A DNA stretch of 64,000 nucleotides from an uncultured Gemmatimonadales bacterium (GCA_963821525.1 CAWGED010000005.1:96001-160000), one strand, 5' to 3'; counted from the stretch's first letter, positions 1 to 64,000 are shown. Program-made: numbers and translations. Notes: generated by a model from the letters alone, not told the origin.

Positions 1-1
1 T

Positions 2-535
2 GGAGTTCGCACTGTCGGACGGATCGTCGAGGTAGAGGCATATCTTGGCGCTGAGGATCCTGCCTCGCACGCATATGCCTATCGTCGCCACCGGCAGAAC
101 GAGTCTCTCTACGGGCCCATCGGAAGCTGGTATGTGTATCTCTCCTACGGGATGCATTGGTGCGCCAATCTGGTAGCGGGACCGCCGGGCCTGGGGTCCG
201 CGATCCTGATTCGAGCGCTGGAGCCGATGGAGGGACTGCCCGCAATGCGCCGTCGTCGAGGAGAGGTACCAGACCGGGCGCTATGCTCCGGACCCGGGCG
301 GCTAACTCAGGCGATGGGGATTACCCGGGCGCTCGACGGCCACTCAATGCCCAAGGCCCCGATCGTGATCGTGCCGGGCGAGCCACCAGCCGAGGAGTCC
401 ATTGCCACGACGCCTCGAATCGGACTCACCAAGGCCGCGGATTGGCCACTTCGTTTTGCGATCCGCGGCTCGCCATGGGTATCGGGGCCACGGATTCGCG
501 AGTTACCAGCAAAGAAAAGCGGGGGCGATGGTTGA
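2..535 (+). CDS. mpg: DNA-3-methyladenine glycosylase (MPG/AAG family), 5' truncated by window edge
   Basis: Frame open from nt 2: GRIVEVEAYLG.EDPASH...YVYLSYGMHWC...AILIRALEP...GPGRLTQAMGI...TPRIG, all MPG-family motifs. Confidence 0.93.
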   Translation, partial: GVRTVGRIVEVEAYLGAEDPASHAYAYRRHRQNESLYGPIGSWYVYLSYGMHWCANLVAGPPGLGSAILIRALEPMEGLPAMRRRRGEVPDRALCSGPGRLTQAMGITRALDGHSMPKAPIVIVPGEPPAEESIATTPRIGLTKAADWPLRFAIRGSPWVSGPRIRELPAKKSGGDG

Positions 536-547
536 TCGCCCCCGCTT
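517..547. terminator. Probable bidirectional intrinsic terminator
   Basis: AAGCGGGGGCGAT-ggttg-ATCGCCCCCGCTT perfect 13-bp stem between convergent genes, A-rich on the left and T-rich on the right. Confidence 0.75.
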
Positions 548-569
548 CATTTTCAACGCTCAGGACTGA

Positions 570-1235
570 TTAGTACCCGCTGGTCACGTCCTCGCGAGCC
601 GAACCGAGGCTGATCCGGATACCGCCGGCGAAGGCGAAGGAAGCGCCGGTCAGCAGTTTGCCCGAGCTCGGTCCCGTCATGACCTGGGCCTGGCCGAAGA
701 GGGCGACTCCGCCAGCCTTGGCCTGCAAGCCGATGAGCCCGGTCCCGAATCCATAGCTGCCCAGCGAGTTGGCCACCGCGGTCAAGCTGTCCTTCTCAAC
801 CTGGGTGACGGTGTTCTGGGGGTACTCGTTGCCAGTCTGAAGGATCCCGAGACCCACGCCCAGGAACGGCTGCAGATGGCCGCGAAGGGGGTAGGCGACG
901 AGAATCGCCGAGTACTTGCGCAGATCGTTGAAGGTGACGCTCCGCACTCCGCCCGGGGCGCTGGGATCAGCAAACGAAGTCTTCTGATCCTGCGCGATGC
1001 CCTCATCGAACGAGAGCAGGAGGCCGGTCCGCCGAGCCATGATCAGGAAGTGCCCGCCGACCGAGGGGATAGCACCCTTGGTCTGATTGGGCGTCTCGAA
1101 GATGATGGTCCCGCCCTGGGGGCCGATATACCAACTAAAGGCGTCCCCACTCCTCTTCTCCTGAGCACCCAAGCTGGGCGACAGGGTAAGAGCGGCTAGC
1201 GCGACCACCGGGATGATGCGACTGAGCATGCGCAT
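570..1235 (-). CDS. Exported protein, probable outer-membrane beta-barrel
   Basis: AGGAGGT RBS ahead of ATG 1235; signal peptide (MRMLSRIIPVVALAALTLSPSLGA); amphipathic beta-strands such as LQPFLGVGLG. Confidence 0.6.
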   Translation of the reverse strand: MRMLSRIIPVVALAALTLSPSLGAQEKRSGDAFSWYIGPQGGTIIFETPNQTKGAIPSVGGHFLIMARRTGLLLSFDEGIAQDQKTSFADPSAPGGVRSVTFNDLRKYSAILVAYPLRGHLQPFLGVGLGILQTGNEYPQNTVTQVEKDSLTAVANSLGSYGFGTGLIGLQAKAGGVALFGQAQVMTGPSSGKLLTGASFAFAGGIRISLGSAREDVTSGY

Positions 1236-1465
1236 CACGATACCTCCTGGGATTTCGGCGGCACAGGGCAAGGGGGGGCAATCCGCCCCTTGCTGGCATC
1301 TTACTGGGCCCCAGAAATCGCTGATTCCTGATGCCCGGCTGATGCCCTAGATTATTTCGTTGTTTCGGCTTGGGCAACTAGGTTAATAAACTACTTGAAC
1401 TTTTGCCAGCCGACGATCTCTTGACACCACCGAACGGATACCGATACCGCTTAGTTGGTGACGCC

Positions 1466-2665
1466 TCACACTATCGCAAGGCGTCGGCCAACCTTCCGGA
1501 TGGCGTCCAAGGCCTGGTCCAGATCGGCCTTCGTGTGCGCGGCGGAAATCTGACATCGGATCCTGGCTTGGCCCTGCGGAACCACGGGATATCCGAACCC
1601 GGTTACGAAGACACCCTCCTCCAAGAGTTGACGGCTCATGTCGATCGCCCGAGCGGTTTCCCCTAGGATTACGGGGATAATGGGAGTCTCCCCGGGCAGG
1701 GGCTTGAAGCCTGACGCGAGAAGCTGTTCGCGGAAATAGCGGGAATTCTGGCGCAGATTCTCGACCAGCTCCGGGTGTTTTTCGAGGTATTGGATGCTGG
1801 CCAAAGCGCTGGCCGCGACCGTCGGGGGGAGGGCATTGGAGAAGAGCTGAGGTCTGGCGCGCTGCGTCAGATAGTCGCAGACCGCCTCGGTGGCCGCCGC
1901 GAAGCCACCCGCCGCCCCGCCCAGGGCCTTCCCCAGGGTGGAGGTGATGATGTCCACCTCTCCGACCATTCCGAAATGCTCAGGGGTCCCCCTGCCGGTC
2001 TTGCCCAGAACCCCGGTCCCATGTGAATCGTCCACCACGAGGGTGGCCCGATGGCGGCGGCAAATCTCGATGATGTCCGGTAATCGGGCGATGGCACCCT
2101 CCATCGAGAACACCCCATCGGTGATCACCATGCGGGTCCGGCGGTCCTTGGCGGCGGAGAGTTTCTCCTCCAGGTCGGTCATGTCGGCGTGCTTGTAGAC
2201 CGCGGTCTGACACCGGGTGATCGCCTTGGCGAGCCGCACCCCATCGATGATCGAGGCGTGGTTGAGCTGGTCGCTGATGACGATGTCTTCTTCGCCGAGG
2301 AGCGTTGCAGGCACTGCCTCATTGGCGTTCCAGCAGCTCACGAAGCTGAGCGAGGCGGCAGTCCCTACCAGCCGGGCGCAGCCGGCCTCCAATTCCCGGT
2401 GTACGGTGAACGTCCCACATATGAAGCGAACCGAGGCGGTACCGGCGCCATAGTGGTCGAGCGCAGCCTGCCCGGCCGCGACGACCTCGGGCTCGTTGCT
2501 CAGGCCCAGATAGTTGTTGGAGGAGAGCACGATGACTTCGCCGCGTCCTTCCATCCTGACGCGGGGTGCTTGCGGGCTCTCGATGTAGTTCAGGTGCTTG
2601 TAGACCCCGTCTCGGCGAAACTGGTCGAGCTCCGCCTCGATGCGGGAATCGAGCGGGGATTTCAT
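1466..2665 (-). CDS. kbl: Glycine C-acetyltransferase (2-amino-3-ketobutyrate CoA ligase)
   Basis: SSNNYLGL, GTASVRFICGT, LNHASIIDG, TDGVFSMEG, STLGKALGG (PLP Lys); coupled to tdh. Confidence 0.95.
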   Translation of the reverse strand: MKSPLDSRIEAELDQFRRDGVYKHLNYIESPQAPRVRMEGRGEVIVLSSNNYLGLSNEPEVVAAGQAALDHYGAGTASVRFICGTFTVHRELEAGCARLVGTAASLSFVSCWNANEAVPATLLGEEDIVISDQLNHASIIDGVRLAKAITRCQTAVYKHADMTDLEEKLSAAKDRRTRMVITDGVFSMEGAIARLPDIIEICRRHRATLVVDDSHGTGVLGKTGRGTPEHFGMVGEVDIITSTLGKALGGAAGGFAAATEAVCDYLTQRARPQLFSNALPPTVAASALASIQYLEKHPELVENLRQNSRYFREQLLASGFKPLPGETPIIPVILGETARAIDMSRQLLEEGVFVTGFGYPVVPQGQARIRCQISAAHTKADLDQALDAIRKVGRRLAIV

Positions 2666-3705
2666 GCGCCGATCTCCAGGATCACTTTACCGGCCTGGCC
2701 GTCCTTGATGACCTGAATTGCCTCCGCCATCCGATCCAGCCCGAAACGGTGGGTGATCACTGGGCGGGGGTCGAGCTGGCCCGAGCGTACCAATCGCCGC
2801 ATCACGTCCCAAGTCTCATACATGCGCCGCCCAGTCACGCCGTAGAGGGTGAGACCTTTGAAGATCACGTCGCGGGCGAAATCCACTTCGGTGGTCTTGC
2901 TCGGAGTGCCCAGCAGGTTGACCCGACCGCCGAGGCGGGCAGCGGCAAAGGCCTGCGCGTGGCCAGAGGGGTGGCCGCTCATTTCGCAGACCAGGTCTAC
3001 CCCATCCCCATCGGTCAGCTCCTTCACCCGGGCCACGACGTCATCCGACCCTGGATTGAGGGTGACGTGGGCGCCCATGACCCGGGCCAGCTCGAGCCGC
3101 CGGGAGTTGAAGTCGCTGGCGATGACAAGAGCGGCTCCTGCGGCTCGCGCGACACCTACGGCAAAGCACCCGATAGGCCCGCAGCCCAGAACAAGGACCC
3201 GGCTTCCAGCCACCATTCCGCCCTCGAGGACGGTGTGCACCGCGTTTCCGGTCGGGTCCATGATGGCGCCGACCTCGGTCGGAATTCCGTCCAGCTTCAT
3301 CACATTCGCAGCGGGCATCGCAATGAACTCGGCAAATGCCCCATCTCGATCTACTCCAATGATCTGGGTGCGCCGGCAGAGGTGGGCTTCACCGATTCGG
3401 CACTGGAGACAGTGTCCGCACACTATGTGGCCTTCGGCCGTCACCAGGTCGCCGGGCTTGAGCAATCCGGCTGAAGCAGCTTCTCGACCCAGCTTGGCGA
3501 CCTCGCCGGCAAACTCGTGGCCGATGACGACCGGCGGTTTGAGCCTCGCGCTGGCCCAGGCGTCCCATTCCCAAATGTGGAGGTCGGTCCCGCAGACACC
3601 GGCGTGGTGGACCTTGATCAGCACATCGCTCGGTCCGTACTCGGGGACCGGGACATCGCGCAGCTCCATTCCAGGGCCTGGGGCTGGCTTTACGAGGGCG
3701 CGCAT
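2662..3705 (-). CDS. tdh: L-threonine 3-dehydrogenase
   Basis: CGTDLHI, GHEFAG, EGHIVCGHCLQC Zn motifs, GCGPIG, GVTGRRMYETW; adjacent to kbl. Confidence 0.95.
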   Translation of the reverse strand: MRALVKPAPGPGMELRDVPVPEYGPSDVLIKVHHAGVCGTDLHIWEWDAWASARLKPPVVIGHEFAGEVAKLGREAASAGLLKPGDLVTAEGHIVCGHCLQCRIGEAHLCRRTQIIGVDRDGAFAEFIAMPAANVMKLDGIPTEVGAIMDPTGNAVHTVLEGGMVAGSRVLVLGCGPIGCFAVGVARAAGAALVIASDFNSRRLELARVMGAHVTLNPGSDDVVARVKELTDGDGVDLVCEMSGHPSGHAQAFAAARLGGRVNLLGTPSKTTEVDFARDVIFKGLTLYGVTGRRMYETWDVMRRLVRSGQLDPRPVITHRFGLDRMAEAIQVIKDGQAGKVILEIGA

Positions 3706-3711
3706 TGCTTG

Positions 3712-3829
3712 AGGTGTCAGGGTTCAGGGATCAGGTGTCAGGGATCAAAGGTCCCAGCTCGGCGACAGAATCGCCTCCCAAGTGGGAGGGCAAAGTAACC
3801 CTTCGCCTGAAACCTGACACCTGACCCCT
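3712..3829. repeat. Inverted pair of heptamer tandem arrays (AGGTGTC/AGGGATC x6 ... CCTGACA x3-4)
   Basis: Arms at 3712-3753 and 3806-3829 are mutually complementary, with a small internal hairpin near 3772-3791. Confidence 0.85.
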
Positions 3830-4614
3830 CACAGGATTGACCGCGTCATCCCGCCGTCCACCGACAGCACCGTCCCCGTGATATAGCGGGCCGGCTCCGA
3901 GGCCAGGAACACAACGGCAGCGGCGAACTCGTCCGGAGTACCGATCCGGCGAATGGGGAGGCTTTCTCCCATGTCGGCCAGCACGCGATCGACCGGTCGG
4001 CCATCCTTACGCCCGCGAACCTCCGCCAGCTCACGGAGGCGATCGGTCTCGAACAGGCCCGGACAGAGAACATTGACCGTGATGCCCTCGGCGGCTACCT
4101 CGTCGGAGAGTGCCTTCGAAAAGCCGAGGACTCCGGCCCGGGCAGTAGTCGAGAGAATCAGGGCGGAGGAAGGCTGCCGTGCCGCGACGGAGGTCAGGCA
4201 CAGGATTCTGCCCCAGCGTTTGGCTCGCATATGAGCCACGGCCGAACGGCTCAAATGCACGGCCGAGAGCAGACTCGTGTCCAGCGCGGCCTGCCAAGCT
4301 GCCTCGTTGTGCGCTTCGAATGCCCCCGGTGAGGGCCCGCCGGAATTGCATAGCACGATGTCGGGGCCACCCATGGCCTGGTGGACACCGTTGACGAGGG
4401 CAGAGCACTCGGAGGCACGGCTCACGTCGGCGGGATAACTGCGTACTTCGCCGAGCGAGGAGAGTTGGGAGACTGCGCGGTCGAGCTTGGTTCGGTCCCG
4501 CCCGTTCAGGGCGACGCGGGCTCCTTCTCCCAGCAACCTCTCGGCGACGGCGTAGCCCAGCCCGCTCGAGCCTCCGCACACGAGAGCAACGCGTCCCCGC
4601 AGTCCCAGATCCAT
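3829..4614 (-). CDS. SDR family oxidoreductase (FabG-like)
   Basis: CGGSSGLG Rossmann motif, NSGG, ITVNVLCPG, YITG..LSVDGG. Confidence 0.9.
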   Translation of the reverse strand: MDLGLRGRVALVCGGSSGLGYAVAERLLGEGARVALNGRDRTKLDRAVSQLSSLGEVRSYPADVSRASECSALVNGVHQAMGGPDIVLCNSGGPSPGAFEAHNEAAWQAALDTSLLSAVHLSRSAVAHMRAKRWGRILCLTSVAARQPSSALILSTTARAGVLGFSKALSDEVAAEGITVNVLCPGLFETDRLRELAEVRGRKDGRPVDRVLADMGESLPIRRIGTPDEFAAAVVFLASEPARYITGTVLSVDGGMTRSIL

Positions 4615-4632
4615 CGTCAGGCCCCCACGCTG

Positions 4633-6405
4633 CTACAGACCGTATTCCCCCCAACGGCGATCCACGAGACTCACCGTTGCCGGATCCATTTCCAGCGGCA
4701 AAGGGTAGCCCTCTTTCCACGTGGCGTCGATCCCGATCGGTCCGCGATAGACCGGCCGGGCTCCGATGAACTCTTGTCCCGTGAAGATCATGTCCCGCCC
4801 CGGATCGAACCGAGTAAAGATCCCCCAGAGGAGGCTCCACTCTTCGGAGAGATCGACGTCCTCGCTCACCGCAACGATGAAGCGAACCGGACCGAGGTCT
4901 TTCCAGGTCAGCAGTTTCTGGATTACATCGCGGGGATCCTGCTTCACGACTACCACGAGAAAGCCGCCTTCCAGCAGACGGTGGCGCACGACTCGACGGT
5001 CCATCGCCGCGGGGTTGGAGACGTCCCGGGGCGGGGACTCGGTCGTGAGGGCCTCACCGGTGGCATCGAGCACGAGCTTGCTTCCCACATGCATCCGGTA
5101 GGAGGTGTAGTCGAGGGTATCCAGCGGGGCGATCGGCAGCAGCAGCATTCGCTCGCCCGGCTCGAAGCGATACCAGAGCTCGCGGAGCAGCGTGTTGAAG
5201 TTGCGGGGATTCACGTCCTCCCGCACCATGATCGCCACCTTGGTGAGCGAGAGCTGTCCGGTGCCAAGCAGGCCTAACGCGGTCTTCAAGACTTCTTTGG
5301 GATGACGCTCCTTCAACGAGACGCCGAGGAGGTTGTGGAAGCTCGCGTTCTCGAAGGGATAGAGATCCACGATGTTGGGATTCACCAGACGGATGAGGGG
5401 TCCCACCATCTCGCCGACGGCGATCCCCATCGCCTTGTCCTCCTGGGGCGGTTTGCCGACGACGGTAGCGGGATAGATCGCATCGCGGCGACGGGTCACC
5501 CGCTCGACGTGGAATACGGGAAACTCGGAGGCCTCGGAGTAATGGCCGAAGTGATCGCCGAAGGGGCCTTCCATCCGGCGTTCGCCCGGTTTCACGTAGC
5601 CCTCGAGGATGAATTCGGCGTTGGCCGGAACCAGCAGCTCGTTGGACTGGGCTCGAACCAGCTGAGTCGCTTCGCCGCGGAAGAAACCGGCGAAACCCAG
5701 CTCGTCGAAGTCCTCGGGCAGCGGAAGGATCGCGGCCAGCATCAGGACGGGATCGCCGCCCAGGACGACTGCAGCCGGTAACCGCTGTCCCAGTCGCTCC
5801 GCCTCGTAGTGATGGGCCCTTCCACCCTTCATGCTCTGCCAGTGCATCCCGGTCTGGTCGGGACCGTACACCTGGAGCCGGTACAAGCCGTAATTCCGGC
5901 GCCTGGTCACCGGGTCCTGGGTGATGGTCGGGCCGAAAGTGATGAACGGTCCGCCATCCCGGGGCCAGCTGGTTACCGCAGGCAGCAGATCGAGCCGGGG
6001 GGCTTCGACCACCTCGTGAACCGGCGCCCGACTCACCACGCGAGGATGAAGGAACCGCGCACGCGACAGGACTCCCCTCGAATTCCACAGAGTCTTGAGC
6101 GACGGAGGATTGAGGCGGAGCAGGGTCTCGACGAGCTCCTGTCCGATCTGCTGCGGGTGCCGGCCCAGGGCGATCTCGATCCGCTCCATAGTGCCGTACA
6201 GGTTCATGACGAGCGGGAAGGAGCTGCCTTTCGGTCGCTCGAACAACAGGGCGGGGCCCTGGCGTCGAATGACCCGCTGCACGAGCTCGGAGGCCTCGAG
6301 CCGAGGATCCACTTCGGCGGTGATGCGGCGAAGCAGGCCGCGACGCTCCAGCGCCCCGATGAAGGAGCGGAGATCGGGGAAGGGAGGTCGGTCGCGGTGT
6401 GTCAG
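4633..6405 (-). CDS. UbiD-family prFMN-dependent decarboxylase (menaquinone-biosynthesis decarboxylase-like)
   Basis: DLRSFI..LE, WPRDGGPFIT, NYGLYRLQ, EGPFGDHFGHY, GKPPQED. True start estimated near 6405; the ORF-track extension overlaps the upstream gene. Confidence 0.88.
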   Translation of the reverse strand: MTHRDRPPFPDLRSFIGALERRGLLRRITAEVDPRLEASELVQRVIRRQGPALLFERPKGSSFPLVMNLYGTMERIEIALGRHPQQIGQELVETLLRLNPPSLKTLWNSRGVLSRARFLHPRVVSRAPVHEVVEAPRLDLLPAVTSWPRDGGPFITFGPTITQDPVTRRRNYGLYRLQVYGPDQTGMHWQSMKGGRAHHYEAERLGQRLPAAVVLGGDPVLMLAAILPLPEDFDELGFAGFFRGEATQLVRAQSNELLVPANAEFILEGYVKPGERRMEGPFGDHFGHYSEASEFPVFHVERVTRRRDAIYPATVVGKPPQEDKAMGIAVGEMVGPLIRLVNPNIVDLYPFENASFHNLLGVSLKERHPKEVLKTALGLLGTGQLSLTKVAIMVREDVNPRNFNTLLRELWYRFEPGERMLLLPIAPLDTLDYTSYRMHVGSKLVLDATGEALTTESPPRDVSNPAAMDRRVVRHRLLEGGFLVVVVKQDPRDVIQKLLTWKDLGPVRFIVAVSEDVDLSEEWSLLWGIFTRFDPGRDMIFTGQEFIGARPVYRGPIGIDATWKEGYPLPLEMDPATVSLVDRRWGEYGL

Positions 6406-6427
6406 ACGAGGAGGCGGTGTTGCGGAA

Positions 6428-7294
6428 TTACGCCGTGGCGCCGCGGGATTGCCGGGTTGCCACTCGGAGTGATTCGGGTTCGGCTGGCTTGCTGACCAGC
6501 AGCCCGGCCGACTTGGCCTGGCGTCGCTTCTCACCCGGCGCCGGTTCCCGATTCCAGCCGCTGTAGAACGAGACGAAAGCCGCCGGTGCCAGAGATCGGT
6601 TACTGGGGAGCACCAGGTGCGCGCCTCCGGGCTCGGTGTGATCCTGGAAGGTGAGCAGGACGTCTCGCCGCTCCCGAGGCGAGAGAGGCTCCAGAGTGCC
6701 CGTGTCCATCACCAGAACGTGAGCCCGCGCGATGACCTCCGTGGGCCAGCGGCCGGCCGGTGCGACGTAGGTAGTGCACCACTCGCTCAAGCCTTCCTCC
6801 GACACCCGTGATTCCACCTGATCCACGTAGGTCATGTCGCTGCCGATGTATAGGACCGAGACCTCGTGGGCCGCCAGCAGAAAAGCCAATGGTGTCGCAT
6901 CGGGGCCGATCACGACCGCCGTGTCCCCCTGCTCCATGCGGGGAAGGAACTGGAGCGGGCAGCGGCGATCGATACCCCAGTGGGTAGGCTCCCGCTGGGC
7001 GGCGCGCAGCTCCTTGAACTGGGAAAGCCATCGGCGATAGGAGGGAAGCCGAAGCCGGCGATTGATGAGCCGATCCACGCAGTCGGCCATGAGCACTTCA
7101 GTCAGCACGAACTGGGCTTCCTGCGTCGTACCCATCTCGGCAAACGCCTCGTTGGCGAGGTTCAACAACTCATTCCGCCGGAGGCCATTCTTGTAGTCTT
7201 CGATGCGTTGCAGGATGTATTCGTGGTACAACTGCTTGAGCGACGGCAGGGGCCGACGGGGGCGTTGCTGCTCGAGTTGCAGGGCGCTCAGCAT
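6428..7294 (-). CDS. Hypothetical protein, C-terminal half resembling a degenerate SAM-methyltransferase fold
   Basis: 288-aa ORF co-oriented with neighbours; helical N-terminus, then AVVIG...LAAHEVSVLYI...T.PGGAHLV. Confidence 0.6.
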   Translation of the reverse strand: MLSALQLEQQRPRRPLPSLKQLYHEYILQRIEDYKNGLRRNELLNLANEAFAEMGTTQEAQFVLTEVLMADCVDRLINRRLRLPSYRRWLSQFKELRAAQREPTHWGIDRRCPLQFLPRMEQGDTAVVIGPDATPLAFLLAAHEVSVLYIGSDMTYVDQVESRVSEEGLSEWCTTYVAPAGRWPTEVIARAHVLVMDTGTLEPLSPRERRDVLLTFQDHTEPGGAHLVLPSNRSLAPAAFVSFYSGWNREPAPGEKRRQAKSAGLLVSKPAEPESLRVATRQSRGATA

Positions 7295-7393
7295 AGCGCG
7301 CGTTCGACCACTTTGGCAGGTGAGTGGCTACAAGCTCATTGAGTATAAGGGGATAGTCAATAAGCAGTCCTTTGACGGTGGAGCGAGCGGGGA

Positions 7394-7491
7394 AATGCCA
7401 TAAGCCTTAAGCCGTAAGCCTTGGGCCCCGCCAGCCCGAGTCCAGGCTAATGGCCTAAGGCTTTTGGCTTAAGGCTTTTGGCTTAAGGCTA
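7394..7491. repeat. Inverted pair of heptamer tandem arrays (TAAGCCT x3-4 ... AGGCTTT/TGGCTTA x7)
   Basis: Arms at 7394-7421 and 7444-7491; the last unit contains the rlmI stop codon. Confidence 0.9.
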
Positions 7492-8664
7492 TCCAACGGT
7501 CAGCACCGCACCTTTCAGATAAGCCGTCTCCGGGATCGAGAGGATTTCGGGATGGTCGGGAGCCTGCCCCAGCAGCTGGCGCAGGGTCACCCGACGACCG
7601 CTGTCCTCGGCCGCTCGGGCCAACATCTCCTGGAAGGCGGCTCGTGCGACGTGGTAGGAGCAGGAGGCGGTGAGAAGAGTCCCGCCCGGATTCAGAACGC
7701 GAAATCCCCGCAAGTTGATCTCGTTGTATCCCCGGAGCGCCTGGGGCACCGTACTCTTGGTCTTGGCGAATGCTGGTGGGTCGAGGACCACGAGGTCGAA
7801 GCGCCGTCGCTCGCGCTCCCAACTCCGCAGGAGATCGAACGTGTCTCCCTCGAGAAACTCGATGTTGGTCATGCCATTGAGCCGGGCGTTCTCCCTGCCG
7901 CGCTCCAGGGCATCGGCACTCGAGTCGAGGGCGACGACTCGTCCAGCCCTGCGGGCAAGATGGAGCGCGAAGCTGCCGTGGTAGGAGAAGCAATCGAGCG
8001 CCTCGCCGCCGTGCGGGCAGGCACGGGCAGCGAGCATCCGGTTTTCCCGCTGGTCCAGGAAGGCACCGGTCTTCTGTCCGGTCCACGGTGCCGCGAGGTA
8101 GCGTACTTCCGCTTCCCGCACCTCGATGTTCCGGGGCACGTCGCCATGGACCAGCTCCACCCGTTCCGCCAGCCCCTCGTGCCGCCGAACCGCGACGTCA
8201 TTTCGCAGCAGGATGCCTTCGGGAGACAACACCTCGACCAGCGCGTCGACGACCGTCTCTCGCTGGGTCTCCAGCCCGGCGGAGAGGAATTGGGCGACGA
8301 CCCAGCGATCGTAGCGGTCCACGATGAGCGAGGGGAGCCCGTCGCCCTCGGCATGCACGACGCGAAAAGCGGTTGCGTCTATGCCGGTGCGCTGTCCCAC
8401 CGCTCGGGCGAGCCGCTCACGCCACCACGCGCGATCGATCGGGCGATCCCGGGTTTCGAGCAGGCGAAGGCGGATTTCCGAGCGGGGGGAGCAGAGTGCT
8501 ATTCCGAGGAATTTCTTCTTGGTGTCGAATACCCGGCAGAGTCCGGGGTCGCCGGGCGATTCCAGCACATCGCTGCGATAGATCCAGGGGTGACCACGAA
8601 CCCAGCGAGATGCGCCCTTGGCGGTGACACGCGCCAGAGGCAAATCGCCGGCGGTGGGGCTCAC
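7489..8664 (-). CDS. rlmI: Class I SAM-dependent rRNA methyltransferase (RlmI family)
   Basis: PUA-like GHPWIYRSD, EGDGLPSLIVDRY, GQKTGAFLDQRENR, LDPPAFAK, TASCSYH, PETAYLKG; GTG start overlaps aroH stop. Confidence 0.9.
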   Translation of the reverse strand: MSPTAGDLPLARVTAKGASRWVRGHPWIYRSDVLESPGDPGLCRVFDTKKKFLGIALCSPRSEIRLRLLETRDRPIDRAWWRERLARAVGQRTGIDATAFRVVHAEGDGLPSLIVDRYDRWVVAQFLSAGLETQRETVVDALVEVLSPEGILLRNDVAVRRHEGLAERVELVHGDVPRNIEVREAEVRYLAAPWTGQKTGAFLDQRENRMLAARACPHGGEALDCFSYHGSFALHLARRAGRVVALDSSADALERGRENARLNGMTNIEFLEGDTFDLLRSWERERRRFDLVVLDPPAFAKTKSTVPQALRGYNEINLRGFRVLNPGGTLLTASCSYHVARAAFQEMLARAAEDSGRRVTLRQLLGQAPDHPEILSIPETAYLKGAVLTVG

Positions 8665-9050
8665 TTCGCGGGCTGGGCCCGGTCCGGCCGCAGCGCGGTG
8701 GCTCGCCGCAAGTAGCAATGCTTGATTTGATTCGGCGCGAGCCGGCTGTAGGCGTGCACCAGGACGCGGATGCAGCGCGGGAGGGATCCGGGTACCGGGA
8801 TCTCGGTAGCGTGCAGGATGGCTACCTGGTCCCACCCATAGGGTTGGGAAGCACGGGCGGGAAAGGTCGAGATCAGATCCTGAGTGACCGTGAAAACGGC
8901 GCTCACGATATCGAGCGGATCGATGCCATTGGCTTCCACCAGCGAGCGCAGGAGCTCGTCGGTTGCGCCCAGGATCTCCTCGGGACGATCCTGTTCGACG
9001 GTAGTGGCGCCACGGAAGCCGCGGAGACGCAGCGGCAGAGGCTCGGACAT
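8661..9050 (-). CDS. aroH: Chorismate mutase, AroH class
   Basis: RGFRGATTV, FTVTQDL.STFPA, EIPVPGSLPRCIRVLVH, HCYLR.A.ALRPD. Confidence 0.93.
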   Translation of the reverse strand: MSEPLPLRLRGFRGATTVEQDRPEEILGATDELLRSLVEANGIDPLDIVSAVFTVTQDLISTFPARASQPYGWDQVAILHATEIPVPGSLPRCIRVLVHAYSRLAPNQIKHCYLRRATALRPDRAQPAK

Positions 9051-9672
9051 GGTGCAGAATCTAGCGAATCACCTGCGACTGATGCTCGTCACCGATGACC
9101 TGCTACTGGGAGAGCGTGACCCGGTGGCGGTGTGTCGGGCGGCGGAGCGGGGTGGAGTCACGGCGGTCCAACTCCGACTCAAGCAGGCCTCGCCACGGGC
9201 TCTGCTCGACGTGGCCCGGCGGCTTCGAGCCGCACTCCGGGTGCCGGTGATCGTAAACGACCGTCCCGACGTCGCGCGTGCTGCCGGATGCTGGGTGCAT
9301 CTGGGCCCCGATGACGTACCGGTCTCTGTCGTCCGGAGCCTCTTTACTCAAGGCGAGGTCATCGGAGCCTCGGTCGGATCGCTCGAGGAGGCGGCGAGGG
9401 GAAGCGAGGCCGACTATTGGGGAGTCGGGCCGCTTAATGGCAGCGCTACCAAACTCGATGCGGGTCCATCCCTCGGCATCGCCGGGTTTCGACAAATCGT
9501 CGCTCAGGCCGGAGGGCGGCCCTGTATCGCCATTGGAGGCGTGAGGCCTGAAGACGTGAGACCGGTGCTGGAGGCTGGAGGCGCTGGTGTTGCCGTGGTG
9601 TCGGGGATTCTTGGTTCGGCGGACGTGGAGGACGCGGTAAAAAAGTACCGAGTACCGAGTACCGATTACTAA
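9049..9672 (+). CDS. thiE: Thiamine phosphate synthase
   Basis: LMLVTD, VQLRLK, IVNDRPDVA, VHLGPDD, IGAS, ATK, IAIGG, GVAVVSGI. Start is ATG 9049 or slightly downstream. Confidence 0.9.
   Translation: MVQNLANHLRLMLVTDDLLLGERDPVAVCRAAERGGVTAVQLRLKQASPRALLDVARRLRAALRVPVIVNDRPDVARAAGCWVHLGPDDVPVSVVRSLFTQGEVIGASVGSLEEAARGSEADYWGVGPLNGSATKLDAGPSLGIAGFRQIVAQAGGRPCIAIGGVRPEDVRPVLEAGGAGVAVVSGILGSADVEDAVKKYRVPSTDY
9644..9672. repeat. Heptamer tandem array (AGTACCG x3 plus one degenerate unit)
   Basis: Lies at the thiE/mltG convergent junction and encodes the last ThiE residues. Confidence 0.8.
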
Positions 9673-10679
9673 TCTTTTCGTCTTCGTACTTCTCGAATGG
9701 CCCGATTGTGCTCGGCGAGGGTTCGGCTGAAGATGTGATAGCCGTCGGGCCGGGCGACGAAGAAGAGATAGGGAACCTGGGCGGGATAGAGGGCAGCACG
9801 GATGCTGGCCAGGCCGGGTGAATTCACCGGTCCGGGAGGCAGCCCCGGATGGAGGTAGGTATTGTAGGGTGAGTTGGTCTCGTAGTCCCGAAAGTACAGT
9901 CGCGGCTTGCGCTGGCCGGTTCTAAGCTGGAGAGCGTACTGAACGGTCGGGTCGGCCTGCAGCGGCATCATCAGTCGCAAGCGATTGGCGTAGACTGCGG
10001 CGATCACCGGCCTCTCCTCGTCGTGCCGGGCTTCCCCTTCCACGATCGACGCCAGGGCCATTACCTGGTGCCGGGTCCAGCCCAGGCTATCGAGTCGCAG
10101 ATCCCACGCCGGATCCCACTGCCGCAGAAATTCCGTTCCCATGCGATGGACCAGCTCCCGTGCGGTGACCGCGAGCGGAAGTTTATAGGTCTCGGGAAGC
10201 AGATACCCCTCGAGCGTCGGAGCCGGGACACCGACAGCGCGTCGAGCCGCCGGGTCGCTGGCTGCCACCAGGACTGATTCGGCGGGAAGGTGCAGCTCGT
10301 CCTGTACCATCCCCGCCAGCTCCAGGAGGGTGATCCCCTCCGGAACGGTGAAGCGGACGACAACCACGCGCCCCGAAGCAAGAATCGTCAGCATCTTCCA
10401 CGGATTGGAGCCCCGCGGAATTTCATAGGTGCCGGCTTGCAGGTTGCGATCGACGCGCCTGATCCTGGCGAGCAGCTGAAACCAGGAGCGGGAGCCGAGA
10501 AGACCGTGGGCTTCCAGACTATCGGCCACCACGCCGAGGCTGGCTCCGCTGGGAATGGTGACGCGTTCAGGTGCGGCCGGGAGACCGGGAGAACCGCAAC
10601 CGATGGAAAGACCGGCTACAAAGGCCAGCCAGATCAGCAGGACCCCAATCGCCAGCCTCGTCCCAGGCGCGGAGCTCAC
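9669..10679 (-). CDS. mltG: Endolytic transglycosylase MltG
   Basis: N-terminal TM, LQAGTY, TVPEG, LEGYLLPETY, LASIVEGE, LQADPTVQY, SPYNTY..PGLPPGPV.SPG, YLFFVA. Confidence 0.95.
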   Translation of the reverse strand: MSSAPGTRLAIGVLLIWLAFVAGLSIGCGSPGLPAAPERVTIPSGASLGVVADSLEAHGLLGSRSWFQLLARIRRVDRNLQAGTYEIPRGSNPWKMLTILASGRVVVVRFTVPEGITLLELAGMVQDELHLPAESVLVAASDPAARRAVGVPAPTLEGYLLPETYKLPLAVTARELVHRMGTEFLRQWDPAWDLRLDSLGWTRHQVMALASIVEGEARHDEERPVIAAVYANRLRLMMPLQADPTVQYALQLRTGQRKPRLYFRDYETNSPYNTYLHPGLPPGPVNSPGLASIRAALYPAQVPYLFFVARPDGYHIFSRTLAEHNRAIREVRRRKD

Positions 10680-11123
10680 GTGGCTCCGCCTCTCCGGGCA
10701 TCCAGGCAATTCTGCAACAGGACCGACGCGGCCATCGCGTCTACTTCTTCCTTCCGACCGCGAGTGGATCCACGCTGTTCGCGAATCAGCTTCAGGGTTC
10801 GCGTGGTGGTGAGACGCTCGTCGCTGAGTTCGACCGGCAGGCTGGTGCGGCGGGCGACTAGTTCGGCCAGCTCGCGGGCCGAGGCGCTCGATTCGGTTTC
10901 GCCTCCCTCGGGTGAGAGGGGGAGGCCAACGACGATTCCGACCGGTTGATGCTGGCTGACGAGTTCGAGGAAGCGGGCGATGGGGAACCGCTTGCCCCGC
11001 CGGCGGGTGAGCGTTTCGAGCGGGGAGGCGAGGGTCTGGGTCTCGTCGCTCAGGGCGAGGCCGATGCGTAACTCACCCCAGTCGATGGCGAGGAGCCGTC
11101 CGGTTCGTGGGCAGGGGGGTCAT
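10676..11123 (-). CDS. ruvX: Holliday junction resolvase-like / pre-16S rRNA nuclease RuvX (YqgF); absent from ORF track, one extra base near the 5' end
   Basis: Manual translation: GRLLAIDWGELRIGLALSDETQTLASPL...IVVGLPL...DERLTT...VDAMAASVLLQ. ATG 11123 is one base out of frame; sits upstream of mltG. Confidence 0.9.
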
Positions 11124-11220
11124 TGCCGATTGGCGATTGCCGATTCCCGATTGAACGATTGCCCGGCTCGATACGACGCCTTGGTCAATCTTCAATCGGA
11201 AATCATCAATCATCAATCCC
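11122..11220. repeat. Inverted pair of heptamer tandem arrays (ATTGCCG x6 ... CAATCAT x5)
   Basis: Arms at 11122-11164 and 11186-11220 fill the whole rho-stop to ruvX-start interval. Confidence 0.88.
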
Positions 11221-12533
11221 TACTGGGCCATGGTCGCGAAGAATTCCTTGTTGCTCTTGGTGCGCTTCATGCGCTCGAGCAGGAATTCCAGGGCCTCCAC
11301 CGGGGGCATGTCGGCGAGGAAGTTTCGCAGCAGGTAGACCCGGTTGAGCTCGTCCTTGTCCATGAGGAGCTCTTCTTTCCGGGTCGAGGTGCGCTGGATG
11401 TCGATGGCGGGATAAATCCGGCGATCGGCCAGACGGCGGTCGAGCACCAGTTCCATGTTGCCGGTTCCCTTGAACTCTTCGAAAATGACCTCGTCCATCC
11501 GGCTGCCGGTGTCGATCAGCGCGGTGGCAATGATCGTGAGCGAGCCGCCGTTGTCGATGTTACGCGCGGCGCCGAAGAAGCGCTTGGGCTTCTGCAGGGC
11601 GTTGGCATCCACACCGCCCGAGAGGATCTTGCCGGAGTGGGGCACCACGACGTTGTGGGCCCGGGCCAGACGGGTGATTGAATCCAGCAGGATCACGACA
11701 TCCCGCCCATGCTCCACCAGCCGCTTCGACTTCTCGATCACCATGTCGGCCACCTGGACGTGGCGGTCGGCCGGCTCGTCGAAGGTGGAGGAGATGACCT
11801 CCGCCTTCACGTTCTCCTGCATGTCGGTGACTTCCTCGGGCCGCTCGTCGATGAGCAGGACGATGAGCACGACCTCGGGATGGTTCTCGCTGATCGCGTT
11901 GGCCAGCTTCTGCATCAGGATCGTCTTACCGGCCTTGGGCGGAGAGACGATCAGTCCGCGTTGTCCTTTGCCGATGGGCGAGAGCAGGTCCACGACCCGC
12001 ATCGCGAGATCGCCTGTGGTCCGTTCCAGCCGAATGCGCCGGTCGGGGTAGCGCGGCTTGAGGTTGTCGAACGCGATCCGGTGCTTGGTCTTTTCCGGCT
12101 CTTCAAAATTGACGTTCTCGACCTTGAGCAAGGCCAGGTAGCGTTCGCCCTCTTTAGGGGGCCGCACCTGGCCCATGACCGTGTCGCCGGTGCGCAGATC
12201 GAAGCGCTTGATCTGGCTGGGCGAGACGTAGATGTCGTCGGGGCCGTAGAGGTAGTTCCAGTCCTGGCTACGAAGGAATCCGTAACCCTCGGGCAGGATT
12301 TCCAGCACACCCTCCCCGCGGATTACGGTGTCCTGGTCGAGCAGCGATTGCTCGATCCGGAAGATCAGGTCTTGCTTGCGAAGCCCTGAGTAGTTTGTGA
12401 TGTTGAGTTGCTCGGCGAGTGCGTGCAACTCGGCGACCGACTTCTGTTTGAGTTCGGCGATATCCACGGGTGGGCCACTCCGCTGAGGAGAAGCGCTACG
12501 GTCGGCCGGAGGCCGGGTCTTGGGTGCAGGCAA
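11220..12533 (-). CDS. rho: Transcription termination factor Rho
   Basis: [66 protein letters not shown]. Confidence 0.98.
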
Positions 12534-12644
12534 TGGGATTGGAAAGGCGCCAGGAAATGTTGAAACCGGACTGGGCCGGCGATGGTGTTACTGAGGGAAG
12601 AATGGGACGAACGGGAGAGTGCTCAAGGATGACGGAAGCGCCTC

Positions 12645-12673
12645 ATAATAGAGACACCCCCTTATCCAGTCAA
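12645..12673 (-). promoter_or_regulatory. Sigma70-type promoter for rho
   Basis: Minus strand TTGACT-N17-TATTAT about 110 nt upstream of rho. Confidence 0.75.
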
Positions 12674-12681
12674 GAGCGATC

Positions 12682-13812
12682 GTGGATCCGCTGACCAGGC
12701 ATTTTCTTGCCTGGCGTGTCCTCCGGAACGCGGACCGGGAAATCATTGAATCCATCATAGCCCCGGAACACCGGGGGCCTTCCCCCAGTCTGGCGGCCTC
12801 GCTCAAGGACTGGCGTGGCGCGCATTACTGGGGTTCTCCAGATCACAGCGAATTGGTGCTGATCCGCCCCCTGCGTCCCGGGCGGCGGGAACGGTGGCTG
12901 CTGCACCTTGCCCTCTTCGGGGCGACCCTCATCTGCTCTCTTGGCGCCGGGGCCGCGCTCCAGGGACGGTTCGATCCCCCGATGGGGTACGGACCGCTCG
13001 CGTGGATCAAGGCCGGCCTCCAGTTCTTCGTCGATTTCACATCGGGATCAACCGAACAGATCCTGAGCGGATGGACGTTCGCGGTGCCACTGTTGGGAAT
13101 TCTGCTAATCCACGAGCTGGGCCACTTCGTGGCCGCTCGGCGCTACGCGGTAGACGCATCTCCCCCCTACTTCCTCCCCGTGCCACCTACGCTGTCGCCG
13201 ATTGGGAGCCTGGGTGCATTCCTGAGGCTGCGCTCGGTGGTAGTGGACCGGCGGCAGCTTCTCGACATTGGAGCTGCCGGTCCCTTGGCAGGATTCGTGG
13301 TTGCCCTGGCCGTCCTGATCTGGGGATACACGACTTCCCAGCCGATCCCTTCGGGCGAGGGGCCACAGGGCCTCATCGTGCGTTTTGCCCAGGGATACTT
13401 CGTGGTCGGCGAATCGCTCCTGCTACGGGGGCTGCGCGAGCACTACTTCCCAGGGGTTACTTCGATCCAGCTGAGTCTCCCTGCGTTCGCGGGGTGGGCA
13501 GGCAGCTTTATTACCGGGCTAAACCTGCTGCCATTGAGCCAACTGGATGGTGGGCACGTGAGCTACGGTCTCGTGGGCAAGCGGCAGACTCTGATCGCCT
13601 GGCTCGCCGTGCTGGGACTGCTTTACCTCTCCTGGCACACGCCCGCCTGGCTGATCTGGATTGTGCTCACTTTGCTGGTGGGAGCGGGGCGGTGGTCTCA
13701 CCCGTCCGTCTTATCCCCGGACAGGCCGGTACCGCGGAGCCGGGTAGTTATTGGGTGGATTTGCCTGGTTGTTCTGGCCCTGACTTTTGTACCAGTACCC
13801 TTCAGTCAATGA
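12682..13812 (+). CDS. Site-2 protease family (peptidase M50) membrane metalloprotease
   Basis: HELGH, IGAAGPLAG, LNLLPLSQLDGGH, multiple TM segments. Confidence 0.93.
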   Translation: MDPLTRHFLAWRVLRNADREIIESIIAPEHRGPSPSLAASLKDWRGAHYWGSPDHSELVLIRPLRPGRRERWLLHLALFGATLICSLGAGAALQGRFDPPMGYGPLAWIKAGLQFFVDFTSGSTEQILSGWTFAVPLLGILLIHELGHFVAARRYAVDASPPYFLPVPPTLSPIGSLGAFLRLRSVVVDRRQLLDIGAAGPLAGFVVALAVLIWGYTTSQPIPSGEGPQGLIVRFAQGYFVVGESLLLRGLREHYFPGVTSIQLSLPAFAGWAGSFITGLNLLPLSQLDGGHVSYGLVGKRQTLIAWLAVLGLLYLSWHTPAWLIWIVLTLLVGAGRWSHPSVLSPDRPVPRSRVVIGWICLVVLALTFVPVPFSQ

Positions 13813-13816
13813 AACA

Positions 13817-13844
13817 TTGCGCGCGGAAGCCCATTATCTATATT
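13817..13844 (+). promoter_or_regulatory. Possible sigma70 promoter for the small HisKA gene
   Basis: TTGCGC-N16-TATATT about 40 nt upstream of ATG 13883. Confidence 0.35.
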
Positions 13845-13882
13845 GGGTTACGTACCCCTTCCCACAGCGCAAGCGGACCAGG

Positions 13883-14077
13883 ATGCCCATGCCCATGACA
13901 GAGGCCGAGCACCTTACAAAGCTTCGGCATGACCTTGCCAATCCGCTGTCTGCTCTCCTGGCGGAAACCCAGCTCCTCCTACTGAATGAATCCAAGCTCG
14001 ATGCCGAAACCCTGACCAGCCTGAGAGAAATCGAAGCCTTGGCGGTCAGGATGCGGACGATTCTGCGGGACGGATAA
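13883..14077 (+). CDS. Stand-alone histidine kinase dimerization/phosphoacceptor (HisKA) domain protein
   Basis: H-box LRHDLANPLSAL followed by a second helix (LREIEALAVRMRTILR); no ATPase domain. Confidence 0.8.
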   Translation: MPMPMTEAEHLTKLRHDLANPLSALLAETQLLLLNESKLDAETLTSLREIEALAVRMRTILRDG

Positions 14078-15869
14078 CCCCCGGCTCCGCATCCCGGCTC
14101 CCCTGGCTGCGGAGCCAGAGGGCCCCGTTGGCCAGGTAAAGCAGCAGAAACAGAGCGCTCACGGTGCTGACACCGACCCGGAGCGCGACCCCGCCTTCAC
14201 TCGTCGAAACAAATCCTTCGATAGTTCCCGCGATCATCAGGAGCACGATCACGGCGCCGATCATCCGAATCGCCAATCTCCCGTTCAGCACCAGAGCATC
14301 CGCCCGGGTGAGGTCTCCGGGTGCAATCAGCGCGCGTCCCAGCAGAAAGCCGGCGGCGCCGGCAACCCAGATGGCGAACAACTCCAGCACGCCGTGGCCG
14401 ACGATGAAACTCCAGAGGTAGCCCAGCAGTCCCACGTTGGCGAAGTGGGCGGAGACGGCTCCGATCGAGAGGCCGTTGTACGCCAGCAGCACCAAGGAAC
14501 CAACCCCGGCGAAGATCCCGCCGGCAAAGCAGTAGAAGGCGACGGTGATGTTGTTGGTGATGATGCTCGAGGCGATCATCGGCCGCTGGCGGGCTTCCAC
14601 CTCGACGTACCCCTTACCCTGGCCGATCCGTGAGGCACCGGCTTGGGCCCGCTCCAGCATCACGTCGGGGAGAAGCTCGTCTGCCAGTGCGGGGCGCTCC
14701 TTCAGCAGGAGGAACCCCGCGGCTGCCGGGACAGCGAAGGCGAGAAACGCAATCAATACATAGCGTCGAGCCTGGACCACGGCCGCGGGACATTCCCGCA
14801 TGACCACCTGCCAGATCCGATTGATCGAGTTCCGCTCGTCGCGGTAGAGCACGTTGTGTCCGGAGACAACCAGGCGTTCCAAGCGGGCGAGGGTAGAGGG
14901 ATCGGCCCGATAGGTGCGCGCCCGAGCGAGATCGGCGGCGACCTCCCGATAGCGGGCGGCGAAGTCCGGCAGTTCCCGGGCGTTGAAGCTGTCGAGTCCC
15001 TCACGCGCTGCGCGGTCCGCCATGCTCTGAAAGGTTTGCCAGCGCTCGGTCTTCCGCGCGGCCATCCGTTCGGCAACGGTGCCCTGACCGCGGCGCTCCG
15101 TCGCGCGCGGCTCTCCTCGCGCCCCGAACCTCCCTCGACGGCGCGCGAGCTCATCACGGTATAAGTCGGCCAGGAAGGATTCCGGCGAGGCGGCCCGACT
15201 GGGATAGCGGTCGGCGAATTTCTCGGCGAGGCGTGTGGCGAGACGCTGCCGAACCTCCGGGGCCAGAGCCGAGGCCCGTTCGCTGAATTCCCGCAGGAGA
15301 CGGAACTCCTCGTCTCCCAGTTCGGGAACTCCGACCTCGACGGATGCATCGGAGATTCCGGCGGGCCGGACGGCGACCTCGGTGGGTCGGTCCCGAACGA
15401 CGACGGTGCCGGCCACCAGATCCCCGAGCCGCTTGGCACGGGGATGGAGCGCTACCAGGATTCCGCCGATCAGATAGGGTGGAGGGAGGAAATCGGCGGC
15501 GCGAATCAGGTTGCGAACGGCCGCGGTTCCGAAGGTGACCGGATGCCCGGTATCGCGCACCACGCGGATTCCCAGGCGGCGCTTCCCGGGAGTCTGACCG
15601 TTACGAAGCCCCTCGAAGAAGGCGAAATAGCCCCAGAGAGATGTGAAATACACCAGCGTGAAGATCGCCCCGGCCCAGTCCTCGAACTGAAACGACAGGA
15701 GCGCGAAGACGACCAGCAATGCCATGGACCACCCGATCAGGATCAGGGTGTCGATGATGGCGGCGAGGGCGCGTGACCCGAGCCCCGCGATCTCGTAGTC
15801 GAGGACTACATGCTCTGGAGTCTCGACCTCGAGGTGCTGCCGAAAGTCCAGCGGCGCTCGTGTTGCCAT
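14046..15869 (-). CDS. RDD-domain plus SpoIIM-like (DUF95) membrane fusion protein
   Basis: ETPEHV.LDYEIAGLGSRALAAIID, GQTPGKR, RLGDLVAGT (RDD); I..NN, HGVLEL, AG.IEGFV (SpoIIM). Confidence 0.9.
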   Translation of the reverse strand: MATRAPLDFRQHLEVETPEHVVLDYEIAGLGSRALAAIIDTLILIGWSMALLVVFALLSFQFEDWAGAIFTLVYFTSLWGYFAFFEGLRNGQTPGKRRLGIRVVRDTGHPVTFGTAAVRNLIRAADFLPPPYLIGGILVALHPRAKRLGDLVAGTVVVRDRPTEVAVRPAGISDASVEVGVPELGDEEFRLLREFSERASALAPEVRQRLATRLAEKFADRYPSRAASPESFLADLYRDELARRRGRFGARGEPRATERRGQGTVAERMAARKTERWQTFQSMADRAAREGLDSFNARELPDFAARYREVAADLARARTYRADPSTLARLERLVVSGHNVLYRDERNSINRIWQVVMRECPAAVVQARRYVLIAFLAFAVPAAAGFLLLKERPALADELLPDVMLERAQAGASRIGQGKGYVEVEARQRPMIASSIITNNITVAFYCFAGGIFAGVGSLVLLAYNGLSIGAVSAHFANVGLLGYLWSFIVGHGVLELFAIWVAGAAGFLLGRALIAPGDLTRADALVLNGRLAIRMIGAVIVLLMIAGTIEGFVSTSEGGVALRVGVSTVSALFLLLYLANGALWLRSQGSRDAEPGVIRPAESSAS

Positions 15870-15969
15870 GAAGGATGATCCGTTGAAATCCCTTCCCAAG
15901 TTCTCCCCGCTCCCGCATCTTGGAAAGTCCAATCTCCGCTCCACTCTCCCACCGGCCTGGAGCCTGTCC

Positions 15970-16746
15970 ATGAACGCACCCGCCCTGCGGCCGTTGTCCA
16001 CGGGGGAAATACTCGACGTTTCATTCGGGCTCTACCGGCAGCGTTTCGGGCCGCTGGTGAAGGTGGCACTGGTGACCGCCGCTGTTCCCTTGCTCATCGG
16101 GATTTACGTGACGACGGCGGGAGGGCAGTTCGCGAACCTGGGATTGTCTATCGCCAACCTGCTCCTGAAGACCGTGCTGGATCTCCTGGCACTGGGCGCC
16201 ACGATTTTCATCGTGTCGGAGAGCTACCTCGGGCACGACCTGAGCGCCGCGGATGCGCTGAAGCGCTCGGTCCCGTTTCTGGGCAGGCTGGTCTTTCTGA
16301 GCATCCTGCTCGGTCTCGTGATTGGTGTCGGGTTTCTGCTGTTCTTCATTCCGGGTTGCGTGTTCCTCGCGGGGCTGATCGCCTCCGTGCCGGCTCTGGT
16401 GCTGGAGAATCATCAAAGCGCCCTTGAGGCGATGGGCCGTGGCTGGGGACTCTCGCGGGGATTCCGCCGGAAACAGTTCGTGATCGTCGCGACTGTCTTC
16501 ATCCTGCAGGTGATCCCTGCAATGGCCGCGGGATTCTTCCTCCCGGAATTCTCGAATCCCGCGGCGGTCTATGAGCTGGAAGGCGGAGTCGGAACCGCCT
16601 CAATCATTCTCGGTGTCGCGGGGATCCTGCAGGTCCTGATCTCGCCCTTCGTGTACTGCACCGTCACCGTGGCCTACTACGACCTGCGGGTCCGCAAAGA
16701 AGGGTTCGACCTGGAAATCCTGGCGGCCCGGCTGCAACCCGCGTGA
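15970..16746 (+). CDS. Integral membrane protein of the MoxR cluster
   Basis: LRPLSTGEILD N-terminus and YYDLRVRKEGFDLE C-terminus, about 6 TM segments. Confidence 0.8.
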   Translation: MNAPALRPLSTGEILDVSFGLYRQRFGPLVKVALVTAAVPLLIGIYVTTAGGQFANLGLSIANLLLKTVLDLLALGATIFIVSESYLGHDLSAADALKRSVPFLGRLVFLSILLGLVIGVGFLLFFIPGCVFLAGLIASVPALVLENHQSALEAMGRGWGLSRGFRRKQFVIVATVFILQVIPAMAAGFFLPEFSNPAAVYELEGGVGTASIILGVAGILQVLISPFVYCTVTVAYYDLRVRKEGFDLEILAARLQPA

Positions 16747-17352
16747 GCCAGGTTCCCGCCGACTCGCTGCGCGCCGTCCTCGATAGCGTCTTCGCCGCCC
16801 CGGCCTATCAATGGGTAGAACCGCCAAGGCCTTTCGCATTCCTGGGCCGGTGGTGGCGGGCGCTCGAGGATTGGCTGGCGGCGTTTCGGGAAGGGAACCC
16901 GCAGTTGTTCGAGGTGTTTTTCTGGACCCTCGTGCTGATTCTGGTCATGGTGCTGGTCCACGCTTCGTACGTCATGTTCCAGACCATTCGTGCGGCGGGA
17001 GCATCGACCGAGTCACGCCTCCCGCAGCCGACAGAGCAGCGAAACGCAGCCTGGTACCGGCGACGCGCCGAGGGCCTGGCCTCCGAGGGAAGGTTCCTCG
17101 AGGCGATGCCGCTGGATTTCCTCGCCCTCATGCTCGAGCTCGATGCGCGGCATGTGGTGCGCTTTCAGGGGAGCAAGACACCGGGCGAGTATGCTGCCGA
17201 GGCTCAGTTGCCGGAGGAGCAGCGTGCCTTGTTGCGCGACGCGGTTCGCGGATTGTACGGGCACGTGTTCGCCGAGATCCCCTGCGGGCCCGGACGAGTA
17301 TCTAGCCTGGCGGGATCTCACCGAGGGCAGGCGCTATGCGGCTGCGCACTGA
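16743..17352 (+). CDS. DUF4129-domain membrane protein (frameshift near 17290)
   Basis: TM segment, then A..GRF.EA...KTPGEY...YG; C-terminus continues in the frame ending at 17352. Confidence 0.7.
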
Positions 17353-18553
17353 GCTCGCCCTGGGTGTTGCCGTGTTGCTGGTGCTCGCTGTCCTGGCGGC
17401 TGGCCTGGGACAGCGCAGCAACCGTACTCCCTCCCAGGATTTTCGGCGATCGACCTATCTCGCGGGTCCCCACGGCGCCCGAGCCGTGGCCGACGGCCTC
17501 CGCCGGCTCGGGGTCCAGGTCAAACAATACCGTCGGCGCTCGCGGGAGCTGATCAATCTCGAGACTCCGCCCGATCGCTACGCGCTCGCGGTCCTGGACC
17601 CGAGCGAAAGCATTCGCCCCGGTGAGCTGGACGATTTTCTGGAGCTGGGGGAGCGAGTTGACCTGGTGCTGGCCGGTCCCGGCGCTGCCCGTCTGATGCG
17701 CTGCTTCGGCTATGCCTACCAGGCGCAATCCGGCGACTCGGTGCAGGCTATCGAGCCGGGCACGACGGTCTCGGAGCGGTCTCCCTGGGTCGACGCCGTG
17801 TTGGGAGCTTCCACCGTGCAAGTTGTCACCGATTCGTCCGGAGCTGGCCGACGCGAGTCTCGCGGCCTGTGGCGTACCGACCGTGGCATTCGCTGAGACC
17901 TTGCTGGTCACCCGAAGCGGCCGGGTCGAGGCTCTCCGGCTTCATCGCGCAGACGTGGACCGTCGGGTGACTCTGGTCGCCGACGGCCATCTCTTCAGCA
18001 ACACTGATTTGCGGAACACGGATGCAGGCCCCTTCGCCCTCGGCCTTGTTCGCGGGCCGGTACGACGCGGTGATGTTCGAAGAATCCCATCATGGCTATC
18101 GCCGCGTCAGGCTCACTCGCCTCGGCCGCGCTGCAATGGAGCAAACGGTCGCCGTGGGGATGGGCCGCGTGGCAGCTCGCGCTGGTGGGACTCATCGCGC
18201 TGCTCTTCGGTGCCGTGCGGTTCGGAGCGCCGCGTCCAGCGATTCCTCGCAAGCGGCGCTCTCCGCTCGAGCACGTGAAGGCCCTGGCCACGGCCCTTGC
18301 CGCGGCTCATGGCCACGATGTAGCAGTCGCGACGATCATCCGGGGGCTTCGCCGCCGCCTCTCTCCCGGTGGACAGTCCGACCCGCGCGCCGACCAGCAG
18401 TGGCTGGAGGCTCTGGAGCAGACTGCCGAGTCTCCGAGGGCGCAGGCCGCGGTGCAAACCCTGAAGCAGGTCACCCGACCAGGGCAGCCCGTCAGCGGGG
18501 TGCTGCTGGCCGCCAACGCCGTGGAGGATGTGTGGGAGGAACTAGGCCGGTGA
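17336..18553 (+). CDS. DUF4350-domain membrane protein (2-3 frameshifts)
   Basis: STYLAGPHGARA N-terminal motif; LFSN..LR; FEE.HHG; TM plus RFG.P...LEHVKALA; pieces lie in different frames. Confidence 0.7.
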
Positions 18554-19528
18554 GCCCCGACGATCGTTGCCGAGCATTCCCGGAGCGCGCAGCGAGTCCT
18601 GGACGAGCTGCGCCGAGTGGTGCTTGGGCAGGAAGCGGTACTGCGAGAAACGGTGCTGGCGCTGATCGCGCGAGGGCACGTCCTGCTCGAGGGCGCGCCG
18701 GGTACCGCGAAGACGCTGCTGGTCCGGGTCCTGAGTCAGGTTCTTGGCCTCGAGTTCCGCCGCATCCAGTTCACGCCCGACCTGATGCCATCGGACATCA
18801 CCGGCGTAAACCTGCTCACCGGCCATGGTGAATTCACCTTCCGGCCCGGCCCGCTCTTCGGCGATCTCATCCTGGGTGACGAGATCAACCGGGCGCCGGC
18901 GAAGACTCAAGCGGCGCTGCTCGAGGCAATGCAGGAGCGCAGCGTGACCGTCGATGGAGTCAGCCACGCCCTGAGCCAGAGCTTCACGGTTTTCGCGACC
19001 CAGAATCCGATCGAATTCGAAGGGACCTACCCACTGCCCGAGGCCGAGCTAGACCGGTTCCTGATCAAGAGCCTGCTCAACTACCCATCGGAGGAGGCAG
19101 AGCAGGGGGTGCTGCGGCGAGTTCTCGACGGCTTCGAGGCAGCCGAGCCGTCGAGCTTCGGTGTGACCCGAGTGCTCGACGCGAACGGCCTCGCGCGACT
19201 CCGTGAAGCGGCGCGGTCGATCCGGGTCGAGCCGAGCCTGCAGGCCTATATCACCTCGCTGGTCCGCGCGACCAGGGGCGCCCCCGCCCTGACTCTGGGA
19301 GCGTCACCCCGCGCCAGCGTGGCCTTGCTCAAACTCTCCCAGGCGGCAGCCCTGCTCGATGGCAGAGAGTACGTGGTACCAGATGATGTGAAGATCAACG
19401 CGCCGGCGGTGTTGAGACACCGAATCGCGGTCGCGCCGGAACTCGAGCTGGAGGGAGTCACGGCCGACGCCGCGTTGCGGACGCTGATCGATCGGATCGA
19501 GGCGCCCACGGGAGGGCAGCAGGGCTGA
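18550..19528 (+). CDS. MoxR-family AAA+ ATPase (extra C just after the GTG start)
   Basis: GHVLLEGAPGTAKT, RIQFTPDLMPSDITG, DEINRAPAKTQAALLEAMQE, ATQNPIEFEGTYPLPEAELDRF, GASPRA. Confidence 0.95.
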
Positions 19529-20850
19529 TGGTCCTTCCATCCAAGCGCTGGTTCCTGGTGGCGTCGGTTCTGGCCTTGATTGCGCCGTTGGCGGTGATCT
19601 GGCCTCCGGCGGCGCTGGTACTCCTGGTCTTCGATGCTCTTTGGCTCATTGCTCTTGGAATCGACGCCTCGCGGGTCATGAGCTTCAGGCTGGCCGATCT
19701 GAGCGTAAACCGGATTGCTCCGCCCGCATTCTCGGTCGGACGTCCACTCCCGGTTTCCTATGACTGGCGCCATCCGCTTCATTCTCCGTTGAAAGTGCTG
19801 GTTCGAGAGGAGATTCCTCCGGAACTCGAAATTCGGGGAGATCCCACTCGAGTGCTGGTCATTCCACCAGGGGATGGCCTTAGAGAGACCGTCATGCTCA
19901 ACCCGAGGCACCGGGGAAAGGGCGAAGGAGGGACGCTCGCGCTTCGCATGCTCGCTCCCTGGGGACTCGCCTGGCGACAGGCGACAAAGCAATTGCCTTG
20001 GCGGCCGACAGTGTATCCCAACCTGGTGGGCGCCTCGATGCGCTCCTTGCCGACGCAGGCTCAGCGGCGGCGCGAGGCGGGATTCCGCAACGTCCGACGA
20101 CTCGGCGAGGGGAGAGCGTTCGAGAGCCTGAAGGAGTGGGTGCCGGGCGAGGACACCCGGACCATCGACTGGAAGGCGACCGCGCGGCGCGGCAAGGTGA
20201 TGGCGAGGCAGTACGAGGACGAGCGCAGGCAGCAGGTCCTGATCGTGATCGATGCAGGGCGCATGCTCACAGCGGAGGTCGAAGGAGAGCCGCGGCTGGA
20301 GAGCGTGGTGCGCGCCGCCCTTCACCTCGCGCATAGCGCGGTGGACCATGACGACAACATCGGACTCATGGTGTTCGCTGATGAGGTCCAGCAATTCGTC
20401 CCTCCCGCGCGAGGACGTCGAGCCCTCCGGGCGGTGCTCGATGCTCTGGCCTCGGTCGAGGGGAAGCTGGTGGAACCGAACTATCCCGCGGCATTCGCCT
20501 ATCTCGCCGGCCGCAACCGGAAACGGGCACTCACCGTGCTTTTCACCGACGTCATCGATCGTACCGCGAGCGAATCCCTGGTCGCCCAGGTGGGTACCCT
20601 GCGTCCGCGTCACCTTCCGCTCGCCGTAACGCTGCGAGATCCCGCTCTGGAGAAGCTCGCGGTCCGGCGTCCGGCTACCGTGGGCGTCGCCTACGAGCGA
20701 GCCGCCGCCGAGGACCTGCTTCAGGCGCGAGAGGAGGCACTGGCCGATATGCGGCGGCGAGGGGTTCTCGTGCTGGATGTCCCGCCCAATGGCGCGAGCG
20801 AGGCGGTGGTGGAGCAGTACAACCGGTTGAAACGGCGGGGAGTGTTGTAA
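19528..20850 (+). CDS. DUF58 (vWA-like) protein, MoxR partner
   Basis: G.G..FESLKEW.PGED.RTIDWKATARR, IDAGRM, LFTD. Confidence 0.92.
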   Translation: MVLPSKRWFLVASVLALIAPLAVIWPPAALVLLVFDALWLIALGIDASRVMSFRLADLSVNRIAPPAFSVGRPLPVSYDWRHPLHSPLKVLVREEIPPELEIRGDPTRVLVIPPGDGLRETVMLNPRHRGKGEGGTLALRMLAPWGLAWRQATKQLPWRPTVYPNLVGASMRSLPTQAQRRREAGFRNVRRLGEGRAFESLKEWVPGEDTRTIDWKATARRGKVMARQYEDERRQQVLIVIDAGRMLTAEVEGEPRLESVVRAALHLAHSAVDHDDNIGLMVFADEVQQFVPPARGRRALRAVLDALASVEGKLVEPNYPAAFAYLAGRNRKRALTVLFTDVIDRTASESLVAQVGTLRPRHLPLAVTLRDPALEKLAVRRPATVGVAYERAAAEDLLQAREEALADMRRRGVLVLDVPPNGASEAVVEQYNRLKRRGVL

Positions 20851-20851
20851 A

Positions 20852-20996
20852 AGCGGGGAACAGGGAGACGGGGAACAGGGAACGGGGGTTCCTTGAACAG
20901 GAAACCCTCCGACTGCAATCGGAGGGCTTCCTAAAATCAGTAACTCCTTAATCGGTAACTCCTTTTCACTGTTCACCGTTCCCCGTTCTCCCGCTA
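20852..20996. repeat. Inverted pair of heptamer tandem arrays (CGGGGAA/CAGGGAA ... TTCCCCG/TTCACCG)
   Basis: Arms at 20852-20888 and 20965-20996 each start at a stop codon of the two convergent genes. Confidence 0.85.
20900..20931. terminator. Hairpin / likely terminator nested inside the repeat pair
   Basis: GGAAaCCCTCCGA-ctgcaa-TCGGAGGGcTTCC. Confidence 0.6.
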
Positions 20997-22130
20997 CTCA
21001 GGCCACGTCGGCTTCTTTCCCAGGGACCGAACTACCTCACGGTCGAACTGCGCGGAGAGGCATTCGCGAGCGGAGTAGGGTCCGGGAACGTAGGACCGCG
21101 ATTCCACACCGTGCTGGCTCTGCTCGCAGATGTGCCAGTCCTGCCGATTGGTCATGTCCCAGAACGCGATCCCGTCTTCCGGATTGAATTTCGGGTTGTT
21201 GAGCGAATCGGGGTGGAAGAGCCAGTCGCACAGGATCCTGGTGTGCCGCTCGTCGATGGGCCACAGGGTGTGGAACATCACATAGTCGGGATGCAGGCTG
21301 AGGAGCGTGTTCGGGAAGACCGAGTAGTAGTACACCCGGTTCATCTCCTCATCCGGCAGATCCGCAACGTTGATCCCGCAGGCCCGGCCGCTCATGGTCA
21401 TGCTTCCGGTGCCCTCGTTCAACACCATGTAGCCGCCGAGTAGCGGACCCTCGATCAGGTCGTTCTCGCCGCTGGTCGGCGGGGTCAGGGAGGCCAGCAT
21501 GGGGTGTACCGGGGCGCAGTGGTAGCACTCCGAGTAGTTCTGGACCAGAAGCTTCCAGTTGCAGTTCACCTCGTAGACGATCTGGCGCGAGCGCTTGAGG
21601 TTGGGGAGGTTATAGAGGGAGGCGCGCTCGTGGATCGCGTCGAACGATTCGGTCAGCGGTGGAGCCTTGCCGGAGAGGTCAATGAAGAGAAATCCCTCCC
21701 AGGTATCTATCCCGACCCGATGCAACGGATAATTCGCCTTATTGAATCCCTTGATGTCGTGGGTCGAAGGGGCCCCGATGAGGCGGCCATCCAGACCGTA
21801 CGCCCAGAGGTGATAGGGGCAGGTGATTGTCTCGGAGAATTGCCCGCTATGCTCCTCGCAAAGCCGGGTTCCCCGGTGCCGGCAGACGTTGTAATAGGCC
21901 CGGAAGGTTCCGCCTTCGTCCTTGAGGACGATCACACTCTCCCGGCCGACCTCCTGGACGAAGTAATCGCCGGGATTGGGGAGCTGATCGGCACGACCGA
22001 CACAGAGCCAGCGCCGGTAGAAGATGTTTTCCAGTTCCTGGGCGAAGAGCTCGGGCGAGGTGAAATACTCGCGTGGCAGAGTCGTCTGCCCGTCGATATT
22101 GATCTGATTGCGCTTGACGAAAGTGGCCAC
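20994..22130 (-). CDS. Rieske non-heme iron oxygenase alpha subunit (GbcA/choline monooxygenase-like)
   Basis: NVCRHRG and CPYHLW Rieske ligands; NWKL..NYSECYHC..VHP and QDW mononuclear Fe site; GAGGA RBS before GTG 22130. Confidence 0.9.
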   Translation of the reverse strand: MATFVKRNQINIDGQTTLPREYFTSPELFAQELENIFYRRWLCVGRADQLPNPGDYFVQEVGRESVIVLKDEGGTFRAYYNVCRHRGTRLCEEHSGQFSETITCPYHLWAYGLDGRLIGAPSTHDIKGFNKANYPLHRVGIDTWEGFLFIDLSGKAPPLTESFDAIHERASLYNLPNLKRSRQIVYEVNCNWKLLVQNYSECYHCAPVHPMLASLTPPTSGENDLIEGPLLGGYMVLNEGTGSMTMSGRACGINVADLPDEEMNRVYYYSVFPNTLLSLHPDYVMFHTLWPIDERHTRILCDWLFHPDSLNNPKFNPEDGIAFWDMTNRQDWHICEQSQHGVESRSYVPGPYSARECLSAQFDREVVRSLGKKPTWPE

Positions 22131-22140
22131 GGAGATCCTC

Positions 22141-24879
22141 GTGAGCAGTCTGCTGCATAATCTGCCACTGAGGCCGGACTCTGAAAAGGGCGGCCTGGTC
22201 TTCCACCTGATTCCGCACACCCATTGGGATCGGGAGTGGTATCTGCCGCTGGGAGCACTGCGGCCCCGTCTGGTCCGCATGGTGGACGATCTGCTCGACC
22301 GGCTCAATCGGGAGCCAGAGTATCGCAGCTTCTTCCTCGACGGACAGGCCGTGCTGCTGGAGGACTACCTCGCGATCCGCCCTGAGCGACGAGTCGAAGT
22401 CGAAGCGGCGGTGCGGGAGGGCAGGCTCGGCACCGGTCCGTGGTACGTCCTGGCGGATGAGCTGGTGCCTTCCGGCGAGGCTCTGCTGCGGAATTTGCTG
22501 CTCGGCGGCTCGGCGGCTCGGCGGCTCGGCGGTTCGGTGCCGGTCTTGTATTCACCGGACGCGTTTGGGCATCCTGCGGTGCTTCCATCCCTCGGCTTCG
22601 AGTTCGGCATTGAATACGGGGTGGTCTGGCGCGGCATCGCTCCCCGGAAGGCTGGGCGCGATCTCTTCTGGTGGACGGCGCCCGATGGCCGCCCGCTGCT
22701 GGTCTACCACCTTCCGGCTGCCGGATACGAAATCGGCTCGGTGCTGTCGGGTGCCTCGTCCCGGCTCGCGACGGTCTGGAAAGGATTGCGGGAAGAACTG
22801 GTCGCCCGCGCGGCCACGCGGCACGTGGCCGTCTTCATCGGCGCCGATCATCATCATGCCCCTGCCGATCTGGTGTCGATCCGTTCCGGCCTCGCCTCGA
22901 TTGAAGCCGGCAATCAGGTCAGGATCTCGACACTCCAGGAATTCATGGAAGCCGCAGCGGTCGAAGCGGGAGACCTGGCCTGGGTCGCCGGCGAGTTGCG
23001 CGATTCCTACGGATACACCTGGACCCTGCAAGGGACTCAGGGCAATCGTCTCCCCCTTAAGCGCTGGAACTCGGAGCTGGAAAGTCTGCTGGCTCGGCAC
23101 GCGGATCCTCTGGTTGCACTTGCTCTGTGGCGGCGGCTGGATTCGCAGGGTTCGCTCCTGCGACAGGCTTGGCGCGAGCTGGTCCAATGCCAGTTCCACG
23201 ATTCGATCTGCGGTACCTGCAGTGACGACGTGGCGAGATCGCTCGAGGTGCGGTTCGCCGATGTGGAGGCATCGGCCAACGACATTGTTCGTGCGGCGTT
23301 GAATCAAGTGGTCGGCCACGATCCGGATCGAGCCCGGGAGCAACCCGAAGCACGCCGTCCCGCGCTGGTGGTGTGGAACCCGGCGGGTCGAAGGCGCTCC
23401 GGCGTGACGACCGCGGAAATCACCTTCTTCCGGCGCGATGTCCTGGTGGGGCCTCCCGGCCCCCGCAAACCCGCACGGGGTCCCGGCTACAAGTCATTCT
23501 CGCTCCGCAACGCGGCCGGTGAGACGATTCCGGTACAGGCAATCGACGTACAGCAGGGGCTTGAGCGAATCGACGCCCCGCGGCACTACCCCGATCAGGA
23601 TCTGGTGGACGTGGCAATGGTTGCCTTCCGCTCACCGGAGCTGGGCGGAATGGAAACGGCCTTTCTGCACCCGGGTGGTCGCAGTCGTGGGGTGCCACGA
23701 GGGGCGGTGCGAGCAAGCGCCCGGAGCCTTCGCAACGAGGAGCTTGAGGTGAAGGTCTCCCCCGACGGCACCATAGCACTGCACGGACGTCGTGCCACCA
23801 GCCGCTTCGCCGGCCTCCTCGCACTGGAAAGCGGAAGTGACCTCGGTGACACTTACACCTACTGTCCTCCTGCCCGTGACCGGGTGACGCGCCCGCGCGG
23901 CAAGGCTGGTCTGGTCACGCTGGCGAAAGGGCCGTTGCTGGGTGCCTTGTTGATTCAGCAGCGGATGGAGTGCGGCAGGGGGAGCACGCGGGGGAAGGGA
24001 TGGGTCGAGGCCGCTACCACTCTGGAACTCCGTTCGGAAGAGCCCTTCTTGCGACTGATAGTGCACCTCGACAACCAGGCGCGCGACCACCGGCTGCGGC
24101 TTCGGCTGCCCACGGGACTGCGGGGCGTCGAGAGTGTGGCCGGCACCCAGTTCGGAAGTATTCGCCGGCTGCCCGGGTCAATACGAAGCGCCAGGATCGA
24201 GGCACTCCGGGAACGCGGGGGACTCCGCGAGAAACCGGGGGCCACGGATCCGGCACAGCGATACGTCGCGGTGGCGCGGGGGCCTCGTGGACTGGCCTTG
24301 CTCGCTCCCGGCTTCTTCGAGTTTGAACTCACCGGCGACGGCGACCTGGTCCTCACATTACTGAGATCGGTCGGAGAGCTCTCCCGCTCAGACCTCGACT
24401 GCCGTCCCGGTCACGCCGCCTGGCCCATGCCTACGCCCCTCGCGCAATGCCTCGGCAACTCACGGCTCGAGCTGGCATTGGCCCCGATCACGGAACAGGA
24501 CATCGCGGCTCCTTCACGGCTGGAGCGATTGTGGGAGGATGCCTTCGTCGGACTGTCCACCCGTTGGCTCAGGTACTATTGCGGGACCCAGGGTGCGAGG
24601 ACGCCGGGGCTCGACGCCATTGAACTGCAAGGCGACGGTCTCGTGCTTTCGACGCTCAAGCCCGCCGAAAGCGGCGAAGGCATCGTCCTCCGCTGCTTCA
24701 ATGCGCTGGAGTCGGCGGTCGAAGGCGCAATCCTTCTGGGGAGCCCGGCGCGGTCGGCGGCGAGAGTTCGGGCCGACGAATCACATCCGATTCCACTTCC
24801 GCTCGAGAGGGGCGGCCGCCGCATTCCGTTCCGAGCGGAGCCTCGGGCCACCCTGTCGTTCCACCTGAACCCCGCCTGA
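22141..24879 (+). CDS. Glycoside hydrolase family 38 (alpha-mannosidase / MngB-like)
   Basis: HTHWDREWY, FFLDGQ, GPWYVLADE.VPSGE, PDAFGH, QFHDSICGTCSD, TLLRSVG; exact start uncertain. Confidence 0.9.
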   Translation: MSSLLHNLPLRPDSEKGGLVFHLIPHTHWDREWYLPLGALRPRLVRMVDDLLDRLNREPEYRSFFLDGQAVLLEDYLAIRPERRVEVEAAVREGRLGTGPWYVLADELVPSGEALLRNLLLGGSAARRLGGSVPVLYSPDAFGHPAVLPSLGFEFGIEYGVVWRGIAPRKAGRDLFWWTAPDGRPLLVYHLPAAGYEIGSVLSGASSRLATVWKGLREELVARAATRHVAVFIGADHHHAPADLVSIRSGLASIEAGNQVRISTLQEFMEAAAVEAGDLAWVAGELRDSYGYTWTLQGTQGNRLPLKRWNSELESLLARHADPLVALALWRRLDSQGSLLRQAWRELVQCQFHDSICGTCSDDVARSLEVRFADVEASANDIVRAALNQVVGHDPDRAREQPEARRPALVVWNPAGRRRSGVTTAEITFFRRDVLVGPPGPRKPARGPGYKSFSLRNAAGETIPVQAIDVQQGLERIDAPRHYPDQDLVDVAMVAFRSPELGGMETAFLHPGGRSRGVPRGAVRASARSLRNEELEVKVSPDGTIALHGRRATSRFAGLLALESGSDLGDTYTYCPPARDRVTRPRGKAGLVTLAKGPLLGALLIQQRMECGRGSTRGKGWVEAATTLELRSEEPFLRLIVHLDNQARDHRLRLRLPTGLRGVESVAGTQFGSIRRLPGSIRSARIEALRERGGLREKPGATDPAQRYVAVARGPRGLALLAPGFFEFELTGDGDLVLTLLRSVGELSRSDLDCRPGHAAWPMPTPLAQCLGNSRLELALAPITEQDIAAPSRLERLWEDAFVGLSTRWLRYYCGTQGARTPGLDAIELQGDGLVLSTLKPAESGEGIVLRCFNALESAVEGAILLGSPARSAARVRADESHPIPLPLERGGRRIPFRAEPRATLSFHLNPA
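22501..22532. repeat. Octamer tandem repeat (CTCGGCGG x4) inside the GH38 gene
   Basis: Direct reading; encodes LGGSAARRLGG. Confidence 0.8.
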
Positions 24880-24921
24880 TCAGGTCTACCCCCTCAGCGT
24901 TCCCCCGATCTGGAGAGCAGA

Positions 24922-25357
24922 ATGCGCATCATGATCGTCTTGGCCCTGAGCACTGTGATGACTTCCGGGATCACGGCTCAACAGAAGGAAGTGCTGAAGG
25001 TCCCAGGCGCGGTCGCCGGCCTCCCATTTTCGCCGGCAATTCGGGTCGGAAACATCATCTATCTCTCGGGGCAGCTCGGGAACAAGATGGGGACCCGGGA
25101 GCTGGTACCCGGAGGGATCGGGGCCGAAACCCGTCAAACGCTGGAGAACATCAAGACGGTTGTGGAAGCAGCGGGCAGTTCGATGGACAAGGTCTTCAAG
25201 TGCACGGTCTTCCTTGCCGACATCGCGGACTACGGGAAGATGAACGAGGTCTATGCCGACCTTCTTCTCCAAGGATCCGCCGACTCGATCGACGATTGCA
25301 GGCAGTGGGTTGGCGTTGGGGGCGAGGGTTGAGATTGAGTGTATGGCCGTACAGTAA
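24922..25357 (+). CDS. RidA/YjgF family protein with N-terminal signal peptide (frameshift near 25260)
   Basis: PFSPAIRVGN.IYLSGQ, ETRQTLENIK, VFKCTVFL, MNEVY; shifted frame gives PPTRSTI...LALGARVEIECMA. Confidence 0.85.
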
Positions 25358-25358
25358 A

Positions 25359-25440
25359 AGCGTGAGAAGTGAGAGGTGAGAAGTGAGAGGGAACAGCCTT
25401 GAGGACGTGAGAAGTGAGAAGGAAAAGCGGAGAAGTGGGA
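25359..25440. repeat. Left heptamer array (GTGAGAA/GTGAGAG)
   Basis: Starts right after the RidA stop; complementary to 25975-26007. Confidence 0.9.
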
Positions 25441-25535
25441 AGGGCGGCGTCCCGCTAACGCGTTATAATTGTTTGCCTGCGGATTACCGGGGTCACTTAG
25501 TAGGCGCTGCTTCGGTGTCCCGATCTTCACGCTGT

Positions 25536-25940
25536 ATGCGCAGATCGACAAGACTCTCCACGCATGGATTGAGGCTCACCGAGTAGTCAACTTGGTCTTC
25601 GATTTCTGCCGAAACCGTCCTGGCGGTCCGTAGGCTAGAGGAGCGGTTTTGACCAGCTGCAGCGAGCATCGCTTTCGCATGTTCAATTGAATATCGCCGA
25701 AGGTTATGCCCGTAGACATCCGAAGCAGTTCCTGAATCGAGCCTCCAGATCGCTTATGGCTCTGCCGAGTTGAAACCACGCGTACTAATGGTGAACTGCT
25801 CCAGACTTCGGCGACGTGGTCTGATCGATGATGGGGCCTGCCCAACAGCGCTGGGGTACTCGAAGCACTCGCGACGGTGCCAGCGAACGTGCTCCGAATA
25901 GGGCCTTCTCGAGCGCGATCCGAGCCCGTCCATCTTACTG
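25536..25940 (+). pseudogene. Disrupted four-helix-bundle protein gene (23S rRNA IVS protein-like family)
   Basis: Segments in shifting frames: KTLHAWIEAHRVVNLVFDFCRN / FDQLQRASLSHVQLNIAEGYARRHPKQFLN / LQIAYGSA / VETT; lower GC than flanks; end approximate. Confidence 0.8.
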
Positions 25941-25974
25941 ACTCACGTCTGCACGCCATCTAGCTGCAAACGCT

Positions 25975-26007
25975 CCTTCTCACCTCTCACTTCTCACCTC
26001 TCACGCT
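25975..26007. repeat. Right heptamer array (TTCTCAC/CTCTCAC)
   Basis: Near-perfect reverse complement of 25359-25390; contains the GDPD stop codon. Confidence 0.9.
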
Positions 26008-26776
26008 GTTCCTGTCTCGCCTTAAGGATGACATCCGGCCGGTTAGTCACCATGCCGTTCGCGCCGTTCGCCCACAGTCGGCGGGCTAGCGCGGGATCGT
26101 CTACCGTCCACACATGAACTGAGGCTCCGCGGGCGTGGGCAGCTCGCACGAAGCGTCGAGTCGGGACCGGCAAGAACTTGAAGCGATCGGGAACGGCGAA
26201 ACTGCGGCAGGCAGGGTCGGGCTCGCCCCAGCGGAAATAGAGTCGGGCGATATCGCGCCGCGATGCGCCGAGGTGGAATGGCGGGGCACGAAACGCCTGT
26301 AGCGACCGCCAGTCTGAGCCGGCGAGGACAGCCCGAGCAGCGGCGCCGGTTTCCCGGAGCACCCTCGCAATTGCGTCCTGCGCTCCCGGTTCCTTCACCT
26401 CGATAAGCAGAGGAACGGCTGGAAGATCTTCAATGACCTGGCGCAGCCGCGGAATCCTTACGCCCTTCCCCCGCCACGGATAGTCTCGGCCTGCATCCGG
26501 GGTGAACCGAAAGCCGGCATCCACCTGGTCCAGCTCTTTGAGCGTATGCAGCCGGATAGGGCCGACCGCATCAGTGGTGCGCTCCAAGGTCGGGTCGTGC
26601 AGCACCACGGCCTCGCCATCCCGGGTGACCCGCACGTCGAACTCCAAGGCGTCTGCGCCCTGCTCCAAGGCCAGGTGGAATGAGGCCATGGTGTTCTCCG
26701 GCGCATAGGCGGCCGCGCCCCGATGCCCAATGATGGGTCGGGCGGCGAGATCAAGCAGCAGCGCGGCCGGGTCCAT
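25994..26776 (-). CDS. Glycerophosphodiester phosphodiesterase family protein
   Basis: IGHRGA...PENT, LEFDV..TRDG, HDPTLERTT, IEVK, VWTVD, TNRPD. Confidence 0.92.
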   Translation of the reverse strand: MDPAALLLDLAARPIIGHRGAAAYAPENTMASFHLALEQGADALEFDVRVTRDGEAVVLHDPTLERTTDAVGPIRLHTLKELDQVDAGFRFTPDAGRDYPWRGKGVRIPRLRQVIEDLPAVPLLIEVKEPGAQDAIARVLRETGAAARAVLAGSDWRSLQAFRAPPFHLGASRRDIARLYFRWGEPDPACRSFAVPDRFKFLPVPTRRFVRAAHARGASVHVWTVDDPALARRLWANGANGMVTNRPDVILKARQEQRER

Positions 26777-27608
26777 GCTGACGTAATGCGTCACCGATCA
26801 GCGCCGTCGCCAGAACCACGAGCACCAGGGCGATTCCGGGCGCCACAGCAACCCAGGGTGCGTTGACCAGGGTATCTCGACCGGAGGCGATCATCCCGCC
26901 CCACGACGGTGTGGGAGGCTGGACTCCGAGGCCGAGGTAGGAGAGGCCTGACTCGAGCATGATGGTGTTGCCGAGACTGAGTGCAGCCGAGACGACGACG
27001 GGGCCGAGAACGTTGGGCACGACGTGATGCCATAGGATTCTTCGCTTGCCGGCGCCAAGGGCCACCGCAGAGTCGACGAACGGACGGACCACAAGAGCGC
27101 GGGTCTCGCCATAGACCAGTCGCGCCAGCGTCATCCATCCCGTCAGGCCCAGCACCAGAACAACGAGAGTCGCGCTGGGCCGCCACAAAGCAGCGAGCAA
27201 TAGCAACAGGACCACCCGGGGCAGGGCGAGGCCGAAATCAGTGAGGCCCATGAGCAGGATTCCCACCCTTCGCTGCCAGAGCCCCGCCACCGCTCCCACC
27301 GCGACACCGATGATGACCGACAAGAAAACCGCCAGCACGCCGGTACCGAGCGAGATCCTCGCTCCGTAGGCCAGCCGGGCCCACACGTCACGCCCGAAGC
27401 GGTCGGTACCCAGCGGATGGAAGACGCCGTGAAGATCGGTGCTGAGCGGCGGGAGGAAGCGAGTTTGCACGACGTCTCGCTGCAGGCCCGGGTCGATCGT
27501 GGTGATGAGGGGCGCGGCAAGGGCGGCCAGCACGAAAAGCAGCAACACCAACGCCGCGGCCTTGCCGATCGTGTCCAGCGTTCCCACCCACCGCGCCACT
27601 CTAGCCAT
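26751..27608 (-). CDS. Peptide/nickel ABC transporter permease (OppC/DppC-like)
   Basis: HPLGTDRFGRD..ARL.YGARISL, EAA loop, ESGLSYLGLGVQPPTPSWG. Confidence 0.93.
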   Translation of the reverse strand: MARVARWVGTLDTIGKAAALVLLLFVLAALAAPLITTIDPGLQRDVVQTRFLPPLSTDLHGVFHPLGTDRFGRDVWARLAYGARISLGTGVLAVFLSVIIGVAVGAVAGLWQRRVGILLMGLTDFGLALPRVVLLLLLAALWRPSATLVVLVLGLTGWMTLARLVYGETRALVVRPFVDSAVALGAGKRRILWHHVVPNVLGPVVVSAALSLGNTIMLESGLSYLGLGVQPPTPSWGGMIASGRDTLVNAPWVAVAPGIALVLVVLATALIGDALRQHGPGRAAA

Positions 27609-28560
27609 GACGCACCCTCGGATCGGCCCAGGACACCAGTTGATCGGCGAGCAGGTTGCCCAGGACGACCAGCACCGCGCTCACGGCGGTCGCCGCCATG
27701 ACAACGGGATAGTCCCGAGCCACGACGGCCTCGATCAAGACTCGGCCTACTCCAGGCCAGGCAAAGATTCCCTCGACGAAGACTGCTCCCGAAAAAAGAG
27801 CAGGCAGAGAGAGGCCCAGCAGTGTCACCACGGGAATCAAGGCATTTCGAAACATGTGCCGGTGACGCACCGTGGACTCAGCGACACCCTTGGCGCGAGC
27901 AGTTGTGACGAAGGGAAGGCCCCTCACGTCGAGCATCGCCTCGCGCACATAGCGGGCGATTCCACCGGCGCCGATGAGGGTGAGGGTAATGAGTGGCAGC
28001 GCGAGGTGGCGCAGGCGATCAACCAGGCGCCCCGCAGGCCCCAGAAAATCGGCGTCTACTCCCGCGGCACCGAACGCCGGGAGCCAGCCGAGCCGATAGG
28101 TGAACAGCAACACCAGCATGAGCCCAAGCCAGTAGCCCGGCATGGCGTAGAACGAAAGCGTGACAGCGGAAATCGCGACGTCGGAGCCACGCCGGAGCCG
28201 GGACTGCAAGGTCCCGATTGCAATGCCGATGATGTAGCTGAGCGCGAGGGACAGGACGACCAACAACGCGGTCGCAGGCCACGCGGCGCCCAGCATGGCG
28301 CTCACCGGACGTCCCGTGGAAATACTCGATCCCCAATCGCCACGAACGAATGCACTCAACCAGGTCGCGTACTGGACCAGGAGCGGGCGGTCGAGCCCAA
28401 GCGCGGTCCTGAGGTTGGCGATCTGTTCGGGGGTCGCCGCGGGTCCAGCCAATTGCGAGGCGGGATCTCCGGGCGCCAGGTGCAGCAAGAGAAACGTGAG
28501 CGTGACGACGCCGAGGAGGACGCCGAATCCGGCAAGTAGCCGGGGAAATATTCGGGGGAA
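27601..28560 (-). CDS. Peptide/nickel ABC transporter permease (OppB/DppB-like); start uncertain
   Basis: APGDP, GLDRPLLVQY, GDWG.S, TARAKG, RNALIP, EGIFAWPGVG, RDYPVV, ADPRVR; frame open upstream of the ORF-track start. Confidence 0.9.
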   Translation of the reverse strand, partial: FPRIFPRLLAGFGVLLGVVTLTFLLLHLAPGDPASQLAGPAATPEQIANLRTALGLDRPLLVQYATWLSAFVRGDWGSSISTGRPVSAMLGAAWPATALLVVLSLALSYIIGIAIGTLQSRLRRGSDVAISAVTLSFYAMPGYWLGLMLVLLFTYRLGWLPAFGAAGVDADFLGPAGRLVDRLRHLALPLITLTLIGAGGIARYVREAMLDVRGLPFVTTARAKGVAESTVRHRHMFRNALIPVVTLLGLSLPALFSGAVFVEGIFAWPGVGRVLIEAVVARDYPVVMAATAVSAVLVVLGNLLADQLVSWADPRVRHG

Positions 28561-28588
28561 CGCGCCAGGACCGATTTCAGGTCACCGT

Positions 28589-28621
28589 TGTGAGAAATGT
28601 CACCACGTGAGTAGAGTCACG
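28589..28621. promoter_or_regulatory. Two adjacent CRP/FNR-type boxes
   Basis: TGTGA-N6-TCACC (28589-28604) and CGTGA-N6-TCACG (28606-28621) in a divergent intergenic region. Confidence 0.6.
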
Positions 28622-28679
28622 GACGCCATTCGGGAGCCGGGGAATTATCCGGCGTAGTCTCCCCTATCCGAGGTACTCA

Positions 28680-29600
28680 ATGTATCGGAACCTGCCCGTG
28701 GGTCCGGCGGCGGCGATCGTCGGAGCTCTTTTCGTGCTCGGCGTTGCCGGCTGTTCGAGCGATTCGACCGGCATGAGCAACGAGACTCTGACTCAAGCCG
28801 AGGCGAATGATGTCGGTCAGGAAGTGGAAGCACAGGTTGCCAGTGTCGTTGGCGCCAGCACCATCGTCGGGATCATGAATCCGGCCGCCGCAGTCCCCCC
28901 TCAGGGCGGCAATTTCGGCGCCTTGGGCCTCGGCTCCGCGGGTTGTCCGGACATCGCCCCGTTTCCCCCCGCTGATACCGATGGCGATCACGTTCCCGAT
29001 AGCGTAACCGTCAGCTTCACTCTACCGGAGTGCAGCTTCACCGGCCCCCGGGGGAGAACTCTCGAGGTAACGGGAGGCGTGACGGTTACCGATCCGTCCA
29101 GCACCTTGGCGGGATTCCGGGTGCGGTTCGACGCCCTGAAACCCAAGATAACCTTCCCCAACGGGTCCTTCTTCGTGCAGCAGTTTGACGGGATCCGTCA
29201 ATTGCTCGCATCCCCCGACGGCTTCTCCGTCAGCGACAGTATCACGGCGAGCTTCGAGTCTTCCGAACGGGGGAGCGCATCGCTGGAAAACGCCTGGCAG
29301 GTGAACTTTGCCGTGGACCAGAGTGGCTCGTTCGAGGCTCACACGCCGCTGCCGAGTGGGACGGCCGATATCAGCGGGACCACGGTACGGACCCACGGCG
29401 AGGTCAGCAAGACGTTCACCATGACCACGCCGGTTCCTTTGCACTACAACGCGTCGTGCACCGAAGACCAGAAGATCGATTCGGGCGAGGTTGACGCCAC
29501 GTTCGTGAGTCCCCGGGGGACTGCGACGGTCACGGTAACGTACACCGCCTGCGGAGTCCGCCCGACCATTACGCTGGTGTCGACGCCCGGAACTACCTGA
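28680..29600 (+). CDS. Hypothetical beta-rich lipoprotein
   Basis: GAGG RBS; lipobox VAGC; Thr/Ser-rich alternating strands; several Cys. Confidence 0.75.
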   Translation: MYRNLPVGPAAAIVGALFVLGVAGCSSDSTGMSNETLTQAEANDVGQEVEAQVASVVGASTIVGIMNPAAAVPPQGGNFGALGLGSAGCPDIAPFPPADTDGDHVPDSVTVSFTLPECSFTGPRGRTLEVTGGVTVTDPSSTLAGFRVRFDALKPKITFPNGSFFVQQFDGIRQLLASPDGFSVSDSITASFESSERGSASLENAWQVNFAVDQSGSFEAHTPLPSGTADISGTTVRTHGEVSKTFTMTTPVPLHYNASCTEDQKIDSGEVDATFVSPRGTATVTVTYTACGVRPTITLVSTPGTT

Positions 29601-29635
29601 CCTTCCGGGTTTTCGCCAGCGCGGGCCGGGCGACA

Positions 29636-29670
29636 GTGCAGGGGCGGGGTCATAGACCTCGCCCCTACAC
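29636..29670. repeat. REP-like palindrome (GTAG type on the minus strand)
   Basis: GTGCAGGGGCGGGGTC-ata-GACCTCGCCCCTACAC, a 16-bp imperfect stem. Confidence 0.6.
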
Positions 29671-29700
29671 ATTTCTGCTCGCGGCTCCCACCTTTGGGGC

Positions 29701-31109
29701 GTGTCGCCCCGGTCCTGTCTCATTGCGGGCCTGATGGCCATCGCCGGCTGCCGGGCGGCCGCGACGTCGCGCGGCTCGACGGTTGTCTTCGCGTCCGGGG
29801 CCGATCTCCAAAGCATCAATCCGCTGCTTACCGTCCATCCGCTTGCCCGCCAGGTACAGCGCTACGTGCTCCTCACGACCCTGGTGCGCTATGACAGCGC
29901 GCTCGACGGTCCAACCGTATCTCGCGCGGTCCTGGACCTGGTCGCAGGATCACCGGGAGCTGCAATTTCATCTGGTCCCGGGAGTCTTCTGGCATGACGG
30001 GGCGCCCACCACGGCGCGCGATGTCCAATGGACGCTTGACGCGGCTCGGAACCCGCGCACCGGTTATCCGCGGCTCACCGACCTTGAGAAGCTCGAGAAG
30101 CTCGAGGCACCAGACGACTCGACTGTCGTGCTTCATTTCTCCACTCCTCAAGGATCGATTCCGGACGTCCTCACTGACCTGGCGATTCTGCCTCGTCACC
30201 TGCTCGACTCGGTCCCTCTGGACCGGATGCGGCAGGCGGCCTGGAACCAGCACCCGGTGGGGAATGGACCATTTCGTTTCGTGGCGCACGAAGCCAATCG
30301 CAAGTGGGTCTTCGCGGCGGATTCGGCGTTCCCCGCGGCACTCGGTGGGCCACCCAAGCTCTCACGGCTCGTGGTAGCTATCGTAGACGAGCCGATGACC
30401 AAGCTGGCCGCACTCGCCTCGGGTGAGCTGGATTTCGCCGGCATACAGCCCGCCCACGCGGAGTTCGTGAGGAGGAACCCGCGACTGGCGGTGTATGATT
30501 ACCCTTTGCTCTTCAGCTACGTCCTCGTACTGAATACCCGGATTCCTCCATTTTCCGATTTGGCGGCTCGCACCCGTGTGGCGCAGGCCGTCGATCGCCA
30601 GGAGATCGTGGACGGGTTCCTGTTCGGGTTCGGCACTCCGATTTCGAGTCCTAACGGCGTCGCGACCAGAACCGTGAATCGAATCTGACCGGCCGGCGTC
30701 ATCCCCAGATCTCAAATTCGAGTTGCTTACGGTGGGCAGCGGAGAGGCGGCACTCGAACAGCTCCTCCAGCACCAGTTCGATAGTCGGGGCATATCGATC
30801 GGCATCCGGCAGCTCGAACTCTCTGCGTTCCTCGACCGGGTACAGGGGCCGAGTCACGAGTATCAGGCCGCGGTGATGGGAGTTCCGGGCGATCTGGCCC
30901 TCGGCTACCTCGCACCCTTGCTACGTACGGCCGGATTGACACCCGCAGGCGATACCACAGGGCAGCTCAGGCAGCTCGCCGATTCGATTCCGGTGGTGTT
31001 CCTGTATCAGGCCCGCGGGGTTCAGGGAATGAATCGCAGAGTTCACGACGTGCGGATGGATCAGCGCGGGGAGCTTGCGACAGTGGCACGCTGGACGGTC
31101 GTTCAGTGA
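29701..31109 (+). CDS. Peptide-type ABC transporter substrate-binding lipoprotein (frameshifts near 29908 and 30685)
   Basis: Lipobox IAGC; PYLARSW.WS, FWHDGAPTTARDV, PVGNGPF, A.DRQ; three ORF pieces. Confidence 0.88.
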
Positions 31110-32119
31110 CGACTCAGGAGCGGCGCGTATTCCATGCAGCAGCTCCCGTGCGGCTCGACTTCGCCGGGGGCTGGACCGATGTGCCACCCTTCTCGACCCG
31201 GGAAGGTGGACAGGTGGTCAATGCCGCAATCGGCCTCTCGGTCCGCGCCGAAGTCGAGCTCGGTGGCACCGGCATGTTGCTGCGCGCCGAAGATCTGGGG
31301 GAGGCGGCGGTGATCGCTCATGCCTCGCAGCTCGCAGGCCACGGGCCGCTCCCCCTGCTGCGCGCGGCGCTGCGAATGTTCCCGGCGGGACCGTGCACCC
31401 TGCGCACCTTCTCCGAAGTCCCGGCAGGATCAGGCTTGGGTAGCTCCGGCGCGCTCGATGTGGCCCTGGTGAGTGTGCTCGCGGTGTCCCGCGGGGAGGC
31501 CCTGACCCGCGAACAGGCCGCGGCGTATGGGTGGGAACTCGAAGCGGTGGAAGCGGGACTGCCCGGTGGGCGGCAGGATCAGTGCGCCTCCGCATTCGGT
31601 GGATTTCATCGGTTGGGCTTTGACGACGGTGAACCGACGGTTGAATCGCTGGATCTGGCTGAGGATTTCCTGGCCGCGCTGGAAGCGAGGATTCTCTTGT
31701 GCTTCACCGGACGATCTCGAGTTTCGGGAGACACGATCGCGCGAGTGATGAGCGCCTATGAGCGGGGGGAGTCCGGTGTCGTCGAGGCGTTGCGAGGGTT
31801 GAAAGAGACGGCATCCCGAATGGCCGAGGCCATGAAGCGCGGCGATTGTGAAGAGGTCGGCACCTTACTCCAGCGCAACTGGGAGCTGCAGCAAGCGCTG
31901 GATTCATCGATGAGTACCGAGGAAATGGCTCGTCTCGAAGCAGCCATGACGGAGTTGGGAGCGCTGGGTGGCAAGGCGGCGGGCGCCGGGGCAGGGGGAT
32001 GCATGTTCTTCCTGTTCCGGAACAGCGACCAGCTCGCTCGAGCCAAGGACGCGGCCGCACGCCTCGGCGCGACCGTCCTCCCGGTGGAATGGAATGGGAA
32101 TGGAGTTCGCACATGGTAG
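31106..32119 (+). CDS. GHMP-family sugar kinase (HddA/fucokinase-like)
   Basis: APVRLDFAGGWTD, PAGSGLGSSGA, GGRQDQ, GAGAGGC. Confidence 0.9.
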   Translation: MTTQERRVFHAAAPVRLDFAGGWTDVPPFSTREGGQVVNAAIGLSVRAEVELGGTGMLLRAEDLGEAAVIAHASQLAGHGPLPLLRAALRMFPAGPCTLRTFSEVPAGSGLGSSGALDVALVSVLAVSRGEALTREQAAAYGWELEAVEAGLPGGRQDQCASAFGGFHRLGFDDGEPTVESLDLAEDFLAALEARILLCFTGRSRVSGDTIARVMSAYERGESGVVEALRGLKETASRMAEAMKRGDCEEVGTLLQRNWELQQALDSSMSTEEMARLEAAMTELGALGGKAAGAGAGGCMFFLFRNSDQLARAKDAAARLGATVLPVEWNGNGVRTW

Positions 32120-34848
32120 TCGCTGAAGAAATCGAAGCTCGCCGAGAGGAGATTGCCGGCCTCCGCCGACCTGTCGGCTCAACTGGAACGGCTCATCGAG
32201 CAGGCCCAGCGCTTTCTCGAGCAGCGTCCCCGGATCCCCCAATGGAAGGCCCAGCTTTCGAGCGACGGCGGAGTCTGCCCTAAGGACGGAGCCCCGTTGT
32301 CGTTCGATCCCTGGCATCCCGAGTCCCACCGCTGTTCCCGCTGTGGCGCCGTGGTTTCGGGCGAGCGGTATGACCGTTACGCCGCGCGTTACCAGCACCT
32401 CTGGCTCTCCGAGCGCATCGCGCATCTGGCGACCGCCGGAGTTCTTGCCGGTGAGGAGAAGCTCGTGGACGGCGCAGGAGCGCTGCTCCGCGATTACTCC
32501 AGCAAGTATTTCGAGTTCCCCAACCGCGACAACGTGCTGGGGCCGACCCGGCTCTTCTTCTCGACCTACCTCGAGTCGATCTGGCTCTGCAACGTGGTCG
32601 CGGCGGGGCACCTGCTTCGAGAAGGCGGCGCGCTGGACGATTCGACTGCCGAGGCGGTCGGATCGATCGCAGAGGAGGCCGCCAACCTGATCGGAGAGTT
32701 CGACGAGGGCCTGTCCAACCGCCAGACCTGGAACAACGCCGCACTGGTCGCCTCTGCGGTGTGGTTCGAGGACGAGGATCTCGCGCGCCACGGGATGGAG
32801 GGCCGTAACGGCCTGATCGGCCACCTGGTGGAAGGATTCGGCGAGGATGGCCTGTGGTACGAAGGGGAGAACTATCACCTCTTCGCCCTGAGGGGACTCC
32901 TGACTGGACTGGGCTGGGCTCGACTCGCCGGGGTGGACCTGCTGGAAGAAGATGAAAGCCGTGCGCGGTTGGCGGCGGCGCTGCAGGTTACCGGTCTCAC
33001 TGCCCTGCCGGATTTCACTTTTCCTGCGCGGCGCGACGCCCGCTACGGAATCTCGCTGGCCCAGCCGATGTACCTGGAATTGTGGGAAGTAGGGCGCGCC
33101 CGCTTGCGGGCCGCGGGCGACGAGGCACTCGCAGAGCCGCTCGATTCCTGGCTGAGTACTCTCTATTCCGTTCCGGCCCCCGACCGCCGAGGTGTTCGAC
33201 TCCTATCTCCACGAGGCAGGGCTTCCCGCTCCCGCGCAGCGGACGCGGAGCGATCTCTCCTGGTGGACTCTGCTCGAGATGGAGGCGAATCCGCAGGTTC
33301 CAGAGCCGGGATGGCATCCCCCCAGCACGCTGATCGCGTCACAGGGTCTGGCGGTGCTGCGCGATGGGGATCGCTACGCCAGCCTGGAATGCGGAACTTC
33401 GGGCGGTGGTCATGGTCACGCCGACCGTCTCCACCTGACACTGCACGCGGACGGAGTCCACTGGCTGCCCGATCCCGGCACCGGCTCCTACGTGACCTCG
33501 GACCTGTTCTGGTATCGCTCCACGCTGGCGCACAATGCACCGCGCCTGGATGGGGCAGACCAGCCCCGTACCGACGCGCAGTGCGAAGCGTTCGCGACCG
33601 CGGATCAATGGGCCTGGGTCAAAGGCAGGTTCGGCGGTGTGATCCGCACCGTGGTGTCGGGAGGCGGATACTTGGTGGACGTAGTAGAAATGTCCGGGGA
33701 GGAGAGTCGAACGCTGGAGCTTCCCTGGCACCCGAGAGGTCAAACGGAGCTGACGACTTCGGGGCGGTGGGAGCCTGGCAAGTGGGATGAGGAATTCATT
33801 TCCGATAGCGCCAGCCTCACCATAGAGGGGGATCAGCCGATCACGCTCCGATCCCGATTCAACGATCAGGTGCTTGATCTCCACCTGCACGGCAGTGCGG
33901 AACTGCTCAAGGCGCGATGCCCCGCGCTTCCCGGAAGAACCGAGGAGGCCTGGGTCTATCTCGAAAAGCAGCGGGGGCGCTATGCGCGACTGGTCTCGCT
34001 AGTGGTCGCGGGAGGTAACGCGGCAACTGCATTGCGTGTCTCGGCCGATACGATCACCGTAACCACGCCCGGTGGGGAGCACACTCACCGCGTGACGCCC
34101 GAAGGATGGGAGATTCAGTCCCCCCAGGGGCGAGTGCTGCTCCGAGGGTTCCGCCGGCCTCGCGGCGAGCCGCTGCTCCGTCTCCAACTCGAGCAGGGCC
34201 TCGCGACCGCACGAGGGATGGCGCCTCACGTTTCGCAGCCACCAAGGCTGGACGGCACACTGGCTGGGTTCGACCTTGCTTCACCGCTCGAGTTCGATCA
34301 CGACGATCAATATCGGCGCAGCGAAGAGCCATACGGGGGACCGGAGGACTTTGCCGCGGAAGCGTGGGTCAACTGGGACATGGGATACCTCTATCTTGCG
34401 GTGTCGGTCCGGAAGCCCGAGCTGATTTTCCGGTCTCCCGACGATCCTCCGCTCAAACTCGACAACGAGAACGACCTGATTCACTCCGATGGATTGCAGG
34501 TCTACTTCGACCTCGGCCCTGATGAATCGTATGGATTTCTCATCGTTCCCAATCCGCGAAACGACGGCCTGACCGTGGTGTCGGCGAGTCCGGACGCGGC
34601 GGCTTCGGTTCGCGGAACCTGGCAGCGCACGGAATCGGGATATCTGGTGACCGCTGCCATTCCGGTTCCTGCCTGGAAGAGTGCCGCACCCCACGAAACC
34701 ATCAGGTTCGATCTGCTCGTGAACCAGGCTACCTCCGGGCCGTGAGCGGCGCGCCGGCCAACTGGTCTGGAGCGGCGGTGGTGGTTGGGTCTATCTGCGG
34801 GGCGATCGGCAGGAGCGGGCCCGCTTCGGCGTCCTGGAGATGGTGTGA
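32113..34848 (+). CDS. Heparinase II/III-like polysaccharide lyase-fold protein with C-terminal CBM9-like domain (about 3 frameshifts)
   Basis: SNRQTWN, DGLWYEGENYH, GGHGHADRL, DPGTGSY, WYRSTLAHN; C-terminal WD..YLYLAV.V...DGLQVY; ATG overlaps the kinase stop. Confidence 0.8.
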
Positions 34849-36027
34849 GAATCCCCGGCTTCACTTCGACCGGAAGCAAACGGCCCGATGCGCTGTTCGG
34901 TCCCGCGCCGATCATCGAGGGATCGCTGCCTCTCCGGATGACGCGAGCCGAGGGTTGCGCGGTGTGGGATGAGCAGGGCAGGCGTTATACCGACTTTATC
35001 ATGGCACTGGGAGCAGTGTCGCTCGGCTACGGACATCCCGAGGTCAACAAGGCCGCGATTCACGCGATCGAGCAGGGCGTAGTGGGCCCCCTGGCGCCGG
35101 TTCTCGAGGAGGAACTGGCGAGTCGTTTGCACGAACTGTTGCCATGGGTGAAGCAGGTTCGTTTCCACAAGACCGGAGCGGAGGCGGCAGCAGCGGCGCT
35201 ACGTATCGCCCGAGCGGCAACCGGACGGGAGCGAATTCTCACCTGCGGCTATCATGGCTGGCTCGACGGCTGGCAGGAAACCGGGACCGCGGGAGTCCCG
35301 GAGGCGGTCTCCTCGCTCAACACGGCACTGCCCTTCAACGACATCGAACGGGGAATACAGGCAATACGGAAAAGCTGGGGATCAGCTCGCCTGCGTCATG
35401 ATCGAGCCGATAGTGGTGGCAGAACCGTCACTCGAATGGCTCGCGATGCTGCGCCAGGAGACCGAACAGGTCGGCGCCGTGCTGGTATTCGACGAGATCA
35501 AGACCGGCTTCAGGATTGCCCCGGGTGGTGCAGCTGAGCGTTATGGGGTCGAACCAGATCTCGTGGTCCTGGGTAAGGCACTCGCCAACGGATTCCCGCT
35601 GGCCGCGGTGGGTGGTCGAGCAGAGTTGATGGGGCAGGCCACCCATACCTGGATCTCATCCACGTTGGCCACCGAGATGGTGGGCTTGGCCGCAGCCCTG
35701 GCTACGCTCGACGTCATCGAACGAGAAGCGGTGCCGGCCAGGCTTCACCGGAGCGGCCAACGATTCATCGCCGGACTCAATCGGTTGGCACGCCAGCACC
35801 CGGCGGTGATCGCCGCGGTGGCCGGGATTCCCGAGATGTGTTTTCTCCAGTTCCGGAACGAAGCCCTGGGTGCGGAGCTGGCCCGGGAGACGGCCCGACG
35901 CGGTCTCCTGTTCAAGCGTACCGCCTACAACTTCGTGTCGCTGGCCCACGACGACGCTACGATTGATGCCGCCCTGGAGACCCTGGGTGACGCGGTGACG
36001 GCGCTGGGAGCCCTGCATGCTGGTTGA
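34845..36027 (+). CDS. Class III PLP aminotransferase (glutamate-1-semialdehyde aminomutase-like; frameshift near 35372)
   Basis: AEG..VWD..G..Y.D, LGYGHP, KTGAEA, GYHGW, EP, FDEIKTGFR, PDL...GKALANGFP. Confidence 0.9.
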
Positions 36028-36808
36028 CGTTCACGCCCATTTCCTGCACGACCGGACACCGCGAAGCGACTGGCGGGAGCGCAACGCGAGCCGGCTTCGT
36101 GCCGGCGAGCGGATCGGCATCACGACTCACGTCGCGTCGATCCTCGGCAGCTGGGGTCTCACGTCCCCGATCTATTTCCCTTCGCCGGCCGACCTCACCT
36201 ACGGCAACGATCAGCTGCTCGGGCTGCAGCGGGAGCACCCGACCCGTATCCGGGGCTACGTCGCGGTCAATCCGAACTTCGCGGAGCACGCCCAGGCCGA
36301 GATAGCGCGCTGTCTTGGGGCGGGAATGATCGGCATCAAGCTTGCGGCCAGCCGTCGAGCAAACGACCCCCTGTTGGATCCCATCTGCGAGGCGGCCCGG
36401 GGACACCGGGTGCCGGTGCTGCACCACATCTGGCAACACCGCCGACGGGACTGGCCCGGCCAGGAAGCCTCCGACGCGGTGGAGCTCTGTGAGTTAGCGG
36501 AGCGGCATCGGGAAGTAACCTTCATTTTGGCGCACATCGGGGGTGGTGGAGACTGGCAACATTCGTTGAACCGGGTGCGGGATGTATCCAACGTGATGGT
36601 GGATCTGTCGGGAAGCGGTGTGGATGGCGGTATGCTGGAGCAATGCCTCGAGTGCGCCGGGCCCGAGCGCCTGCTGTGGGGCTGCGACCTGACCATGGAT
36701 ACCGGTCTTGCCAAGCTCCGATACCTCGAGAAACTGCTCGCCGCTCCGGACCTGGAGCTGGTGCGATCGGGGAATGCGCTCCGAATCTTCGGTGAGCGTC
36801 TGCGATGA
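36017..36808 (+). CDS. Amidohydrolase family protein
   Basis: DVHAH, GIKL, PVLHH, ILAHIGGG, LLWGCD metal-binding motifs. Confidence 0.9.
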   Translation: MLVDVHAHFLHDRTPRSDWRERNASRLRAGERIGITTHVASILGSWGLTSPIYFPSPADLTYGNDQLLGLQREHPTRIRGYVAVNPNFAEHAQAEIARCLGAGMIGIKLAASRRANDPLLDPICEAARGHRVPVLHHIWQHRRRDWPGQEASDAVELCELAERHREVTFILAHIGGGGDWQHSLNRVRDVSNVMVDLSGSGVDGGMLEQCLECAGPERLLWGCDLTMDTGLAKLRYLEKLLAAPDLELVRSGNALRIFGERLR

Positions 36809-37593
36809 TCACCGACGTCAACACATTCCTCGGCAACTACCCGTTTCGTCGGGTGCCCGGGACCTCTCCCGAGGCTTTGCTCACTGCAATGACGAGGGTG
36901 GGGATCACCGATGCCTGGGTATCCCACCTGCCGGGCCTCTGGTGGCGCAATCCGGCGGAAGGGAATCACTGGTTGTACGAGACCACCCGCCGGTTCCCCC
37001 GTTTGCGGCCGGTTCCCGCGGTGCACCCGGGCATTCCCGGCTGGGAAGCCGCGCTGGAGGAGGCGGTGCAGAACGGGGCCCCTGCGATTCGGGTAGACCC
37101 GGGTCAATACGGACTGGGGGCGACCAGTCCCCTCATGGTCCAGCTGGTTCTTGCCAGTGCCGAGGCCGGAGTTCCTATCGTACTCGCGGTGCGGCTGGAA
37201 GACGGCCGCCAGCGGCATCCGGCCGATACCGCTCCGGAGCTCAGCGCCGCCGCCGTCCGCACCCTGATCCGGCTGGACCGGCGGACCCGCTTGCTGGTGA
37301 CGCACGCGGAGCGCAGTTTCATGGAAGAGGTGCATTTCGGCAGTACCCCGGACGAGGCCAGTCGCATCTGGTGGGATACTTCCTGGGTCTGGGGGCCGCC
37401 CGAGGATCATTTTCAGCAACTGCTGGCCACGATGGGTTCCGACCGGTTCGTATTCGGCACCGGTCAGCCGCTCCGCATACCTGAAGCGGCGGTTGCCAAG
37501 CTCGACCTGCTCGAGCTCGAGCTGGAAGCCCGTCGGGCCATAGAGTCCGGCAACGTCCGCTCCCTGATGACCACAAGGAGTCTCGCTTCATGA
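36805..37593 (+). CDS. Amidohydrolase-fold protein with degenerate metal site
   Basis: DVNTF replaces DxHxH; EGN, LVTH, RFVFGTG.P, I.SGN. Confidence 0.75.
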   Translation: MITDVNTFLGNYPFRRVPGTSPEALLTAMTRVGITDAWVSHLPGLWWRNPAEGNHWLYETTRRFPRLRPVPAVHPGIPGWEAALEEAVQNGAPAIRVDPGQYGLGATSPLMVQLVLASAEAGVPIVLAVRLEDGRQRHPADTAPELSAAAVRTLIRLDRRTRLLVTHAERSFMEEVHFGSTPDEASRIWWDTSWVWGPPEDHFQQLLATMGSDRFVFGTGQPLRIPEAAVAKLDLLELELEARRAIESGNVRSLMTTRSLAS

Positions 37594-37922
37594 ATTCACC
37601 GGCTCGGCGACAACATTCCCGGATCTCCTTCTCGGCGTCGGGGCCGCAGCTCCAGACCAGCGGCAAGACCTACGAGATCGTAGATCTTTCCTCCGGCGGC
37701 GTCCGCTTCCGCACGGCAGGAAGGGGTGCGCCGGTCAAGGAAGGGGAGCTGATCCGAGCCATCATCCAGTTCCGCCCCGACAAGGCGGTGGAAGTGCGCG
37801 GGAAAGTGCTGCGGGTGGTGAATGACCAGGTCGCTGCAAAGCTGGATACCGGGGTTCCGCTGCAGACGATTCTGGAGGAGCGGTATTACCCTCCACGTCC
37901 TCGTACGGGTATGGTGTGGTAA
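37590..37922 (+). CDS. PilZ-domain protein
   Basis: RQHSR (RxxxR) and DLSSGG (DxSxxG); GKVLRV. Confidence 0.85.
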   Translation: MNSPARRQHSRISFSASGPQLQTSGKTYEIVDLSSGGVRFRTAGRGAPVKEGELIRAIIQFRPDKAVEVRGKVLRVVNDQVAAKLDTGVPLQTILEERYYPPRPRTGMVW

Positions 37923-38270
37923 TGGCCCGCGACGCGACACCCGGGGATTCTGCACGCGAGTTCTACCGCATCGCGTATCCAGCCAAGGCCAGGCCTCGGC
38001 TCCATGTATCTGGGATTCGATTTCGAGGTTCTCGACCTCTCCGAACGCGGGATCCGCTTCCGCCTCGGCGAGGCGATGGCGCCGGAGGCGGGGCATCAGC
38101 TTCGCGGCACCGTGCGGTTCGTCCGCGGTGTCAGCGCCGAAGTGGGAGGTACAATCCTCCGGGTACGGGACGGTCAGGTAGCCGCAGTTCTGGAGGAGGG
38201 AGTCCCCGCGAGCGTCATCCGCGCAGAACAACGCTTCCTGCTCGAGAACGCCCGCCGCTTCACCACATGA
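37922..38270 (+). CDS. Second PilZ-domain protein (frameshift near 38012)
   Basis: REFYR (RxxxR) in the first frame and DLSERG in the second; GTILRV; paralogous to the upstream gene. Confidence 0.8.
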
Positions 38271-39400
38271 GCCAGCAGTTCGATGTCGCAGTCGTCGGGC
38301 TGGGCGCGATGGGGAGCGCGGCCCTGCTCGATCTCGCGCGCCGCGGCGTCCGCGCAGTCGGCTTCGACCGGTTTCACCCGCCACATACCCTCGGATCCAC
38401 CCACGGCGAGTCCCGAATAATCCGCCAGGCTTACTTCGAGGACCCGGTCTACGTCCCGCTGGTCAGACGGGCCTACGAACGATGGGAGCTGCTGACCGGT
38501 GAGACCGGGGTCCCGGTATTCCAGCGGACCGGTGGTCTCATGCTGGGGCCGCGCGATGGAGTCCTGGTGAGTGGATCGAGACTCAGTGCGATGACCCATC
38601 AAGTGCCCTTCGAGGAGCTGGATGCCGCGGCGATCGTCAAACGTTTTCCCGATCTCCGGCCCGACCCGGACACGACGGCGATTCTCGAGCCTCATGCGGG
38701 AATGCTCGATCCCGAGGCATCGGTCGCGACCATGCTGGCGCTGGCGAGCCAACTCGGCGCCGCCGTTCATTTCAGCACGGTCGTGAATGGCTGGAACGCT
38801 GGAAGCTCGAGTGTCACTCTGGAAACAACAGCCGGTCGGTTCGAGGCCGGCGCGGTCATTCTGGCCGCGGGGTCGTGGATGGGAGAGCTGATCGGCGGCT
38901 CGCTTCCGTTGAGCGTGGAGCGGCAGATCATGTTCTGGTTCGATCCGCTGACGGGGATGGCGCGAATCTCACCTGAGCGGCTGCCGGTCTTCATCTGGGA
39001 ATGGGCGGCCGATCGGCTGTTTTATGGTTTCCCGGACGTGGGAGAAGGGCTCAAGATCGCCCGGCATCATGATGGGGCGGAAACTACTCCGGCCGCGGTC
39101 GACCGAGGTGTCAGTCCGGAAGAGATGGCGGATGCCCGGTCGTTGTTGGAGCGGTTCATCCCGGCTGCGGCGGGAGGGTTCCGCTCCGCCGCCGTCTGTC
39201 TATACACCAACACCCCGGACTCTCACTTCGTACTCGGGCCTCTCGCTTCCGACCCTCGGGTGATCGTGGTGAGCGCCTGCTCCGGGCATGGTTTCAAGTT
39301 CGCCAGTGCCATCGGTGAAGTTGCGGCCGACCTCGCCACGATCGGCTCAAGTACTTTTGACCTCTCTGTGTTCAGCCCCGACCGATTCACCCAGACATGA
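38267..39400 (+). CDS. solA: Monomeric sarcosine / N-methyltryptophan oxidase family FAD oxidase
   Basis: VVGLGAMGSA, GSTHGESRIIR, CLYTNTPD (covalent-FAD Cys), CSGHGFKF. Confidence 0.88.
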   Translation: MSQQFDVAVVGLGAMGSAALLDLARRGVRAVGFDRFHPPHTLGSTHGESRIIRQAYFEDPVYVPLVRRAYERWELLTGETGVPVFQRTGGLMLGPRDGVLVSGSRLSAMTHQVPFEELDAAAIVKRFPDLRPDPDTTAILEPHAGMLDPEASVATMLALASQLGAAVHFSTVVNGWNAGSSSVTLETTAGRFEAGAVILAAGSWMGELIGGSLPLSVERQIMFWFDPLTGMARISPERLPVFIWEWAADRLFYGFPDVGEGLKIARHHDGAETTPAAVDRGVSPEEMADARSLLERFIPAAAGGFRSAAVCLYTNTPDSHFVLGPLASDPRVIVVSACSGHGFKFASAIGEVAADLATIGSSTFDLSVFSPDRFTQT

Positions 39401-40507
39401 GCATGCCGATTCGGAATGCCCTTGGAGTCTCGCTTTGCGCTGTTGCTCTCGCCTGCGGTCAGGCCACGAAGGGCACCCAGCCGGTCGCCTCCAGCATCGG
39501 CTCGTACGCCGACTCGCTGTTCCGAGCCTATGCCGACAGCAACGGTCCCGGGGCCAGTGTGATCGTGCTGCAGCGGGGCCAGGTCGTCTTCCGCAAGAGC
39601 TATGGCGAGGCGAGTCTCGAGGAAGCGAGGGCTGCGACTCCGACGACCAACTACCGGCTCGCCTCCGTCACCAAGGAATTCACCGCCATGGCGACGTTGC
39701 TGGTCGCGCAGGATGGCGGCCTCAGTCTGGACGACTCGATATCAAAGTTCTTCCCGGAGCTACCGCCCAAGCTGCACGCGATAACTGTTCGCAACCTGCT
39801 CACTCACACCTCTGGCCTGCTGGACTACGAGGACTTCGTTCCCGACACCCAGACGGTTCAGGTTCACGACTCGGATGTCCTGAGACTGCTCAGCATTCAC
39901 GATTCAGTCCTTTTCCAGCCTGGCGAGCGCTGGCAGTACTCCAACTCGGGGTACTCGATGCTCGCCTTGATCGTGCAAAAGCAGTCGGGGAAGCGATTCG
40001 CCGACTTTCTCGCCGAGCGAATCTTCCGGCCGCTGGGCATGACGCACACGGTGGCGTTCGAGGAGGGGATCTCTACGGTTTCCGAGCGGGCTTACGGCTA
40101 CTCACGACGCGAGGGTAGCGGTGGCTGGACCCGGACCGACCAGAGTAACACCAGCGCGGTGCTGGGAGATGGCGGGATCTACACGTCAATTGATGACATG
40201 ACCCATTGGGCCGCGGCCCTCGATGCCGGGAAACTGGTGCGGGCGGACCTTCTTCAGCAGGCCTTCACGCCCTACCGGCTCAACGACGGATACCTCGGCG
40301 AAGTATGGGTTCGGCTGGTACCTGGTCCCATTCGCCGATCTCCCTTCCACTTGGCATACCGGGGAAACCAGAGGGTTCCGGAACGCCATCCGGCGTCTGC
40401 CGACCGAAGGCATCACGATCATCGCGCTGACCAACCGCAATGAAGGTGAGCCGATCAAATTGGTGGATTCGCTGGCTCAGCGGATGCTGGGCAGCGCCCG
40501 ACCCTGA
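39397..40507 (+). CDS. Serine hydrolase, beta-lactamase/AmpC-like lipoprotein (frameshift near 40292)
   Basis: Lipobox ALAC; SVTK (SxxK), LLTHTSGL, YSN, WHTG. Confidence 0.9.
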
Positions 40508-40571
40508 CTTCCCTTCTCTTATCTCGGCGCTGTTCGCAGTCTTTTATTGAGGCACCGCTTCGTCACCATAG

Positions 40572-40700
40572 AGCTAACTGGATGAGTATCGGACGGTTGT
40601 GCTCCGGGGGCTTACCAATTCCTTGCGGGTGTTTACCGTATTTTGGGGTGTGGTCGGAGGGATGGGGTCGAGGTGCATGCAACTCAAGAAATAGTTAGGC
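40572..40700 (+). other. Degenerate attC-like site
   Basis: AGCTAAC ... GTTAGGC about 128 nt apart, with partial inner complementarity (GAGT / ACTC). Confidence 0.25.
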
Positions 40701-40811
40701 GGCCGACTACCATCACGCCTCTGGCAGGCCGAACATGCCCGGGAATCGCCTTCCACATCGTGAGCTCACTGTTCCCGAGTTCGACTTGGCTTCTCGGACC
40801 CACTACCGTCG

Positions 40812-40832
40812 TCTCACCTCTCACGCCTCACC
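40812..40832. repeat. Heptamer array (TCTCACC x3)
   Basis: Immediately downstream of the TonB-dependent receptor stop. Confidence 0.7.
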
Positions 40833-40835
40833 CCA

Positions 40836-43526
40836 CTAGAACCCCACAACTATCCCGAGACGCACGCTCATTGGTGGCTGGAACTGCAGCGGCTGGCCGT
40901 AGCGAGGATTCGGATCAGCAGGCTGGCCCAGCGAGTCAACAGAGGCAAACCGTAATTGATCGAGAGCCAGTGCCCTGCGAGGACTACCGATGTGCTCCAG
41001 ATCGAGGATAATTCTTGAGGCCGCCCCACGAAGGACGACCCCGGGAAGCTGATAGTCAAGCCTCAGATTCAGGTCCCAGAGCGAAGGGGTGTGTCCCACG
41101 CTCCCGCGAGGGCTGAGGAAGAGAAGATTTCCTCCGTCGAAGCCGAGGCTGCTGAGCGGCGTGCCGCTTTGCCAAAAGGTATAGCTGCCGAAGGTCAATC
41201 CGAACCCGGTCCGATACGATCCATTGAATTTCACGACATGGGTCCGGTCGTTCGGCAGCGGTCCTTTGCTGATCACCCTGCTGCGATGAGTGTCGAACTG
41301 GGTGCTGGCGTTTGCGAGTTGCCCGTCACCGGCGAAGAGACCTAGATAGTTACCGCTGTTTCGCGACAGCACATAGGACATCCTCAGGTGCAGACGACCC
41401 GGGCCCAGACGCTCGACACCAAACTCCAAGGCCTGGTATGTGTGATCCGGCGCGGGAAAGGACTTCATCGCGCCGCTGCCGGGATTGCCCACGACCTCAC
41501 CAACATCGGATTGGGTGTCTTCGATGACGGAACGCAGGATGCGGTAGGTTCCGCTGACAATCCCCTTCCACGCGCTGGTCAGCAGGACTTCGTAGCCCAG
41601 CGTTACCTCATCCTGGTACTCGCCGCGGAGACCCGGCACCGGATGAACGCCTCCGAAGGTTCCGGTCAGGCCGTCGACCAGGACCCCGCCGGTTGTATCC
41701 ACCCGCGGATCCTGCTGATACATGGTGGTCCTGTAAGATCCGTTGCCGTAGAAGAGCGTAAGCGCTCCCAATGGCACCTGCTCGTAGAACCGGCCGGCTG
41801 AACCGAAGAGCTTCTGCGACCCGCGGCGCCCCGGTGAGAGCACGAACCCTATGCGGGGAGACCATTCATTGCCGATCGTTTGCGCGGGCGCCCCACCGGC
41901 CTCCACCTAGTTCTGCTGCTCCCAACGGAGACCAGCATTGAACCGGAGCAGCGGGGAGATCTCCCATGAGTCCTGGGCGTACAGACTGGACACCCGGTTG
42001 CCGACGTGGGCGTTGTTCTGGAGCCGGTCCCAGAGGTAGAAGGAATCGTTGATCCGCAGGATATAACCCCCATCCAATCCATGGCCTTCGTCCAGGCGTT
42101 CGGAGAGCGTGGTGTTTTCGAACTGAGCTCCGCCCTTGAAGGTGTGGGCACCGGCGGCGAGAGTGCTGCTCACAAGCAGGGTGGTACGGCCGTAGGACTG
42201 CCGGTCGCTCCCCCCGAAGCCACCGGAGCCGGTACCCGTGCTGACATCCAGAAAGTTCGGGGCTGTAGCCCCCAGTGCGGTCAGGGGAACAATGTCGTTG
42301 CGAAAGCTGGATCGGGACACGGCGGCTTCGAGGAGCCAGCGAGAGTGGACAACGTGGGTGACGCGGAGGGAGAGGCTCCCGCCGCCCTCATGAAGTGTCG
42401 CGAGCACCACATCCGGATTCAGGACCTGGCTTGGGGGAAAGAAGCCATTCCCAGGGTTCACTTCATCGTGCTCGGAGGGGTCGCCGGTCACGGTCAGCGT
42501 GATCCAGGTGGCGGCCTTAGGCTGCCAGCTGAGCTTCCCCGCGAATCGGTGCTGGACTTGACGGTTCGTCCTTGGCTCCATGCCAGAATAGCCGGCGGTG
42601 CGAGTATCAATGAGGGGATTGTAGGCCGCGTAGAACCAGAGGCGGTCTCTCCGAATGGGGCCGCTCAGGCTCAGTCCCACATCGAACTGGGTGGAGTTGT
42701 TCAGGTTCGGCTCCGCCGGGCCGTACTCTGCGCTGGTTCTCAGCTGGTGGCCACTGAAGAAGGAGAAGGCTTCTCCCTCAAAAGAGTTTCCGCCCGATGG
42801 CGTGATCATGTTGACAATGCCGCCGAGAGCCCGGCCGTATTCGGCCTCATAGCCCCCGGTTTTCAACTCCACGGCCTGCAGAAAATTGTAGGGAAGGTTG
42901 GTCCCGCTGGCGTTGTTGACCGGATCGGTGACATCCGTGCCATCCACGAAATAGGCGTTGTCCCACACGCTTCCACCGGCAACGTTGACGCCGCCCGAAT
43001 GAGGGAGCAGCGACGGGATCTGGGAGATCGCCTGGGGTGCCAGCCCGACCACCGAGAGAAAGCTGCGATCGCTGGGAAGCGCATCGAACTCCTCGGCCTG
43101 CATGATCGTGCCGCTCGTGGTCGTCGTGGGATCGATCGCCGCATTCTGGGCAGTGACCACGATCTCCGACAGCTCGATGGTCATTGGCTCCAGTACGACG
43201 ACACCAAGGTCGGTGGTCTGGCCCGGATTCAGCAGGACTCCTTCATACCGGATGGGGCGGTAGCCCACCGCCCTGATACGAACCGCGTAGGTCCCGACAG
43301 GAAGCGACAGCAGGCGGAATTGACCTCGCTCGTTGGCCTCTACCTTCAATGGCTGCTGTAGCGCTGTGCCGCTCGCCTCTACCTCGACCGCCGGTACCGC
43401 CAACGAGTCATGGGTGACCACCCGACCACTCAACTCCCCCGCCACATCCTGTCCAGCGACCGATTGCACTTGCAGCCCAGCCAACGTCAATCCCATCAGC
43501 ATCCCGACGGCGATTGGACCCCTCAT
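40836..43526 (-). CDS. TonB-dependent receptor with N-terminal carboxypeptidase-regulatory-like domain; in-frame TAG at 41909-41907
   Basis: Signal peptide, G.F.L..LPVGTY, N.YFVDG, GGYEAEYGRALGGIVN, NAGLRWE, WSPRIG, C-terminal Phe; the two ORFs abut in the same frame. Confidence 0.9.
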
Positions 43527-46526
43527 CGCGTCGCTGCGTTCGGGGATGTGGAGCTGCGGAGCGGAGCAACAGCCGCCGGTTGCGAGAGCGCGGCCATCGC
43601 ACGCCGCGCCTGCTCCACCATCGGTTGCAGCGCCGAAACTGGGGAGTCGTAGCGGCGGAGGAACTGGGCATAGTCCTCGCGAGCCAAGGCTTTCAGACCC
43701 TGAGCCTCCGCGATGCGAGCGAGTTTCAGATAGGCAAAGGGTGCGAATACCTGCGGCGTGAGATTATCCCCGTTCAGCTCGGCCTCGTGCCAGACCAGGG
43801 CCTTCATCGCCCTCGCAGTGTCGCCAGCCGCCAGGAAAGCGTCCGCCTCGGTCAGGCGATTGACGCTCAGGATCGGGGTTCGGATCGCTGCGCCCGATCC
43901 ATCCCACTGTTGACCGCCGTCCGCAGCCTGGAGCGAGTCGCCAGCACGCGCCGTGGCACCGTCGAGTTGAAAGGAGAATGCCCTGAGCGAACGCTCGACG
44001 TAGGGCGCCGCGGCGGCGTGACTCCTGTGCGCCACCGCACGAGCCGCGGCAAGTCCGCGTCGGTCATGGGCGACAACGGCGAGCAGTCCATCGAGCCAGG
44101 CGAGAGTAGTGCGTTCCTCGTCGGCGTGCGCATCGGCCGGTAGGCTGGCGATCGCTCGGGTAGCCGCACGACCGGCCGCAATCGCCACAGTGGGATCCAC
44201 ACCCTTGAGCCAGGCGCCGAATACCGTCCATCGGTACCGATCTAGAATCGTCGACTCGTCCGGCGCATCGGCCACGACCGAATCGGCTGCAACCAATGCG
44301 GAGTCCCAGGCTCCCCGCATCGCCCAGCTCGCGGCGAGGCTCCGCTTATACCGGGGCGCGAATTTTTGCGGTACCCCCGACCCGAGGATCAAATGGTCCA
44401 GCTCGACCTGCGCCCCCGGGAAACCCGAAGCGGTCGAGTCCGTTGGCTCCCCATCGATGTCCGAAGGTGCTGTCGTCAGCCACAAGTGCCCACGATACGC
44501 TGTCGATTAACGGATGTGGTGCTTGTCCCGCGGTGCTCTGCAGCTGGCTGGCCAATCGGTACCAGAGCGAGACATCGAAGCCAACGGCGAGGGAAGTACT
44601 TCGCATCCAGCCGAGCGAATCGAGTGCGCGGATGGAACGATTGGTTGCCGCCGTATCCTTCCCCAGGCTCATCAGAAGCAGGTGGCCCCACCCATCCACC
44701 ATGTTCGGCTTCAGGGCAACGGTGTGCTCCAAGGCCGCGCGCGCATCAGCCGCCGTGTACCCGAGGACCGGGCCAGCATGTACGAGGTAATCGGCGTAGA
44801 ACATCCATCCGAACCAGTCGTCGGGAAACCGAACCGTCACCTGCTTGGCAAGACGAATGGCGACGTTGAGACTCTCGGCAACGCATGTGCACGCCTCGAT
44901 CAGCAGCCGCTCACGGTCAGGCAACTCCGAGCGATGCATCCGCGCCGCATTGACGAGGTTGCTGTCGACATCCACTCCCGGCCAGGCGCTGGCGTACCAG
45001 AGACGCCAGTAGGCGAGCCAGAAGGTGGAGTCGGCCCCGATCGCGCTGTTGTACGCGATCGCCGCATCGCCCCAGCGATCAGCGACGATGTCTGCCTCGC
45101 CGGTGAGAAAGGCCTTCAGGGCCGGGACCGATCGGGTCTTTACGGCGGCGTCGAGACTCGGCGAAGGAATCTGACCTCGCAGCCAGATCTGCTTCAGAAG
45201 GGACCGAGTGACGGTATCGGTGAAGGCCCGGATGGAATCCGCCGGCGCCGTCGTGGAAGCCTGCGCGAGCAGCTTTCCATCGTCGCTCGAGATCCAGTCG
45301 ACATCCCACCGCACATCTGCTCCCACTCGGACGAGGGTTCCGCGCACCACACCTCCGGCGCCGAGCCGGCGGGCTAACGCCAGATCCTGCGATTTGGAAT
45401 GCGTCGCCGTAGCCCCGACCTCGCCAAGCACTGTCTGCGGATCGACTGCGCGAATTTCTCCGGCACCGGTGAGGTTGGCGGACAACGTGAGCACCAGATC
45501 GCGCCCCAACTTCGAGAGCGCGGAATCGGAACCGCTGGGCTTGGCGGGGAGTACGGCGATAGTCGAAGGCGTCGGAGCCTGGCCCTTCTCTCGGCGCTCG
45601 GCGAGCCACTCACCCGCGATCACTCCCACCGCGACAATGAGCACGCCGATCGCGACCGCGGGGGCGTGGCGCCGCAACGTTGGGAAGGCAGCCGGCGGGG
45701 CGTTGAGCGCCCGCACAAACTCGGCTCCCGATGCGAACCGATCGGCGGGCACTTTGGCCAGTAGTCGCTCGACCGCCTCGGCGATTCCCTCGGGAATCCG
45801 GTCGCGGACCACCCGCAATGGCGTGGGACGCTCGGTGATCAGTTTGGCTATGATCGCCTGCGCGCTCCCACCGAGCACCGGGGGTTCTCCTGCCAGCATC
45901 TCGTAGGCGACTGCGCCGAGCGAGTAGAGATCGCTGCGGGCGTCGATCAGCCGGTCGCCGGTGGCCTGCTCGGGGCTCATGTATTGCGGCGTCCCGACCA
46001 CGAGTCCGGTCTCCGTGAGCCGCTGACCCCCGGCCTCGCTCACCGCGAGCGCGATACCGAAGTCGGTGAGCATGGGAACGCCGTCGTGCAGCAAGATATT
46101 TTCCGGCTTGATGTCGCGGTGAATCACACCCTGGGCATGCGCGTGGTCGAGCGCCGAGGCGATCTGACTCACGATGCGCGTCACATCCTCGATCGGAAGG
46201 CGACCCTCCTTGTCCATCCGCTCCCGGAGCGAGCCACCGCGTACGTAGGGGAGGGTGTAATACAGCAGGTCTCCGGCGCCGCCGGAGTCGAGCAGCGTCA
46301 TCACATTCGGGTGATCCAGCTTGGCCGTTAGCCGGATCTCGGCCAGGAAACGTTCCCTGCCTAGGACGGCGGCGAGCTCGGGCCGCAGGACCTTGAGTGC
46401 CACTTGGCGCTCGTGCTTCAGGTCTGTGGCCAGGTAGACGGTAGCGATCCCCCCGCGTCCGAGTTCCCGCTCGATCAGGTACCGATCACGAAGAGCCTCG
46501 GTCAGCGTCGGGGAGACAGGTCTCAT
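43523..46526 (-). CDS. Membrane Hanks-type Ser/Thr kinase with TolB-N-like and TPR extracytoplasmic region (frameshift near 44415)
   Basis: GRGGIATVY, VALK, HRDIKPEN, DFG, GTPQYMSPE; TM; IAVLP; TPR-like helices. Confidence 0.92.
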
Positions 46527-46614
46527 GTTATCTGGAGGTGGGACTTCGATCGTGAAGGGTAGCCCACTGGCGGTGCCGGGGGCTGGGCATACGTTTTAAT
46601 CGGATACCCACTGC

Positions 46615-46643
46615 CCGTCATGGCTCCGTGAGGCAGCCGTGAG
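46615..46643. promoter_or_regulatory. Three heptamer direct repeats at 11-bp period: candidate SARP binding site
   Basis: CCGTCAT-N4-CCGTGAG-N4-CCGTGAG between the divergent kinase and SARP genes. Confidence 0.7.
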
Positions 46644-46679
46644 TTTGGGGGATTTGGGGCCCGGTCTGGGAGTAACTCA

Positions 46680-49582
46680 GTGATCCGTCTGCTTACCTTG
46701 GGGGTCGTTGGTCTTGAGGATCAGGAGCGCCCTGAGTTGCCGCAGCTGCTGCGTCAGCCCAAGGCATTCGCCTTCCTCTGTTACCTCGCCCTGGCCGGTC
46801 CCCCTCGGTTTCGCCGTCGTGATACCGCGATCGCGCTCTTCTGGCCTGAGCTCGACCATGAACACGGCCGGGCGGCACTCCGCCAGACCCTTAGTGTCCT
46901 GCGCCGCTTCCTCGGCGCCGATGCGGTCGTCAACCGTGGCGACGAGGAGATCGGTCTGGACCAGGACAGGATATGGTGCGACGCCGCGGCCTTTCAGGAG
47001 CTGACTGAGGCGGGCGAGGCCGAACGGGCCATGGCGCTGTATCGGGGTGACCTGATCGAGGCACTACATGTCGCCGGAGCAGCGCCAGAGTTCTCGCAGT
47101 GGCTGGACGCTGAGCGGCTCCGACTTCGGCGGCTGGCGCAGGATACGGCATTGCGTTGCGTCGAGGAACACAATAGCGCGGGCGATGCGGCCGGCGCGAT
47201 CCAATGGGCTCGTCGCGCCGTCCAGCTCGAGTCATTCGACGAGCGCGGTTCCGCCGACTCCTCCAACTCCTGGATCAGGCCGGCGAACGGGCCAGTGCCG
47301 TGCAGGAGTATGAGCAGTTCGCGGTGCGACTCGCGCAGGAGCTCGAGGTACGGCCGGCGGTTGAAACCCAGGCCCTGGTCGCGTCGATTCGAGCCCGGCT
47401 TCCGGTGGCCGCCACCGCGGCACCCGCGAATCAGCCCGAGACAGTGGCTTCGCCTGAGCCGAGACGCTCGTCATCGCAGCCAGCTTTGTCCCCGCCTCGT
47501 CCGTTCGATACCCGCCGGTCATTACTCCTCGTCAGCCTCTTCGGGCTCGCCCTCGCCTTGGTACTGGCAGCGAGCCTGCGACGCGGGCGACCCGCCATGC
47601 TCCATCCCAATCTGGTTGCGATCATGCCGTGGAGGGTCAGCGGCGCCGATCCTTCGTTGGCGTACCTTCGCGAGGGGTATGCTCGACCTGTTGGACGGCA
47701 CTCTTACCGGCGATCGCGGACTGCACGCCGCGGACCCGCGAACGACGCTTCGGGCGGTGAATGCAGTGGCATCCTCCTCGAATCAGGATGTACCGCTATC
47801 CACGGCCATGGCGATTGCCCAACAGATTGGCGCAGGCCGAATCATTCAAGGTGCGGTAGTGGGAACTCCCGCTCACCTGACGATCGAAGCCAGCGAGTTC
47901 ACGGCGCCAGACACCCGCCCGACTCTCACGGTTGCTATCACCGGTTCCATCGACAGTCTTCCTCGAATGGTGGAGCGCCTCACGGCGCAACTCCTGGCAC
48001 ATGAGACCAGCGATCCCGAGCAGGTGCAGAGTCTGGCCACGACCTCGCTCCCGGCGCTCAGAGTCTATCTGGAGGGGCGGGCAGCGTTTCGCCGAGGCCG
48101 TTATGGAGAAGCCACCCACGACTTCGGTCAGGCCTTGACCCTCGACTCGACCTTTACCCTAGCGGCGTTGGGTCTCTCCACTGGCTCGTACACGATGGCA
48201 GATATCGCGTTGATTCGAGAGGGGCGGCGGCTCGCCTGGCGCGACTCCAGACGCCTAAGTCCCCGCGACCGTGCGCTGCTCATAGATGTCGTCGGCCCGA
48301 ACTATCCCGGTCCTTCGGACGAGCGAGGGTACCTGGCGGCGAGGCAACGAGCTGTCGTGCTGGCGCCCGAAAGCCCGGAGGCTGCGTATTGGCTGGGCGA
48401 CAGCTTCTTCCACCATGGCCGGCTGCTCGTACTCCCCGATTGGCAGGGTCGGGCAATCGCCGGGTTCGAACGAGCCATCGAGCTGGATTCGGCCTACCTC
48501 GAGCCCTACCAGCATCTGATCGAGATCAAGCTCCAGCAGGGAGACACCATCGGCATTCGGGCTCTCGCCGCCACGTATTTCGCGATGGACTCGGCGGGTG
48601 AGTATCGGGATTTCGTACGCTGGCGAGTTGCCGTCGGGCTTGCCGACTCAGCGGGACTCACGGCGCTGCGTGCCCAGTTCCGGGGGATGTCGACCGAGAG
48701 CCTGTTCCGGATCGCGGCACAAGCCCAAGTCGAGGGGATTGAGCTTAGCGATGCCGAACTGGCGGCGCGCAGTCTTGCGGCCCAGGCGGGCGACGACGGT
48801 CGCTGGACTACGGCGGCTTATGTCAGTGGAGGGCCTGGCGTCAAACGAAGGACGGCCCGCCGCTGCGCTCGCCGCGACGGCATTCATGACCGCGGATCAG
48901 CGCCGGCCGCTCGCGGACCGCTGGTTTCGAGTCGCCGACGCCATCTACACCGACGGCGACAGCATCGCCGCGGAACACGCGATCGGTGAGCTGACACCGC
49001 TCGCGGACGGCCCCACGGAGATTCGACCGGGAGCGTCCGACAGCCAGAACGTGGCGACCTGCGCGGTGGCATTGTGGCGCATGCATCGAGCCGACACCCT
49101 GCACGTCCGCAGCGCCATCCATCGGCTTCGCGGAGTGCCCCCAGCGGAACACAGTGGACTCGGTGTGTGGATGAATGCGTGCGCCACGATTCTCGAGGCA
49201 CAGTTGGCGGCGATGGCCCCGGACGTCCGATACGCTGAGCGCTCTCGTTCGACTGGATTCGCTAGCCGATGCGGGTGCGGACCTGACCTCCCCTCTTCGA
49301 GTGGCCACCACGCTGGTGCTAGCCCACCTAGAGGAACAGCGGGGAAATCTGCCAGCGGCGGTCGCCGCGGTGCGACGACGAGAGAATGAATACAGTCCCC
49401 GGTATCTCTCGTCGCAGCTGGTGGAGGAGGGGCGTCTTGCGACATTGGTCGGAGAGCGGTCAGCGGCTATCCGAGCGTATCAGCACTATCTCGTGCTACG
49501 GGCCAAGCCCGAGGCGTCATTGCAGCCCGAGGTCGACTCCATCCGCGCGGTGCTCGCAAGCCTGCAGCGCGCGAATCATTGA
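46680..49582 (+). CDS. Membrane-anchored SARP/BTAD transcriptional activator with TolB-N-like and TPR region (about 4 frameshifts)
   Basis: IRLLTLG, QPK..AFL.YLA, RD....LFWPE, ALRQTL, D...F, LYRGDL, WLD.ER (wHTH plus BTAD); TM; VAIMP; TPRs. Confidence 0.87.
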
Positions 49583-49616
49583 GAGGGAACCCGGCCGAAG
49601 CTTGCGGACGAAAGAC

Positions 49617-49670
49617 TCTCACTTCTCACCTCTCACGTCCCCGCTCACCGTTTACCGCTTACCGCTCACC
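49617..49670. repeat. Two adjacent heptamer arrays (TCTCACY x3; CCGCTYA x4)
   Basis: Direct reading, downstream of the SARP stop. Confidence 0.8.
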
Positions 49671-49710
49671 TTCAGCGGAGCGGTACTAATCTCCATCGGT
49701 TGCCCGAGGG

Positions 49711-49830
49711 TCAATCGTCATCCTTGATGGTGACAGCCACCTGCGCCATTGCGATGCCGGGCGAGGTGATCGCGATGGTCGCCGCATTGTTGTGTTTGTC
49801 CGAGTCCTGCGGCGCCCGGAACTTCGCCCT
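49711..49830 (-). pseudogene. Probable remnant of a surface-protein beta-sandwich (Calx-beta-like) C-terminus
   Basis: APQDSDKHNNAATIAITSPG...VAVTIKDDD* with no credible 5' portion. Confidence 0.35.
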
Positions 49831-49932
49831 AGCCCTGGTTGGCCTCCTCCGCCTTATATGGAACACGGAGTTGTGAACACCTTTACTTGTCGCCCGCAGG
49901 CGAAGCACGGGCGTTAGTGGCGCCCTCACGAT

Positions 49933-50377
49933 ATGACTCACACTCGCATTGTCCTGATTCTTCTGGCCACCGTGCTCTCGGCCGAGCAAGCTTCTGCCCA
50001 ACGTTTTACCGTGGCTGGCATCGACGACGATGGCGTGGCCCTCCACTTCCTCACGCAGCTCCAGACTGCCCTAGGACAGGAAGACTCAGTGACTATTGCC
50101 GGTCTCGTCAACTACCCGCTCAATGTGTTCGAGAATCATCACGATGATATGGTGAGGAGTCGCGGGGAGCTTTTGGCCCAATACAGATCCGTATTCCTGG
50201 CTCCAGTTCGCCATGCCATCGCTGGTCCAGGATCCCGACAGCCTCTTTGCAAACTGGCGGGGGGTCATGATCGGGAATGGGCAAGTCTGGTATCGGCCGG
50301 TTTGCGACCAGGAGGGCCAAACACATTGCCCGCTACTCATCTACACAGTCAACCGCGACGCGCCACCCGTCCAGTGA
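49933..50377 (+). CDS. Hypothetical exported protein (frameshift near 50222)
   Basis: Signal peptide ending ASA; LVNYPL; shifted frame gives QDPDSLFANWRGVMIGNGQVWY. Confidence 0.7.
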
Positions 50378-50381
50378 TACG

Positions 50382-50433
50382 TGAACGGCCGGGCACATGG
50401 GTAACAGATCAGTCCGGGGACATCGGTAACACT
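50382..50433. mobile_element. Solo IS481-like terminal repeat
   Basis: Two sub-repeats CCGGG(C/G)ACAT(G/C)GGTAACA at 50389-50406 and 50414-50431; no transposase nearby. Confidence 0.6.
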
Positions 50434-50479
50434 CGTCGCCCGCAGGTGAACCGCGGGCCGTCAGACAGGTGACGGGCCG

Positions 50480-51514
50480 CTAGGTCCAGCGAAACAGCTT
50501 CAGCGCCAGCCCGAAGGAAAGGACCAGCCAGACCAGGAGCACGGCGACTTCGGGGAACACTTCCCTCAGCCCGGCGCCTTCGAGCATGACGGCGCGAAGG
50601 GCGTCGTTGGCCGCGGTGAGCGGCAGCGCCTTGATGACTGGCTGCATGACCGCCGGGAAGTGGCTCGAAGAGAAGAACACTCCGGAGAACACCCACATCG
50701 GCAGCATCGCGAGGTTCATCAGTCCCGACGCGGCTTCCACCGTCCGGGGGCGGGCGGCGATGCAGAGGCCCAGGGCCACAAAGCTGAGGCCCGCCACACC
50801 ACAGGTGACCGCGAGAGTGACGAAGGAGCCCCGGACCGGGACATCGAACACCAGCATCCCGAAGATCAGCAGCATCCCCACCGCGAGCACCAGAAGCACC
50901 AGCTGAGACAGGAGGAACGAAGCGAGGTACTCGCTCCGGGACATGGGCGTTGCCGCAAGGCGCTTGAGCAGTTTTCGCTTTCGCGCATCCACGATGGTGA
51001 AGCCCGTCCCCCAGATTCCGCTGCCCATCAGGTTGAATCCAATCAGACCGGGAATCAGAAAATCGATGTAGCGCGATCCGCGCTCCCGCACGATCTGATC
51101 CGCGGTGGTTACCTGGTCGGTCCGCCCCGCCGACTGCTGCACCACGTCGTTGACGCGTTGCCGAGCCATGCGCGCGTCGGGTCGGGTATCGTCGTAGCGG
51201 TAGCGCAGTCCGGTCGAGTCCGGCACGAGCAGGAGGGCGATTTGCCCATTGCGCAGTGCCCGGGCCCCCGCCGTCGAGTCGGGAAAAGCCTCGAGACGAA
51301 TCCCCGAGTCCGCCTTGAGCGCCTCGATCGCCCCGCTCGTCACACCGGGCAGGTGGCCGACCACGATCCGATCCGCCGGGCGATCGCGGAATGCCAGCCC
51401 TAACCCCGCCGCGAGCAGTAGAGGGAAGCCATAGACCCAGAACAAGGCCTCCGGCTCGCGGAAGAATTCCCGAAACCGTACCGAGATCAGCTGCCGCAGG
51501 GAGTCGCTGATCAT
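50480..51514 (-). CDS. ABC-2 type exporter permease
   Basis: REP..LFW.YGFP, RYIDFLIPG, LKRL.ATP, SGVFF, LPLT. Confidence 0.92.
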   Translation of the reverse strand: MISDSLRQLISVRFREFFREPEALFWVYGFPLLLAAGLGLAFRDRPADRIVVGHLPGVTSGAIEALKADSGIRLEAFPDSTAGARALRNGQIALLLVPDSTGLRYRYDDTRPDARMARQRVNDVVQQSAGRTDQVTTADQIVRERGSRYIDFLIPGLIGFNLMGSGIWGTGFTIVDARKRKLLKRLAATPMSRSEYLASFLLSQLVLLVLAVGMLLIFGMLVFDVPVRGSFVTLAVTCGVAGLSFVALGLCIAARPRTVEAASGLMNLAMLPMWVFSGVFFSSSHFPAVMQPVIKALPLTAANDALRAVMLEGAGLREVFPEVAVLLVWLVLSFGLALKLFRWT

Positions 51515-51515
51515 G

Positions 51516-52448
51516 TCACTCCTCCCGCAGCGACCGGCCGGTTAGAGAGACGAACACGTCCTCCAACGTTGCCGTGTGAGTTCTCAGTTCGGCGAATCCG
51601 GTGCCCAGCCGTTCCAGCATGTTCAGCAGTGGGGGCAGGGTCTCGTGCAGTTGGGAGATCTCGAGAAAGATTCGCGCGCCGGCCCGTCGCACCGCGTGCA
51701 CGCCGCCGAGCGCACGAAGCTCATTGTCGTCCGGGGATTTGCCGTCCAGCAGCGTGAACTCGACCACATGCTCCGATCCGAGCGAAGCGATCAATTCGCG
51801 CGGAGTACCCAACGCAATCACCCGGCCGTGATCCACGATGGCGACCCGGTCGCACAGCCGTTCCGCCTCTTCCATGTAGTGTGTGGTGAGCAGCACGGTG
51901 CGGCCCTGCGCCTTGAACTGCTCGATCAGGTCCCAGAGCTGGCGGCGGGATTGGGGGTCGAGACCGGTGGTTGGCTCGTCGAGGAAGAGCAGCTCGGGAT
52001 CGCCCACCAGGGCGCAGGCCAGGGCCATCCGCTGCTTCTGCCCGCCCGAGAGCTGGCCCACTCGGCTGCGCCGCTTCTCGTTGAGCTGCACCTGCCCGAT
52101 GACCGTATCTACCGTCGGCCCGCCGTGGTAGAAGCTGCGGAATAGCCGAAGGGTTTCCTCTACGGTCAGCTTCTCGGCGAGCTGGGTCTCCTGCAGCGAC
52201 ACGCCGATGCGAGGCCGGAGATCGGCAGCGTCGGTCGCCCACTGGCGGCCGAGTATGGTTACGGTGCCGGAGTCGGGCTGGTTGAGACCCTCGCAGATCT
52301 CGACCGTCGTGGTCTTCCCGGCACCATTGGGACCGAGCAGGCCGAAGCATTCACCGGTCCGGATCTCGAGGTCGAGCCCGTCAACGGCGCGAGTCTCCCC
52401 GTAGAACTTCCGGAGCCCGTGGATGGAGACGGCGGGTTGAGCAGGCAC
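51516..52448 (-). CDS. ABC exporter ATP-binding protein
   Basis: GPNGAGKTT, LSGGQKQR, LDEPTTGLDP, TTHYMEEA. Confidence 0.96.
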   Translation of the reverse strand: MPAQPAVSIHGLRKFYGETRAVDGLDLEIRTGECFGLLGPNGAGKTTTVEICEGLNQPDSGTVTILGRQWATDAADLRPRIGVSLQETQLAEKLTVEETLRLFRSFYHGGPTVDTVIGQVQLNEKRRSRVGQLSGGQKQRMALACALVGDPELLFLDEPTTGLDPQSRRQLWDLIEQFKAQGRTVLLTTHYMEEAERLCDRVAIVDHGRVIALGTPRELIASLGSEHVVEFTLLDGKSPDDNELRALGGVHAVRRAGARIFLEISQLHETLPPLLNMLERLGTGFAELRTHTATLEDVFVSLTGRSLREE

Positions 52449-52466
52449 GGTGTCGCGGGGTTTGAG

Positions 52467-52733
52467 TCAGGGGATAAGGGTGCGGGCCTGATTCCAAAAG
52501 AGCACCAGCTCGCGGGTACTTTCGAAGACCCGTACCTCGGGATCCCGGAGCGCCTGGTCCCGCGGCGCGAGCTTGAGATCGAGGTGGGGCCGGGCCGGGT
52601 TCTTCAGGTGGAGGGCGCCAGGAGGCGCTCCCAACCGGATCCGAAACGCCTCGAGCTCCTCGAGGTCATTGGTGGTCGAGAGCACATGAGACCACCCTGG
52701 TGCGTGCAGGTTCTCGCGGTCCATGATCAGCAT
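52467..52733 (-). CDS. Small DUF4031-like protein
   Basis: WSHV....LEELEAF..RLG.......PHLDL pattern. Confidence 0.55.
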   Translation of the reverse strand: MLIMDRENLHAPGWSHVLSTTNDLEELEAFRIRLGAPPGALHLKNPARPHLDLKLAPRDQALRDPEVRVFESTRELVLFWNQARTLIP

Positions 52734-52769
52734 CGTTATAAATTAGTCGTACCTGTGTGAGGAGGCGGC

Positions 52770-53357
52770 GTGGCGGCAGTCCCAGACATGTGGTCCGTCG
52801 GAATTTCCGTCCCGACCTTGGGCGGGGAGCAGGTTGTCGCACGTTGGGACGATGTGGACGTGCTGCTCATCACCAACGCGTCTTCGGCCGAGCAACGGTC
52901 GATGGCGGAGCAGCTGGCCCAGCGTGCCATGTCCGATACGCCGTTCCACACGCCGGCCTATACCAAGGCCGATACTGATCCCGACATCCGGATCTTTGTT
53001 GCGCGGCGAGCAGGGCGGGGCATTGGACTCGCGGTGCTGCGGCCGCGTCCCCGCTGGGGTTGGTGGTCGTGGGATGATTGGGACGATGAGCGGCGTCCTT
53101 CCACCGGGGTGGCGCCGCTCACCTCGTGGACCGTGGAGATCATCTGGACCCTGGCCCAGGCCCAGCAGCGAGGACTTGCGCAGCGCCTGCTGGAACAGGC
53201 GTCCCGAGTCGTGGACCAACCAATTACCTCATTCGCCTGGCGCCGCCCCTTCACGCCATCGGGCGAGGCCTTCGTGCGGCGGCTGTGCCCGGAGGGGTTC
53301 TGGGTGCCGGATGAGGTGACGGTCAGCCGTACGGTGAACGGTCAGCCGTCAGCCTGA
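52770..53357 (+). CDS. GNAT-fold acetyltransferase, Eco1/ESCO-like C-terminus
   Basis: GAGGAGG RBS; VEIIWT...QQRGLAQRLL (acetyl-CoA motif A) and FAWRRPFTPSGEAF. Confidence 0.7.
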   Translation: MAAVPDMWSVGISVPTLGGEQVVARWDDVDVLLITNASSAEQRSMAEQLAQRAMSDTPFHTPAYTKADTDPDIRIFVARRAGRGIGLAVLRPRPRWGWWSWDDWDDERRPSTGVAPLTSWTVEIIWTLAQAQQRGLAQRLLEQASRVVDQPITSFAWRRPFTPSGEAFVRRLCPEGFWVPDEVTVSRTVNGQPSA

Positions 53358-53392
53358 GGATACCTGAGCGAAGCGAGGTCCGAGCGATCCAG

Positions 53393-53445
53393 CTCCTGTC
53401 TCCGTCTCCCGTCTCCTGCGCTCGTACTCTCGTCTCCCGTCTCAC
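53393..53445. repeat. Degenerate heptamer array (CCCGTCT)
   Basis: Begins at the stop codon of the minus-strand gene ending at 53442. Confidence 0.7.
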
Positions 53446-56047
53446 GCTTTAAACCGTGCATGCTTCCACATCAGAGCGCCGAGCTCACGTAGCGTCGCGG
53501 GCTCGGCACCCGCGGCCACATTGGCCGCCGCGATTTCAAACAGAATGCGCCATTGCTCGAACAAGGTGCGATACGCCGTTCCCAGGCTGTTTCGCGGATC
53601 GTAGATACTCGTCGCCTCCGCCGTCACTCCGTTGAGCTCTACCACCTTGAAGTTCCTGCCCGCCCGAAAGTCATCGAGATCCGGCGTCTTGATGTCGTAG
53701 CGGCCGAAGAAGAATCCTTCGTAGCTCTGGCTGATACGGTCAATCGCGGCATCCAGCTCCGCGGTGCGAACCCACGACCCATCAAGGAAGAGGGCCCCGC
53801 GCGAGTGAGTGCCCACATCGACCAGTTGGATGGTCTCTCCTGCCGCGGGGATTGAGGTCAATTCTCCCGCGTTCCGGCGGAGATGGACCGGGGCCATGGA
53901 GACTGCGCGATCGTCGGCCAGGATCAATTCCTCGAGCGTGCGGCGCCCGTCTCCAGTCACCGTGAGGAGCCGCTTCTCCGTCACCGAGAAAATCGTCCCC
54001 TTCGGCTCTCCAGGTTTCCGATAGTAGAAGATTCCGAACTCGAGACCGGGCAGAAATTCCTGAATCAGGACGTCGCCCCTGGCGTGTGTCAGATACTGGG
54101 CGACGTGGTACTCGTCTTTGATCATGGCTACACCCGCTCCACGCTCCCCGATGTCCGGCTTGAGCACGACGGGAAATGCCAATCCGTGTCGCTGCCGGAA
54201 GGTGCGGACGCGACTCAGCTTTTCTTCGTAATCGAGACCTCTGCGGAGGCGTTTGGTGCGCGCCACGAACTCGGCCGAGTGGCGAAGACCCTCCAGGATG
54301 TCCGCCTTGGATTCCCCGACAAAACCGCCGCCGGGGATGGCCGGATTCCCTGCGGTGAAGAGTGTCAGACTGCGGTACTTGAAGGCGAGGTACACCACGT
54401 ACAGGGCGACCGGAGGGTAGAACGCCCAGCGAGGCCAGAACTCCCAGCGGGTGATCCGCCGCCACCGGGAGAGCAGCAGACGACGGCCTCGCCAGGAGAA
54501 GAGAGGCACCACGACCTTGAGCAGCAGAAGAGTGACCAGGGCGGTGATGAGCAGCCAGGTCCAGGCCCGGCTACGCACCGCTCCCAGGACCATCTGCGCG
54601 CCTCTCTCCGACTGCGGCGGAAAACCCGACGAGGAGCGGGGTCCACAGCGCGCAGGCCACGAAGAAGTAGCCGGTGAATCGCCAGAAGCTGGTGTGCAGC
54701 ATTCCCGCCGCGAAGTAGGTGGGAAGCCGGGTGCCGGGCAGTAATCGAGTGGCAAAGACGATCGGCGCCCCGCGCTGGCGGAACCACTGAGAGCTGCGCT
54801 CCACATCCTCGGGCCGGAGAAACCAGCGAAGCGGTGCCCGATAAAGAATGGCCCTGCCCAACCAGCGCCCCGTGAGATAGAGCAGCACGTCTCCCACGAA
54901 AATCCCGACGAAGCAGGCCAGAGTGCCGGGCACTGCCGCGAGTGTTCCCCGTGCGATGAGCAGGCCGGTGGCGACACAGGTCAAATCCTCGGTCACCAGC
55001 GTGGCCGCCGCGATCAGGAACAGGAGAATGACGAGGGCGAGTCCGGCCGTCGGTGGCACCGTGCGGGGATCGAAGGGCCGCGCTGCCTTCTCCAGCCGCT
55101 GAGGCTCCGCCGTGGCGCGAGTCGCCGCCTTGCCAGCCTCGACCCGCTGGATGAAGTCGGTCAGCGGTTCCTCGATCATGTCCGGGTGCTGGAAGACCAT
55201 GAAATGGTCGCCGCGGTACATCACCAGCTCGCTTTGCGGCACCAGGCGCGCGTGCTCGCGCGCGGCGGCGGGCGTCACCAGGGGATCCTTTACGCCGTGG
55301 AGGATCAGCATCGGGCCCGCATAGCGGGACAGGATCTTCCGCAACGGCCGCTGGTCGGTCTCGTAGAAATTCCTGGCGTACTCGACACTCAACATCCCGT
55401 CATCCCAGAGACCGAAATGGGGGACCAGCTCGCGAAGTCCCCAAAGCCCGGCGAGCTGCAGACCGTGGATCGCGTGGTTCAGGTGATACTCGCCGGCCAG
55501 CTCGTATTCCTGGGCACCGATCGAGGAAAGCAGGGTGAGCGAGCGGACCCGGTCGGGCGCCAGTTGGGCGATGTTGAGTGCAACCCCGCCGCCGAGGCTG
55601 AATCCGACGATGTGGGCCTGCTTGATGTGGAGGCTGTCGAGCAGCTGGAGGACGTAGTGCGCGTGTGCGACGATCGAATAGTCGGGAATCTCCCAGGTCG
55701 AGCCGCCGAAACCCGGCAGGTCTGGAGAGATGACCCGGAAGCGATCGGCCAGAGCCGGTCCCAGCGCCCAGAACGCGCCGTTGTCTCCCGGACTGCCGTG
55801 CAGGAGCACTACCGTTGGCCGATCACCCGCGCTGTCGGGGTGCTGATCCCGAAACGCGATATGCACTTCGTCGCGGGTCTCCCGCCCATGATCCACGACG
55901 TGAAGGTTGATCGTTCGCTCGTCACCGTCGGGCCTGCCGTCCCGAGGATGTGAAGCGCGAACAATGTGTGAGGCGATCAGGAGAACGAGATAGACGCCGA
56001 GGAACCAGGCTCCACGGTGCGAGGTACCGGCAGGGTGAGTTACTCAA
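53442..56047 (-). CDS. Fusion protein: alpha/beta hydrolase + DedA/VTT membrane domain + ATP-grasp domain (frameshifts near 56033 and 54590)
   Basis: LLHGSPG, GFSLGG, DPL, DH (hydrolase); EDL, GD..LY.GR, RLLPG.R (VTT); PVVLKPD.GERG.GV, IQEF, GRYD, ELNG (ATP-grasp). Confidence 0.82.
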
Positions 56048-56786
56048 CGGGAGAGAGGAGAGGGTTCCCTGCTGCGAGCGATGCGGGACCTGGCGATTTC
56101 CGTGGTGACACAGGGCGGACCGAGCACATGGTGAATCTCCACCGAATCAGACGTCACGTCCACTCGGCAGAAGCTCCTGGTCTCGGCTACCTCCCGGTGC
56201 ATGCAGGGAGACAGAGGACCGCGCACCGGTAAATGGGAGCGGTGGAAAGCTCTCCAGCACCTCGGGAGTGATCGGCCCGCCAGCCTGGATTTGTGACAGA
56301 GCCGCGCGTCGCGCCGCTTCCGCTTCGCTGGAGAATCCGGAGCTGGTCGCGACCAGTCCCGGCAGCTCCACCGCGCGCTCCACGAGGTTTTCACCGTTCC
56401 ACGCCAGGAGGTAAACCGGCGAGTCGGGCGCCGTGGTCGCAAGAGTGAATGGCTGGTACTCGGTGAGGGCGCTCGCGGCGAGCCGATGGCGCACCAGGTC
56501 CGGGGTTGGAGTTGTTGCCAGCGACCGCACCAGCTGGCCCCTGCTGCGTGGTGCGGTGGTGCGGACCGTCTCGGGCCCATAGCGATTCAGGACTGCGACG
56601 GTCACTCCGAATTCGTTGGCCGCTATCCAGGTACCGCCCTGATCGCTGTCGAGGGGTGCCACGAGGGTGACGCCGTCCCACCGGTGGACCGTCGCCGGAA
56701 CCTCAGGACCGCGAAGCGGGCTCTCGTCCCGATTGAAGAACAGGCTGTAGCCGCCGCGGGACCGGCAGCCAGCTCAGCGTGCACAT
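56044..56786 (-). CDS. NRDE/TANGO2 family protein (2 frameshifts)
   Basis: Starts MCTLSW; FNRDE motif; P.D...GGTWI; TSS; C-terminal MHR..A.T.S. Confidence 0.85.
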
Positions 56787-57301
56787 GCTGCCTGACGTTC
56801 GAGGTACCCCTTGGTGGATGGCGCCAGGCCGAATTCCATTCCGGCCTCGAAACCGTGCTGACGGAGAATCTGCTTGATGAGGGCGCAGTGATGCACGGTG
56901 TGACTCACCAGGAACTGCAGCTCGCGCCGCACCGTGGATCCGCTCCAGTCCGGTTCGTCTTCATCGGCCAGGCTCCTTGTCGAGACCTGGAGCGGCCGTG
57001 ACCCCATCTCTGCCGTGAGCTGGCTGAGCTCGTTTCGAAGGCCGAGTGCGACGTCAATCGCATATCCCCGCTCCCGCTCCAGCCGAGGATCGCGCCCTCG
57101 CGCGTCGTAGTCAATCCGGCCCCCGGCCAGGCCCCCGAGGAGCACCTGATAGTGGTCGAAGACGTGGCGAAAGTGGACTCCAACCGGGGATCCCTCGTCC
57201 GCGCCGGCCGTGGCGTAGGTCTCGTCGTCCATGCGACGCAATACCTCGATACACTGGTCGAGGACATGGCAGTTGCCGACGACTGCTTCCAGTCTCTTCA
57301 C
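56774..57301 (-). CDS. DinB-superfamily protein
   Basis: VG.HFRHVFDHY, IDYDAR.RD, RELQF..SHTVHHCALI, FGLAPST. Confidence 0.85.
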   Translation of the reverse strand: MKRLEAVVGNCHVLDQCIEVLRRMDDETYATAGADEGSPVGVHFRHVFDHYQVLLGGLAGGRIDYDARGRDPRLERERGYAIDVALGLRNELSQLTAEMGSRPLQVSTRSLADEDEPDWSGSTVRRELQFLVSHTVHHCALIKQILRQHGFEAGMEFGLAPSTKGYLERQAACAR

Positions 57302-58078
57302 TCAGACCTCCTGAAGGTTCGTCACCACGGGCACAAAGCGCTCACGCACGGCCTGGTGTAATTGCTCGGCGAGGCGGCGCCGGTCGGATTCCTGGATCGG
57401 TTCTTCTCCGAAGACGACCGTCGCGTGGATCGTCGGTAGCGCAGCGAGGGAGACCAGGTGCGATCCGAAGGTCATGTCTCCCCACCAGCAGACCGCGAGA
57501 TGCGCCGGCGCCGAACCCTCCGGCGTGCGATAGCTGAGGCTCGCGTGGTATACCGGGTGCTCATGCCTCGCGGCCCATTCCAGCAGTGCCGGACGGAACG
57601 GCAGGACATCGGAGCCGGGCGAGCTGGTCGCCTCGGCGAAGAGGACGACACCGTCTCCCGCGGTCACCGCCGCTTCGAGCCGTCCCATGACCCGAATCGT
57701 GTCGCGCGGCGCGTTCCGGTCCACGAAGATGGTGTCCATGAGGCTCACGAGACGGCCGATCACCGGCCATTTCGCCACTTCCTGCTTGGCGACGAAGACC
57801 GCCTCCAATCGAGCGGCCAGGATAACAACGTCGAGATAGCTGAGATGGTTTGCGACCAGGAGGAATGGCGCCTTGGGCGGCAACCCGAGCGGGTCAACCC
57901 GGACGCCGAGGATCCACTCGACGCCTCGGGCCCAGCTCTGGAAGACAAGGCGGCGGACCGGGCGCCGGAGTCGAGCGATGCCAAGCGTGATTCCAACCGC
58001 TGCCAGATAGACCACCAGACCGGTCGCCGTCCAGATGGTCAGCGCCGCTAGCCGGAGCCAGGCACGGAGGAGTCGCAT
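57302..58078 (-). CDS. Lysophospholipid O-acyltransferase (PlsC/OlsA-like)
   Basis: NHLSYLD (HxxxxD), FVAK.E, FVDR, FAEATSS. Confidence 0.92.
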   Translation of the reverse strand: MRLLRAWLRLAALTIWTATGLVVYLAAVGITLGIARLRRPVRRLVFQSWARGVEWILGVRVDPLGLPPKAPFLLVANHLSYLDVVILAARLEAVFVAKQEVAKWPVIGRLVSLMDTIFVDRNAPRDTIRVMGRLEAAVTAGDGVVLFAEATSSPGSDVLPFRPALLEWAARHEHPVYHASLSYRTPEGSAPAHLAVCWWGDMTFGSHLVSLAALPTIHATVVFGEEPIQESDRRRLAEQLHQAVRERFVPVVTNLQEV

Positions 58079-58086
58079 TGAAGCGA

Positions 58087-58938
58087 TCAGCGAAAGAAGA
58101 AGCGGTAGCTGTGCAGGTCCAGCGCCTCGATATCCAGCACTACGAGGAAGTCGATCGTCTTGAACAGGCGGTCAAGCGCGGGACCGCCGCACACCTTGGC
58201 GCCGAGGTTGAGATAGCTCTGGAACAGCGCGGGGATGTGCACCTGCCGGCTCGCGACCAGGCCGGGATCGGCGAGCGTCTCGCAGTTGAGCTCCGGGAGC
58301 GGTGCCGCTGAGAACTCCGGATGCAGCAGGCCGCGTTGCTTCAGGTATTGCAACGTCGCCATGCCCAGCGCAGGCTCCTGGCTCGTGAGCGAACAACATC
58401 CGAAGAGGTAGCGTTTGGCTGTGTGGGTCAGGTACTGCGCCAGTCCCCGCCACAGCAGATTGAGGACTCGGCCGTTTCTGTGCTCCTTCGCGACACAAGC
58501 CCTTCCGACTTCGATCGCGTTCTCAAGGAAGCCGGCCGGAAGCCCCGAGAGATCGTATTCGCCGGCCGAGTAGAAGCCACGTCCCGTGGCGGCCATCTCG
58601 GAGGTCTGCAGCCGGTAGGTCCCCACGGCTTTTCCACTGTCCCGCGACAGAATCATCAGGTGGTGAAACCAGGGATCGAGCTCGTCGTGGTCCCGCCCGG
58701 TCTCGAAGGCGGAATCGAGGCCCTCCCGGAGCTCGAGGTTGAACACCTCGAAGCGGAGCCGCTCGACCGCCTCCAGGTCCTGCGGCGAGCGGGCGAACCG
58801 CATGAAATAACGCCCGGCGATGCTCTCCTCAGTGGGCAGCAGGTCGGGACGGACCGGGTACGACGAGAGTGCAGACCCCTGGTCGGGGGATGTGGTCCGC
58901 TGGGCGGTAGTGGGCCGTCCGGTCTTCAAGAGGCTCAT
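58087..58938 (-). CDS. GNAT N-acyltransferase (OlsB / N-acyl amino acid synthase-like)
   Basis: RLRFEVF, D.DELD, VGTYRL, FYS..EYDL, EVGRACV, LLW.GL, YLFGCCS, YL.LGAKVCG.PA.D..F. Confidence 0.9.
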   Translation of the reverse strand: MSLLKTGRPTTAQRTTSPDQGSALSSYPVRPDLLPTEESIAGRYFMRFARSPQDLEAVERLRFEVFNLELREGLDSAFETGRDHDELDPWFHHLMILSRDSGKAVGTYRLQTSEMAATGRGFYSAGEYDLSGLPAGFLENAIEVGRACVAKEHRNGRVLNLLWRGLAQYLTHTAKRYLFGCCSLTSQEPALGMATLQYLKQRGLLHPEFSAAPLPELNCETLADPGLVASRQVHIPALFQSYLNLGAKVCGGPALDRLFKTIDFLVVLDIEALDLHSYRFFFR

Positions 58939-59167
58939 CCGAGAACTCCGTTCCTGGCGTTTCACGGAGAACGTTCTGAGGCAGGGATTGGTTTCCGGCC
59001 CCTGAATGTGCATCGCACTGCCGACGGCGCCAGAGGCGGTCGAGCATTCTGACCGAACCCTTGCGCGTCCTGCACGATGCTCCAATAGTTGGAGTGGCAC
59101 CGGTGCGTTCTCCAGGCCGCGGAGAGCCTCCGGAAGCCCCCCATCTCCCTCACGGCATGAGGCCGCG

Positions 59168-59443
59168 ATGCAGGCCGATATTCTCGCCATGCTGTCCGGC
59201 GTAGGGTCTTGGACCCTGCGCACCGCGCTCATCCTGTTCGTGCTACTCAATGGGACCGCGGTGGCGCTGGTGGCCATCCGGCGGGACCGCACGATGGTGA
59301 ACCGCTGGACCTCCCGCTGGCTGGCCGCCAATATCGCCCTGCTCGGCGCCGGAGCCGGAATCCCGCTGCTCACCGGCCTGCTCCGAGCCGGCCTCTCGCT
59401 CTTACCGACCTTCTCGGCGGCGGCGGCGACTGGACCGAAGTGA
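59168..59443 (+). CDS. Small membrane protein (2 TM)
   Basis: GAGG RBS; two hydrophobic segments flanking RRDR.MVNRWTSRW. Confidence 0.65.
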   Translation: MQADILAMLSGVGSWTLRTALILFVLLNGTAVALVAIRRDRTMVNRWTSRWLAANIALLGAGAGIPLLTGLLRAGLSLLPTFSAAAATGPK

Positions 59444-59479
59444 TGTCAGCAGGTTCGCGACCGTCTCGAGGAGGTTCCC

Positions 59480-59660
59480 ATGCCCGACGACCCCGCCACC
59501 ACAGATCAAGACCGAGCAGGAGTATCGGGACGCCGTGAAGGAGATGGAGCGGTTGTTCGAAGAGGATCCCGAGCCCGACACGCCGGAGGGCGAGAAGCTG
59601 GAACGGCTGAGTAAGGAAGTGGCCAGGTACGAGGACGAGCACTACCCGATGCGGGAGTGA
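59480..59660 (+). CDS. Small protein matching only the N-terminal domain of HigA-type antitoxins; absent from ORF track, one extra C after ATG
   Basis: GAGGAGG RBS; IKTEQEYRDAVKEMERLFEEDPEPDTPEGEKLERLSKEVARYEDEHYPM*. Confidence 0.75.
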
Positions 59661-59683
59661 CAGAACGTCCATCGCAGACAGCG

Positions 59684-59717
59684 AAGCCCCGCCGATGTAC
59701 CTTGTGGCGGGGCTTTT
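59684..59717 (+). terminator. Intrinsic terminator
   Basis: AAGCCCCGCC-loop-GGCGGGGCTT followed by a short T tail. Confidence 0.7.
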
Positions 59718-59744
59718 CCATCCTTCGAACCCGTGAGGAAGATC

Positions 59745-60596
59745 ATGTCGATCCGTTCAGCGGCCGGCGCCGTACTGCTCCTGGCCGGTCTCGTCAGCTG
59801 CAAGTCCGAAAAACCTGCCCCGGCCACGGCTGATGCGGCAGCCGCTGCTCCGGCTCCGACGATGCTCACCATCACGGCTACTGATTACGCGTTTGAGCTT
59901 CCCGCTCAGGTCCCAGCCGGCGTCGTCACCATCCACCTCGTCAACAATGGAAAAGAAATCCACCAGGCGCAGCTGGTCCGGCTCGAGGATGGAAAGACAG
60001 CAGCCGATTTCGGCGAAGCGATGAAGCAGAAGGGGCCGCCCCCGTCCTGGATCAAGTTCGTGGGGGGCCCCAATGCGGCCGTTCCCGGCGGTTCGGTCGA
60101 TGGCAGTGTCGCACTCGCTCAGGGAAACTATGTCGTCCTGTGTTTCATCCCGTCGCCCGATATGAAGCCGCACATGATGAAGGGGATGATCCATCCGTTC
60201 GAGGTCACTGCTCAGGCGGGAGCGGCGGATCACTTGTCCGGGGAGACCGACACTCTCACGGTTACCGAATATGCGTTCACCCAGACGCCGACCCTCACCC
60301 CGGGGCACCACACCATTCTGGTCCGCAATGCGGGCGCTCAGGACCATGAGGTGGTGCTGGTCAAGCTGCCCCCGGGAGTTACGATCGCGGCTTTCGCCAA
60401 GTGGACCGACACGATGAAGGGTGAACCACCGGGACTGCCGTTGGGTGGCGTGACGGCGCTCGCCAGTGGGGAGAGTGCTGACTTCACCGCGGATCTGACG
60501 GCGGGAGATTACGCCTTCATTTGTTTTGTGCCGGACGCCAAAGACGGGAAGCCGCACTTCGTGCACGGCATGATGACGCAGTTCAAGGTGGGGTAA
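59745..60596 (+). CDS. Lipoprotein with two cupredoxin-like domains
   Basis: Lipobox LVSC; duplicated N.G...H ... G.Y...CF.P..D.KPH..GM (His/Cys/His/Met). Confidence 0.8.
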   Translation: MSIRSAAGAVLLLAGLVSCKSEKPAPATADAAAAAPAPTMLTITATDYAFELPAQVPAGVVTIHLVNNGKEIHQAQLVRLEDGKTAADFGEAMKQKGPPPSWIKFVGGPNAAVPGGSVDGSVALAQGNYVVLCFIPSPDMKPHMMKGMIHPFEVTAQAGAADHLSGETDTLTVTEYAFTQTPTLTPGHHTILVRNAGAQDHEVVLVKLPPGVTIAAFAKWTDTMKGEPPGLPLGGVTALASGESADFTADLTAGDYAFICFVPDAKDGKPHFVHGMMTQFKVG

Positions 60597-60629
60597 CGAA
60601 TCCGACGGGACCGCCTCGGCTCACCGCCG

Positions 60630-61699
60630 ATGCAGCTTCTGGTGATCAACTGCGGCAGCGCCACGCTCAAGTGGAAGCTGTTCCGTTTCACAGGGGGGCT
60701 GCAGGAGGCAATCACCTCGGGTGTTCTGTCCGTGCAAGAGAACGGCTGGCCCGAGGCGGTCACGGCGGCGTTGGCAGCGGTTCCGGTTCGCCCGGATGCG
60801 ATCGTGCACCGGGTGGTGCACGGCGGCGAAGTTGCGCAGGACGTAGTGTCGATCGACGGGGCGGAGTATGACCGGCTTCGGGGTCTCACTTCCCTGGCTC
60901 CGCTCCACAACACGACAGCGCTCGAGGCCATCGAGGCGACCCGGGACCTCGGCGTCCCCCTGTTAGCCGCCTTCGACAGCGCCTTTCACCGAACCCTTCC
61001 GGAGGTCGCTTACCGTTACGCCATTCCTCCCACTCCGGGCGTGCGCCGCTACGGCTTTCACGGGTGGTCACACCGCTACGTGACCGAGCGGTATGCCGAG
61101 CTGAGCGGGAATGCCTCTCCTACCATCATCACGCTTCATTTGGGGAATGGATGTTCCGCTGCAGCCATCCGTCAGGGCCACGCAGTCGACACCTCCATGG
61201 GATTCTCGCCACTGGAGGGCCTTCTCATGGGTACCCGGCCGGGCGATCTCGATCCCGGCGTCGTGCTGCACCTCCTGCGAAAGGGGATGACGCTCGAGGA
61301 GGTGGAATGGGCAGCTCAATCACGACTCCGGTCTGATGGGGCTGGCCGGGACCAACGACATGCAGGAGCTCCTCTCCCGTTCCGATTCGGCGGCGCGATT
61401 TGCGGTAGAGCTTTTCTGCTACCGGGTGCGCAAGTACGTAGGAGCGTACCTCGCTGTGCTGCGAGGGAGCCGAAGCCGTGGTCTTCACCGGCGGGATCGG
61501 GGAGCGCTCCCCTGAGATCCGGCGACGGATTTGCGAGCCGTTGGGGTGGGCAGGCCTCGTTCTCGACGCCGAGAGAAACCTTCGGGGGGACGAGCTGATT
61601 TCGGCGGAAGGATCCCGCCTCGCGGCCTACGCTATTCCCACCGATGAGGAGCGCATCATAGCGCGAGAGGCGGCCCGGGTGCTCGGGGCCGCCTCCTGA
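60630..61699 (+). CDS. ackA: Acetate/propionate kinase (frameshifts near 61312 and 61465)
   Basis: INCGSATLK, HRVVHGG, LAPLHN, FDSAFH, RYGFHG.SH, HLGNGCS, TSMGFSPLEGL.MGTR.GD.DP, VFTGGIGE, PTDEE. Confidence 0.93.
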
Positions 61700-61705
61700 T
61701 CAGGT

Positions 61706-62431
61706 TCAGGGCAATTGCGCTTCAAGCACCGCCTGCCGCTGATTCGCGTCACCATGGTAGGAGGTAGGAGACCCGAGATACCGTTCGAACCAACCTCGGG
61801 CCAGCTCCGCTACCTGGTCCAGTGTGCCAGCCTCTTCGAATAGATGGCCCGCGCCCGGGACGATCACCAGCTGCTTCGCCCGGGGCTGAAGCAGGTCCAG
61901 TGCCTCGCGGTTGAGAGTGATCACCGTAGCGTCGCGTGCCCCGACGATGAGCAGCGTAGGAGCTTTGACCCGTGGCAGGTACATTCCCGCCAGATCGGGC
62001 CGCCCTCCGCGAGACACCACTGCCTGAACCGACTGTGGCCGTAACACCGACGCCACCAGGGCTGCGGCACCGCCGGTGCTTGCCCCGAAGTAGCCGACGG
62101 GAAGAGCTCCAACGTCCGGTTGGGTAGCCACCCAGTCGGTGGCTAAGGCCAGCCGATCCGCCAGGAGCGAAATGTTGAACCGCAGCTCGGCCGTGGCCGC
62201 GTCGAGCACTTCCTCGTCGGCGGTCAGGAGGTCGAACAGCAAGGTGGCAAGTCCCGCTCTCTGGAGATGCTCTGCTACCCGACGGTTTCTCCGGCTATGC
62301 CGGCTGCTTCCGCTGCCATGAGCGAAGAGGACGATTCCTCGTGCCCCGGCGGGCACGACCAGATCACCGTCCAACGTTACTTGCCTGGCTCCGATCTGTA
62401 CCGACCGAGCCTGGTTCTTGAGCCCTGTCAT
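61706..62431 (-). CDS. Dienelactone hydrolase-like alpha/beta hydrolase (PRTase-associated type)
   Basis: FAHGSGSSRHS.RN, GYFGASTG, VSRGGRPDLA, VPGAGHLFEE. Confidence 0.9.
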   Translation of the reverse strand: MTGLKNQARSVQIGARQVTLDGDLVVPAGARGIVLFAHGSGSSRHSRRNRRVAEHLQRAGLATLLFDLLTADEEVLDAATAELRFNISLLADRLALATDWVATQPDVGALPVGYFGASTGGAAALVASVLRPQSVQAVVSRGGRPDLAGMYLPRVKAPTLLIVGARDATVITLNREALDLLQPRAKQLVIVPGAGHLFEEAGTLDQVAELARGWFERYLGSPTSYHGDANQRQAVLEAQLP

Positions 62432-62468
62432 CCGACATTGTCGCATCCCTCGGGACCCGGCCCGGCCG

Positions 62469-63821
62469 TCACAGCGCAGACGGGTAGGTCTCCAGTAACT
62501 CGGGTTCACCCCGTTCCCAGCCCGGCGTACGCTCCAGCGGTTCGACCGCCCGCGTGTGGTCATAATGCAGCACGGCATCAAATTGCCGTGCCAGGACCGC
62601 CGCGAAGTAATGGCTCAAGCGCTCCGTCTCCGGACGGTAGATCACGCCGATGGCGCGTTCGAGCCGCGGCGCCGCGAGAGCCGCGACGGCTTCGTTGGGT
62701 TGGCGAAGGTCAAGAAAGAAGTTCCCGATGCCACAGGCGTGGAAGAGCGCCTCGTAGCTCTCCGGCAGGGCGGGCCGGACAATCTTCCGCTCCGCCTCCC
62801 CGTTCCAGTCGGACGCGGCCGTTACGGTTCCGCTGTAGGTAGTGAAGCCGACAAGGAAGGCTGCTCGACCGAATTGCTCCCGAACCAGCTGCCCCACGTT
62901 CAGTTCGCCGCGATGGGCGCCCATCTCCGTAGCCCGTGCGTCCCCAAGGTGCGAGTTATGGGCCCAGACCACGATCTTGGCGCGCCGGGGATCCGTCTCG
63001 AGAAAAGTGACCAGGGCACGGAGTGTCTCGGCCATGTGCTGATCCCGCAGATTCCAGGAGGCGGCGTGATCCTGGAACATCGCACGGTAGTAGCGTTCGG
63101 CGTTGGCCACGACTTTGGCATTCTGCTCCGCGAAGAACAGGTCATCCGCAGCTACCCGCCCATCGCGCTTGGCGTACTCGGCTGCCGCTGCGCGGAGTTC
63201 GACCAGCTGATTGATGACGGCGGTCTCACACGAGGGCGCGAGGCCAAGAGTCGTCGCGTAGCCGTAAGTCTGGGGGTCCCCGCCGAAATGTTCGAAGCAT
63301 GCGTAGCGATCCGCCGCCCTCACCGCCGCGTCGGGATCCACCACTTTCAGGTATTCGATCACCGCGTGCATCGACGCATGCAGACTGTACAGATCAAGCC
63401 CATAGAACCCCACCTTGAAAGCCTCGGAGTCTCGTGAGTCGTTGTGTTCCCGCAGCCAGCCCACGAAATCCAGCACATCCGCATTACGCCACATCCATTG
63501 GGGGAACCGCAGGAAGCCACCCAACGCCTCCGCGGAGTCGGGGTCGCCCGACCGCCCCCGGACGTACCGGTTGACCCGATAGGCATCCGGCCAGTCGGCT
63601 TCGACTGCCACTGCACTGAAGCCCTTCTCGCGAATCAGGCGCTTGGTGATTTCAGCCCGGACCCGATAGAAGTCGTGGGTGCCATGCGAGGCCTCGCCCA
63701 GGAGCACCAACCGCGCGTCTCCCACGGCGCCCAGCAGGGCATCGAAGTCGGCCGTCGTCCCCTGGAGCCCACACGCGGCCGAGCGAAGTGTGGGGATGAG
63801 CCGTTCAGTTCCGCGCCGCAT
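62469..63821 (-). CDS. Erythromycin esterase family protein
   Basis: LLGEASHGTHDFY, EADWPD, FP.WMWRN, GLDLYSL, WNLRD.HM, WAHNSHLGDARAT, RAIGVIY. Confidence 0.92.
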   Translation of the reverse strand: MRRGTERLIPTLRSAACGLQGTTADFDALLGAVGDARLVLLGEASHGTHDFYRVRAEITKRLIREKGFSAVAVEADWPDAYRVNRYVRGRSGDPDSAEALGGFLRFPQWMWRNADVLDFVGWLREHNDSRDSEAFKVGFYGLDLYSLHASMHAVIEYLKVVDPDAAVRAADRYACFEHFGGDPQTYGYATTLGLAPSCETAVINQLVELRAAAAEYAKRDGRVAADDLFFAEQNAKVVANAERYYRAMFQDHAASWNLRDQHMAETLRALVTFLETDPRRAKIVVWAHNSHLGDARATEMGAHRGELNVGQLVREQFGRAAFLVGFTTYSGTVTAASDWNGEAERKIVRPALPESYEALFHACGIGNFFLDLRQPNEAVAALAAPRLERAIGVIYRPETERLSHYFAAVLARQFDAVLHYDHTRAVEPLERTPGWERGEPELLETYPSAL

Positions 63822-64000
63822 AGCGTTTCTCCACATCCCCAGAGGCTCGTTGCTGGAGTGCGGCCCGGACTTCCTCATCGCTCGTCTGCTCGAAATTGTG
63901 GTACCACTCGCCGACGGCCCGGAACGGCTCGGGCACGTGCCACGGCGGCGCAGCGGTCGGCCACCCGTCCCAGGGCATGCCATGCGCTCTCCGACATCAC
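63805..64000 (-). CDS. Phosphoribosyltransferase family protein, C-terminal end (5' part outside the window)
   Basis: Manual translation: PEPFRAVGEWYHNFEQTSDEEVR. Confidence 0.75.

Follow-up and report, generated by a model that had tools for sequence, protein, structure and literature searches.

Five genes lie head to tail on the minus strand, from position 58938 to position 53442, in a 64,000-nt stretch of DNA (the window) from an uncultured Gemmatimonadales bacterium. They encode an OlsB-like N-acyltransferase, an OlsA-like O-acyltransferase, a DinB-type protein, an NRDE/TANGO2-family protein, and a fusion of a serine hydrolase, a DedA domain and an ATP-grasp amide ligase. The gene content is conserved, the catalytic motifs are intact and the genes co-occur in other genomes. 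This operon would point to a membrane lipid not described before. In the preferred reading, which is given about an even chance of being right, OlsB and OlsA would make an ornithine-type lipid, the ligase would join an amine to its carboxyl group, DedA would flip the product and the serine hydrolase would trim it. A literature search found no description of such a pathway; Iyer et al. 2009, on amidoligases, might mention the ligase family.

The OlsB-like GNAT protein (58087..58938, minus strand, 283 aa; PF13444, E-value = 5e-28) is followed after 8 bp by the OlsA-like PlsC-family protein (57302..58078, minus strand, 258 aa; PF01553, E-value = 1e-19), which has the HxxxxD motif as NHLSYLD. At a spacing of 0 bp comes a DinB/YfiT-fold protein of a distinct subfamily (56774..57301, minus strand, 175 aa; PF12867, E-value = 6e-10). 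Its gene overlaps by 13 bp the NRDE/TANGO2-family gene (56044..56786, minus strand; PF05742, E-value = 5e-9), whose product has a Met-Cys start (Cys2) and the NRDE motif. A 4-bp TTGA overlap leads into the fusion (53442..56047, minus strand; PF00561, E-value = 2e-33; PF09335, E-value = 8e-22; and a weak RimK ATP-grasp match, E-value = 1e-3). An earlier note on this DNA had listed five tightly packed minus-strand genes of these families, and profile matches and coordinates place all five here. The source is a soil bacterium.

Four single extra bases interrupt the NRDE gene (near 56761 and 56253) and the fusion (near 56031 in its first part and 54604 in its second). Two near-identical short-read contigs are without all four extra bases and a third is without three of them, position 54604 lying outside this contig; the contigs come from three studies. 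The extra bases are likewise absent in four of four same-genus genomes, and genome G001 has an unbroken 867-aa fusion and a 246-aa NRDE protein. The four frameshifts are therefore almost certainly assembly errors. Pseudogene status of the two genes is ruled out by the same contigs, the same-genus genomes and the intact G001 copies.

An Rfam search at gathering thresholds over positions 50000–64000 gave no matches, and a promoter and terminator scan of the locus showed no excess over shuffled sequences. One RNA run yields short contigs on parts of all five genes, with gaps in DinB and most of the ligase; as carry-over of DNA is possible in this run, expression of the operon is not claimed.

Conservation of the gene set and the lipid synthases

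The OlsB-like gene is the sole copy found in the genome. The adjacent PF13444 N-acyltransferase and PF01553 PlsC-type O-acyltransferase with HxxxxD are present as in ornithine-lipid synthesis by OlsB and OlsA or by the fused OlsF, e.g. VCA0646, which belongs to the same gene set (PMC12186959; PMC12971839). Unlike that pathway, the window adds the ligase-DedA-hydrolase fusion, DinB and NRDE, which are unmentioned in the accessible part of PMC12971839. The scores against the equivalog models for OlsB (NF052554, 137 bits, cut-off 350) and OlsA (NF052552, 146 bits, cut-off 300) are far below the cut-offs and so do not establish ornithine as the substrate; these models derive from members in Alphaproteobacteria, and the OlsF of VCA0646 type in locus L131 likewise falls short of its own cut-off (435 vs 620). 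The OlsB-like protein is 27% identical to the GNAT half of VCA0646-type OlsF; a PDB sequence search with it gave no match. Ornithine is the presumed acyl acceptor of the window's OlsB, and VCA0646 of Vibrio is the one member for which this acceptor has been shown (PMC12186959).

The clustering of the module genes is more than chance. By an arithmetic estimate, chance would place a single gene this near the ligase (within 6.5 kb) in some 0.3% of genomes of 4 Mb. Both flanks are available for 47 fusion loci (of 80 genome loci): all six domains are within 6.5 kb of the ligase in 30 of them and an OlsB-type acyltransferase in 42. The order of the six domains is that of the window in 39 loci of Gemmatimonadota, in L045 (Acidobacteriota), in L099 and L100 (Chloroflexota) and in L111. 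The combination of OlsB, OlsA, DinB and DedA-ligase is also found in Pseudomonadota, Rhodothermota, Myxococcota and Binatota loci.

The ligase turned up in 24 of 201 genomes of Gemmatimonadota, 60 of 251 of Bacteroidota, 9 of 301 of Pseudomonadota and 122 of 261 of the genus Vibrio; Marinomonas mediterranea also has a homologue (P0377). In the 201 Gemmatimonadota genomes, the OlsB orthologue is present in 30 and the DinB subfamily in 20; OlsB accompanies the ligase in 24/24 genomes, including those with the operon split across contigs, and the ligase accompanies DinB in 20/20. The genomes concerned are kin (9 of 98 genera, 2 families), and this co-occurrence is thus not an independent statistic. 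Among 106 loci, the presence of DedA tracks that of the acyltransferases (both in 76, neither in 21, DedA only in 8, acyltransferase only in 1). LysE is confined to loci missing both (11/11).

At some ligase loci OlsF takes the place of OlsB and OlsA. It adjoins the ligase in L065, L083 and L136 and in 17 of 20 chosen Vibrio loci. A quick tree built from 83 loci, after 57 of the 140 had been thinned out (mostly rows from Gemmatimonadota, Vibrio and the Bacteroidota fusions), has long branches, a midpoint root and clades without a support test; it puts L065 and L083 in different subclades within the fusion clade and away from the Vibrio clade.

The cores of three published primers have exact matches in the Vibrio loci L151 and L152, which identifies VCA0649 as DinB and VCA0646 as OlsF. 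VCA0647–0649 are YHS, NRDE and DinB, and the ligase and DedA lie directly upstream of the set. The families are thus those of the window, which differs in its split OlsB and OlsA, its three-domain fusion, and an operon without YHS. VCA0646 produces ornithine lipid both in E. coli and under low-salt conditions; in the latter, [14C]ornithine label was reported nowhere but in plain ornithine lipid and at the origin of the TLC. VCA0646 is driven by a promoter of its own, while the one upstream of VCA0649 is weak and uninduced (PMC12186959). The synthase is therefore able to work apart from the module. The HapR-activated operon vca0646-0649 was published as "of unknown function"; its deletion left colony cell death unchanged, and the overexpression effect did not require VCA0648/0649 (10.1101/2024.09.23.614608). 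Family names can now be assigned to this operon.

The promoter and the plain product of VCA0646 would suit a reading in which a plain ornithine-lipid synthase shares its regulation with an independent envelope-stress module, made up of ligase, DinB, NRDE, YHS and DoxX and acting on a soluble metabolite, the lipid genes being passengers. So would genus g45, which has OlsB and OlsA without the rest of the module, and the Bacteroidota branch, where the ligase module stands alongside LysE, Crp, AhpC/TSA and DM13 genes. In 19 of 31 full-flank Bacteroidota loci the ligase has no acyltransferase nearby, with DinB, NRDE, YHS and DoxX often kept; five acyltransferase-less Bacteroidota genomes have a PF13444 gene elsewhere (two weakly), a family too common to be informative. 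This reading is unlikely, however, given that OlsB is kept in every ligase genome of the phylum, also when unlinked, that two distinct synthase types occupy the same neighbourhood, and that the ligase is fused to DedA and retains a membrane helix. The link of OlsB and OlsA to an aminolipid, proposed in the earlier note, is supported by the synteny, which recurs in other genomes with the six-domain order in three phyla, by the genome-wide co-occurrence, by the replacement with OlsF and by the ornithine lipid of VCA0646.

DinB, NRDE/TANGO2 and YHS proteins

The DinB protein has the four-helix fold with its metal-binding His set. Conserved residues are H43, H46, H134, H137 and H138, and the arginines R45, R68 and R126. 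An AF2 model of the G001 orthologue (pLDDT 94.7) has DR0053 as its best fold match (Z 16.0, rmsd 2.4, 138 aligned residues). Uncharacterised DinB proteins (Z 16.0–12.4) outscore BstA (Z 11.8) and mycothiol S-transferase (Z 11.7).

NRDE residues C2, R19, D20 and E21 are invariant in 24/24 sequences. Like TANGO2 and HtpA, the protein has Cys2 and the NRDE motif, and it gives a profile match to human TANGO2 (8sv7/9bwa, E-value = 3e-8). It is nevertheless a distant subfamily of which only the N-terminal half aligns: the alignment ends at position 121, before the equivalents of Asn157 and Lys166, and the NRDE family has a conserved Ser-Ser further on. TANGO2 has been proposed to be a Cys-Ntn hydrolase that binds acyl-CoA, and the homologue in Shewanella is claimed to act in heme trafficking (PMC13044924, PMC11867700, PMC10470608). 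Human TANGO2 is a disease protein with no known substrate (PMC13044924). If the product is found, the bacterial homologue would likely gain a candidate fatty-amide substrate.

In the phylum sample and the loci, DinB and NRDE were seen only together with the ligase. The two occur jointly in 72 of 106 loci, DinB alone in 23 and NRDE alone in none. Profile searches did not find DinB and NRDE in three near-complete genomes that retain OlsB, OlsA and the fusion; the two small searches that contribute to this result had no positive control among their five genomes, but profile A3 matched 20 of 201 genomes. An obligatory five-step version of the assembly line in the earlier note is rejected on the three near-complete genomes and on the 23 loci with DinB and no NRDE. 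DinB (metal-binding) and NRDE (a Cys2 Ntn amidase or transacylase) probably have accessory roles and act on the product of the ligase, of which NRDE most likely cleaves or exchanges one amide bond.

The wider module also includes genes for a YHS (seleno)protein and DoxX. The latter was the sole usable outcome of a first neighbour clustering that returned mostly shadow open reading frames. The YHS protein scores above the cut-off of the (seleno)protein model NF041384 and its Cys is invariant; a PDB sequence search with it gave only weak matches or the YHS repeats of adenylate kinase 9.

A lipid-anchored thiol cycle would bring these proteins together: the ligase would add cysteine or a cysteine-like amine to the aminolipid, DinB would conjugate electrophiles to its thiol, NRDE would release the conjugate, DedA or LysE would export it, and the exported Cys/Sec YHS protein and DoxX would re-reduce. 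The nearest fold to the ligase is that of a bifunctional glutathione synthetase, the DinB fold is common to bacillithiol and mycothiol S-transferases, the YHS Cys is invariant, redoxin, DM13 and Crp genes are neighbours in Bacteroidota, and DinB and NRDE are confined to company with the ligase. The DinB fold, however, serves many functions and its best matches are uncharacterised, YHS and DoxX are about 0.7 Mb from the window's operon, YHS is near only 3 of the 47 fusion loci, and no cysteine-extended ornithine lipid was found in the literature search. Such a cycle is rather improbable.

The hydrolase-DedA-ligase fusion

The boundaries between the three parts of the fusion are approximate, and its topology was predicted solely from hydropathy and Lys/Arg bias. 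Part 1 (55050..56047, minus strand, TTG start at 56047) has an N-terminal membrane anchor and an alpha/beta serine hydrolase, predicted to be periplasmic. The window has the triad (GFSLG Ser, KDPLV Asp, GDHF His) and the HG oxyanion motif; among 194 full-length homologues, Ser is conserved in 166, Asp in 175, His in 172 and the HG motif in 171. Of the 12 fusions from the Bacteroidota phylum, 11 have lost the triad, and Vibrio has no hydrolase domain.

Part 2 (54500..55049, minus strand; the PF09335 match) is the DedA/VTT domain, with a SEDL acidic motif and an RxxPGTR basic motif that resemble those of the UndP-recycling subfamily. It scores 54 bits against UptA (NF052604), below the cut-off. 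As the definition of COG0586-type flippases has it (PMC10127716), re-entrant helix 1 carries acidic residues and re-entrant helix 2 carries two Arg. The domain is a predicted lipid flippase. The suggestion made earlier that it flips lipids stands as far as these motifs go.

Part 3 (53442..54499, minus strand) is the ATP-grasp amide ligase of the GshF/cyanophycin-synthetase type, predicted to be cytoplasmic, with an aromatic WEFWP membrane-proximal helix. TIGR02068 matches it weakly, and an ESM Atlas search returned only generic ATP-grasp and alpha/beta-hydrolase clusters. The AF2 model of the G001 orthologue (89% identical; pLDDT 91.4) has the ATP-grasp fold, with GshF 3ln6 (E-value = 2e-11) and CphA2 7ta5 (E-value = 4e-11) as best Foldseek matches; the best VIA match is LysX/ArgX (Z 15.6, rmsd 3.4, 217 aligned residues). 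Residues K104, Q137, E144 and D259 are invariant, and R257, E278 and N280 are conserved at 90% or more. The Lys, Glu and ExN set, which binds ATP and Mg in the ATP-grasp family, is thus conserved, and the modelled fold and these residues bear out the earlier assignment of an amide-bond-forming enzyme with an intact active site. The helix, of WE(F/Y)WP type, is retained in 26 of 27 stand-alone ligase copies, which suggests a substrate in the membrane.

GshF and cyanophycin synthetase each add an amino acid to the carboxyl group of another. The ligase shares a large lid insertion with these enzymes, and differs from them in its low identity (15–19%), its membrane anchoring and the absence of a gamma-glutamylcysteine ligase or Mur domain. 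In the preferred reading, OlsB and OlsA would yield an ornithine-type acyloxyacyl lipid, to whose free carboxyl the cytoplasmic ATP-grasp domain would join an amino acid or amine. DedA would flip the ligated product outward, and the hydrolase, facing outward, would cleave off either an acyl chain or the group that the ligase had added. The fused protein would then be a modify-flip-trim unit, with ligation, its direction, the topology and the flipping all predicted. Counter to this reading stand the plain ornithine lipid and separate promoter of VCA0646, the lack of effect of the vca0646-0649 deletion on colony cell death, the Bacteroidota ligase loci with no acyltransferase nearby, the triad loss in Bacteroidota fusions, the absence of the hydrolase domain in Vibrio, and the low OlsB and OlsA scores.

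The order or direction could be reversed, the ligase making a soluble dipeptide or amide head group for OlsB, or activating a fatty acid to acylate the free delta-amine of ornithine lipid. Soluble dipeptides are known products of ATP-grasp enzymes (the top VIA matches include LysX/ArgX, Ddl and L-amino-acid ligases), LysE export suits a soluble product, and an outward hydrolase would fit removal of a third acyl chain. Since VCA0646 needs no ligase to use plain ornithine, a lipid substrate is favoured by the membrane helix and the fusion to DedA, and a 2022 review knew no ATP-grasp enzyme for N-acyl aromatic amino acids (PMC8762209), this is quite improbable. Turnover, in which the three downstream genes would serve mainly as esterase, amidase and flippase to recycle ornithine lipid, with the ATP-grasp enzyme re-activating released pieces, would suit the two hydrolase-type enzymes (serine hydrolase and Ntn amidase) and the UndP-recycling DedA motifs, but is very improbable because the ligase is the constant module member and either hydrolase can be absent (59 loci: both 33, hydrolase domain only 22, NRDE only 2, neither 2). 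Nor do these counts support NRDE and the serine hydrolase as strict substitutes.

The chemistry of the preferred reading, ATP-dependent amide formation on an aminolipid carboxyl, has precedents. It has been known for decades that aminolipid head groups can be extended (taurine, Ser-Gly, Orn-Ser-Gly); taurine is transferred to the ornithine-lipid carboxyl with ATP by the cerilipin taurine transferase, and as yet unassigned serine and ornithine additions give the Ser-Gly and Orn-Ser-Gly lipids (PMC12971839). The gene of the taurine transferase is stated there to be unknown, which precludes a sequence comparison with the ligase.

AhyD and AcvB are separate periplasmic aminoacyl-lipid hydrolases. 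Fusions of DedA to lipid enzymes, MprF-type synthase domains among them, have been described (PMC10193950). In the MprF systems too, a head group is modified inside, flipped, and the modification removed outside. The fusion differs from MprF systems in having an ATP-grasp and not a tRNA-dependent enzyme, a predicted aminolipid and not phosphatidylglycerol as substrate, and all three predicted activities in one chain.

It is conceivable, though not likely, that the fusion is a one-chain load-flip-release machine for a new lipid class, an aminoacyl (possibly cysteinyl, glutathione-like) ornithine lipid, which DinB and the TANGO2 homologue conjugate or turn over and the exported Cys/Sec YHS protein services. 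If so, the ligase would be identified as the missing family of ATP-dependent aminolipid ligases, vca0647-0649 would have an explanation, and a TANGO2-family amidase would have its first class of natural substrates. A complex prediction for ligase and DinB scored 0.00, which counts neither for nor against.

A widespread ATP-grasp family is here linked to aminolipid synthases and a flippase. Its homologues are labelled D-Ala-D-Ala ligase in databases. A Ddl or peptidoglycan role is rejected on gene context, on 11–16% identity to Ddl, on GshF and CphA outranking Ddl in Foldseek, and on a PF07478 score below the cut-off; the family is mislabelled.

Genes and gene order of the operon

Five minus-strand genes, claimed in the earlier note, are all present at positions 58938–53442 of the window. 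These are an OlsB-like GNAT (58938–58087), an OlsA-like acyltransferase (58078–57302), DinB (57301–56774), NRDE/TANGO2 (56786–56044), and a hydrolase-DedA-ATP-grasp fusion (56047–53442); the ATP-grasp part and its homologues are termed the ligase. Distant generic paralogues aside, each gene is found as one copy in the host genome (4.3 Mb, 81% complete), in which the window is a piece of contig C5.

Four 1-base insertions disrupt the NRDE and fusion frames in the window. They are without counterpart in short-read contigs of 98%–99% identity (all four in X1 and X12, three in X5) and are likewise missing in four same-genus genomes. Every frame of the operon is intact in genome G001. Further apparent frameshifts at 44346–49582 and 60630–61598, in what we take to be a Ser/Thr kinase, a BTAD-type regulator and an acetate-kinase-like open reading frame, agree with an indel-prone assembly.

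A neighbourhood search, suggested in the earlier note, shows that the same order recurs: it is found in 10 of 11 fetched relatives, the eleventh contig being too short to tell. Both flanks are present in 47 of 80 sampled loci (the best 80 of at least 589 confirmed candidates). The domains in these 47 are DedA (47), DinB (45), hydrolase (43), OlsB-type (42), OlsA (39), NRDE (34), DoxX (21) and YHS (3). All six operon domains occur together in 30. As 28 of these loci belong to Gemmatimonadota, this phylum holds most cases of the exact five-gene form; elsewhere it is seen in isolated cases, in Acidobacteriota and in Chloroflexota. Full-length fusions are frequent: most of the best 120 long matches are 820–910 aa with PF00561 and PF09335, and 1213 clusters (50% identity) match the ligase with E-values of 1e-30 or lower. 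One record labelled Heliobacteriaceae (L067) has a ligase nearly identical to Blastocatellia copies and is possibly mis-binned.

Distribution of the ligase and its neighbours

The ligase profile is found in 24 of 201 Gemmatimonadota genomes, in 60 of 251 genomes from the phylum of a Bacteroidota locus and in 9 of 301 from the phylum of a gammaproteobacterial locus. A search with a single protein found it in 122 of 261 Vibrio-genus genomes.

The earlier note proposed that the five genes form an aminolipid assembly line. An OlsB orthologue is present in all 24 ligase genomes (six others of the 201 have OlsB without the ligase). DinB and NRDE do not look obligatory: genus g87 keeps OlsB-OlsA-fusion without them, and neither gene was found in three near-complete genomes. 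The DinB subfamily is restricted to ligase genomes (20 of 20). Four fetched loci of genus g45 carry the OlsB/OlsA pair (both genes labelled in three, OlsA alone in the fourth) with no DinB, NRDE or ligase near it. Operon parts are retained when split across contigs (G988, G070, G021). The presence counts come from kin (9 of 98 genera) and thus are not independent. The nesting order, OlsB/OlsA, then fusion, DinB and NRDE, is consistent with a role for DinB and NRDE on the product of the ligase, a product that does not require them.

Loci were also fetched from Bacteroidota (32), Pseudomonadota (8) and Vibrio (20, picked over the score range). Three neighbourhood forms correspond to three groups on a quick tree: a DedA-fused ligase with OlsB and OlsA (OlsF instead in L065 and L083); the Vibrio form with DedA, ligase, DinB, NRDE, YHS, sometimes DoxX, and OlsF; and a stand-alone Bacteroidota ligase with YHS, DoxX, DinB, NRDE and LysE, without an acyltransferase. 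The synthase could be a passenger beside a separate stress module, which we regard as unlikely. Among 106 both-flank loci, DedA and acyltransferase co-vary (76 both, 21 neither, 8 DedA alone, 1 acyltransferase alone), LysE is seen solely where both are missing, and NRDE never occurs without DinB.

Genome G208 has two ligase paralogues (L147 and L148), one with LysE only, the other with YHS-DoxX-DinB-NRDE. DedA-ligase fusions in L164 (G811) and L136 (G349) lie within an otherwise unfused Vibrio-type clade, which suggests more than one origin of the fusion.

Predicted functions and the Vibrio cholerae counterpart

The operon is predicted to make and modify an aminolipid, and there is a genuine chance that the lipid belongs to a new class. 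In the proposed mechanism, to which we give an even chance, an ornithine-type lipid would be synthesized, its carboxyl extended in an ATP-dependent step, and the extended lipid flipped and then trimmed outside; DinB and NRDE would be accessory modifiers.

The ligase, as modelled from its G001 orthologue (pLDDT 91), has an ATP-grasp fold, with catalytic-type residues conserved. Foldseek places GshF and cyanophycin synthetases on top; by VIA, LysX/ArgX, CphA and VanA are within ~2 Z units of each other. Fusion topology was read from averaged hydropathy and Lys/Arg bias. The order is N-terminal anchor (on average 3.8 basic residues before, 1.4 after), hydrolase, DedA helices (helix 374–392, then 3.3 basic residues), last helix (then 3.2) and ligase. 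This bias implies that the hydrolase probably faces outside and the ligase inside. The DedA part retains the acidic SEDL and two-Arg motifs, and such motifs have been linked to anionic lipid head groups (PMC10127716).

The hydrolase triad is intact in 166–175 of 194 full-length fusions; of 12 Bacteroidota-phylum loci, 11 have a degenerate one. In L112–L122, where the fused hydrolase has lost its triad, a separate, divergently transcribed alpha/beta hydrolase with GxSxG adjoins OlsB (11 of 11 loci); this may be a replacement, or merely local synteny.

In NRDE, which matches human TANGO2, Cys2 and RDE are invariant. TANGO2, for which no substrate is known, has been proposed to be a Cys-Ntn hydrolase resembling acid ceramidase and bile-salt hydrolase (PMC13044924), and it binds acyl-CoA through NRDE (PMC11867700); heme trafficking is argued for elsewhere (PMC10470608). 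DinB is of DinB/YfiT fold and carries invariant His and Arg. A lipid-anchored thiol cycle is a doubtful reading of the gene set.

MprF works with a separate periplasmic hydrolase, a logic that resembles the proposed extension, flipping and trimming. DedA-for-MprF fusions have been described (PMC10193950), and the chemistry of an orphan ATP-dependent taurine transferase matches the proposed ligation (PMC12971839). A reverse order or direction of ligation seems slightly more doubtful still than the thiol cycle, and salvage is improbable.

P0373, the NCBI V. cholerae ‘D-alanine--D-alanine ligase’, is 98% identical to the ligase of loci L151 and L152. Both loci contain exact matches to published primer cores, at the start of OlsF for VCA0646 and around that of DinB for the VCA0649 upstream region; a VC0489 primer had no match there. 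This identifies VCA0649 as DinB and VCA0646 as OlsF; the genes lying between, NRDE and YHS, correspond by position to VCA0648 and VCA0647. VCA0646 produces ornithine lipid, both in E. coli and under low-salt conditions, adds polymyxin tolerance and has its own promoter, that of VCA0649 being weak; the part of this source available reports plain ornithine lipid only, plus label at the TLC origin (PMC12186959). In another source, vca0646-0649 is a HapR-activated operon listed as function unknown; 0646+0647 overexpression promotes colony cell death and deletion has no effect (10.1101/2024.09.23.614608).

In the literature covered, which leaves out most subscription papers, neither a role of the ligase family nor the gene set as a pathway is described. 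The predicted product would bear on an orphan head-group ligase, the TANGO2 substrate and vca0647-0649.

Surroundings of the operon

A small divergent membrane protein of 91 aa (59168–59443, plus strand) is 90%–99% conserved within the genus; a Pfam search gave no match. Three further Gemmatimonadales loci (L046, L047, L061) have it upstream of the operon or of what is left of the operon, and it is possibly a regulator or partner.

Directly past the last stop codon is a purine-rich tract of GAGACGG-like units (53441–53390), at which no terminator was called. Then follow a convergent GNAT (52770–53357, plus strand; weak ESCO-type PF13880), which G001 has too, a DUF4031-like open reading frame (52467–52733, minus strand) and, on the operon strand, an ABC-2 type transporter pair (50480–52448, minus strand). 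Many Gemmatimonadales loci have a similar pair after the operon.

DoxX directly follows the fusion in many relatives; in the genome of the window the DoxX orthologue (202 bits; C5:828651–829484) lies ~0.7 Mb away, as does a YHS gene with a frameshift (C5:865975–866584). Upstream of OlsB in L043, L090, L096, L102 and L179, recurring genes presumably encode a membrane protein of ferric-reductase type that carries a Rieske domain.
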